In this document: piece after piece, positions 1 through 43,280 of the stretch
Numbering within the stretch: position 1 is the first letter of the stretch
How the letters are laid out: each line of letters opens with the position of its first letter
Source: a virus
Taxonomy: Duplodnaviria > Caudoviricetes
Virus record (IMG/VR): IMGVR_UViG_3300009435_000016
Location: 1-43,280 of that record
Strand: one strand, 5' to 3'
Length of the DNA: 43,280 nt
The notes under the pieces: model-generated
Told to the model about the DNA's origin: nothing
Seen by the model: only the letters and a program-made list of their open reading frames with translations
Database searches by the model: none
Made by a program: the position numbers and the translations under genes

Positions 1-1161
1 GGTAGCTCCAGTACTTAGTAGTACGGCAGCAGCTCCTACGACATGCGGGGTGGCCATGCTAGTACCTTGGAAGTAGTTATACTTGCCATCGATAGTCGCT
101 TGGAGAACTCCACCTTCTTCGCCTTTGCTTTTGTCGCCACCTGGTGCGGCGATATCTACGCCTTTACCATGAGAGCTATAGAAGCTAAGCTTACCGTCAG
201 GTCCAGTGGCAGATACACCCATGGTCTCTTCGAGACCACCGGGATAAACGCATTCAGCGCGTCCGTCATTGCCGCAAGCAGCAATGACAAGGACACCCCT
301 GGCAGTAACCTTAGTAATGGCGTTGTGAATGACCTTAGAGTATCCACCACCGAGAGAGAGGTTGATGACTTGTGCGCCGTTGTCTGCGGCCCAGTCGATA
401 CCAGCGGCAATACCATCGGCAGAACCACTACCGTTGTCACTTAGGACTTTGACGGGTAGGATGGTTGCCTTTGGAGCTACGCCGGCAGTACCAACACCAT
501 TGTTGGTAGATTGGGCAATAGTACCAGCAACGTGGGTACCGTGACCTTGTCGGTCAGTCCAGTCTTTACTGTCTCGACCTGCAAAGTTGCGGCCTTCTAG
601 GATATGAGTATCCTTTAGGTCTGCGATGACTGTTACACCGGTATCGGCGACAGCCACGATGACACCTTTGCCTTGTGGAGTGTGAGCCCAACCGTAAGGT
701 GCGCCCATTGCATCCATGTGCCATTGTTTGGGGTACAGAGGGTCATTGACAGGTGCGCTGAAGACGTCACTCGTGTCAGGTACCCAACTGGTAGCATGCA
801 TCATCATACGAGGCTCTACGACCTCTACAAGTGGATGGTTTTCGAGGATTTGGATAGCAGCTGCGAGGTCCCAGACCTCGCCAGAGGCAAGAGCTTCGTC
901 CCATGCGTCTTCGTGTACCCAATCGAAATCAGAACCAAGAAGATTCTCGATTTCGTATAGGTCGTGTTCGGTACTACCGTCGACTAGGTCTACGATAAGA
1001 GTACCGGGTAGGGAGGGGGCGTATAGTTCAGGAAGTACCTCGTGAGGGGTATAGCTGACATTCTTGTCATCGTCATCATCGTCGTTACATTCTACGACTG
1101 CAACCATGAGGGGTACAATGAGCAGAAAGGCTTTGATTAGTCGAATTGCGACTGGCATCAT
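1..1161 (-). CDS. S8 subtilisin-family serine peptidase with hydrophobic N-terminus (runs off the window edge)
   Basis: Missing from the ORF track and translated by hand: NDPLYPKQW, VAVADTG (Asp), GHGTHVAGTIAQSTNN (His), AACGN (oxyanion), FQGTSMATPHVVG (Ser); GGAG upstream of ATG 1161. Confidence 0.95.
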   Translation of the reverse strand, partial: MMPVAIRLIKAFLLIVPLMVAVVECNDDDDDDKNVSYTPHEVLPELYAPSLPGTLIVDLVDGSTEHDLYEIENLLGSDFDWVHEDAWDEALASGEVWDLAAAIQILENHPLVEVVEPRMMMHATSWVPDTSDVFSAPVNDPLYPKQWHMDAMGAPYGWAHTPQGKGVIVAVADTGVTVIADLKDTHILEGRNFAGRDSKDWTDRQGHGTHVAGTIAQSTNNGVGTAGVAPKATILPVKVLSDNGSGSADGIAAGIDWAADNGAQVINLSLGGGYSKVIHNAITKVTARGVLVIAACGNDGRAECVYPGGLEETMGVSATGPDGKLSFYSSHGKGVDIAAPGGDKSKGEEGGVLQATIDGKYNYFQGTSMATPHVVGAAAVLLSTGAT

Positions 1162-1646
1162 AAGAGGCTCCAGGGGTTAGTGTTTATTCCTACTCTTAAA
1201 AGAGCAGATCTTGTCGAGTTTTTCGGGGGTACAAGACCCAATAGAAATAAAAAGACTAGGCGGCAAGACTTGCTCGTGTAAGAACAGGAGGAGGTGATGG
1301 ATTAACTATCGTCTTATTTACCATCGAGATCTAGCACACTGCCATAGTTTGTTTGCAACTCGCTGCCCTAAGGCTATCGCTTGATTATCAGCCACGCAAT
1401 AAGTTTTCACCTATAAGCGACCTACTTGCGATAGTCTTTGCTGTAACGTCTAAATAATTATAGAGTTGTACAACATGGACTTACTTTTTTGTTACTGACA
1501 TTCTATTTTAGAGAAGAGGAGCTATTATACCTAGCCAGGGGAGGACGTTAGCTTTGCGAACGATATCTGACCTTCCGCAGAGGGGTGATCTTCGCGCTAG
1601 ATCTAAGACTTGTTCTTAACTAGAGCACTCTCGGGATTCGAATACG

Positions 1647-2366
1647 CTATCCAGCAAAGCTAGAAATACGTGTCCAAAATTGTTGAAGTGGTGTGGGTGG
1701 TACAGGAATCAGACCAGATGCGGAGTGTCGCAAAGTGACACTCCGATTGGGACCGGGGTAACGGTTTTTTTCGTCTGTAGATACCTGTAGATTGTGCTTG
1801 TTGTTTTTGTTGAGTTTTACTTCGATGCGAATGTCGTTGTATTGTCGGAAGAGGACAACACCAGTTTCTGCACGGCCAGTTTTGGCTTTGTGGTGAACAA
1901 TAATGATGGAGATGTGCTGTGCCTTAGCTGCTTCAAGCAGCTTAGCCATAGCAGTACTTGGGTACGGCTCTCCTTCTTTCGCAGCCCAGTAATCGAGGCT
2001 ATCAATTACGTATAGAGTTCCTGGAACAAAGGGTGTGAATTCTTTGAGGTCCTCTCCGTACAGATAGCCATCGATATGCTCAGTATCTAGTTTGGTAACG
2101 AGATCTTTGAGCATAGGACCTGACATTTCGTAAGAGCGACACTCGATTTTAAGATCGAGATTATTCTTACCGATAGCATTTGCTAGTTGCAATGCTAGTC
2201 GTGTCTTACCAGTACCGGGTGGACCGGTAATGGTAATTTGAGTCCCAGCGGGTAGCATGTCAGGAGTTGCGCTAGTGAATTGGAACATACCTTCTAGTAG
2301 GTCGAAACCTACTTTGAATAGAGGGGGTGTTTCAACTGCATTTAATTCTGCAAGAGAATTGGCCAT
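1647..2366 (-). CDS. RecA-superfamily, RadA/Sms-like ATPase
   Basis: Walker A GPPGTGKT, Walker B LYVIDS, KNRY resembling RadA KNRFG; no Zn finger or Lon-like domain. Confidence 0.7.
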   Translation of the reverse strand: MANSLAELNAVETPPLFKVGFDLLEGMFQFTSATPDMLPAGTQITITGPPGTGKTRLALQLANAIGKNNLDLKIECRSYEMSGPMLKDLVTKLDTEHIDGYLYGEDLKEFTPFVPGTLYVIDSLDYWAAKEGEPYPSTAMAKLLEAAKAQHISIIIVHHKAKTGRAETGVVLFRQYNDIRIEVKLNKNNKHNLQVSTDEKNRYPGPNRSVTLRHSASGLIPVPPTPLQQFWTRISSFAG

Positions 2367-2385
2367 CAGCGCTCCTGGTTAGTCT

Positions 2386-4089
2386 TTACACTCGTTTGCC
2401 AAGTTTGAGTTTGGTAACGTCGAGTAATGTTTGGATTTCTTCTGTAGTGAGATTCTCATATCGAGGTGGAAGCATTTTCTTTGAACTGCTTTCGAAGACA
2501 GCCAGTAGTTCCATGTAGTCAAGCATGTCGGTATCTCTGCTTTTGACAATGTCGAGAGCAGATTGATCGAGATGTTCTTGAGTAACAAAGGTACTATTTT
2601 CTTCAGCTGCCGAGTTATTGGCATTGAGGAGAACGGCTTCTAGCTCTGCACCAGAGTATCCTTCTGTATTAGCAACAGCGAAGGTCCAGTCGATTGCCGG
2701 ATTTAGCAAGAGCTTATTCTTGCGAACAAGTGCTTCCAAAATAGATTGGCGCTCGGTGGGAGTTTCTGGAAAGAAGAATGGAATCTTCATATCAAAGCGA
2801 CCAGGTCTCTTGAGATCTGTATCGAGCATGTCTGGGCGGTTGGTCATCATCATGATGACTACACGACCACGGTGACTAGTGTCGCTCATAAACTCTTTGA
2901 GTCGGGCGATGAGACGGCTATTGACACCGCCATCGCTAGCGTTGCTAGAGAGTGTACGGTCTGCTTCGTCAATGATGAGCAAGACATAACCAAGGGAGTC
3001 TACAAGACTAAGGACTTTATCGAGATTACGTTCGGTGTTACCGACGTATTGTCCTCGAATATTGCCTAGTTTGAGACAGGTGAGTCCCGATTCAGCAGCA
3101 AAGGCTTGAGCAATGAAGGTTTTGCCTGTGCCCATAGGGCCTACGAAGATCATACCCATGGGTACTCGATTCGTTTGTCCTGTTTTGACAGCATCTGCGA
3201 TACGCATGAGATCGTGCTTTACAGCTGCCATACCGCCTACATGACTGAAGTCATGAGTAGGAGGAATGAATTCAACGAGACCATTGCATTCTTTCTCGAT
3301 GATACGCTTTTTGCGACTAGCCACCATTACGAAGTCTAGTGGTTTCTCACTACGTCGAGCACCCTTGAATAGGGAGTCAATTTGAAGAAGAGTCAACCCT
3401 GCGGTTACCTTAGAGAGTGGGCCAGTGCCCATTGAAAGGTTCACTCCATTGAGGGGGATACTGTCTACGAAGTGTTTGCGATCTGCTTCTTCTGGCAAGC
3501 TGATATTGATCGTTGCGAGTTGAGGAGATGCAACAAAGCGCTCGGCTACATCAGCGAGATTTTGCGTAATGATAATGATCAAGTTATCAGTAGCAAGAAA
3601 ATCTGCATCAGTAGACCATTGCTGGAGAGCAACCAGGTTGGCTTTGTCTTCGTCTGTAGCGTGGCCCATATCTTTGCTAGGAGCTACCATCTCGAAGAAA
3701 TCCATAATCACTGCGGAGTTGATGGATTGATTGGCAACGAGTTGCTGTACTTGGGCAAGTACAGTTGTAGTAGCTTTAGGCAGTTGCGTGACAGGAGGAG
3801 TAAGTCGTAGCTTGCGACGTGTTTCGTTAACACTTTTCAAGAAGAGGTTTTCTTGATCTCGATTAAGAAAGGTGAGGCCTTTACTTACGTTGTGGTAACC
3901 CACAACCTCTTTACTATTGCTAAGGAATAGTTCTAGGAAGGTACGGATGTTAGTAAAGCGTTGCTTTCCATCTTGCTCGAAGGCTTGCAAGTCGCGTACA
4001 TTTCCGTGGACAACAAAGATACTAGCTTCTCCAGCTAGGTATTGGTTTTTTAGGTCTTCTGCCCAGGCGGGGATGCGAGTCAACGTCAT
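2386..4089 (-). CDS. AAA+ ATPase with degenerate N-terminal module
   Basis: FSHVGGM, Walker A GPMGTGKT, Walker B LLIIDEAD, SRH MTNRPDMLDTDLKRPGRFD, GYSGAELE. Confidence 0.92.
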   Translation of the reverse strand: MTLTRIPAWAEDLKNQYLAGEASIFVVHGNVRDLQAFEQDGKQRFTNIRTFLELFLSNSKEVVGYHNVSKGLTFLNRDQENLFLKSVNETRRKLRLTPPVTQLPKATTTVLAQVQQLVANQSINSAVIMDFFEMVAPSKDMGHATDEDKANLVALQQWSTDADFLATDNLIIIITQNLADVAERFVASPQLATINISLPEEADRKHFVDSIPLNGVNLSMGTGPLSKVTAGLTLLQIDSLFKGARRSEKPLDFVMVASRKKRIIEKECNGLVEFIPPTHDFSHVGGMAAVKHDLMRIADAVKTGQTNRVPMGMIFVGPMGTGKTFIAQAFAAESGLTCLKLGNIRGQYVGNTERNLDKVLSLVDSLGYVLLIIDEADRTLSSNASDGGVNSRLIARLKEFMSDTSHRGRVVIMMMTNRPDMLDTDLKRPGRFDMKIPFFFPETPTERQSILEALVRKNKLLLNPAIDWTFAVANTEGYSGAELEAVLLNANNSAAEENSTFVTQEHLDQSALDIVKSRDTDMLDYMELLAVFESSSKKMLPPRYENLTTEEIQTLLDVTKLKLGKRV

Positions 4090-4222
4090 TACTACTCCAT
4101 AGTGGAACTGTTCTTTGAATACTGCTGCATGAGCAGCAGCAGCGTAGGGGGTTTGACAGTGGGTACTACTGTCGGAGATTTTGAATCATTATGATTTGCG
4201 AGAATGTATTTCTCGGAGGGAG

Positions 4223-4309
4223 TTATCTCTTGTCTTCTTGTCTGAGTATAATGTTGATACCCAATACAATCAATGAGAAGAGGGTGATGAAAACTGCTAA
4301 GTGATACAT
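4223..4309 (-). CDS. small membrane peptide (28 aa)
   Basis: MYHLAVFITLFSLIVLGINIILRQEDKR; TGATG overlap with upstream ORF. Confidence 0.45.
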   Translation of the reverse strand: MYHLAVFITLFSLIVLGINIILRQEDKR

Positions 4310-4425
4310 CAGGATATCTTGCGAAGGAATTTGAGAAGAGCTTTGAGGGTCTTCATGCAGGATTCCCAGAATGCGAAGAAATGCTTGTACAGGAAGTCTG
4401 AGATGTAGTTGTAAATAGTCTTCAT
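4309..4425 (-). CDS. small hypothetical peptide (38 aa)
   Basis: MKTIYNYISDFLYKHFFAFWESCMKTLKALLKFLRKIS; GGAG upstream. Confidence 0.5.
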   Translation of the reverse strand: MKTIYNYISDFLYKHFFAFWESCMKTLKALLKFLRKIS

Positions 4426-4610
4426 TGTAGCTCCATGATAGATGGGTTGGGGCACCTGATAACCGTGTGCCCCCCTGTCGGAGATTGCGCGCTAAATTTA
4501 TTCTGATAGACCAACACCACTCTATCAGATTTAGTATTCATACTAATTACTGCCCATAGGCAACGCGCCAGTAGTTCCGCCCGGAACTACTTTTGTTTTA
4601 GGTATTGTTG

Positions 4611-5840
4611 TTACTTGGTTTGAAGATCCAAGTTGAGATCCTTGGCAGCTTGTAGTGTCATCAGCTGAACGAAATCGTTAGCCGAGCCACCGTTGCCGCT
4701 AGATCCCATTACTACGTTAGGTACAACTTGGGTAGTTGCAAGAGCCTTAGCCCAGTTAGCCTGGACTCGCTCATAAGTAGCTAGCTTCTGCTTGAGTGCA
4801 CCATCTGCCTGCATAACTGCACGCTTACGGGCACCTTCGCCTTCGCCAATTAGTCGCTGCTCTTCTTTGAAGAGCTTAGCGGATTCTGTGGCCAAGCGCT
4901 GAACTTCAAGTCGCTTGTTGGCGTCAAGAGCTGCAACATCTGCATCTCGCTCAGCCTTGGTAACTTGGACAGCCTTTTCGACTTCTTGTTCCCATCGTGC
5001 GGTTGCGGCATCTGCCTTACCTCGTTCTTCTGCGGTGATTGCATCTTGCTCTGCCTGAAGGCTACGAGCCTTAGAAGTCTGGATGGCCATAGTCATTTCG
5101 CGTTGTGCGTCGATTTGACGTTGAACGTCTTCGTCGTAGCGAATGCCATTGAGTACAAGATTGCGAGTTTGGATACCGAATTCTTCGAAAGGACTGTTTT
5201 CCTGTCGAAGTGGGATGCCATCGGAAGTTGTTACGATCTTGGTAATCTTAACAACGGTGTCTTCACCAGTTAGAGTATCTACAGTAGTAGTCTCTTGAAC
5301 GGTAGTCTTGTATGTACCATTTTGAGTTTGGTCTTGAACGAAATCAATAAGCTCACCGCGTCGAGCGGCATAGCTTTCGGTACTACTCATCAGGGGACCT
5401 GACATGTAGATGGATTTCTCGATAGTAGGGATGACCAAAGCCTCGTGTACTGCAGATGGAGAGCGGTACTTGGTGTGAAGGGCAACCATGCTATCGTAGT
5501 CGCTAGGTAGGTCGTATCGCATACTTCCACTTACCCAAGCCTTGCCGCCATCGTTAAATCGAGTGGTGGCGCTGGTATCCGTGGAGTGTTCCTCGGTAGG
5601 AAGAGTGAACCAGACCTGTTGACTTTTGGTATAGGTGGTTACTTGTCCGAAGCCTTGAAAATGGAGACCGGGGTCTGCCCAAACGTGTAGTTCTCCATCG
5701 ATTGGATCTTGAAGCACTACAGTTTCGCCTGCGTCGACACGTTCGACGAGGCTACCGGCACTCATGACAAGGACAAAACCAAGGAGGAGGGTAGAGAAGA
5801 CACCGATAGCGGCGCGTTCTCGGGATAAAAGATTACTCAT
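4611..5840 (-). CDS. SPFH/band-7 (prohibitin/flotillin-like) membrane protein
   Basis: N-terminal TM, VDAGETVV..PGLHF, SPFH core, long Ala/Glu-rich coiled coil, C-terminal VPNVVMG. Confidence 0.85.
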   Translation of the reverse strand: MSNLLSRERAAIGVFSTLLLGFVLVMSAGSLVERVDAGETVVLQDPIDGELHVWADPGLHFQGFGQVTTYTKSQQVWFTLPTEEHSTDTSATTRFNDGGKAWVSGSMRYDLPSDYDSMVALHTKYRSPSAVHEALVIPTIEKSIYMSGPLMSSTESYAARRGELIDFVQDQTQNGTYKTTVQETTTVDTLTGEDTVVKITKIVTTSDGIPLRQENSPFEEFGIQTRNLVLNGIRYDEDVQRQIDAQREMTMAIQTSKARSLQAEQDAITAEERGKADAATARWEQEVEKAVQVTKAERDADVAALDANKRLEVQRLATESAKLFKEEQRLIGEGEGARKRAVMQADGALKQKLATYERVQANWAKALATTQVVPNVVMGSSGNGGSANDFVQLMTLQAAKDLNLDLQTK

Positions 5841-6121
5841 GTATTGTTTACTTTGTTTGTAATGTTTTTGAGTTCGCTCTTGATTGAGCGAAGTTGATGA
5901 CTGACGATAACTTGCTCCAAGCCGTCAGACACTTCTTGTTCTGCACGCAAATGATCAACTGTTGAATCTAGTTCAGAAATAAGTGTCTCTGTATTAGTTT
6001 TGGGTACCTTTGTCTTGAACATTGGAAACAGTGGTTGATGTGCCATCCAGGGGATGGTAATTTGTGTTGTGAAGTACAGCATGAAAAGACATGCTGAAAG
6101 GACTAGGAGTAATGACAGCAT
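5837..6121 (-). CDS. small membrane protein coupled to the SPFH gene
   Basis: N-terminal TM plus coiled coil; ATGA overlap with SPFH start. Confidence 0.7.
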   Translation of the reverse strand: MLSLLLVLSACLFMLYFTTQITIPWMAHQPLFPMFKTKVPKTNTETLISELDSTVDHLRAEQEVSDGLEQVIVSHQLRSIKSELKNITNKVNNT

Positions 6122-6136
6122 ATGGTTCCTGTTTGA

Positions 6137-6535
6137 CTAGACCAGTGCGCGAATGCGCTCTGGAGTCATGACTCGGCGATATTGATAAATCTTATTATCC
6201 AAGATAGCTAATTCGTGCTTTTCAATAAAAGCACGAACATGGGTAGCGCAATTGCTTGTCCATTGTCCAGGTACTCCATCTTGGTAGAGGAGGTAGGTAC
6301 GAACAAGGAATGGTAGGTTGAGCCCCCAATTTTGCTGAGCGTCTCCAATGTTGTGACATGAATTATCGCGCTTAGCAATAGTCTTCGACTTTTTGGAATT
6401 TTGACGTGAACGTTTTGATTTGGTATTGCTACCAGATGCTGCGTACGACTCGTAGAGACGTTGGTTGTTTTCGCGACGCGCTCGTTTTTCGTGAAGACGA
6501 CGTTGCTTTGCTTTGTTAATGCTTTTCTTGCTCAT
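6137..6535 (-). CDS. hypothetical basic protein
   Basis: 132-aa ORF, Lys/Arg-rich N-half, AGGA RBS. Confidence 0.7.
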   Translation of the reverse strand: MSKKSINKAKQRRLHEKRARRENNQRLYESYAASGSNTKSKRSRQNSKKSKTIAKRDNSCHNIGDAQQNWGLNLPFLVRTYLLYQDGVPGQWTSNCATHVRAFIEKHELAILDNKIYQYRRVMTPERIRALV

Positions 6536-6590
6536 GAGTTTTCCTACAACAGAAGATGTTTGGGAGGGGGTGGGTATTCATCTCTTTGTT

Positions 6591-7133
6591 TCAAAGAGGA
6601 TAAGTTTCTAGGTGTTGTGAGATGCCATCTAAGTTCCAACCTCCATTGGAGTAGTTGGGGTTCATAAGATGGCCTTTTGTGTCGGTGTGTTTGTAGCCAA
6701 GGCTATGTCCAGCTTCGTGAGTAATGACCCGAAGGTTCCATCGCCAGAGTTCAATACGAGAGTATTGAATGCATTTTGGATTATCAGGCTGAGGAGTAGC
6801 AACAGCCATACCCAAACTGTTGCCATCCTTGTTGTGTTCCAGGAAACACAAGGGCTTTCCAATCGTAATGGCGCCTATAGTAGCGGCGCATTCATTATCG
6901 CACTGCATCTTAACGATGCGTGGATTGTTATGCCCAATTAGTCTGAACGCTGTGTCTGCTTGCATTTGATCGATAGCGATTTGGTTTTCGCAGATAATAA
7001 TATCTGGAGTGGTACACCAGTGTATGGGTTGGGTAAGAGTTACAGTGTGTGCTTGTGCGTTGACCTCGGAGAGGGATAACACTGGAGTATCAGAAGACTG
7101 ACATCCCAGCATTATCAAGAGTAAGGAGAACAT
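6591..7133 (-). CDS. matrixin-like (metzincin) Zn metalloprotease, predicted lipoprotein
   Basis: HEAGHSLGYKH = HExxHxxGxxH, Met-turn LMNP, lipobox-like IMLGC. Confidence 0.85.
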   Translation of the reverse strand: MFSLLLIMLGCQSSDTPVLSLSEVNAQAHTVTLTQPIHWCTTPDIIICENQIAIDQMQADTAFRLIGHNNPRIVKMQCDNECAATIGAITIGKPLCFLEHNKDGNSLGMAVATPQPDNPKCIQYSRIELWRWNLRVITHEAGHSLGYKHTDTKGHLMNPNYSNGGWNLDGISQHLETYPL

Positions 7134-7147
7134 AGAGTATGTCTCCT

Positions 7148-7339
7148 TTACCCTTGACCCTCTGCAAGGCAGCGGAAATCAACGATGTTGTCGTTGCCCC
7201 ATTCTTTACGAGCTACTAGATGTAGTTCGCTAGGAGTGAGCTTACGGCCACCTAGTGTGAATGGGATGAATTCTAGACGACCTCGTCTGGGAATAGCGCG
7301 TAGTACGTTACAGTCGAAACTGTATTCAATCTTGTACAT
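7148..7339 (-). CDS. hypothetical protein
   Basis: 63-aa co-oriented ORF filling the gap. Confidence 0.55.
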   Translation of the reverse strand: MYKIEYSFDCNVLRAIPRRGRLEFIPFTLGGRKLTPSELHLVARKEWGNDNIVDFRCLAEGQG

Positions 7340-7389
7340 TAAGTACTCTGTGAATGATGTGATAGTTCATAGGCACTATCACTAAAGCC

Positions 7390-8082
7390 TTAGTAGCTGT
7401 CGTTTTCGGCAGTACGGTTTAGATATGCTTTTGTTGCATTGCCAATATGCTCAAGATCGAGAATACCAGCTTCTTTGAGTTCTGCTTTTGCAGCTTGAAG
7501 TTCTTCATACATTGCAAGAGTAGAACTCTTTTCAATGTCTGCATTGTTAAGGACGTCGGCCTCGACAATAGCATCAGTAAGTTTTGCGATACGTGCTTTT
7601 TGAGCTTTTTGCTGTGTTTGATATTGTCTATTCAGAGCATTGGTTACATCTGAAACGGTTACACCTTTATTAAGTATGCGTTCCATGTCGCAACTAAACC
7701 AATAGTCAGTGTGCGTTCCATAGCGTTCGATAATATGTTTACCAGTTAGCTTGGGATGAGCATAGCCTTTGATTTCTGATTGGTGTTTGAGTGTAGTTCC
7801 TAGCCAAAGGTATGTAACTGCAGTCCTGTACAAGCCAAAAAGAACGAAGGGTATGATAGCAGCAAGTGCACCCCAAGGGCCGACGATTGCAGCAGCAAAT
7901 ACTACTAGGCCTGCAAGACTATAGACTAATTGTTTGGATTCTTCTGTGAAGCACCAAGCCTGTAGCCTGTTGGAGGGTATTTTAAACTTACCTAGATTTT
8001 CAGTTTTCCACTTTTTGCAGAGGGGTTGAAAGATAGCGATGTTGAGTTGTTCTTTTGTTTTGGCAATTTCGTCATCAGACAT
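7390..8082 (-). CDS. hypothetical membrane protein (2 TM plus coiled coil)
   Basis: Start moved to MSDDEI (GGAGG RBS); hydrophobic hairpin in the N-terminal half. Confidence 0.7.
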   Translation of the reverse strand: MSDDEIAKTKEQLNIAIFQPLCKKWKTENLGKFKIPSNRLQAWCFTEESKQLVYSLAGLVVFAAAIVGPWGALAAIIPFVLFGLYRTAVTYLWLGTTLKHQSEIKGYAHPKLTGKHIIERYGTHTDYWFSCDMERILNKGVTVSDVTNALNRQYQTQQKAQKARIAKLTDAIVEADVLNNADIEKSSTLAMYEELQAAKAELKEAGILDLEHIGNATKAYLNRTAENDSY

Positions 8083-8239
8083 ATTGCCTCCACGAAGACA
8101 TATGGTGAGGTGTTGGTAAACATAGACCCCGCTAGGGGGTCTATGGCTCATTACTTCTTTGGGACGTCGTAGCTAACGTCGTTTTGTTATAGAGGCGAAG
8201 TCTGCCTCTTGTTGTGTTTCCGGTAACACAACGAAGGTG

Positions 8240-8887
8240 TTAGAAATCGATAGTGTGGGCTCGAACGTGCCGTGCGCCGTTGTAGTGCCATACTCCATCG
8301 ATATAAGTTTGCATTCCGCCTTCGGCGACATTGTGTCCAAAGAAATGATGCTTGATATCATGCTTTTGTTCTTTGAGTGCTGTTGCCAAACGGGGGATAC
8401 CCCATTGTCCTGATAGGATACCAGTAGGGGGAGCATGGGTGACTAGAACGTCAGGCATTGAGAACCAAACGTCTTCGACTAGATTGTCGAAGTCATGGAT
8501 TTCGCCTTCCCATTCTCCATCAAGGTATGGGATTTCGCGGAAGCCAGCCCATAGCTTGTTTTCAACAGGGATACCGGCGGTCTTAATAAGATGGGTATTG
8601 GCTCCGTAGTGGCTGATAACCTTATGCAAGGGGAGGAAGTCTTGATTGCCAGGGCAAATGATTGCCGGGCGTCCATCTAACCACTTGGTAATGCGTTGGC
8701 CAACTCCTTTGTGATTGCACCAGTGCAATTGATGTTGTCTTTCAGCTGTTGGTTGAACAGCCGCAAAGTTAGTATGGTTGGAATTAGCAAGGAAGTTTCC
8801 GGTATCGATCCAAAGATCGAATTCATCAGTGTAGCTAAGCAATAGCTCAAGGTCACCATGAAGGTCGCTGGAGTGTAGTACTCTCAT
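8240..8887 (-). CDS. calcineurin-like metallophosphoesterase with substituted active-site motifs
   Basis: SDLHG, TGNF (canonical GD), GNQD (canonical GNHD), THAPP, GHNV (canonical GHxH). Confidence 0.85.
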   Translation of the reverse strand: MRVLHSSDLHGDLELLLSYTDEFDLWIDTGNFLANSNHTNFAAVQPTAERQHQLHWCNHKGVGQRITKWLDGRPAIICPGNQDFLPLHKVISHYGANTHLIKTAGIPVENKLWAGFREIPYLDGEWEGEIHDFDNLVEDVWFSMPDVLVTHAPPTGILSGQWGIPRLATALKEQKHDIKHHFFGHNVAEGGMQTYIDGVWHYNGARHVRAHTIDF

Positions 8888-8894
8888 AAGAGCC

Positions 8895-9005
8895 TCAGAG
8901 GGTGAAGATTAGAAGGATTGTGAAGAGAGCCAGTCCGAATATAGTACCGAGTACAGAGACAGCAAATCCCGAAAGGATAAGATGAACTAGTTGGTCAGTT
9001 TGCAT
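8895..9005 (-). CDS. small membrane peptide (36 aa)
   Basis: MQTDQLVHLILSGFAVSVLGTIFGLALFTILLIFTL; AAGGA RBS. Confidence 0.55.
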   Translation of the reverse strand: MQTDQLVHLILSGFAVSVLGTIFGLALFTILLIFTL

Positions 9006-9046
9006 AGTGATTGTTCCTTAGAACTGACGGTGCGTAAGCCCGTCGA

Positions 9047-9367
9047 TCAAAGTATGGGTAATGGGTTTGTATTTAGAATAGCTAAAATTTTCTTACCCTC
9101 AGGTGTATCTTTTCCTTTTAGTGGCCTAGAGGCTAATTCACACCATGGAGACTTACCGATATAAAGCTGATGGCGGCCTGAGATGTTTCGGGGGACAATT
9201 TCCTGATAGCTGTTTATGTGCCAGTCGGTCTTAGCACTGTAGTATACGGCAATTGGTCGATGTCTTGTTGTTACAATAGTATTAGAGGGCATCTGCAACA
9301 ACTGTCGAATAAGTTCTTGGGCAGTAAAGATGTCGGCACGTAGGGTAAGCTTCGAGGGAGGGTTCAT
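9047..9367 (-). CDS. hypothetical protein
   Basis: 106-aa ORF with AAGGA RBS. Confidence 0.6.
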   Translation of the reverse strand: MNPPSKLTLRADIFTAQELIRQLLQMPSNTIVTTRHRPIAVYYSAKTDWHINSYQEIVPRNISGRHQLYIGKSPWCELASRPLKGKDTPEGKKILAILNTNPLPIL

Positions 9368-9454
9368 TGGGTCAAAATCCTTTCAAAATAAAAATATAGG
9401 ATTGCGATTGCATCGCTAAAGAACGGCTGAGCGTAAGCGAAGCTAGAGTTCTTT

Positions 9455-9493
9455 GTGAAATAAATAGGGAGTGAGCTATTGCTCACTCCCTAT
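9455..9493 (-). terminator. intrinsic terminator
   Basis: Perfect 13-bp stem ATAGGGAGTGAGC/GCTCACTCCCTAT followed on the minus strand by TTATTT, just after the stop of the 9499 ORF. Confidence 0.8.
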
Positions 9494-9498
9494 GGGTA

Positions 9499-10107
9499 CT
9501 ATGCCGCAGGGGCGTCTGCGAAGCTTTCTTCGTTAGTTTCGCCCTGTGGGGTTTCGTCTGCCTCTACTACAACGTCGGTAGCGGTTTCTTCAGCCGCGAC
9601 AGGAGTCACGGCAGCAGCAGTTGCGGCTTCATTCGAAGCAACGATAGCTGCTGCGGCTGCTGGATTGGAGGCTCCAACAAGGCTGATTAGCTGTTGGACC
9701 AATGCAGCTTGCTGTGCATCTCGTACTGCTTGCGCAGCGAGGTGCGCATTCAAGATTACCGTTGCAGCATTAGACGCTGCAGAGGAATCGTTGTAGCTCG
9801 TACCAGGGACGTACAAGTGAAGGTGGGGCCAGTTGACCCATTCGTTCTTCTTGGTGTAACCGTTGCGGTCTTCGACTACGTAGCCCTTGGCTTCGAGTGC
9901 TGCCTTGGCGACAGCGAGTTGCTTGCCTCGTGCAATGGGTCCGAAGTTCTTAACGCCTTTCTTAATGGCGGTTAGGTCGACTTGAAAAGTCTTATAATCG
10001 GATTCTGCTTTTTGCCATTCGCGGATAGTGTAATCATCCGAGTTGGGGAGGGCAGACAAGAGGAGGGGAAGAGTGTAGAGTGCGGCTGCGGCGACGATGG
10101 TAGACAT
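9499..10107 (-). CDS. hypothetical protein with Ala/Glu-rich C-terminal tail
   Basis: Start moved to MSTIV (AGGAG RBS); bracketed by hairpins at 9464 and 10157. Confidence 0.75.
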   Translation of the reverse strand: MSTIVAAAALYTLPLLLSALPNSDDYTIREWQKAESDYKTFQVDLTAIKKGVKNFGPIARGKQLAVAKAALEAKGYVVEDRNGYTKKNEWVNWPHLHLYVPGTSYNDSSAASNAATVILNAHLAAQAVRDAQQAALVQQLISLVGASNPAAAAAIVASNEAATAAAVTPVAAEETATDVVVEADETPQGETNEESFADAPAA

Positions 10108-10194
10108 GGTGTACTCCTGGTACAATGTGTTGGGTGACTGATTTCAGTCTTTAGAAAGGGACCTCGTGAGAGGTCCCTCAGGGTGGCTCTGCAA

Positions 10195-10479
10195 TTAAGC
10201 AGAGCTGGATACGGATTGAGCTTCGGATGCTGTGAGAGTGTCTCTCCAGCCACGTACACGTGATGTGATGTCTTGCCACCAAGGTGGATTGGCAACGAGT
10301 TCGTAGGTGCCTTGAGTAATAAGGTTCAGAGAGAACAGAACTCCAAAAGGTACAGCGCAGATGGTGAAGAAGATGCTCATGGCCTCTACAAGGCTGTAGA
10401 ATTTGTATAGAAGACCAAGGCCGGTGATACCGACAATGATCTTCAGCCACCATGGAAACCAATTAGGTTTATCATCCAT
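10195..10479 (-). CDS. small 2-TM membrane protein
   Basis: Two hydrophobic helices; weak resemblance to 29939-30250. Confidence 0.65.
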   Translation of the reverse strand: MDDKPNWFPWWLKIIVGITGLGLLYKFYSLVEAMSIFFTICAVPFGVLFSLNLITQGTYELVANPPWWQDITSRVRGWRDTLTASEAQSVSSSA

Positions 10480-10492
10480 TGTTTTTTCCGGG

Positions 10493-10756
10493 TTAGAGAG
10501 CGGAACTACTTCCGCTCATGTATTTCTTCCAAGCATCAGAGCCAGTACCCTTAGGGCGACTGCTAGGTCCCTTGAAAGGACCAGACTTATAGCCACCAGT
10601 ACCACGAATGCGGTGACCGTAGCTTTGTTTGCCACGAGCCTCTTTGTTCGTACGGTATTCTGGTGTCTTAGCGCTGCGGCGTTGACCACGAGCAGTAGTA
10701 GGGTCTCGATTGGGAGTAACAGGATTCTGACGATGATTTGGATTGTAAGGTGCCAC
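10493..10756 (-). CDS. basic, disordered small protein
   Basis: Arg/Lys/Gly/Pro-rich; GTG start with AGGA RBS. Confidence 0.55.
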   Translation of the reverse strand: MAPYNPNHRQNPVTPNRDPTTARGQRRSAKTPEYRTNKEARGKQSYGHRIRGTGGYKSGPFKGPSSRPKGTGSDAWKKYMSGSSSAL

Positions 10757-10953
10757 GAGTTGTCCTGGTTGTTAGGCTATAGTGCCTTTGAATATTAGGG
10801 CGTGAGCCCGTTGCAGCTATGAACGTGCAGCGTTCCGCAGCTTGTGCTTCTTTGGAGGGAGAGCTTGAGGTTGTTCAACCTTGGCATTAGCGAATTGATT
10901 GCGGCGGGCTTTGCGTCGATTGAGGACAATACGACGAGCGGCTTGATATTTAT

Positions 10954-11163
10954 TCATAATGTAAGTCCTGGGAATAGAGTCATGGCGAGAGAGATTGCTG
11001 CGCTAAGGCTGATAACGGCATACAAACCATTCATGGGAATGATTAGATTGAAAGTATTCATCATTTGTTGATCGCGTGATGACATCATCCCTAGTACAAG
11101 AATATTGGTTGAAAACATGACGAAGCATAGTATCAGTACAAGGAGATAAGCTAACATTGGCAA
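10954..11163 (-). CDS. small 2-TM membrane protein
   Basis: Two hydrophobic segments. Confidence 0.55.
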   Translation of the reverse strand: MPMLAYLLVLILCFVMFSTNILVLGMMSSRDQQMMNTFNLIIPMNGLYAVISLSAAISLAMTLFPGLTL

Positions 11164-11299
11164 GAGCCCTGTGTTTGATTTGAAGAGGTGAGAGATTTAG
11201 CACCCGAGGGTACATGGCTCTCTCAGGCCGTAGAGACGATCTGATTAAGATCATCCTCCACCAGGGTAATACTTATCCTGTATTCCAAAGGAATGAGTG

Positions 11300-11515
11300 T
11301 TAGAATTGATCAGTTTCTGGGATGTCAGTATCATAGAAAATGATAGTAGCAGCGCCAGTGTCGTGATGACCTGTATCGGGTACAGGCTGGGGAGATGGGA
11401 GGAAGGCTTGGCTATAATAGATAAGCGCTAAGCCCATAAATAGACCAAATACGGCTATAGAATATAAGCCCATTTGAGCTGGAAATAGAGCAGGTTCTTT
11501 GCTATTCGAAAGCAT
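11300..11515 (-). CDS. small membrane protein
   Basis: Start moved to MLSNSK (GAGG RBS) because the track start lies inside tRNA-Lys; one TM. Confidence 0.6.
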   Translation of the reverse strand: MLSNSKEPALFPAQMGLYSIAVFGLFMGLALIYYSQAFLPSPQPVPDTGHHDTGAATIIFYDTDIPETDQF

Positions 11516-11534
11516 AGGGGGTACCTCTGGTATG

Positions 11535-11610
11535 TGGTGGGGCACACAGGGATCGAACCTGTGACAAGAAGATTAAAAGTCTTCTGCTCTGCCAACTGAG
11601 CTAGTGCCCC
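11535..11610 (-). tRNA. tRNA-Lys(UUU)
   Basis: GGGGCAC-TAGCTCAGTTGGCAGAGC-A-GAAGA-CTTTTAA-TCTTC...ACAGG-TTCGATC-CCTGT-GTGCCCC-ACCA; canonical 76-nt cloverleaf. Confidence 0.97.
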
Positions 11611-11766
11611 TGGGAGTTATTCTTCTGGAATAAGATTTCGGTAATCGGACATGTCGAAAGCTGATGCTGTACAACGACCGAGGTCTTGTGGGCGATTGTA
11701 TCGCCAGATAATGTCCCCTGGCATTAGGTAATCATGTTGGAGAAGTAACATATGATATACCTGTTG

Positions 11767-12129
11767 TTAAGTTAGTAGCACTAAGTAATTAATTGTTAGA
11801 TGCATAGTATTGTCAACAATTATTAGTAGCCAGACGCTGAGAAACGGAGGTGCATCTGGAGTTGGTGAACCAAATTGTTTGGATAGCCATCCCGGTTTAC
11901 CTGTTCCCCAAAAATCAACCCAATACTGTGCAAGTCGGTAATGGTCAATAATGAGATGTGTAGATACAATGATTAACCATTGCCAAAAATTGGCACCTAG
12001 AACAAGGAAGGGGATACCGTATAACAAGACATGAAGAATAGCAGGCAGCCATGCTTTGGTTTTGTTATTAGCCATCCAATGGTTTTGTAAAACATAGTCA
12101 CCTATAAGGTGTGCGATAAGTTGACTCAT
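11767..12129 (-). CDS. DUF3307-like membrane protein
   Basis: LIAHLIGDYVLQNHWMA.NK, HVLLY, HLIIDH, VDNTMH motif pattern. Confidence 0.8.
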   Translation of the reverse strand: MSQLIAHLIGDYVLQNHWMANNKTKAWLPAILHVLLYGIPFLVLGANFWQWLIIVSTHLIIDHYRLAQYWVDFWGTGKPGWLSKQFGSPTPDAPPFLSVWLLIIVDNTMHLTINYLVLLT

Positions 12130-12158
12130 TAATGTGTTTTCCTTGAAAAGTAATGAAG

Positions 12159-12549
12159 TGGTGGACCTGTCGGGAGTCGAACCCGAGTGTCGAGCAGCCT
12201 TTCGTTTTTGAGATACATGCTTGCTTAGTTTTGTCAGTGAAAGCGCACTTAGTTTGTCTTTCCATACTGTCGTCCATACGAATAGTGCACTACTAGCTTA
12301 ACCCATTATGGAATGGAGGTTGTCTAGCTGAGGATCTTATTTTACACCCAGGAACGTTCAGATCGGTTCCAGACCCGGATGTCTTAGCTCTCGAAAGAGC
12401 TAACGGCTTATTAGGCCGCCATCGCTACTTGAGCAATGAAGAAGTTGTTATTGTTATTGGCAATTACATTTGTTGAACAGTTTAAGACTGAATCTCGTCT
12501 GCATGCCCATAGAGTACTTGTACTACCCGGTCGATACCGGTGCAGGCCC
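12159..12549 (-). ncRNA. ssrA: tmRNA
   Basis: 5' GGGCCTG pairs with 3' CAGGTCC-ACCA with G3:U Ala determinant; T-arm TCGGG-TTCGACT-CCCGA; tag ORF 12461-12411 encodes ANNNNNFFIAQVAMAA then TAA TAA. Confidence 0.95.
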
Positions 12550-12638
12550 ATAGGGGGTGGACGCTTTCAATTTCTTATTAATGACTAACATTGGTTACTA
12601 CGTATTTCCCCAATGGTTTTGCTAATAATACTTTATTC

Positions 12639-12710
12639 AGTTAAGGACAGGAATTGAACCTGTGACGCCAGGGTTACCACCTGCGCTCTACCAAACTGAG
12701 CTACCTTCGT
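12639..12710 (-). pseudogene. degenerate tRNA (Thr-GGU-like)
   Basis: Good D arm (TAGCTCAGTTTGGTAGAGC) and T arm (ACAGG-TTCAATT-CCTGT), but only 4 acceptor pairs, shortened anticodon arm CAGG-TGGTAA-CCCTG, no CCA. Confidence 0.75.
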
Positions 12711-12845
12711 CCATAAGTGTTTGTATACTTTCCTGATACTCGGTATACAAGCGAGCAGTAAAGCCTCTCTAGCGAGGCACCAGTAGTAAAATCCACTAAG
12801 GATAGCTTGTTGCAAGCAACAGAGGCCCAGTGGATGTGACTAGTA

Positions 12846-13046
12846 TTAGTTAAGTTGCATTGGCAACGGATTGCAGTAGTGTTCTACTTCGTTGATATCA
12901 ACAACGAGCTTGAATGCACCAGGGCCATCCCAGTCGAGAACAACAGTAACTGTTTCTTCTTCTGGTGTCCATCTGGTGCCGGTCACAGTACCAATGCTGT
13001 TGCTATCGTTTTTGATTTGAACACGATCGTCTACGTGGAATTCCAT
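12846..13046 (-). CDS. small SH3/KOW-like beta protein
   Basis: F.VDDRVQI...GTVTG pattern; AGGAG RBS. Confidence 0.6.
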   Translation of the reverse strand: MEFHVDDRVQIKNDSNSIGTVTGTRWTPEEETVTVVLDWDGPGAFKLVVDINEVEHYCNPLPMQLN

Positions 13047-13088
13047 TGTTATTCTCCTATAGAGATCCCTGCCTTCTGGCAGGGTTGG

Positions 13089-13283
13089 TTAATACTCTGG
13101 GAGGTAAACCAGTTGTTGACCCCATGGGTGTTGTACTACCCACATGATTGTTTTGAAGGAGTAACGATATTTGATTATCGTGGTATGGTAAGGGGTGTCT
13201 AGGGAAGGAGGGTGGCTAACAGTAGTTCTGGCGGAAGCTATTGAGATACCTTCCTCAGTCCAGATTAGGTTGCCTACTTTCAT
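13089..13283 (-). CDS. hypothetical protein
   Basis: Start moved to MKVGNLIW (GAG-poor, but ATGA-coupled to the reconstructed upstream gene). Confidence 0.55.
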   Translation of the reverse strand: MKVGNLIWTEEGISIASARTTVSHPPSLDTPYHTTIIKYRYSFKTIMWVVQHPWGQQLVYLPEY

Positions 13284-13981
13284 GATGTTATTGGAGTGTG
13301 CGTGCCTACGGGTAAGCATGGGATGATAATATTAGCCATGTTGGCAGATTGTGTTATTCGTGGATTTCCATAATGGAAAACGTTTTGAATATCACTATCG
13401 CCTAATTTGATGGCGATAGTTTTCTACCCAGTACATCTTCGATATGAGTAACTAATTCATTTCGAATATGGGGGGGTAGCAACATTGCATTTTTTGTTTA
13501 CGTCTAAGAGCCATCGGTGACGAGTGTTTGCAAGTGCTTCTGGAAAACGTGCACGACGAGAAAAGCATAAGTTGAGGATGAATGATTTTGAAGGATCTAC
13601 TTGGTCGCATAACTTGAAAGTCTTTTCAAGATATCCATCAGTGAGATAGGTTAGAGGGCCCATGGTCCCATCGAAAGAGATAACAGGCGATACGCCAGGT
13701 TTAATCTTTCGATTAGAGGTATCCCACCACTCTTTACCAAAGAAGAGGTGTTCTCCATATTTGGCTCGTACTTCTGCATTGTGCTCTGCTGCAAAGTAAG
13801 CGAAGCCAGGGGTGTTGAATTGGCGTGTGCGTTCTCGAATATGTGGACCCGGAAGGTCCACTATTGTAGCAGTACCTGGAATGTACTTACGAGATAAGGT
13901 TTTGATAGCTTCGTATAACCTAAACTTAAGAACAGCGTTGGAGTCAACTTTGTTGTCGTATTTAACAGGTATATGATGCAT
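13280..13981 (-). pseudogene. frameshifted gene, possibly SAM-methyltransferase-like fold
   Basis: ORF stops at 13457 just after a C7 run; the same frame resumes (KTIAIKLG...PITS) to TGA 13280, overlapping the next ATG. Confidence 0.55.
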
Positions 13982-14041
13982 GGTAGGTCCTTGTGGCTAT
14001 TGGGTCAAACTCTTAGAAAAAGAGTTTAAAGAGGGGTAGTC

Positions 14042-14431
14042 TTAGTAGACGTCATGCTTCTCGTGTATGAGACTGACAGCATTAGCAGTTATTGCGCCTA
14101 TTACAAGGGCTACCATGGTAGCAACGAGTAAAGTCATACATGTACCAGTTAAAACGCTGTTGATGATTTCAGGTTCAATGTTTCTTGTTGGTGGATTAGT
14201 CCATAGCATGTTGTAGAGAACGGTAGAGAAGGCAATTGCAGCTGGCGTGAATGAGAACATTACTAGTTGTGAAACGTAGTATCTGGCATGAGTCTTGGCA
14301 GCGCTTTGTATGCGCGCCAACTCAATGCGTTCTTCCATAGCTTTGACTTGAGCAGAGTTCATGTTGGAGAGTGCGTTGAGAGTACCTATGGATTGAGTAA
14401 CGGTAGGCGGGGGTGGAGGTAGACGTGTCAT
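14042..14431 (-). CDS. 2-TM membrane protein with Pro-rich N-terminus
   Basis: PPPPP then two hydrophobic helices. Confidence 0.7.
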   Translation of the reverse strand: MTRLPPPPPTVTQSIGTLNALSNMNSAQVKAMEERIELARIQSAAKTHARYYVSQLVMFSFTPAAIAFSTVLYNMLWTNPPTRNIEPEIINSVLTGTCMTLLVATMVALVIGAITANAVSLIHEKHDVY

Positions 14432-14455
14432 TGGTAGCTCTCAGGGTGTATGAGG

Positions 14456-14542
14456 TGGTAAGTAAGGTAGGATTAGAACCTACATACCCGACATGGGAAC
14501 TGCTGTACAGACAGTTGTGCTCGCCAATACACATGCTTGCTT
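14456..14542 (-). tRNA. tRNA-Tyr(GUA), atypical
   Basis: AAGCAAG/CTTACTT-ACCA acceptor (one mismatch), ACTGT-CTGTACA-GCAGT anticodon arm, long variable arm, GTAGG-TTCTAAT-CCTAC T arm. Confidence 0.8.
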
Positions 14543-14957
14543 ATAGAGGGCAGGCTTGTTTGAATGCACAATCCATTACCGCAATACGCCAGTAACACCA
14601 GCGATCGCTATAGTAGCTGAGATTGGAAGTAATGATGTCGTTAGTGTTTTCATTATACTTGGTATGGAATACATTTACGCCCCATTCATATGTGTCGTGT
14701 GGGTCGTCGCCCCATACTTGAGGGTTCCAACTGGTACAGAGGTGAAGGCGTAGGTGTTTCCACGCTTCTTGAACTTGGGGATGTGAGGCGCCAAGAGCTT
14801 TGGTTAGTTGATATAGGCCCATAGTTTCGCTAAACATGAGGCTGCGAGGGCTATTCTTTTTGTATTTGCGGATACGCTGTTCAGCTCTGCGAATGGCATT
14901 CCGATTATAAACAGGATGACCCCACCAGCTAATTTTGCGTGCAATGCGTAGTTTCAT
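14541..14957 (-). CDS. hypothetical basic protein
   Basis: 138-aa ORF, MKLRIARKI start, AAGGT RBS. Confidence 0.7.
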   Translation of the reverse strand: MKLRIARKISWWGHPVYNRNAIRRAEQRIRKYKKNSPRSLMFSETMGLYQLTKALGASHPQVQEAWKHLRLHLCTSWNPQVWGDDPHDTYEWGVNVFHTKYNENTNDIITSNLSYYSDRWCYWRIAVMDCAFKQACPL

Positions 14958-15124
14958 GATAGCACCTTGGGTAAGAGCAGGCTTTGGGCATAATACATAT
15001 TATGTTATATGCACCTAACTTGATGGTTTTCGCAGAGGAGTACGAGTCCCCAACCCAGCAGGATGCCAGGTTAGCCGATAGTTGCTACTGGTTACCAAGT
15101 ACCAGAGTGTAGGAATTAGAGTGG

Positions 15125-15478
15125 TTAGAGTTCATTCGCCGAAACGAATTCAATCCAACCACCGTAGTATCCATTGTGTTCAGTACGTAGTTCCAGGTCT
15201 AAGTCAGCGAACTGACTTTTAACTGTATAGAAGCACGTATCTATTACTTCACATTCGTTATCATCTTTCGATGTAACGTCGGACTCAGTTACCGAGATAA
15301 CTGTTTGTCCGAGGAAGTAAGCAATATCCGTAGCCTCAAGAGGCAGGATATATGCATGAGCACAACAATCACCCATTGACCGATAGACTAGCTCATGAGT
15401 GTCAGAGACAAACGTGAGATAGTATCCATCAGGATCGAGTGTGATTTTTCTAATAGTATGTCCGATAAGTTGTCGCAT
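15125..15478 (-). CDS. conserved small phage protein (DUF7448-like)
   Basis: GDCC..AY and FY.V......L....HNGYYGG motif pattern. Confidence 0.6.
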   Translation of the reverse strand: MRQLIGHTIRKITLDPDGYYLTFVSDTHELVYRSMGDCCAHAYILPLEATDIAYFLGQTVISVTESDVTSKDDNECEVIDTCFYTVKSQFADLDLELRTEHNGYYGGWIEFVSANEL

Positions 15479-15489
15479 TGTAGAGTCCT

Positions 15490-15900
15490 CTACATAGCGT
15501 GAATGCTATGCGAGCACTTGCTGTAGAATATCTATATGGGACGGTGAGTCAGGACCTATTAGATTGGATTGGGGGCACCAGAACGGATGCATACATTCTA
15601 GTCCCAGGTATGCAAGCTGGGATAACGCTCGTGATTGTAGCGACTAGAAAACGAGTGACGCTGTTGAGAAGTGGAATCATCGTTTGGGTGCATACAGGCC
15701 ACCTGGGTATGCAAGCCAGGGATTGTAGTAATTCGACATTTAAGGGGGCCACAATGTCCGGCCTCCACAATCATACGAGTTGATACCTCGCAGTTAACCC
15801 GTTTGTAGGATCTCTTTGCAGAGATCCAGGAAGTGGAGCGACACTTTTACCTTGGTATCAACAAGGAGCGCTATTGACTAACAGTATTGCTACCGTTTCG
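15490..15900 (-). ncRNA. candidate large structured ncRNA with tandem pseudoknots
   Basis: No credible ORF; two GCAA-capped stems, 9-bp long-range helix, three hairpin loops with downstream complements. Confidence 0.65.
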
Positions 15901-16146
15901 CTACTCATGGGTGTCGGATTTAGGTCGCAAGAGTACTACAATTGGATTAGTAATACGTGAAGCAAGTACAATATTGCACATGGCTTCTGCTTTGAATCTG
16001 TCTTCTGGTTGAGGATGGGTATCGCCGCCGAAAATGAAGCCAGCGCAAGCTTGGAATGCTCGCACGAGCACTTCCTTTTCTAAATTGTTGACCGGGGGTG
16101 ATAGTACGACTACTCTATCTGATTGTTGGAGGGTATGTAGTGACAT
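15901..16146 (-). CDS. hypothetical protein
   Basis: 81 aa, GGAGG RBS. Confidence 0.65.
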   Translation of the reverse strand: MSLHTLQQSDRVVVLSPPVNNLEKEVLVRAFQACAGFIFGGDTHPQPEDRFKAEAMCNIVLASRITNPIVVLLRPKSDTHE

Positions 16147-16147
16147 G

Positions 16148-16291
16148 TTACCTCCAGTAATGGTGAACCGTTTCTGGATCTTTACAAGGTGGGATGCAAT
16201 TGCATCCTGGTGTATCAGGTATTGAGGAGATGAACAGTAAGACTAAAGGAAGTATTACTAAGAGTAGGAAGAGCAGGGTGCCTGTAGCCAT
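16148..16291 (-). CDS. small membrane peptide (47 aa)
   Basis: MATGTLLFLLLVILPLVLLFISSIPDTPGCNCIPPCKDPETVHHYWR. Confidence 0.45.
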   Translation of the reverse strand: MATGTLLFLLLVILPLVLLFISSIPDTPGCNCIPPCKDPETVHHYWR

Positions 16292-16689
16292 CTAAAGTTC
16301 TTTGGGGTGCAAGATGTAAGCTCGTTTTGTTTCTTTATCCATCGTTGCTCCAGGTTTAAAAAGGTATCCATGTACTGCTGTTTTAGTGGAGTCGGCCACC
16401 ATTGCATGTACTTACGTATAGGATTGATGCGTCAAACTATTAGCGCGACCCGCTTCTTGGTTGAATACTTGTTCATAATCCACTGTAGGCGCACTTCTCG
16501 ACTAAATGACATTCTCCTAACCCTACGAGTTAAGAGCGTTTAGATAGCCTCAAACGAAGACACTCGTAAGAGCTGTAAAGAACTTTTTTCGGAACCTAGT
16601 TTGATAAGAAGCATATAGAGGTGGGGGGTGTCCATGTAGTACTGCGTATAAGCTTTGACTACTAACGCTTAGGACAGAAGCGCTTCTCT

Positions 16690-16970
16690 GCAAGAAACAC
16701 TTGCAATTTCTCTATTTACACTACCGCTGCATTTAGGCATTGGTCCGTTGACGGGGATCTTCTGGGTTTCAAAGCCAGCGTGCTTTAGGGCTTACAGGCC
16801 CATTGTCTTACAGAACTTTGGCTGTAACCAAAGAGGAAAATGTTGCTTTGTAGTTATTAGCATTTATCCCAACCACTGCCACGAGGAGGCTAACTACGTA
16901 GTGGTCATTAGAGCCCAGGAGGGGCTCTCTTGTAGGAGGGTAGCAGCCGAAGCTGCCCCTCCTGAATTGG
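16690..16970 (-). ncRNA. candidate structured RNA 3' of the RNA polymerase gene
   Basis: Series of hairpins: UUCG-capped stem, CCUCCU-type loops, complementary UUACAG/CUGUAA loops. Confidence 0.5.
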
Positions 16971-16976
16971 TGCCTG

Positions 16977-19931
16977 TTAAGGCGCCCTGTGGTTAATTGC
17001 TGATACGATCCCTGCGAGCCATTTGCTTGCTGGTGCACTCTTGTTAGAGCGAATGATACGAATTAGCGTATTGGTTAGGTGACCACTGCAATGAGTACAC
17101 TCATAGAGGTGAACACCTCGCCCATCCTCATCGTGAGAATGTTTGTGGTGGTCTTGGTCGTGGAAGATGTACTCTGCGAGTGCTTCTTGCGGATTGGCTT
17201 GAGTCATGCATTGGTTGACAATGACATCGGCGGATGTCAGAATCTTTCCACCTACGTTGGCAGGTGTAAGGACATGCTTGCATACTGCGCTATGGGTTAC
17301 ACCCAATGCTGCGAGTACGACGTTGCCAGGGCTACTTAGTACACGGAATGCATTATTGATTCCGCTTTCGATGCCACGGCTATGTTCCAGAACCCAAATG
17401 GTTGTGGTTTCGTCGATGGTAAGGTCTGCTTGTTCAATAGCATGGTAGAGATTACCAGTTGCCTCGTCGATACGGCGGTATCGCTCTTCGGTGTCGTAGT
17501 TCTTTTCCATGATTTGAGCCCAGGCTTGGCCAAAGGCAGCAAGACCACATTTCTTGCGAAGTCCTTGCGTGTATACGTCAAGGTCTCCACCAGCAATGAT
17601 GTTGGCATGAATGCCTCGCTCTGCGAGCATTACAGGTAGAAGGTTAGCCAGAGGTACCGCTTCGGTTTCTAGGTGAAATTGGTCTTTGACCAATTGGAAG
17701 CTCTCGAATGCATAGTCATGACAGATATGTACGAGGTTGCCACCTCTCCAGCTAGTGCGAGCACTAGTGGGAATCCATTCGTCGATGCCAATGCGTTTGC
17801 CAGGCCAGCGCCATGCGCAAGGGTTGTCTTTGACAACAATTTCGCTTTTGGTTTCGCGGTCCCAGCCATTTTTGGCACAACCAGCATCGATGATGCGTTG
17901 GTTGAGCCATTTGTTCATCATCTCTAGAGGCAAGTCGCCTTCTTCGAGGTCTTCAGGGGTAAAGCGTACTTGACAGTGGTATTCGCCATTAGCGTCTTCG
18001 GTCCAGTTGGAACGAATAGCTGCAGCACGAAAGTCAGTCCACTCGGGTTTACGCTTAGCAGCGTCAACAGCCTCTTGAATGATTACGCTCATGGCATTGG
18101 CGCCTTCGATATCACCAATAGCAAGTAGTTGACTACGTGCATTGGTTGCGATACCGACAGGACCACGTTGATCCCAACGAAGGAATTCCAAGCCATCGGG
18201 ACTAGAGGAGTCATGATGGATTTTGATTCCTTCAGGTTCGATGTGGTAGACATTCTTGTCCACGAGATGGGTGAACAATTCAACCATATCGGGGTCGGTG
18301 CTAATGCCAACGATGTCACCATCGTCGTCGCCTTGCATTGCTACAGTGAGATCCTGAGGATTCATGAAGACAGTGCATTGGACAGGTTCATCACCACACT
18401 TTTGGTGTGCTGAAGGAGCCACTGCTACCAAGGTGCGTAGACCTTGAGACAGTACCATAGGGAAGCGGAATGCTGTAACTATGGATCCGGGACGTACGCC
18501 GGTAGCAACGATAGTACCTGGCTCGACAGTATTGTCGAGGATACAAATGCGTTGCTTGTAAGCGATACCCGCCCCTTGGGCGACGTGCCAAAGGATGCGT
18601 TCAAGCTTACCTTTGACGGCTTTGCGTAACATGGGGATTTGGGCAGCGTGTACAGGTGTGCCTGAATTGCTCATCAGTTTGACGAGCTGTACGACCTGCG
18701 CAGCGCGAGGATCGTCTTCAGTGATTTGACCGACGATACGGTCTACGCCACCTTTGCAGAGCTTAGCGAAAGCCTGATCGACTTTCTTCTTGATGATACG
18801 CACTGTAGTCTCATTGACTTCAATGTTTTCGATCATCTCGAAACAGCTCTTGAGTGTAGCGCGTGGATTGTTCCACACTTGCATGCAGCCAATGTACATA
18901 CCTTGTTGGAGGTAGACAGTGCCTTTCTCACGGTGAGCGAGTGCTTTCTCTTTCATTGACCCTTTGACTTGATTCCAGTCAAGGATAAACGCAGGTTGAT
19001 CAGCGCCTAGGCTCATGGGACGTACTGCTCCTTTGCAGAAGATTCCATGATTCGGATTGAGACCACGAATTTGCCAGCAGCAGATGCCATGCTTAGCAAT
19101 GAAGCCTGCAAAGGCAGGGTGGTCGACGTTCCAGATGCCACTACCGTCAGTACCAATGTCGTTTCCTTCTGGATCGACAAGTTCTTGGTATTGAACAGGG
19201 ATGTTAGCCCAGTATCCTTCGGGGAGTACTGCGCTATTGAGGCTATGGCCGTAAGCACTAAGGTTGACAGCATTGGGGAACATCTTGTTAAGGATGGCCC
19301 AGCCGCGACTTTGCATGTTCCAGCCTAGTCGTTCGCCTGATACTGCGATGTTATTAAGGTTCGCGGCATCCCATTCAGTGAGTGGGATTTCTTCACGAGC
19401 ATTAAGCTCTTTGCCAGTTAGTTCGTCACGCTTATGAGGTAGGAGGTTGACGAGTTGGAGAGCTACGGGTTGGTTTTGTAGACCATGAATGGTGTTGAGA
19501 GTTAGGCTAAGGAGGCCTGCACTACGCAACATCATATCGAAACGCCATTTCTGGACGTCTCTCATGCCTTCATTGCCATTGCCAGCGTCATACTTCTGTA
19601 GGAATTGACGATATTGTAGCACTGGTTCTGGGAGGTACAGACTACGATTGTGTACAGTAGCCGTGTACTTTCGTTGGAGACGAAGAATCATGTCGCCATG
19701 TTCTTTAGTGACAACGCCTAAGCTCCAATGATGGAGCAAGTCTACGTCATCTTCGGTGAAGATGTCTGAGAGTTCGTCGATGTCTTCGATAGTTTGTTGT
19801 TCTTCCATCGTGTAGCCGATGAGAGTAGCTTCTTCGGGACCGAAGCCGGAACCGATAAGTGCTTCGCAGTTGTATCGGTTGAGATTGTTGACGATTTTGA
19901 GTGCGCGCTTTGCGTGATCTTTAATGTGCAT
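16977..19931 (-). CDS. single-subunit two-barrel RNA polymerase (cellular RdRP / YonO-like)
   Basis: Ordered family motifs: TDGSG, WQIRG...CKG, AFRFP, catalytic MQGDDDGD (DxDGD), VGIATN, EAVDAAK; GGAGG RBS. Confidence 0.88.
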   Translation of the reverse strand: MHIKDHAKRALKIVNNLNRYNCEALIGSGFGPEEATLIGYTMEEQQTIEDIDELSDIFTEDDVDLLHHWSLGVVTKEHGDMILRLQRKYTATVHNRSLYLPEPVLQYRQFLQKYDAGNGNEGMRDVQKWRFDMMLRSAGLLSLTLNTIHGLQNQPVALQLVNLLPHKRDELTGKELNAREEIPLTEWDAANLNNIAVSGERLGWNMQSRGWAILNKMFPNAVNLSAYGHSLNSAVLPEGYWANIPVQYQELVDPEGNDIGTDGSGIWNVDHPAFAGFIAKHGICCWQIRGLNPNHGIFCKGAVRPMSLGADQPAFILDWNQVKGSMKEKALAHREKGTVYLQQGMYIGCMQVWNNPRATLKSCFEMIENIEVNETTVRIIKKKVDQAFAKLCKGGVDRIVGQITEDDPRAAQVVQLVKLMSNSGTPVHAAQIPMLRKAVKGKLERILWHVAQGAGIAYKQRICILDNTVEPGTIVATGVRPGSIVTAFRFPMVLSQGLRTLVAVAPSAHQKCGDEPVQCTVFMNPQDLTVAMQGDDDGDIVGISTDPDMVELFTHLVDKNVYHIEPEGIKIHHDSSSPDGLEFLRWDQRGPVGIATNARSQLLAIGDIEGANAMSVIIQEAVDAAKRKPEWTDFRAAAIRSNWTEDANGEYHCQVRFTPEDLEEGDLPLEMMNKWLNQRIIDAGCAKNGWDRETKSEIVVKDNPCAWRWPGKRIGIDEWIPTSARTSWRGGNLVHICHDYAFESFQLVKDQFHLETEAVPLANLLPVMLAERGIHANIIAGGDLDVYTQGLRKKCGLAAFGQAWAQIMEKNYDTEERYRRIDEATGNLYHAIEQADLTIDETTTIWVLEHSRGIESGINNAFRVLSSPGNVVLAALGVTHSAVCKHVLTPANVGGKILTSADVIVNQCMTQANPQEALAEYIFHDQDHHKHSHDEDGRGVHLYECTHCSGHLTNTLIRIIRSNKSAPASKWLAGIVSAINHRAP

Positions 19932-20009
19932 GGGTACCCTCCTACAGGTGCTATGCGTGGTACTGAAGAGTGAGATGTAAATCTCACTGGAAGTGTCGTC
20001 AAATGAATG

Positions 20010-20483
20010 CTATTTCTTAGTTCTTGGAAACATGCGAGCAAGCCATTGCTCTTCTTGTTTTTCCTTTTTGGTGTAGACGGTATGTCTGTTTTCAAAGCGT
20101 GAAGTGCAGGGTGGACCTGCTGCTTTTACTTGTTGACATACGGTACACATCAGTTGATAGTTGTAGTCTTTGTTGGTTCCGCCTCTGGCTTTGGGCATGA
20201 TGTGGTCGATAGTAAGCATACGACCGCACTTATCAGTGTAGAGATGGAAGAAGGCACTGCTCATTCTTCGCTCTTGTGCATTTGTTTGCAGTAGCATTTT
20301 AGTACCCTCACAGTCACAATATACGCAACGATTGTTGCTTCTAATGAGACGGTAGCGAGGGTTGTTTACTTTGACTCTATATCCGCTAACCTCAATCTCT
20401 GTTTTAGTCGTATCTAAAAGAGCTAGCGCTGCTGCCAGAGAATGGGTTGAGATTGTTGTGAGTTTTACGATGTGTGGGGGCAT
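20010..20483 (-). CDS. HNH endonuclease
   Basis: CVYC...LTIDHIMPKARGGTN..NYQLMCTVC; start likely MPPHIV. Confidence 0.85.
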   Translation of the reverse strand: MPPHIVKLTTISTHSLAAALALLDTTKTEIEVSGYRVKVNNPRYRLIRSNNRCVYCDCEGTKMLLQTNAQERRMSSAFFHLYTDKCGRMLTIDHIMPKARGGTNKDYNYQLMCTVCQQVKAAGPPCTSRFENRHTVYTKKEKQEEQWLARMFPRTKK

Positions 20484-20796
20484 GAGGAATCCTGCGGGGA
20501 TTACTAGAGCAGGCATGTAGTACACCAGTGTAGTACTGCCAGTACTTAGTATCTTGTTCGTGTTGGTGAGCCTCTACTTTTGCTTTAGCCTGGGCAATGC
20601 GATTTTTACACCAATCTGCATCAGAGACTGGAGGTGAATACACGAGTGCCTGTGGATTTAGTGTAGAGGGGTCTAGAGTGACCTGTGTAGGGGCTACAGC
20701 TACCATTGAGGTGTCTGGGTGTGGTGCAAGTAGGATTGCAAACAGCAGCCCCAGGAGGGCTGCTAGGAAGAGGTTCTTACGCTTGTTGTAGAACAT
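20404..20796 (-). CDS. membrane-anchored hypothetical protein
   Basis: Start moved to MFYNKRK (AGGA RBS); N-terminal TM; C-terminus overlaps HNH gene by about 80 nt. Confidence 0.6.
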   Translation of the reverse strand: MFYNKRKNLFLAALLGLLFAILLAPHPDTSMVAVAPTQVTLDPSTLNPQALVYSPPVSDADWCKNRIAQAKAKVEAHQHEQDTKYWQYYTGVLHACSSNPRRIPHAPTHRKTHNNLNPFSGSSASSFRYD

Positions 20797-20950
20797 GTTG
20801 ATTCCTGTCGGATGGTCCACCACATTGGGGACATGGCTTATCATTGTTACGAAGAGTGCCACAGTAGAAGCAATGCTTCGTAGGAGGCAATTGTGTCGAG
20901 TCGACTAGTACCCTGGGGGGTACTGGTACTGGTGCTAGTGGGAGAATCAT
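20777..20950 (-). CDS. small zinc-ribbon protein (57 aa)
   Basis: Not in track: MILPLAPVPVPPRV...CFYCG...CPQCGG; GAGG RBS. Confidence 0.6.
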   Translation of the reverse strand: MILPLAPVPVPPRVLVDSTQLPPTKHCFYCGTLRNNDKPCPQCGGPSDRNQHVLQQA

Positions 20951-20952
20951 GA

Positions 20953-21231
20953 TTAGCCTCGGTAGAGGTTACAGATACGGCGAACGAGTTTGGCTGCAAC
21001 GATAGTTGCTCCTGCTGGTGACTTGAGTGCAACATTAGTAGCTACAGCAACGAAGGTTGTATTATCGTAGGCTTTCGCAAGGTTTAGCATGGTAAGGAAA
21101 GTATGGGTAGTACCTTCCTTATCGCCAATGACTGTTTGGAGGTTGGCAACCTCATTAAGTAAGCGTAGTTCTTTGAGGAACGTACGGCTTAGTTGTGCTT
21201 CGCGTGATTGAGCAATGAATGCTGGTCTCAT
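20953..21231 (-). CDS. hypothetical protein
   Basis: 92 aa, TAATG overlap, GGAGG RBS. Confidence 0.65.
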   Translation of the reverse strand: MRPAFIAQSREAQLSRTFLKELRLLNEVANLQTVIGDKEGTTHTFLTMLNLAKAYDNTTFVAVATNVALKSPAGATIVAAKLVRRICNLYRG

Positions 21232-21431
21232 TATTCCTCCGGGAAGGTAAAGAGACTAGGGCCAGGATTGGCATCGGTGATGAGTTTAACGCAGGGAAGA
21301 CAGTACTTGAGGGTATTCTGTTGGATACCGTGGCGAGGGGTGCCATCGCTATGATGTAGTGGACCGCGACACGCTTGGCGTGAGCATTGTCCAGCTTGGT
21401 TCCAGATTTTTCGTTGTTCGTGCCAGTTCAT
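21231..21431 (-). CDS. small Zn-finger protein
   Basis: CSRQAC...H...YCLPC. Confidence 0.65.
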   Translation of the reverse strand: MNWHEQRKIWNQAGQCSRQACRGPLHHSDGTPRHGIQQNTLKYCLPCVKLITDANPGPSLFTFPEE

Positions 21432-21434
21432 GGT

Positions 21435-21770
21435 TTATCCTACGATTAGATGCCACATTATGGAGGAGAATGCAAAGGCTATGCACGCTAAGGTGATGTA
21501 TCCCCCAGTGAGGACAGTGAGAGGAAGAGTACGGGGAGGATACTCTTCTTTAGAGTCAAGCGCGATACTCTTTAGTCTTGCAGCTTTCCACTGCGCTTCA
21601 GCATCTTGTAGAGATTTGTTGAGAATTGCTTGTTCTGTTCTGTTGAATGCGTCAGCCATAGCACCTTCTATTGGATTTGTTGCTGCGAACCAGACATCAT
21701 CACCGTTGCTAGCGGTAAGTATGTCTTGGATTTTCATGTTGAAGAGCTTAGGAGGCATGAGTGCCAGCAA
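21435..21770 (-). CDS. hypothetical protein with C-terminal TM
   Basis: Coiled coil then hydrophobic tail; exact start uncertain. Confidence 0.55.
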   Translation of the reverse strand: MLALMPPKLFNMKIQDILTASNGDDVWFAATNPIEGAMADAFNRTEQAILNKSLQDAEAQWKAARLKSIALDSKEEYPPRTLPLTVLTGGYITLACIAFAFSSIMWHLIVG

Positions 21771-21851
21771 GTACTTGTCGGAAGATAGCGTTAACTAAGA
21801 ATGCACAGACGCCAATGAGAAGTGCTTCGGGATAAGTAATCATAGTGACTC

Positions 21852-22070
21852 CTAGAGACAGATGCGCAATGCTTGTTTAAGAGCATTGATACTGTTGTGT
21901 AGTTCGGTGATCTTGGCTTCTTGAGCGAGCGCAGTTTCCTCCATGTGGGTATTAAGGTCACGTAGCTCTTGGTTTTCTTTTGTTGTCTTGGCAAGCAGAA
22001 TTTCTTCTGGTGTTTTGTTGTCGGAGTTAGGCTCTTGATGAGGGGTAGTATTTTGGCCGGGCGTCCACAT
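21852..22070 (-). CDS. small coiled-coil protein
   Basis: Heptad pattern; AAGGA RBS. Confidence 0.65.
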   Translation of the reverse strand: MWTPGQNTTPHQEPNSDNKTPEEILLAKTTKENQELRDLNTHMEETALAQEAKITELHNSINALKQALRICL

Positions 22071-22132
22071 GCTGTGTCCTTGCTGTTAGTAAATGCTTTG
22101 AAAGCCCTGGCGTAAGCCAGGTAGCGTTAGTG

Positions 22133-22318
22133 CTAAGGGGTATTGAACTCCTTAGTACATTTCTTATCGAAGACTAGCTTGTTACCATGCAAGTGGCCTC
22201 CCTCTTGACAGTTTTGGCAACCAAATTCTGTATGGGTTACAAAGCTAGCTGTGTAGATTTTGTGTTCGTTGATGACGGCATCATCGTAGAGCATTGCAAG
22301 TGCTAGTGATTTATTCAT
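22133..22318 (-). CDS. hypothetical protein
   Basis: 61 aa, CxxC, follows a repeat module. Confidence 0.55.
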   Translation of the reverse strand: MNKSLALAMLYDDAVINEHKIYTASFVTHTEFGCQNCQEGGHLHGNKLVFDKKCTKEFNTP

Positions 22319-22402
22319 TGTTGTTGTTTTATCCTTTTTTTTGTGGCAGAGTTGCCATTAAAAAAGAGGTACCCGCCCCCTTAGTAGGAGACGGGTATGA
22401 GC

Positions 22403-23065
22403 TTAATTCTTGAGTGCTTTAGCCATCTTTAAGATGGCGTGTACTTCAGCGAGTTGGTTAGTAGCAATTGTTATCTGTGTTGCACCATGGACCATGTCTA
22501 CGTGGCTATCACCATCAACATGGTTGTGAGTGATACGACGCCAATTTTTTCTGTTGGTCTCAAGAGTAGTAATACGATCATTAAGATGAGCGATTACCTT
22601 GTTTAGTTGAGTATTGTCAGGTGCAGGTGCTTCGTCTGGTCGCGGCAAACGCTTTTTCATGCATTTCTTACAGACATGCCGATAAACAGCATATGTCTTA
22701 GGACCATAGAAGCAATGAGGATTGTCACAGGTTGCATCAGGTAGTGTTGGTGTTTCTGCAGTCTCTGCAGAAAGGATTTCTTTCATGATATGAATACAGA
22801 GAACCATCCATGCTTCGTTTGGAGGCGAGCCTATGGTGTCGGCTGCTCTGATTTGACGAAAGCTACGTGCCCAGGTTTGACTTATGTTGTTACCATAGCG
22901 AATGATAACAGAACGAGTTGTTGGACCTGTCTTGAAGTAAATGTCTAGAGGGTCTATTGTTAGAGCAGATACAGAGTAAGTACCGATGTATTTCTCTTTT
23001 TCTCTCTCGTTGTGTATTGAAGTGTAGGTAGGAGTGTTGAATAAGCGTGTAACTACGTAGTGCAT
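22403..23065 (-). CDS. hypothetical protein with internal Cys4 module
   Basis: CDNPHC...CKKC. Confidence 0.7.
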   Translation of the reverse strand: MHYVVTRLFNTPTYTSIHNEREKEKYIGTYSVSALTIDPLDIYFKTGPTTRSVIIRYGNNISQTWARSFRQIRAADTIGSPPNEAWMVLCIHIMKEILSAETAETPTLPDATCDNPHCFYGPKTYAVYRHVCKKCMKKRLPRPDEAPAPDNTQLNKVIAHLNDRITTLETNRKNWRRITHNHVDGDSHVDMVHGATQITIATNQLAEVHAILKMAKALKN

Positions 23066-23076
23066 GGTTTCATCCT

Positions 23077-23688
23077 TTAGAATTGGATATCAGCGTTGTT
23101 GTACGAGTGAATAACCTGAAGGATAGTTTTCTGTTTGTTGACGATGTCTTGTGTTGCATCGAGTAGTTGATTGAGGTTGCTAACCTTATAGATAGCTTGC
23201 GTGACTGAGCACGCCAGACCTTCTCTTTTGGTTACTGTACCGTTATCACGATGAATAACAGCTAGTAGGTTGTTGATGATAACAAGAGCAGCTTCATGCT
23301 CTTGTTGATAGTCGATATCACCGTTGTTGTAGGTAATGACGATGACGCCATCATGCCAATCGCTAAGGATGTATTCGTATTCGCCAACAAGGTGGTGAAT
23401 AACACGACGTTGATTGAAATTGAAGTCGCCTTTAATGATAGAAGGTTGACGATTTGAGTAGGTTGCAGTAACTGCGTCATCAACAAGTTTTTCTAGTTGT
23501 GCTTGAGTCCACTCAGTAGTGGTGGTCTCTGGGACAGTGAGCGATTGAATTGCTTTGGGTTCTCCACCGTGCATTGGGATACCATAGTCTCCTAAGCAGT
23601 CAGGGCATTCTTCTCGAAGAGGATGGAATCCTGCTTCTTTCGTTTGATTGTTTGAGCAGTGAGGGTCAGTGCATTTAGGGCTAGACAT
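23077..23688 (-). CDS. hypothetical protein with N-terminal Cys4 module
   Basis: CTDPHC...CPDC; AGGAG RBS. Confidence 0.7.
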   Translation of the reverse strand: MSSPKCTDPHCSNNQTKEAGFHPLREECPDCLGDYGIPMHGGEPKAIQSLTVPETTTTEWTQAQLEKLVDDAVTATYSNRQPSIIKGDFNFNQRRVIHHLVGEYEYILSDWHDGVIVITYNNGDIDYQQEHEAALVIINNLLAVIHRDNGTVTKREGLACSVTQAIYKVSNLNQLLDATQDIVNKQKTILQVIHSYNNADIQF

Positions 23689-23966
23689 TATATATCTCCT
23701 TTGAGGTTGTGAGCTTCTCTTGCCATTCTTTCGATGTCATGTTTGTCAGGGAGGTTAGCGGCGATAAACTTAGCATGATCTCCAAACCAACATTGTGTAT
23801 GTTTGTTATCAACGATAGGCAGGTTGGTGAAGTGTTGCTTGATGTAAGCTAGTCCTTGACAGTCAGCTTGTACGCTGGTTACGTGAAGTGCATCAACCCT
23901 TGGGTTGATTGCGGTACCTGTATGCCATTTGAAGTAACGTTGGCGGTCATAAATGATGTATATCAT
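23688..23966 (-). CDS. hypothetical phage protein
   Basis: 92 aa, TAATG coupling to the downstream gene. Confidence 0.65.
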   Translation of the reverse strand: MIYIIYDRQRYFKWHTGTAINPRVDALHVTSVQADCQGLAYIKQHFTNLPIVDNKHTQCWFGDHAKFIAANLPDKHDIERMAREAHNLKGDI

Positions 23967-23974
23967 TGCGTTGC

Positions 23975-24250
23975 CTAGTAAGGTGTGAAGGAAGCACCAT
24001 GAAGGTGCGTACGGCTGTTGACATTGTCGTCAGTGAGGAGTTGACCCTTAGGGGTAAGTAGGAGTGTGTTGTCTGTGACAGTGATCAGCTCTTGTTCAAG
24101 AGCTTGAGCTAGGGCTTTCTCCTCAATATCTAGGATGATGTTGACTGGAAGTTGTGCTTCTATCCATGGGATGTCCCCAAGGACATAAGTGAGTTCATTA
24201 CTGGTGGTTACTTTGACGCGCACATCTTTGATTACTCTAGACATTGGCAT
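23975..24250 (-). CDS. hypothetical protein
   Basis: 91 aa; C-terminal LLTPKG may indicate a winged helix. Confidence 0.55.
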   Translation of the reverse strand: MPMSRVIKDVRVKVTTSNELTYVLGDIPWIEAQLPVNIILDIEEKALAQALEQELITVTDNTLLLTPKGQLLTDDNVNSRTHLHGASFTPY

Positions 24251-24917
24251 TAACCCTACACTCTAGACAAGTTGGTGCAGAAGTATAGTGCGACCATGAT
24301 GGATTCTCAGAACAGTACTTGGTACAAGGTGTACCTTTATTGGCATCTGATACCCTTACAGTGTCTTTAGAAAGACACTGAGTACATATATGTCCACAAG
24401 ATAGTACTTGATTGAAGGGGTTGTTATCGCAGTTGGGATGTTTGCAGAGTTTCCAGTTGCTGTCTTGTTCTACAGGATCGTTCATTTGCTCGTGCAACAT
24501 GCTAATTCCTTTGATTGCCTCAGGATATGTTGCTTGTAATGCTGAACAACCTAAGCAGAGAGTTTTGCTTGTAGACTGATGATTACGAGAGCAATCCCAG
24601 TTGTAGCATGTAGAGTAGATAGCGTTAGTACCTTCGTCGAAGGGACAGTTTTCCTCTTCATTAGTCGGCGACAAACCTTTCTTTTCATCCATATCAGGTA
24701 ATCCTTTACTGTCCTTAAGACAGTTACTACATATATAAGGTGGGTATCCTTCATGTATGAAGGGGTAGTTGTTGTTACCGCAGTTGGGGTTGGGGCAGCA
24801 GTTACCTTGTTTGTGCCAGGGGATGGTGGTTTCCACCTGGGGTGTGCTGGTAGGTTCCTTAGCTAGTAGAGGTGGTTGCAGTCTCAAGCTGGCGTTGATG
24901 AAGTCATCGAATAGCAT
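24237..24917 (-). CDS. multi-zinc-finger protein (four Cys4 repeats)
   Basis: CPNPNC..CSNC, CYNWDC..CLGC, CKHPNC..CTQC, CTKYC..CLEC. Confidence 0.75.
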   Translation of the reverse strand: MLFDDFINASLRLQPPLLAKEPTSTPQVETTIPWHKQGNCCPNPNCGNNNYPFIHEGYPPYICSNCLKDSKGLPDMDEKKGLSPTNEEENCPFDEGTNAIYSTCYNWDCSRNHQSTSKTLCLGCSALQATYPEAIKGISMLHEQMNDPVEQDSNWKLCKHPNCDNNPFNQVLSCGHICTQCLSKDTVRVSDANKGTPCTKYCSENPSWSHYTSAPTCLECRVNANV

Positions 24918-25017
24918 GGTAGTACCTTAGTTATTGGTTAATACGGTCCCTTAGGGGACCATTAAAAAAGGGGTTAGTACCTGTTAGTGATATATGTAGG
25001 AGAGGGTTAGGGGCTTG

Positions 25018-25329
25018 TTATTTCTTGTGGTTACCTGGGGGTACCACGCTCCCTTTCTCCACCTTACATTCATTTGAGATTGTCTGGATTTCCTTAGTTT
25101 TCACTACTATTAGGTAGAGTTCATAACTTTTCGTCCGGCTGATATACGGCGTTCTAGTATATGTTTTGCTCTCCCGATAGGTGGTTTGTGGCCTGTAATT
25201 CCACTTATTTGCCTCGCGGAGTCCATAACTCTTCGATAACGTAGTTTGCTCGATTGAGCTATCTACTTTCTCCCTAGGGTAGAGAGACATAGGTTGTGAC
25301 CAACCTGGGCATAACCAAGGTTGGTCCAT
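25018..25329 (-). CDS. hypothetical protein
   Basis: 103-aa co-oriented ORF; weak RBS. Confidence 0.4.
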   Translation of the reverse strand: MDQPWLCPGWSQPMSLYPREKVDSSIEQTTLSKSYGLREANKWNYRPQTTYRESKTYTRTPYISRTKSYELYLIVVKTKEIQTISNECKVEKGSVVPPGNHKK

Positions 25330-25350
25330 TGAGTGCTTACGCGGAGGCTA

Positions 25351-26028
25351 TTATAGTTTCTCTGGCTGTGAGCATCGACTGCAGATGTTGCGGTCTCTGC
25401 TTGGTACGTAGTCAGTGATGAATCCAGTACAACGTTCATTGTAGAAGTTGAGCCGGACACATCTTGGTTTCTCGTCTTCTGATAGATAGTTACTATCTTC
25501 ATCCTTATCTGATAGGGTCTCAGTAATGGGGAATGCCGTTTCTTCAGTGACATCATCAGTGATGTCTTCGTCATCACTATGTGCAGCATAGACTGCTTTG
25601 TCAATACAGTCGTCACATACAATGTAGCCATTGAATGTGTTGAGGTTGATCTCGGTTTTACACTCGATACATGCGTACATGTTTGGTTGTGGCTCGCTAT
25701 CGCTCGCCGTTTCTACTGCGTTGGCAGTAGTTGTTGTCCCTTCGGGACAGGGTACAGAATTGGAGTCGCCCCTGCGGGGCTTGGGGTACATTGCGTTGAG
25801 TTGGGCCTCGTAACCGAGGCCGTTGGCCTTGGCATTACGAAAGTTGGAATGTTCATGCTTGAGGAGAGCAATGAGTAGTGCTCGGCGGAAATCCTTATCT
25901 CCGTTCTCATAAGCGATACTTAGACAGAATCTATCAATAGTATCTCCGATGGTAAGAGCAAGAGAGATGAACCAGTGTGTAGCCATAGCTACAAAGACTG
26001 TGAGTGTGTAGAAGAACTTGAGAATCAT
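25351..26028 (-). CDS. membrane-anchored acidic protein with Cys motifs
   Basis: Start moved to MILKFF (AGGA, after module); CIEC..CDDC and C..C..CSRC. Confidence 0.7.
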   Translation of the reverse strand: MILKFFYTLTVFVAMATHWFISLALTIGDTIDRFCLSIAYENGDKDFRRALLIALLKHEHSNFRNAKANGLGYEAQLNAMYPKPRRGDSNSVPCPEGTTTTANAVETASDSEPQPNMYACIECKTEINLNTFNGYIVCDDCIDKAVYAAHSDDEDITDDVTEETAFPITETLSDKDEDSNYLSEDEKPRCVRLNFYNERCTGFITDYVPSRDRNICSRCSQPEKL

Positions 26029-26093
26029 TGTATGTCCTGATGTTGCTGACGGAAGTGTCATTAAAAAGGTGGCCCCCTTGCGGGGGCCTTGGA

Positions 26094-26366
26094 CTAGACG
26101 TGACTTTTGTTGATGAGGTCGTGAACTACGCGATCCCTGTCAGTGACAGTTGTGCTGGTCGTAGCAAGCAGAGATTGGTGGTTTTCGTAGATGCGACTGT
26201 GAAGGTGCAGTTCCGTGTTCTTGACAGCATAGTCGCAGCATGGGGTGATCCAATAGACTTCGCAGTCATTCCAGAGTCCGGCAATGCGTTCAGCTTCAAC
26301 CTGGGTATCCGCTTCCACATAAGTAACAGTATCATCGTTATGAACGGCGTAGTAGATGTTATCCAT
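26094..26366 (-). CDS. hypothetical protein
   Basis: Start moved to MDNIYY (AAGGAG RBS). Confidence 0.7.
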   Translation of the reverse strand: MDNIYYAVHNDDTVTYVEADTQVEAERIAGLWNDCEVYWITPCCDYAVKNTELHLHSRIYENHQSLLATTSTTVTDRDRVVHDLINKSHV

Positions 26367-26376
26367 AATGAACTCC

Positions 26377-26466
26377 TTAGGGTAGTAGAGTAAGGTTGAT
26401 GGTGTAGAGCATGACAAGGAAGTGGTAAGCGAAGAGAGCTAGTAGACTGGTGAGGAGGTACTTCAT
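26377..26466 (-). CDS. small membrane peptide (29 aa)
   Basis: MKYLLTSLLALFAYHFLVMLYTINLTLLP; AGGA RBS after module. Confidence 0.55.
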   Translation of the reverse strand: MKYLLTSLLALFAYHFLVMLYTINLTLLP

Positions 26467-26556
26467 TGGCTAGTTCCTGTGTTATCTGTGAATAGATAGG
26501 CGTAAGCCTATCCGTTAAAAAAGGTGGGCCCCTTGCGGGGCCCTTGGTACTAGCTG

Positions 26557-26889
26557 TTACTTTGCGGGGTACTCAAATTCGTAACCCTGATGACAGCTAT
26601 CGATGCTGCTGAAAGTTATCGACCAGGTATTGTCGTGTCGTTGGAATCGGTATGCTCCAGGGTGACCAGTGATCTTGAAGGGGTGGTCTTCAGGCGCGAC
26701 AACCTCCTTAGTATCCTCACTATCAGGTACGAGGGTAGTAGCGATAGAGAGACTGCAAACACCATCTCTAGCATAGTGCTTAGCTGCAGTAGTATAGAGC
26801 CAACCATTGGGTACCTTCATGCGGATGACGCTTAGGTTTCGGTTTTCCAGGATAGTTTCAGTAGTATGTAGCGGAGTAATATCACTCAT
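26557..26889 (-). CDS. hypothetical phage protein
   Basis: RMKVPNGWLY...TTLVP motif; sits between two modules. Confidence 0.7.
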   Translation of the reverse strand: MSDITPLHTTETILENRNLSVIRMKVPNGWLYTTAAKHYARDGVCSLSIATTLVPDSEDTKEVVAPEDHPFKITGHPGAYRFQRHDNTWSITFSSIDSCHQGYEFEYPAK

Positions 26890-26960
26890 GTCTTTCTCTC
26901 TTCTGGTGGCGGAATGCCATAAAAAAGAGGGACCCTAAGGCCCCTCAGTATCATGATTAG

Positions 26961-27290
26961 TTATCCTTTGTAGTTGAGGAAGAGAGTGTAGCCGTTGTTG
27001 AATGCGAACTCAGTTTCACCACTATGGGGATGAAACTCTTGAATGAAGAATTTGCACTCTTTGACATGAGCGACTAGTAGTTTTGCGAACGACTCTCTGT
27101 CCGCATATTTCATTACCAGGTTATAGGTATAGAGATCATCACTGTTATCAGCGAAGTAGACGATGTTACCATCTCCTGGAGAGATACTATGGACGTGGCA
27201 GCTGTCATGCATGTGACAAGCCCCAATAGGGCTACATGGTTCATTCTTCTTCTCTTCGAGCATGATGGTCATTCGTTGAGCGTCAGTCAT
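26961..27290 (-). CDS. hypothetical protein
   Basis: 109 aa, AAGGA RBS. Confidence 0.7.
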   Translation of the reverse strand: MTDAQRMTIMLEEKKNEPCSPIGACHMHDSCHVHSISPGDGNIVYFADNSDDLYTYNLVMKYADRESFAKLLVAHVKECKFFIQEFHPHSGETEFAFNNGYTLFLNYKG

Positions 27291-27475
27291 GGTTTATCCT
27301 TGCTATCTGGTCGATAGCTGTTGTGTCGTTACAGAGTCTAAGATTAGTAGCGGAGTGCCACCATCAAATAAAAAGAGGTACCCGGTATGTCGTTGATCGT
27401 ATATAGTCAATAACAATCAGTACAAACAGCTAGTACAATAAAAAGGGTGAGGCCCTAAGGCCCCACCCACACTAT

Positions 27476-28225
27476 CTAGTTCATGCAGTTCGCAATTAGC
27501 TTATTCTGCTCTGCGTATCCAGTTGCCCAGTCGTTGGCAGCTTTCTTGGTATTGCGACTCGCAAGGATGAGAGTTCCACCCTTGTTGTCGACGAGGACGA
27601 TATCGTATCCACTGTTCATGGACACGGTCACGCGCACAGTAGCCCTGGCTGTGATCTTGATACCGTAGACTAGTCCATCGTGGCCACTCTTCTTGGGCGT
27701 CACAGTGAACTGGTTGCCTGCATTGGCTACGGTAGCCACCTGAGTAAGCAGCTCACTCCACTTGGCACCACCATTCTTGGTGTTGGTGAACGTACGGCCA
27801 CCAACCCACTGACGGCAGCGCACATTGTCTAGTACCTGGCTAGGGATAGTACCCTTGATTCCCAGATGTTGTAGTAGAGGGATGAAACCCCACTTGGGTT
27901 GTGTAGCCACGGTTTCTTCCTTGGGTTGAGGTTGAGGGGTTGTTGCGATCACTTCCTTCTCCTTCTTGTTCTCAGCGTGGATGTAGTTGGCCAACGTGGT
28001 GTTGAACGCAGCCAGCTTCTTGAGGTAGGACGCACTTGCCTTGCCCATCAGGACTTGGTGAGTGCCTTCGAGTTCATACAGTTGATTCTGCACGACATCG
28101 ATCTTGTCTGCGCTCTTGATGTTGTCCAGAAGGAACAACACGTTCTTCTTTACAGTGTTGTCGAGGCTCCGTGCGTTGGTGGTGGTGGTGGTGAACGCTG
28201 CGACTGCTTCTTGTACTAGGGTCAT
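27476..28225 (-). CDS. hypothetical protein (helical N-domain, linker, basic C-domain)
   Basis: 249 aa, GGAG RBS, bounded by modules. Confidence 0.8.
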   Translation of the reverse strand: MTLVQEAVAAFTTTTTNARSLDNTVKKNVLFLLDNIKSADKIDVVQNQLYELEGTHQVLMGKASASYLKKLAAFNTTLANYIHAENKKEKEVIATTPQPQPKEETVATQPKWGFIPLLQHLGIKGTIPSQVLDNVRCRQWVGGRTFTNTKNGGAKWSELLTQVATVANAGNQFTVTPKKSGHDGLVYGIKITARATVRVTVSMNSGYDIVLVDNKGGTLILASRNTKKAANDWATGYAEQNKLIANCMN

Positions 28226-28289
28226 AATGACTCCGGTCTAATGGCGGTATTGCCATTAAAAAAAGGGAGACCCGAAGGTCTCCCACGCA

Positions 28290-28481
28290 CTACTTGAACA
28301 AGCTCAGCTGTTCAGATTGTGCCTTGGCTTTAGCTGCCTCTTTGCGACGCACCTCTGCCCTCAACAGACTAGCATGACAACTGCTGTGTACGTACCCCTT
28401 GGTATCATGCTTTTGAACACGATTACCAGGTGAGATAGGAATCCAGCATGCGTTGCATGTGCTAGAGTATTGCGCTTTCAT
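28290..28481 (-). CDS. small Zn-finger protein
   Basis: AQY..TCNAC..I.PG......YVHSSC. Confidence 0.7.
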   Translation of the reverse strand: MKAQYSSTCNACWIPISPGNRVQKHDTKGYVHSSCHASLLRAEVRRKEAAKAKAQSEQLSLFK

Positions 28482-28747
28482 TATTTCTCCTCTGCAATGT
28501 AGTTAAGGTGCTGCTCCATGCACCACACCATATTGCTGTTGATTTCGCTGATGTTGCTATCCTTGGTCATGTTGACAGTACATGCTTCGCCAAGCAAGTA
28601 GATCACCTCGGTAGTATCTGGTTTGTTGTAGATACCGTTGTTGGCATTGAGGTACCCGATGGTGTACTTGCCCACTGGGTAGAAGAGGCAAGTGATGAGT
28701 ACTGCTGCGGCAAAGGTGCTAGCGATTTCGGTGATGAGATTCTTCAT
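28481..28747 (-). CDS. small membrane-anchored protein
   Basis: N-terminal TM; AAGGA RBS. Confidence 0.7.
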   Translation of the reverse strand: MKNLITEIASTFAAAVLITCLFYPVGKYTIGYLNANNGIYNKPDTTEVIYLLGEACTVNMTKDSNISEINSNMVWCMEQHLNYIAEEK

Positions 28748-28815
28748 GAGAATTTCCTTGGTGTTGATGGCGTAAGTGCCATTAAAAAAAGGGGTAGCCT
28801 TAGCTACCCCTTTGC

Positions 28816-29061
28816 TTATCTCTTAACTAGATTCAGCATCACTCCATTTGTCCAGAATTCGAAGACACCATCGCCAACCTCGTATAAGATTGAGTTGTGT
28901 CTAACCTTAATCGAAACGCAGCCTGTGTTATGGCGTGTGATTTGAATCTTGTCGCGATCAAGGACATCCCCGATGAAGATCCCGTTGGTGGTCATCGAGA
29001 CCTCCGACGAGGTTTTGATTTTCTGGGTAATGGTTTGCCTAAGCTTCTTGGGCATTTTCAT
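28816..29061 (-). CDS. hypothetical protein
   Basis: Start moved to MKMPKK; the track extension reads through the repeat module. Confidence 0.65.
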   Translation of the reverse strand: MKMPKKLRQTITQKIKTSSEVSMTTNGIFIGDVLDRDKIQITRHNTGCVSIKVRHNSILYEVGDGVFEFWTNGVMLNLVKR

Positions 29062-29136
29062 GTCGTGCTCTCTCGTGTTGATGGCTTGATTGCCATTAAA
29101 AAAAGAGGGAATGCATATTGCACCCCCTCTACTCAC

Positions 29137-29448
29137 TTAGAACAGTAGAGCCTCATTCGTTGCTGGGCAGATGATGGAGAAGCCCGTCTCTTGATGAAAC
29201 TCCTCACATTCTTCACAGTACGTACCAATGTCTCTTACGATACTATCGGTCTCCATATCGAGCTGGATGGCTGAGATGTCGCGATTGATAGCAGCGAGGC
29301 GTTCATTCCTTGCTACCCTGAACTGGCTAGACAGCCAGCTACCATCAAACATTCTCTCTGCGCTCTGAATGGTATCGAGACACCTGTTGCGCTCAGCCAA
29401 GAGCTGATTGTATTGCCAGGTGAGGTCGGTAGTGCGTGCGTCGGTCAT
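29137..29448 (-). CDS. hypothetical protein, coiled coil plus CxxC
   Basis: 103 aa between two modules; AGGA RBS. Confidence 0.7.
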   Translation of the reverse strand: MTDARTTDLTWQYNQLLAERNRCLDTIQSAERMFDGSWLSSQFRVARNERLAAINRDISAIQLDMETDSIVRDIGTYCEECEEFHQETGFSIICPATNEALLF

Positions 29449-29521
29449 GGTGTTGTCCTGTCTAATGGCTTGATTGCCATTAAAAAAGAGGTATCCACCC
29501 CGAAGGGCAGATACCTATATA

Positions 29522-29872
29522 CTAACTCGCTAACCTCAGTTCCCCGAAGAGTGGGGTAGGTGTCTCTACTTCTTCCGGCAAAGTTTCTCCATCATCTGGA
29601 TCATCATCACCATTGTCGTCATCATCAGCTGGGATGTAGTCCGTCCAGTCGTATGAGTAGAGTGATACTTGAAGTCTCGCTGTCGCACTTAGCTTAGCTA
29701 CCCAAGCCTCCATGTCGCTACTGTCCATAGCGATATGTAGCGTTTCATCTTCTTGAATAATTGCGGTTACCTCACGCAGTGTCCAGACAAGTGACGCGCC
29801 ATATAGGCTAGCCAGTATGTTAGTCCATGCGTTGGGGTGCATAGTAAAACCAGTTTGCTGTTGGCCGATCAT
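29522..29872 (-). CDS. hypothetical acidic protein
   Basis: Asp-rich tail; between two modules. Confidence 0.7.
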   Translation of the reverse strand: MIGQQQTGFTMHPNAWTNILASLYGASLVWTLREVTAIIQEDETLHIAMDSSDMEAWVAKLSATARLQVSLYSYDWTDYIPADDDDNGDDDPDDGETLPEEVETPTPLFGELRLAS

Positions 29873-29938
29873 TAATTACTCCTTAGTTGGTGTCATTAAA
29901 AAAGGTTGCCCACCCCGAAGGGCAGACAACCACACTAA

Positions 29939-30250
29939 CTATGCTTGAGTATCAGCTTTGGAGAGATCAACCTTCACTGAGCCGAGACCTTTACCCTTGG
30001 CAACAGCACTGGCAGCAGCACCGTTGATGAGAGTGATAGTATTGTTCAACTTGTTAACCATTCCATTGTATACATCAGGACTAAGCACACCCAGGATAAC
30101 TGCGAACACGGGGAACAGCAGTGCGATTTGGATGACGAAGTAGAGTGCGATATCAAGCAGGCCCAGCTTCCAGATGAGGAAACCAATGAATCCAGCGCTG
30201 AATGCAGACATGGCGACGAACAAGACGGTTTGTTGGGTGATGCGTGTCAT
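29939..30250 (-). CDS. 2-TM membrane protein
   Basis: Two hydrophobic helices; AGGAG RBS. Confidence 0.75.
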   Translation of the reverse strand: MTRITQQTVLFVAMSAFSAGFIGFLIWKLGLLDIALYFVIQIALLFPVFAVILGVLSPDVYNGMVNKLNNTITLINGAAASAVAKGKGLGSVKVDLSKADTQA

Positions 30251-30323
30251 AATAATGTACTCCTAGTACATGGCTTGATTGCCATTAAAAAAGAGGGAGC
30301 CCGAAGGCCCCCTGCTGCTACTC

Positions 30324-30437
30324 TCAATCAGTAGGTTTGTGCTCTGGCCAATCAGCCGGATTGTACTCCGGTTGTTGACGACAACGCCAAGCGCTACTGA
30401 TGACTGCACAGATGAGGTATAAGATGATGAATGTCAT
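30324..30437 (-). CDS. small membrane peptide (37 aa)
   Basis: MTFIILYLICAVISSAWRCRQQPEYNPADWPEHKPTD; ATGA overlap. Confidence 0.55.
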   Translation of the reverse strand: MTFIILYLICAVISSAWRCRQQPEYNPADWPEHKPTD

Positions 30438-30532
30438 GAGAGGCTCCAGAGGAAGTGAACCCATAGGCCCACGAGTGTGATAGTGCCTGCGATTGCAAAC
30501 ACGTTAGTTGCGATTGCTTCAAGTCGGCTCAT
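30434..30532 (-). CDS. small membrane peptide (32 aa)
   Basis: MSRLEAIATNVFAIAGTITLVGLWVHFLWSLS; ATGA overlaps on both sides. Confidence 0.6.
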   Translation of the reverse strand: MSRLEAIATNVFAIAGTITLVGLWVHFLWSLS

Positions 30533-30594
30533 GCTACTACCATCAACGTAAGTGTGATGACGCAGTGTAGGATGACCAGGTATCGAGCGTTCAT
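30529..30594 (-). CDS. small membrane peptide (21 aa)
   Basis: MNARYLVILHCVITLTLMVVA; AAGGAG RBS after module. Confidence 0.6.
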   Translation of the reverse strand: MNARYLVILHCVITLTLMVVA

Positions 30595-30660
30595 AGTAAC
30601 TCCTTAGTTAGTGTCGTAAAAAAGAGGTGACCTACCCCTAAGGGTAAGCCACCTAACTAG

Positions 30661-31170
30661 CTAAGCTACACGCATGTAACTGTTGAACGTGATGGGTGCG
30701 TACTTCGCAGCATCGATACGATCCCAGAGGTTATCAAGCTCAAGGTCTTCCAGGTTGATCTCTTCCGTAACGACTTCGCTATCCCAACGTGCAGGGATGA
30801 CAGGTGCGTTAAGCGCATCTACTTCTTCCTGGCTAGGGAGAGCAGCGATATCGGCTGGTACCACGAAGAACATGGTAGCGCCTCTCAACTTAGCTTCGTA
30901 GCGAGCAAGGGCGTTGGCGAACATACTGACAGGTGCAGCAGTTTCTTCTCCTAGTTCACTACCGAAGAATTGTGCTTCTTCTTGTGCTGTGGTCAGTACG
31001 GCGAGATTGTGGTAGTCGAGACCGAAGTCCCAACTCATGATTGCAGGCAGTGCTACCAGGAGGGTAGTCATCATGGTGGCCCAGACGCCTACCATGGTGG
31101 TAAGGCCGTGACCGTTGACGAGGGAGATTGCTTCGACGAGAACTTGAACGTTGTCCATTGTGGACTCCAT
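30661..31170 (-). CDS. acidic membrane-anchored hypothetical protein
   Basis: One TM, Glu/Asp-rich; start 31170 or 31158. Confidence 0.7.
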   Translation of the reverse strand: MESTMDNVQVLVEAISLVNGHGLTTMVGVWATMMTTLLVALPAIMSWDFGLDYHNLAVLTTAQEEAQFFGSELGEETAAPVSMFANALARYEAKLRGATMFFVVPADIAALPSQEEVDALNAPVIPARWDSEVVTEEINLEDLELDNLWDRIDAAKYAPITFNSYMRVA

Positions 31171-32010
31171 ATCTAGTGTGTTGACTGGTACTGTTGTCTA
31201 TCGAGTGTGGGCCTTGCTATACAGTGAGTTTGCCCACTCACACTGTGTATAGGTACGTATAGTACGTTACCGTATACGGCTGTTCCCTATGATAGGGGGT
31301 GTAGATAGGCTGGGACAGGGTATTCCCCTGCTGTAGCACCTATGACTACGTTTACTACATACGCTTGTTTTTACCGACATGAGCGCTGTCCAGGACTGGG
31401 TACCTGGCACGTCAGACTTGCACCCACTCACTCGTTGCTATGCCCCTATAGAGCATGCGCATACGGTGAACTTGTTGTGCTACAGGATTCGGACCTGCTC
31501 TCTAATATGGCTCTTGTACCATATAGGTATGTGCTTTCACCCCACATACTAGGCGGTTCATTTACGGGTTGAACTCTAACCCACTGGTACTACCCCCAGC
31601 TAGACGCCCCCCATGACAGTGGTATGCATACAGGTGGTAGAGTACGTGTGCCTACAGGCATGATGATGTGCGTGTGCATGGGCGCTACCCACATGCTAGG
31701 TATCCATGGTATGGGCGTCACCCACATACCTACCTACGTACATCATTGTACTACTACCCCTATACACTCAAGGGGCTATACATACGGGGTCTCACCGTAT
31801 GGCCTATATAGCCATGGCGTATGTGCACCCATGCTTGGTACATGAGTGGGTATACGCCCTCTATATAGGTCTTGTTATATCAGGGTCTTTAAACCTACTA
31901 CTACTACATGATGGGCTTATTGGTATGCCTTCTCATGTAGTGCGTGTCATTAAAAAAAGAGAGAGCATGTGCTCTCCCCTATGTGTATGCGTATATGCAC
32001 TAGCCCTATG

Positions 32011-32142
32011 CTAGTACACGTATACATGCACATCCCTCACTATGCCCACCATGTGTGTGCTACCCCATATAGCATGTTCCCATGTCATAGGCTGTGTACA
32101 CACGTACTCTCCACTCATGGTGGTGTATGCGATAACGTACAT
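32011..32142 (-). CDS. small hypothetical peptide (43 aa)
   Basis: MYVIAYTTMSGEYVCTQPMTWEHAIWGSTHMVGIVRDVHVYVY; AAGGGA RBS after module. Confidence 0.5.
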   Translation of the reverse strand: MYVIAYTTMSGEYVCTQPMTWEHAIWGSTHMVGIVRDVHVYVY

Positions 32143-32226
32143 TGTATGTCCCTTGTCCTTGGTATACATCAGCGCATACCATTAAAAAAGAAGGACACAT
32201 ACTATGTGTATGTATCCCTCATGTGC

Positions 32227-32349
32227 TTAGCAGAGCGTCATCCAGCCTACTGGTATGATGCCCACGTACACAGTGTATTCCTCAATGGTAAGACCACTCA
32301 TGATGAAATGTTCATTAGTAGCGATGTTGACGTATGTAATGCTGAACAT
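32227..32349 (-). CDS. small hypothetical peptide (40 aa)
   Basis: MFSITYVNIATNEHFIMSGLTIEEYTVYVGIIPVGWMTLC; AAGGAG RBS. Confidence 0.55.
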   Translation of the reverse strand: MFSITYVNIATNEHFIMSGLTIEEYTVYVGIIPVGWMTLC

Positions 32350-32399
32350 AGGTATCTCCTTCAATGTTTTACCGGGGTGGGCGCCGAAGTGCACCTCCC

Positions 32400-32560
32400 C
32401 TAGGTATTTATCTCATACAATACCAGGTACTCACTCACACTATATATTTCTGAGCTTTCGCGTTTAACAAATTTTCTAAAAATATTTTCCAATCTCACAA
32501 CAGAGCATACCGGGGCTTCCCCCTCCGCTTTTCCAAAATTTTGAAATTAATAAAACGTGG
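32400..32560. promoter_or_regulatory. AT-rich divergence point between the minus- and plus-strand gene blocks
   Basis: A/T tracts at 32463-32495 and 32528-32556; gene orientation flips here. Confidence 0.5.
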
Positions 32561-32974
32561 GTGACTACCAATGGGGTCGGGTGGTGCTTATACTTGTGTA
32601 GGAGGTCCTTATTGTATTACTTACTCTCGAATGACACTGTAGTTGCCCAGGTGCCAATGGTAGGCTTAGCGGGCCGCAACTCTAGCGGAGATTGGACTCG
32701 ACTTACCCTAGAAGCGCTCAATGACTCTGGTCTGGTCTCGGATGATTTTGTTGGACCTATTACTGCTCTCGTCGGAGATGCGGGTATCGGAGGTTCTGAT
32801 TATAACAAATTCTTCATAAACTTATTCGGCCTTGCGTGTGAGATGGGCAAGGGAGCCTCGGATAGCACTCACACGCAGATGGTTTACGAGGACTTGCAGG
32901 GACTTCAGCAGGGCCCAAGCGTAGATCACACACTCGGCATGCGCGCGGTTCGCAAACAATTGGGGGTTTCTTAA
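32561..32974 (+). CDS. hypothetical protein
   Basis: TAATG coupling to next gene; true start probably downstream of the track start. Confidence 0.55.
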   Translation: MTTNGVGWCLYLCRRSLLYYLLSNDTVVAQVPMVGLAGRNSSGDWTRLTLEALNDSGLVSDDFVGPITALVGDAGIGGSDYNKFFINLFGLACEMGKGASDSTHTQMVYEDLQGLQQGPSVDHTLGMRAVRKQLGVS

Positions 32975-33432
32975 TGTTCTATATACTTGACAGCAGCAAC
33001 GGTCTTATCGGCACTTGTGAGGGTTTCTCCTACAGTATCCAGCGGGAGAAGATGCCTGTGTACGTAATGGGCTGCGCCAACCCTCTATCGTTCAGCCGAG
33101 GCAAAACCGGCACTGCCGTATCTCTTAGGGGTGCTTGGGTGGCTGACGACTTCATGCCTGAGTGCGAGGACCTCATCGTAGTGGGTACCAGCGGCCCAGA
33201 CCGGACCCCTCTCGTCTTCTTCTTTAATGGTACAGCCTTTGGCGTACAGAGCAGCAATAGCCCCGTAAACCCAGCCCTAGAGGACATCACCATGGGGGCA
33301 GACGCCCTCGTCTTCGGCGACGCGCAAGATTTTAATTGTGCTATGACGTTAGTTAACCACTACATACGCATAGAGCTACGGGAAGCAGATCAGTGTATTG
33401 CTGAGATGGAGGCAAGTTTTGCAGACCAGTAA
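32974..33432 (+). CDS. protein with tail-tube-like motif
   Basis: FSYSIQREKMPVYVMGCANPLSFSRGKTG, recalled from virion structural proteins of large myoviruses. Confidence 0.55.
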   Translation: MFYILDSSNGLIGTCEGFSYSIQREKMPVYVMGCANPLSFSRGKTGTAVSLRGAWVADDFMPECEDLIVVGTSGPDRTPLVFFFNGTAFGVQSSNSPVNPALEDITMGADALVFGDAQDFNCAMTLVNHYIRIELREADQCIAEMEASFADQ

Positions 33433-33841
33433 CGCAACGGACTGGGGCCAGCACTGGTATTGGATCTACTCCCGCGAGGGCGAGTTGGTTGGTAGTTATC
33501 GAGGTTGGTGGCCACAGAGTGTTAGGGTCAAAGCCCCCATCTATTACATGGGTAAAGTACCGGATGGTGGCTTTCGTAAGCATAGACACGAGCTACTGTT
33601 GTTGGACTTCGAACCCCTTGAGCCGGGTAACCGCGACTTGGTCGGTGCTTACCTGGTTGACTGTGCTTACAAGGCTGTTTGCGAACTTCCCTCCGGCAGG
33701 CTTTGTAAGCTCTATGGTGGCGAGTACGAAGGCAGCTGGGTTCTAGACCCTTTTGACGAGCACCTTCGTCTGAATTGGATTGACCCTGAGCCTGTCTGGT
33801 CTCTCTTTAAACACAAGCTTAGGAAACACTACAATGAATGA
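33398..33841 (+). CDS. hypothetical protein
   Basis: 147 aa, Trp/Tyr-rich, overlapping neighbours. Confidence 0.6.
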   Translation: MLRWRQVLQTSNATDWGQHWYWIYSREGELVGSYRGWWPQSVRVKAPIYYMGKVPDGGFRKHRHELLLLDFEPLEPGNRDLVGAYLVDCAYKAVCELPSGRLCKLYGGEYEGSWVLDPFDEHLRLNWIDPEPVWSLFKHKLRKHYNE

Positions 33842-34037
33842 AGCATCATCAGAAGGCATCTCTTCTATTCTTGAACAGTGGCGAGGTCGTCAAATCGTAG
33901 GTATCTTGGATTCTCTTAACGGAGATAGTCCTGCAGATATTACAGCTGCCCTCGGCAGTCTTACAGACTTGATCAATAGTACTGGATGGGAAGATGGAGA
34001 TAGTATTCTCGATCTCGATATCCCTTGGGGTGATTAA
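33834..34037 (+). CDS. small acidic protein
   Basis: Start moved to MNEASS; ILEQWRGRQI resembles IISRWQSRQV of the next gene. Confidence 0.6.
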   Translation: MNEASSEGISSILEQWRGRQIVGILDSLNGDSPADITAALGSLTDLINSTGWEDGDSILDLDIPWGD

Positions 34038-34237
34038 TGAAAATGGATAATATTATCAGTCGCTGGCAGAGCCGTCAGGTTAAATCCATGTTAGAGGCTC
34101 TCGGTGATTGGTGTGAAGAGCATAATAATTCGCGCACATATCCCAGTGACCCAGAATTCACACCAATAGCGCTAGAAGAACTTTCAGATTGGGATCTGAC
34201 TGATCTGTTCCATTATCTAAGAGGCGACAATGAATAA
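34037..34237 (+). CDS. small acidic protein
   Basis: TAATG coupling. Confidence 0.6.
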   Translation: MKMDNIISRWQSRQVKSMLEALGDWCEEHNNSRTYPSDPEFTPIALEELSDWDLTDLFHYLRGDNE

Positions 34238-34556
34238 CAGGGATCTATACAAACTTAGTGACAAGCTCAACTTAGTAGTGAATCAGGCGAAACATCTACT
34301 TCAAGCTCACGCTACCCGGTACAAACACTTTGTAGACAGTGGCGAACGTGGCTTCGAATGCGTGTACGCAAAGCAGACCAGTATCCGCTTCCACGATGAT
34401 GGAGGTAAGGAAGAAGTAATTGAAGCACTAGAAGATATAGCAGAAGCCTTAGAGTCAGTACGTCAACAACTAGATGGACTAACTGCTAGCGGTAAGCTAG
34501 ACGAGGTACCGGGCTGGCTACAGGAAATGCGATTCCAAGACCAGGGTGTGGTATAA
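34230..34556 (+). CDS. hypothetical coiled-coil protein
   Basis: 108 aa, GAGG RBS. Confidence 0.65.
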   Translation: MNNRDLYKLSDKLNLVVNQAKHLLQAHATRYKHFVDSGERGFECVYAKQTSIRFHDDGGKEEVIEALEDIAEALESVRQQLDGLTASGKLDEVPGWLQEMRFQDQGVV

Positions 34557-34574
34557 TACGCTTTTGGAGGCCAT

Positions 34575-35360
34575 GTGAGCGATCCGTTAGAACTAAGGCA
34601 ACAAGAGTACTTAACCCGGCTGGGAGTGCTACCAACCTCATATGAGACGTGGTTAGAGAGCCTCTCTCCTAAGAAGCGACTACGCGTCCGACAGCAAGTA
34701 GCTAGAACAAAACATGGAGTGCACATCGTTGCTCCCATTACTTGTACTGGGCTTGAACGCTGTCCCTTCGCCACTGCTTGTCCGATCCCCGACCGGGATG
34801 AACAGCATGAGCTTATTGCCGGCCCCGAGAGCGACTATCCCATTGGCCAGCACTGTGTGCTGGAGGGCGAGTATATTGTACAGAAGGTTGCTGAGTATCT
34901 CATGCACTTGAACGTGGATCCCTCCAACCCCGTTGAAACCGCCATGGTGCAAGAGCTAGCGCTCGTAGACCTGCAGAAGAACCGGGCCCTGCTCCTGATG
35001 AGTCATGGCGATCGTGAGGGGCAGGGCCGAGACTTCCTTCATGTGGATGAGAGCATCACCGGCTTTAGTCAGAGTGGCGAACCACTAGTAAGTAAGACAA
35101 CCAAGATCCACCCCGTGCTCAGTTACATTGATGTACTTGAGCGTCGCCGTGAGAAGCTCCTAGACAAGCTTATGGAAACCCGTAAGGCTAAGTCCGACTG
35201 GGCCGCCAAGATGGGTCAGGGCAAGTCTGAGAGCCAACTACTGACGGAGATCTCCCAGATGCGAGAGGTAGTAACTCTTATGCTAAAACAACAGACAGAA
35301 TTTGAAACCCATGAGAGACTGCCCGATGACGAACTCATCGGATTGGATGAAGAACTATGA
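34575..35360 (+). CDS. putative terminase small subunit
   Basis: Cys cluster (C..C...CP..C), helical core, IHPVL...RR.KLL.KL.ETRK similar to TerS C-terminal pattern; upstream of TerL; GGAGG-GTG start. Confidence 0.5.
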   Translation: MSDPLELRQQEYLTRLGVLPTSYETWLESLSPKKRLRVRQQVARTKHGVHIVAPITCTGLERCPFATACPIPDRDEQHELIAGPESDYPIGQHCVLEGEYIVQKVAEYLMHLNVDPSNPVETAMVQELALVDLQKNRALLLMSHGDREGQGRDFLHVDESITGFSQSGEPLVSKTTKIHPVLSYIDVLERRREKLLDKLMETRKAKSDWAAKMGQGKSESQLLTEISQMREVVTLMLKQQTEFETHERLPDDELIGLDEEL

Positions 35361-35722
35361 GCTGCTGCACAGTCCCCGAGTATAGTGTGTTATTTCCCCC
35401 GAGTACCTCTAAAGACCAGGGTGCGCTCAGCACCCGATTGGTGCTTGACAGCAAGCCGCTTGAAGGGTTTGTTGGCTTCGAATACGCTAAAGACAATGAA
35501 GAGTATTTAGTAGGCAGGATGATATTTGTAGTTAAAAACGCAAACCGACCACGGGCGGGCGCGCGCTATCGCACGCTATGGCTTCAGATGGAGACCGCGC
35601 CTGATGTGTGGGACACCGTATTCTCTGCCAATGATATCGTTCTCTTTACAGAGAGTGGTGCGTACAACATGACCGATGGCGTATTCGAAGTAGAATGCAA
35701 ATGGACGAACAATGTCAACTAG
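35357..35722 (+). CDS. degenerate tail-tube-like protein
   Basis: LVGRMIF and DIVLFTESGAYNMTDGVFEVECKW beta-strand pattern. Confidence 0.4.
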   Translation: MSCCTVPEYSVLFPPSTSKDQGALSTRLVLDSKPLEGFVGFEYAKDNEEYLVGRMIFVVKNANRPRAGARYRTLWLQMETAPDVWDTVFSANDIVLFTESGAYNMTDGVFEVECKWTNNVN

Positions 35723-36044
35723 AGCATGGAAGAAGCAACAAGCAGCAATTGCAGCTGAAGCAGAGTTTATACGTCTCAAGGAAGAGGTTGTCAAACCTAT
35801 GCCTAAGAAGCCAAAGATGCCAGATGGATTCCGAGAAGTACTGATGGAGAAGGGTCAGTTAGAAGGATGGCTACAGACGCTGCAGAAGCACCCTGTGGTC
35901 GTGTCTATCGACTTGATCGACAACGAGTGGGTCTACACAGTGAGGGGCATCAACTGCCCCCTAGGCCATTGGAATGATACTCCGATTCGACATGTGCGTG
36001 GTGGCAGCTCGAATGTGTGGACTCCTACGAAATCACTTAGCTAG
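35712..36044 (+). CDS. hypothetical protein
   Basis: 110 aa, overlapping upstream gene. Confidence 0.65.
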   Translation: MSTRAWKKQQAAIAAEAEFIRLKEEVVKPMPKKPKMPDGFREVLMEKGQLEGWLQTLQKHPVVVSIDLIDNEWVYTVRGINCPLGHWNDTPIRHVRGGSSNVWTPTKSLS

Positions 36045-36053
36045 AGGTAAGGA

Positions 36054-39000
36054 ATGAAGAAGCTTCCAATCATGCTTCAGAATGGTCTTGTCTTAGATAC
36101 AGAGACCACTGGTTTGGATCGTGGAAGCGGCATGCACGAGCTTGCCTTCTACGATATAGACAAGCGCAAGATTAGTGAGTTCATTCTCGATCCTAACTAT
36201 GTCGAGACATACACTAGCCCACTTCAAGAGACTACTCGCTTAGCGAGTAGTCCTAGCGATGTACATATTGGCAAGTCGCCTAAGCAGTGGATGGATGTCT
36301 ACCGCGCTCAGCTAGTTATGGACGATCGCATTAGCAAGAGTGCTAGTGACAAAGAGGTTATGGGGGCGCTTGCCGAACATGAGCCCTTCCTGCATAAGGC
36401 TATCACTAGCGGGAAGCACCCGCACTTGCAGGGGAAGAACGAGAGCCCTGCTATATTTGCACAGAGACGTGACACATTCGCTAAAGCGGGTATCGCCCTA
36501 GAGTCTGATAAGACTACTATCAAACAGGTGTTAGGCGAGGGTGGACCGTTAGAGCGTGCGACTCGTGGAGGAGACCACGCACAAGGTCGTACTCTCTGGA
36601 TTGCAAATGCTCCTTTCGAAGCGAAGCAGGTTGGTGCGCAACTCGGAGCTATGGGAGAGGGTGCTGCAGCTGTACACAAGAAGTACTTAGAGACCGCTGG
36701 TAACTCTCCTGATCCGTACTACGTCACAGGCAGCGAAGTGAACCTTGCTAGAAGCAAGGCTCAGATGTCTGGTGACTGGACTACAGTCCATAAAGCTTAT
36801 AAGAAGCATGTTCCTAAGGCTGGTGAAACAGCCGTCAGAGATATCCAGGATATCTTGAGATCGGTTATGAGTTATGGCCATCAGCTAGGACTCACAGATA
36901 TTGACGATCCGTACTTCGGCACAAGTATTGATATGAGTTCTCGTATCATGGGATCTCTGGATTCCGACAAGGCTGTCGCTCGAAAGAACCTCGTTACACC
37001 TGAGCTACATAGGGCAGCAGAGGATGTTAAGGTAGAGTTTGGTGTCTTGTCTAAGGGCACTGAGTGGGCTGATGCTATGGAGCAAGTCCAAAGCGATACT
37101 GCCCTCGGTAAGCAATACAAGGCAAGTGCACTTAAAAAAGAAGGACCGCTGCATGAAGCCGCTACGTACCTTGCGCGTCTTGGTGTGGTCCACGCCGACC
37201 ACCAAAGGACGTCTCTTGTCAAGCGAATCGTACGGGCAGAAGTAGACTTTGCCGAAAAAGGAGAAACTTACCAGAAGGCTGGTGTGAATGGTTTTGTAGA
37301 TATGCAGCAGAGCACTCCTGCTGGTGGACAGAGGACTGTCGTCCGGTTGGATCACGACCGTATACCCATTAAAACCAGGGAGGAGAACGCACAGCATCTT
37401 AAGGCTGAAAAGCGATATGGTAACGTGGACATCGATGCGGAGGTTGGTGCCGTCGCTGACTACACTGCAGGTGCTACGTCTAAGGTGGATCGCCGTAGGC
37501 TGCTAAGCAAGTATCTAGAAGAGCAAACTGGCGATTCGCTTGAAAACTCAGTAGCTAAGCATGCTGATACCATACTCGGTACTAGTGGCAAGCAGGTAAG
37601 CCAACTAGGCTCCACTGGGAAAGCGCTCGGTGGCGTACTAGATGCCTTCAAGTCTATCAACACTCCGAAGGGGGTAATGATCGGTGGGGCGGTTGCAGCT
37701 GGCATTACTGTCGCTGGTATGGCAGCGACAGCTGCGGGTCGTCCACCAGTTCAAGATGCACCTAGTGTTGTTACGTACAACTACCAAGAGTGGTTAGATC
37801 GACAGGCTAGCTTCTCTGGCCAGCGTGGTGCTGGCGAGCAGATGGAGGGTATGTCTCACCGTGGTGTCGCCGGTGAACGACGCAAGCAGATTACAGACTT
37901 TGGTAGCCCCTATCAGGGCATCCAGGGCAGCCAGGTAGTCTTCCACGACCAAGAGCTTCTAAGAGAGCGAGAGAGCTTCCTACGGCAACAGTACGGAGCG
38001 GCCCACTTTGATCCTAAGTTTGGATTACATGGCGCCTTCGGTCCTTTTAAGGCAGCGTACTCTAAGCGCAATAGCTTCTTCAGCGACGGTACCCCTGTGC
38101 AGCAAGGCAAGCACTCAGGGCTGCGTGGGGATCTGCTAGAGATCGACTTCAGTGATAAGAAGTGGAAGATGAGCGTCGAGGATGCTGATACTATTGTCGT
38201 GAAGCGTGGTGGCATACGAGGAGGAATATCCAGTTTCTTCGGTATGAATCGCTCATACAGCTTCCGTCTCGCCGGTATCGATGCTCCTGAAACCAGCCAT
38301 GGTAGTACCAGCTACCATGCTCCTCAGCCTGGAGCTGAAGCAGCTAAAGCCGTCCTTGCTAATCTAGTTAAAAGCTCAAAGAGCTTAAGCCTTGTATACG
38401 ATCCTAACCAAGCTACCTATGGTCGCATGATGGGTGTCGTCATGTCAGAGGGCAAAAACCTTAACCTCGAAATGGTCAAGCAGGGTAATGTTGCGGCTCT
38501 CCCCTTCTACGCTAAAGGGCGTAAGCCTATGGTGGACTATGCGCCGTTCCTAGCGGCCGAGACACGAGCCCATACGGCAGGAAAGGGTATCTGGTCCCAA
38601 CCATACTACCAAGCCTTCAGAGACGTCACTCAAGCAGCGGATCAAACGGTTACGTTCAACACTCTTACAAGGAAGAGCAAGCTTGTACAGAACGTCTGGA
38701 AGATGGACATGGTCTCTATGATGGAGCAGTCTCAAGCAGAGGGTTTCTACAACTCAGCGAATGCTATCGAAGCATCACGTATCGGCAGTGGCGCAGGGGG
38801 CTTTGGACCAGACAATGTGAAGCCTGTGTTGTTTTCTCAGCCTACCAGCCATTATAATACATATCTGAATGAGATGCTACAGGATGTTGGGACTTGGAAC
38901 AGAAGTCGTGGATCGAAGCATCAGCAGAATAAGTTCAGTCGCAAGGGAGGATATGGTAAGCTGGACCAGACTTTGGTATTGGATACCATGAGCAACACCA

Positions 39001-39152
39001 ATAACATCTGGAACAAACGCAAGAATCAGGCATTCAATCAATATGGCTCAGGGAAGAGCTTACAGCGTTCAAGAAAGGCTCGTATGGCAAATGAGCAGCG
39101 CAGAATTAATCAACGTGTATTCGACAGTGGTATCAACCACCAAATGATGTGA
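36054..39152 (+). CDS. DEDDh 3'-5' exonuclease / TM / thermonuclease (SNase) fusion protein
   Basis: VLDTETTG, ANAPFE, HRAAED; TM GVMIGGAVAAGITVAGMAATAAG; SNase VEDADT, RLAGIDAPE, YGRMMG, NLEMVKQG, GKGIW. Confidence 0.8.
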   Translation: MKKLPIMLQNGLVLDTETTGLDRGSGMHELAFYDIDKRKISEFILDPNYVETYTSPLQETTRLASSPSDVHIGKSPKQWMDVYRAQLVMDDRISKSASDKEVMGALAEHEPFLHKAITSGKHPHLQGKNESPAIFAQRRDTFAKAGIALESDKTTIKQVLGEGGPLERATRGGDHAQGRTLWIANAPFEAKQVGAQLGAMGEGAAAVHKKYLETAGNSPDPYYVTGSEVNLARSKAQMSGDWTTVHKAYKKHVPKAGETAVRDIQDILRSVMSYGHQLGLTDIDDPYFGTSIDMSSRIMGSLDSDKAVARKNLVTPELHRAAEDVKVEFGVLSKGTEWADAMEQVQSDTALGKQYKASALKKEGPLHEAATYLARLGVVHADHQRTSLVKRIVRAEVDFAEKGETYQKAGVNGFVDMQQSTPAGGQRTVVRLDHDRIPIKTREENAQHLKAEKRYGNVDIDAEVGAVADYTAGATSKVDRRRLLSKYLEEQTGDSLENSVAKHADTILGTSGKQVSQLGSTGKALGGVLDAFKSINTPKGVMIGGAVAAGITVAGMAATAAGRPPVQDAPSVVTYNYQEWLDRQASFSGQRGAGEQMEGMSHRGVAGERRKQITDFGSPYQGIQGSQVVFHDQELLRERESFLRQQYGAAHFDPKFGLHGAFGPFKAAYSKRNSFFSDGTPVQQGKHSGLRGDLLEIDFSDKKWKMSVEDADTIVVKRGGIRGGISSFFGMNRSYSFRLAGIDAPETSHGSTSYHAPQPGAEAAKAVLANLVKSSKSLSLVYDPNQATYGRMMGVVMSEGKNLNLEMVKQGNVAALPFYAKGRKPMVDYAPFLAAETRAHTAGKGIWSQPYYQAFRDVTQAADQTVTFNTLTRKSKLVQNVWKMDMVSMMEQSQAEGFYNSANAIEASRIGSGAGGFGPDNVKPVLFSQPTSHYNTYLNEMLQDVGTWNRSRGSKHQQNKFSRKGGYGKLDQTLVLDTMSNTNNIWNKRKNQAFNQYGSGKSLQRSRKARMANEQRRINQRVFDSGINHQMM

Positions 39153-39159
39153 GGGAGCT

Positions 39160-39966
39160 ATGGGTCTATTAGGTAAAGCGGTTTCTGGATTCAAGAGTTA
39201 TGCGTCGCATGGTTTTAACCATGCGTTAGGTGCAGAGCCTCAGAAGATCTTCAAGGGCGGCAGAGTTGATTCCAGTTTTTGGGGCCGCAAGATATCTGCA
39301 ACGAGTGGTGATCTAGGCTTTCGTTTTGGAGAAGGAGCAAAGACCCCTATGTCTGCAATGGATGGATTGGGGCTGGTTGCTACATTGGGTATGTCAGCGA
39401 ACATGGCTATTGCAGGGTATCAGAACGAAGGCATGGTAGGGGTAGCTAATGCTTTAGTTGCTGATGTCGCTGTTAATGCAGCAATGGTCCGGCATGCCTA
39501 CTCATACAAAAAAGGCGCAGATGGTAGCCTCATACGAGCCAACGTAGGCTTTGGATCCACGCCAAAAATGCTTGGGCGCAACATAACCGGTAGCGCGCTC
39601 GCCATGGCAGCCAATCATGCTGTTGGTGGTGGTGTCGCCGGAGCTGCAGCAGGGTTCGTGGGCGGGCACGTGGGCGTCAAGCACTCCTGGAAGGTTGCTG
39701 CTGCTTATGGCGGCTACCAGGCTGCCAAGATGACAGGCAATGCAGTAATGGGCGTGATGAAAGCAGGGTACCAACACCGACAACGACAGAAGTCAATCAA
39801 TACTTCTGGATCTATGGCTGCGTTCAATACTTCTGGTGCGCACACAATGCGTCAGAGAGCAGTTCAAGCCATTCATAAGAGTCATCTAAACGCACGTTCA
39901 GCTTTGGGTTCAGAAGCTCAGTTCATGCATATGCCAGGTAGAAACTATAATAGCAGATACCGCTAG
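39160..39966 (+). CDS. Gly/Ala-rich putative virion (ejected) protein
   Basis: Glycine-zipper segments; C-terminal TMRQRAVQAIHKSHLNARSALGSEA. Confidence 0.6.
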   Translation: MGLLGKAVSGFKSYASHGFNHALGAEPQKIFKGGRVDSSFWGRKISATSGDLGFRFGEGAKTPMSAMDGLGLVATLGMSANMAIAGYQNEGMVGVANALVADVAVNAAMVRHAYSYKKGADGSLIRANVGFGSTPKMLGRNITGSALAMAANHAVGGGVAGAAAGFVGGHVGVKHSWKVAAAYGGYQAAKMTGNAVMGVMKAGYQHRQRQKSINTSGSMAAFNTSGAHTMRQRAVQAIHKSHLNARSALGSEAQFMHMPGRNYNSRYR

Positions 39967-39974
39967 GAGATACA

Positions 39975-42326
39975 GTGCCCACAGTTGAAGAAGTTAGAGC
40001 AAAGCTCTTTATGGAAAATGAGTACGGATATGAACACCAAGATCTAGACGCGAAGCTAGAGCCGGAAGATATTAAGGTACTCTCAGATAAGTATGGACTC
40101 ATCACCGTCTATACCGATCCCAAGACTGGCGCTCAGGTGAACATGCATACTATGTGTATCAACTGTCAGGCTCGTCAGCTTATCAAGTACGAAGGTGCGG
40201 TGAATACGCGTGGTGAGAAGGTTGAAGGCTTTCAGCTGAAGTGTAACTTTGTGCCGGCAGGACTACCTCGTGGTAGTCGGACACTGTTAAACAAGTACAT
40301 CACTGAGAAGAACATGGATGCTCAGCGTGCTCTGCGCTATTTGAAGAGCGCTATTGATCCCGTAGCGTGGTGTGAGCTGATGTTTGGGTTTGATGACCTG
40401 GATTCAGAGTGGCGTATTCGCCCCTATCAAAAGGAACAGTTGAGATGTAACGTATTACGTTACGTTATCCGGGAAGGTCGACGGTCTGGCAAGACGTTCG
40501 CTATGGCTCTCAAACTTATCTACTTGGCGTTCAATATGCTAAAGAGTCGTGGTCGCGATGCAGAAGGCAATACTATTTATGTCGGTCCCGAAATCATTGT
40601 TATCACTCCTTACCAAGCTCAGGTAGCTAACATTTTCAATGAGATTGAAAATATCCTGAAGCGTAATGAAGATCTCTCTCAGGCTATCACTACTTCTAAA
40701 GGCGGCAGTCTCTATGTTAAGACTCCGTACTACAAACTGAAGCTAAGCAATGGTGCAACCATCAGCGGGTTCGTTTCTGGTGTTGGAACCAAGACAGATG
40801 GTAGTGGCGGTGGTACCATGCGTGGTCAGAATGCTGATGTTATCTACCTCGACGAAATGGACATGATCCCCGAAGAGATTCTGCAGAAGGTTATCCAGCC
40901 TCTCTTGCTTACACGTGCTGATGTTATGATGATTGCGACAAGTACTCCAATCGGTAAGCGCGGCAAGTTCTACGAATGGTGCATGGAGCGCTATGACTTT
41001 AAAGAAGACTACCTGCCAAGTTCTATCCTCCCGGTTTGGGAAGACATCAAACTAGAGGTTGAAGCTGACAATACAGAGGAGGGGTTCGCCGCAGAATATA
41101 TGGCTCACTTCCTTGAGGGTGCGTACGGAGTCTTTAGACCTTCGTATGTATACCGTGCGCGTGGAGCATATAAGTATGCTGATTCTGATATTCACAATGG
41201 GGACTGGTGGCGCCGTGCTGCTGGTGTGAAGGAACGTTCTGAACTGATCAAAGTCATCGGAATCGATTGGAATAAGAATGCTGGGACAGAGTTTGTGGTC
41301 GTAGCTTATGACCCCTCACAGCACCACTGGTTCATTGTAGAAGCTAACAATATCAGCGCTAGCGAATACTCTTCTGTCCGATGGAAGGAAGAGGTTGTGC
41401 GCTTGAACTACAAGTGGAAGCCGGATTACATCTATGCTGATGAAGGCTACGGACACACCATCATTGAAGACCTCAAGGTCGAAGCACATGCAATCCGAGT
41501 GAAGGGTGCCAAGACGCGCTTGGAACAAGAGACTGTAAAGCTTCTCGAACGCCTCAAGGCGTTTAACTTCTCTCAGAAAGTTGAACTCAAAAGCCCTGTG
41601 GACTACAAGGATATTACCAAGATGGGTAAGCAGTTCCTTGTAGAGAATGCTATCCGAGTCTTCGAAGAGGGCCGCATCTGGTTCCCAGAAGATGATCAAG
41701 CTCTGCTACAGCAGTTGCTCCACTACGTGGTACTGCGGAGACACCCAACTACTAACAAGCCAGTATACGGCACTGACCGTGAGAGTGTAGGGGATCATAG
41801 GCTTGATGCTCTTATGTTGGCACTAGGCGGATTGTTCCTAGAGAAGTCTATGTACGCTCCGGCAAACATTGCTCATAGTTCACCTTCCTCCTTGACTAAG
41901 GGCTTCCTTGAACAACGAGCTGATGGACTGAATGGTAATCTAAGTGCTGCTGCACTGTTACAGGGTATGAACAACATGGCTCCTGCTGTACACCCTACAC
42001 TCTTAGAAGTTAAGCGAGGATACAGTGAAGGCGAAAACGCTAGTGCTAACCAAGCCCTAGCAGCCAAGCAAGTGGTTGCGGCAAACAACAAGGGTAGCTG
42101 GTTTGGCAAACGACAACCCAAGAGTCGTGGCGACTTGGGTACCCAAGCTGGTCCTGATAGTGTATATGAGAGCATGATGAGCAGAGCATCTACAAATGCT
42201 GGCTATTCAAACGATCGTGAAGACGTCCATAAAGCTAGAGAAATTGGTAGCTCACCGTCTATAGTGAAGCCACGGGTTCGAAGACCTGGTAGAAGATCTG
42301 GCGCACGGCGCCCTAGGAGAAGATAA
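39975..42326 (+). CDS. terL: terminase large subunit
   Basis: RPYQ, Walker A GRRSGKT, MRG, Walker B VIYLDE, STP.G coupling motif, nuclease IGIDWN, YADEG, DHRLDA. Confidence 0.93.
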   Translation: MPTVEEVRAKLFMENEYGYEHQDLDAKLEPEDIKVLSDKYGLITVYTDPKTGAQVNMHTMCINCQARQLIKYEGAVNTRGEKVEGFQLKCNFVPAGLPRGSRTLLNKYITEKNMDAQRALRYLKSAIDPVAWCELMFGFDDLDSEWRIRPYQKEQLRCNVLRYVIREGRRSGKTFAMALKLIYLAFNMLKSRGRDAEGNTIYVGPEIIVITPYQAQVANIFNEIENILKRNEDLSQAITTSKGGSLYVKTPYYKLKLSNGATISGFVSGVGTKTDGSGGGTMRGQNADVIYLDEMDMIPEEILQKVIQPLLLTRADVMMIATSTPIGKRGKFYEWCMERYDFKEDYLPSSILPVWEDIKLEVEADNTEEGFAAEYMAHFLEGAYGVFRPSYVYRARGAYKYADSDIHNGDWWRRAAGVKERSELIKVIGIDWNKNAGTEFVVVAYDPSQHHWFIVEANNISASEYSSVRWKEEVVRLNYKWKPDYIYADEGYGHTIIEDLKVEAHAIRVKGAKTRLEQETVKLLERLKAFNFSQKVELKSPVDYKDITKMGKQFLVENAIRVFEEGRIWFPEDDQALLQQLLHYVVLRRHPTTNKPVYGTDRESVGDHRLDALMLALGGLFLEKSMYAPANIAHSSPSSLTKGFLEQRADGLNGNLSAAALLQGMNNMAPAVHPTLLEVKRGYSEGENASANQALAAKQVVAANNKGSWFGKRQPKSRGDLGTQAGPDSVYESMMSRASTNAGYSNDREDVHKAREIGSSPSIVKPRVRRPGRRSGARRPRRR

Positions 42327-43280
42327 TGGCATCGTTATTTAAAAAAGGTCTAGCTGCAGCAGCGAAAGCTACAGTGTCAGGAGTCGATCTGGGCATGCAG
42401 CAAGGTTCTCGCGCAGCGCGTTCCGGCGGCTTGGACGATATTGCGAAGCGCTTCGGTGGACCACGCAGAGGTGTTAAGCCGGATTTGTCGGATGGCTGGG
42501 GTAGCTCAAGCATGGGGAATTGGGGCAACGATGCTAGCATGGCACCTGTTGGCCGAGGAGTAACTTCTGGCGGTGGCGCCAGGAGTGGCGGTCCATGGAC
42601 TCCCGAGCCAGGCTTTAAGCCTGGAGGCGGTATTGGATATCAACCTTCTGGAACTCTTTCAAGCGCACCCGACCTACATCAAGTGCATGGCGATGGCGCA
42701 TCACTTGGAAAGGAAATGTCGGCTGGGCCTTCGACAATCAAAGCTTCGGATACAGCTTATAATGCTGGTAGCAGTAGAGTCGCTGGGCCAAAAGGACCGA
42801 ATGTCCGTGGCTACAGCAATCAGACAGGGCGACAAAGCGCTAACTCTGTTTCTGGGGCACCGATGTATAGGCCCGGACAGTCTAGAAATGGTGTTATGAA
42901 ACCCAATTCTCAAAATGTGCCTTATAATCCCGTGTCTACATCTGGTGCTCCTGCTGGTCCTAGCACTGCTGCTCTTGGCGCTGGTATGGGCTTAGGTATG
43001 AGCATGGCAGTGGGTGCTGGTGCTGGTGCTGGTGGCAGCTACATGACTGGCGGTAACATCGGCCAAGGTGCCGTGATGGGCGCAATGGGTGGCGCTGCGC
43101 TAGGCATGGGCGGCGGTATGGCAATGAGAGCAGGTGCCAGAGGGGCAACCAGTGCTGGGGCTAGCAAGGGTTTCACTAGTGGTATGGTTGATGCAGCATC
43201 AGGACTGGACAACGCTGCCAACCGTGCTTATACATTTGCTGCTGGTGGCTTGCTTGGCGGCATGGCTTTTGGTGGCAATA
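42326..43280 (+). CDS. Gly-rich protein with glycine-zipper C-region (runs off the window edge)
   Basis: ATG overlaps TerL TAA; MASLFKKGLAAAAK...GAGMGLGMSMAVGAGAGAGG...GGLLGGMAFGGN open to the window end. Confidence 0.75.
   Translation, partial: MASLFKKGLAAAAKATVSGVDLGMQQGSRAARSGGLDDIAKRFGGPRRGVKPDLSDGWGSSSMGNWGNDASMAPVGRGVTSGGGARSGGPWTPEPGFKPGGGIGYQPSGTLSSAPDLHQVHGDGASLGKEMSAGPSTIKASDTAYNAGSSRVAGPKGPNVRGYSNQTGRQSANSVSGAPMYRPGQSRNGVMKPNSQNVPYNPVSTSGAPAGPSTAALGAGMGLGMSMAVGAGAGAGGSYMTGGNIGQGAVMGAMGGAALGMGGGMAMRAGARGATSAGASKGFTSGMVDAASGLDNAANRAYTFAAGGLLGGMAFGGN

Follow-up and report, generated by a model that had tools for sequence, protein, structure and literature searches.

The 43,280-base stretch of DNA that we analysed (the window) is the whole of a viral record that carries a terminase gene, a tmRNA, a tRNA-Lys and a degenerate tRNA-Tyr. 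The finding lies in a 422-nt gap on its minus strand, between the stop codon (15901) of an 81-aa ORF of no family (15901-16146, minus strand) and the start (15478) of a DUF7448 gene (PF24240, phrog_2650; 15125-15478, minus strand). All of the genes neighbouring the gap share its strand, no terminator-like site is found in the gap, its single promoter-like site is weak, and the intergenic signal that is repeated in the 22-32 kb region is not present in it; the gap is thus probably a piece of a long transcript. The repeated signal, found in at least eight copies of 23-43 nt at 22343-31977, consists of a hairpin, a U run and a conserved minus-strand word and is a candidate terminator-promoter unit of the phage polymerase. 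A 984-aa single-chain polymerase-like protein with a GDDDGD motif is encoded on the minus strand at 16977-19931; it has no sequence match in Pfam, PHROG, the PDB or cultured phages, its predicted fold matches the RdRP-like polymerases of PF05183 (Atlas), and relatives of 29-35% identity occur in four viral records, including one complete 183-kb genome. On the plus strand, a 1032-aa protein with a staphylococcal-nuclease domain is encoded upstream of the terminase (36054-39152).

We rejected the gap as a protein-coding gene, and no conserved reading frame was found in it, in keeping with the preliminary description, which had read it as RNA. The 58-aa ORF inside the gap belongs to no Pfam family and its sole match is an identical record; its codon score (-0.04) falls below those of 12 of the 13 neighbouring ORFs (0.04-0.24) and in the upper range of the null for non-coding sequence (90th percentile, -0.006). 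The three other frames of the gap, examined by the same Pfam and codon-score tests, scored from -0.10 to -0.41. Searched against Rfam, the gap gave no match either at gathering score or at E ≤ 10, as would be expected of the novel RNA that had been suggested, and the same search recovered ROOL at 362.6 bits in locus L498 and GOLLD at 196.2 bits in locus L495 as positive controls.

The gap contains two copies of a predicted H-type pseudoknot of 32-37 nt, in which a stem 1 of variable sequence (4-7 bp) is combined with the loop CUUGCAUAC and its partner GUAUGCA, giving a CU loop 1, a 7-bp stem 2 and no loop 2. Copy 1 (15689-15720, minus strand) has a 5-bp stem 1, the 2-nt loop 1, a stem 2 formed by UGCAUAC and GUAUGCA, and a 6-nt loop 3; copy 2 (15588-15622, minus strand) has a stem 1 of 5-6 bp and different sequence with the same loop and partner. 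The two loops lie at 15715-15707 and 15616-15608 and the partners at 15695-15689 and 15594-15588, so that the copies start about 99 nt apart, and the sequence between them is unrelated. A third copy (12721-12757, minus strand) lies outside the gap and has a 6-bp stem 1 and a stem 2 in which one C-G pair is replaced by a compensating U-A pair; it can alternatively be drawn with a 1-nt loop 1 and an 8-bp stem 2. The loop/partner pattern has two matches in the window and none in 100 shuffles of it, a strict H-type pseudoknot arose in none of 300 shuffles of the gap region, and a generic knot scan of both strands of the window returned three knots, all on the minus strand and all of the CUUGCAUAC type. 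Within the gap the pairing is ambiguous, as either loop of copies 1 and 2 can pair with either GUAUGCA. In a nested ensemble, in which knots cannot be scored, stem 2 of copy 1 is favoured as a plain hairpin (0.83) and a competing helix, ACUAGAAUG/CGUUCUGGU, is predicted behind copy 2 (0.97). Moreover, an upstream strand, UUCUAGUC (15642-15649, minus strand), could pair with loop 3 of copy 2 (15603-15596; post hoc p of 0.003 against shuffled upstream sequence), and this loop has a second partner, UUCUGGU, 3′ of copy 2.

Copy 3 ends 9 nt before a tRNA-Tyr(GUA)-like gene (12638-12711, minus strand), a degenerate call of 38.6 bits with a partly unpaired acceptor stem that lies upstream of the tmRNA. 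This degenerate tRNA may be a processing signal ahead of the tmRNA. The tmRNA itself (12159-12549, minus strand) encodes the tag ANNNNNFFIAQVAMAA.

The preliminary description had proposed that the gap encodes a new RNA of about 400 nt with three tandem pseudoknots, and every helix that it listed is indeed present on the minus strand where it had been placed, including both UUCUAGUC/GACUAGAA and GAUUGUGG/CUACAAUC. A GCAA-capped hairpin (15880-15897, minus strand) immediately follows the stop codon of that 81-aa ORF. Next comes P1, a predicted 9-bp closing helix (15874-15866/15630-15622, minus strand) with a mean pair probability of 0.94 in the nested ensemble, at the end of which copy 2 begins. 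P1 would enclose the predicted P2 domain (15779-15862, minus strand), in which a 9-bp helix (15862-15854/15787-15779) encloses AAGUG/CACUU and an 8-bp GCAA hairpin, and the 5′ strand of P3 (15765-15773, minus strand), which has two alternative partners (15728-15721 and 15640-15632). In the nested folding the 3′ strands of P1 and of P3 in its second pairing together occupy 15622-15640 (minus strand). The alternatives arise because CUACAAUC occurs twice (15728-15721 and 15640-15633) and GAUUGUGG can pair with either occurrence; this duplication, P1 and copy 3 had all escaped the preliminary description. Folding of successive prefixes predicts that P3 uses the first partner at 190-260 nt and the second from 285 nt; at full length, when the knots are imposed, the state with the second partner lies 2.3 kcal/mol below the other. 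On these models the duplicated partners may be either a switch by design or what is left of a duplication.

The first of the proposed tandem knots, GACAUU/AAUGUC (15735-15763, minus strand), is doubtful and may be a plain hairpin. Its 4-bp GGCC stem competes with AGGCC/GGCCU and with a rival pairing to loop 3 of copy 1, and one such loose knot is found in 3.7% of shuffles. As a recurring module it was rejected, none of the 21 viral loci with its loop pattern having a flanking stem on inspection. The two CUUGCAUAC knots of the gap stand beyond chance, and they are not strictly tandem.

Is the whole 300-400 nt then one ornate trans-acting RNA, a scaffold or a partner of the single-subunit polymerase that possibly switches between two folds? 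Its length of 420 nt without a supported gene, the well-defined P1, P2 and P3 (pair probabilities of 0.92-0.94 in the nested ensemble) and the predicted refolding during synthesis that the duplicated partners give all speak for it, as does L512, a locus of record G015 that holds another ORF-free multi-helix RNA with an inner knot and duplicated partners. Folding stability does not help to decide. Perfect helices of at least 8 bp number 3 where 0.9 are expected, a count reached by 7% of shuffles, and those of at least 7 bp number 9 where 3.6 are expected, four of them being cross-pairings of the two knots. The minimum free energy gives z-scores of -3.5 for 427 nt, -3.2 for the 320-nt core and -3.8 for the 5′ 126 nt of that core. 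A control across the contig (15 shuffles per window) found z-scores of -3 or lower in 14 of 49 sampled 320-nt sense-strand windows, with a mean of -2.2, and so we dropped the argument from stability, a value of -3.2 being ordinary for an over-folded contig. Across positions 1-31000 the sense (minus) strand folds better than its shuffles almost throughout, several coding windows falling below -5.

Homology searches weigh further against one large RNA. With nhmmer, L252 alone among the loci of the viral, metagenome and genome scans fell below E 0.15; it is the sole metagenome match of the large domain and is identical to the window, and the homologue search that had been suggested for a 400-nt RNA thus returned no independent relative. 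With blastn, the 427-nt stretch found only chance matches of 25-30 nt among cultured phages and plasmids. A pattern requiring both modules matched 2 viral and 111 metagenome loci and was rejected: except for L252, the matches listed are palindromic DNA repeats or chance. In addition, there is no terminator, no promoter-like site at the start of the proposed RNA and no copy of the repeated intergenic signal. None of the four records with polymerase relatives contains the motif by pattern, DNA match or model match, so the suggested role as a polymerase partner finds no support. We regard the single large trans-acting RNA as improbable, and a 400-nt class as possible but unproven; the part of that proposal that holds is an uncatalogued non-coding pseudoknot of 32-37 nt. 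The odds are about even that the 290-nt domain closed by P1 is a discrete RNA. As matters stand the large RNA is a singleton that adds little until relatives turn up.

The pseudoknot, by comparison, recurs. Our pattern scans specified only the loop and its partner and did not ask for stem 1, so the frequency of stem 1 among the matches is informative. In a scan of 18 of the 64 parts of the viral collection, 6 of 94 clusters had a stem 1 of at least four Watson-Crick pairs, where the mixing of flanks predicts 0.28. When a G-C closing pair was forced, 4 of 21 viral clusters, a set that overlaps the first, had this stem against 0.45 expected. In bacterial and archaeal genomes the corresponding figure was 1 of 54 clusters against 0.92 expected, again with a forced G-C pair. 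Viral sequence is enriched for the motif; cellular sequence is not. Among the six viral clusters, L116, where the copy lies antisense inside a gene, is probably chance; it was kept in alignment A1 and model R1 and left out of alignment A2, and L139, with an irregular stem 1, was excluded from both alignments.

Outside the window we count about ten settings: the L131/L149 lineage, L142, L144, L063, L070, L080, L091, L006, G015 and L417, the last a contig of a bacterial genome bin. L070, L080 and L091 are alike and may form one subfamily. Most of the other records have a single copy. In 14 aligned copies all 154 of 154 cells pair and 6 of the 11 pairs change on both sides, comprising all four pairs of stem 1 and two pairs of stem 2 in one sequence each. 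The covariation of stem 1 is circular because the copies were chosen for having a stem 1, and the independent part of the evidence is its enrichment. Across unrelated viral records five of the seven pairs of stem 2 do not vary, an invariance that is partly an artefact because the patterns required the stem-2 sequence. The flanks of the knot are not conserved.

Variation in stem 2 is sparse. The U-A variant seen in copy 3 had a stem 1 in none of 12 viral clusters, so that no second example was found. The knot of L512, in which the terminal U-A pair of stem 2 is replaced by A-U, was found with a covariance model of stem 1 only (19 records); when 46 further viral records were searched with a model, 19 matches reached E ≤ 0.1, and inspection showed both stems in none of them. 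A degenerate scan anchored on tRNAs, covering 29 of the 64 parts, yielded no further stem-2 variants and was dominated by one recurring sequence family, and no cultured phages with the contexts of L512 or L131 were found. The literature searched contains no description of the motif, including the portion covered of a listing of 10,000 candidate viral RNAs (PMC10690425); the literal CUUGCAUAC appears in print in unrelated papers only, and the accessible part of PMC8632103 holds no matching antiterminator. We conclude that this is a real, uncatalogued, portable phage pseudoknot, present in three copies in the record.

The same half-sites raise the question of whether TGCATAC...GTATGCA is a DNA inverted repeat for a dimeric protein, the RNA fold being incidental. 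At many metagenome loci (L174-L274) they build arrays of ~51-nt palindromic DNA repeats (half-sites TTTTGCATAC and GTATGCAAAA) that are REP-like and lack stem 1. In the motif, however, the half-sites are separated by anything from 10 to 24 nt, the covariation of stem 1 surrounds the first half-site alone, and the orientation is that of transcription. We consider a DNA-level function very improbable.

The 15 assembled copies and that of L512 lie in the sense of the neighbouring genes or tRNAs in every case except L116. In several records a tRNA or tRNA-like hairpin follows closely, its +1 position lying 5 nt from the knot in L501, 5 nt in L498, 4 nt in L503/L504 and 8 nt in L508. In L498 the knot is followed by a minimal acceptor/T hairpin and then by a ROOL RNA; here the stretch 1542-2223 comprises the minimal acceptor/T-arm hairpin, followed directly by the ROOL RNA, and a tRNA-Ser. 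In L495 the knot lies in a tRNA cluster with GOLLD, and in L070 and L080 it also lies within tRNA clusters. In L091 a tRNA-Thr ends 6 nt ahead of the knot and a start codon comes 18 nt after it, in L417 the knot comes 9 nt after a stop codon, and in L144 and L006 it is intergenic. The tRNA link covers part of the family, since among 112 distinct unselected viral matches only 5 are followed directly by a tRNA, and L070, L080, L144, L006, L512 and window copies 1 and 2 have none within 15 nt. We saw no tRNA-like cut site after copy 2.

Further structures surround the knot in some loci. In L512 (1395-1628, minus strand) it lies inside a 230-nt ORF-free multi-helix RNA candidate with duplicated pairing partners and a terminator-like hairpin at its end, which has no Rfam match at E ≤ 1. 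In L496 (G010) it is contained in a hairpin-rich stretch of ~1.6 kb between tRNA-Glu and tRNA-Ala that has no convincing gene and no Rfam family other than tRNA. In a variant of the L131 lineage (L102/L136/L164), a 26-bp perfect inverted repeat of the upstream flank of the knot replaces the start of the downstream tRNA-like gene.

In L091, L144, L006 and window copy 2 a start codon follows the knot after 18-130 nt, which would fit another function, that of a translational operator or leader element for the gene behind it, comparable to the T4 gene 32 pseudoknot. The geometry is shared. In the accessible parts of the sources, CPK1 H-type pseudoknots such as the T2/T4 gene 32 mRNA operator are described with a 1-2-nt loop 1 and a 6-7-bp stem 2 (PMC11262651, PMC3014915), and copies 1 and 2, with L1 of 2, S2 of 7 and L2 of 0, likewise have a loop 1 that crosses stem 2 and stacked stems and belong to phage RNA. 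By its predicted geometry the motif is a CPK1-type knot. Unlike CPK1 knots, it has a CU loop and stem-2 sequence that are near-invariant across unrelated viral records, and unlike the gene 32 operator it is found before tRNAs and ROOL and inside larger non-coding RNAs, with no tie to a single SSB gene. As the knot precedes tRNA genes, which are not translated, in at least four lineages, and the downstream genes looked unrelated from their first residues, an operator function seems somewhat less probable than a trans-acting RNA, itself improbable.

A further possibility is that the knot serves as a decoy or docking site for a protein. Cut out of abundant phage RNAs or displayed on them, it would bind a conserved host protein such as a defence nuclease, three copies raising the dose. 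The invariance of stem 2 while stem 1 is free, and the viral enrichment, would fit such a role, although the invariance comes partly from the search pattern. The preliminary description had pointed to type III antitoxins, and in the available excerpts of two sources toxI, cptI and tenpI are, like the motif, H-type knots of 30-40 nt, often with an A-rich loop 3, that can occur as several non-identical copies (PMC12283969, PMC13682666). The likeness does not extend to their organisation. The window copies, 99 nt apart, form no tandem array or head-to-tail repeats (identities of 11 nt only), and the gap lacks the promoter-repeat-terminator-toxin layout and any Rfam match to these antitoxins. No toxN, cptN or tenpN family was found among the 36 ORFs scanned, the downstream gene being DUF7448, and a text search did not find the motif in the tenpIN supplement sequences. 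Moreover, the flanks, which are the site of toxin contacts in type III antitoxins, are not conserved here, and most other records have one copy. We consider a decoy fairly unlikely.

The invariant core and its position at boundaries could also mark a small self-cleaving ribozyme or ligand-binding core, formed by the knot with an upstream strand that pairs with loop 3 and setting processing sites. Three copies embedded in larger RNAs have a 5-7-bp upstream partner for loop 3 (post hoc p of 0.08, 0.003 and 0.11), and pairing with it gives a double-knot order that resembles a permuted HDV fold, but the partner is missing in stand-alone copies. Only four tRNAs with intact anticodons lie behind the knot, and three of them are tRNA-Asp, tRNA-Asn and tRNA-Tyr. 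Asp, Asn and Tyr tRNAs belong to the queuosine set. In preQ1-I riboswitches the C at the end of the loop is free for pairing with the ligand. All 14 aligned copies of the motif have this C paired with G, and with no Rfam match a preQ1-I identity was rejected.

A fold of HDV type does lie on the same transcript. At 16906-16852 (minus strand), 70 nt after the polymerase stop codon and with no adjoining tRNA, we find a complete minimal HDV-like (theta-type) fold, with a weak Rfam HDV match (E 1.1) and a full descriptor match, which would cut the minus-strand transcript ~1 kb upstream of the gap. The 690 nt behind the polymerase gene (16976-16292, minus strand) are ORF-poor and contain no Rfam family, and at 16833-16780 (minus strand) a 5-bp hairpin has a loop, GUUACAGC, with complementarity to CUGUAA, which occurs twice immediately behind the HDV-like element. 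Theta ribozymes, as described in the accessible text of PMC10879173, process the 3′ ends of phage tRNAs and are, like the motif, small knotted RNAs at phage tRNA boundaries; unlike it they lie 3′ of the tRNAs and have a nested double knot and a catalytic C, the motif being mostly 5′. The P1-P2-P3-P1.1 descriptor found its sole match in the element ending at 16852 and none in the gap, so that a theta or HDV-like identity of the motif was rejected, and neither this descriptor nor a hammerhead core scan matched inside the region, where Rfam gives no ribozyme or riboswitch match either. We judge a ribozyme or ligand-binding core somewhat less likely than a decoy.

The features tested, then, set the motif apart from GOLLD, ROOL, type III antitoxins, theta ribozymes and preQ1-I riboswitches. 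The gap RNA does share with GOLLD (RF02032) and ROOL (RF03087), as they are presented in the accessible part of bioRxiv 10.1101/2024.12.08.627333, the character of a phage non-coding RNA with predicted pseudoknots in a region bearing tRNA or tmRNA, but it matches neither model, is much shorter and has a large domain without a homologue family.

The reading that we favour, at a probability of roughly 40%, is that the knot caps RNA ends where a long phage transcript is cut and shields them from nucleases. The geometry of the predicted knot, its recurrence, its sense orientation and its placement at boundaries are read directly from the sequence; the capping function is proposed. A tRNA or tRNA-like hairpin 4-10 nt downstream would direct an RNase P cut, and the cut would leave the knot with a short tail of 4-10 nt as the 3′ end of the upstream RNA, a poor substrate for exonuclease loading. 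The usual minimum 3′ overhang is ~7-10 nt. The accessible part of PMC5714204 describes that RNase R needs a 3′ overhang to act on duplex RNA and that PNPase needs a helicase. With the knot behind a tRNA, the end protected would instead be the new 5′ end of the message that comes next. In the window, copy 2 would cap the 290-nt domain closed by P1 and copy 1 a shorter folding intermediate. By analogy with known knots, the CU loop could form base triples of the C-G-C and U-A-U type in the major groove of stem 2, and these would explain the invariance of the CU loop and stem 2.

We counted in favour of an end cap the shuffles, the enrichment of stem 1, the compensated stem 2, the tRNA-adjacent copies and the sense orientation, and against it that half of the copies have no tRNA behind them, that copy 1 is internal and that competing hairpins are predicted. 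A plain roadblock, moreover, needs no invariant 16-nt sequence, and the invariance therefore points equally to a bound protein, a ligand or catalysis. A bolder combination can be imagined, in which unrelated phages place at tRNA leaders, to time RNA maturation, a minimal ribozyme or ligand-sensing knot of a new class with the 16-nt core as its active site, and the 290-nt domain is a two-state RNA that exposes either knot during transcription; we hold this to be about as improbable as the large trans-acting RNA.

The closest mechanistic parallel to the proposed end cap is eukaryotic. In MALAT1, according to the accessible text of PMC4824109 and PMC13170383, an RNase P cut is combined with a protective triple helix: RNase P cuts at a downstream tRNA-like element (mascRNA) and a compact tertiary fold protects the resulting 3′ end, which is the logic proposed here. 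Unlike the phage motif, MALAT1 is a eukaryotic lncRNA with a U-A-U triple helix, and the parallel is one of mechanism and not of homology.

If the end-cap reading is true, bacterial viruses would make and protect RNA ends by means of a fixed pseudoknot combined with tRNA-like punctuation, in parallel with MALAT1/mascRNA, and this would bear on the excision of ROOL-type RNAs and of phage tRNA clusters. A portable 32-nt stabiliser could also serve RNA engineering. If the invariance instead reflects a bound host protein or catalysis, the motif would lead to a new host target or to a new ribozyme class.
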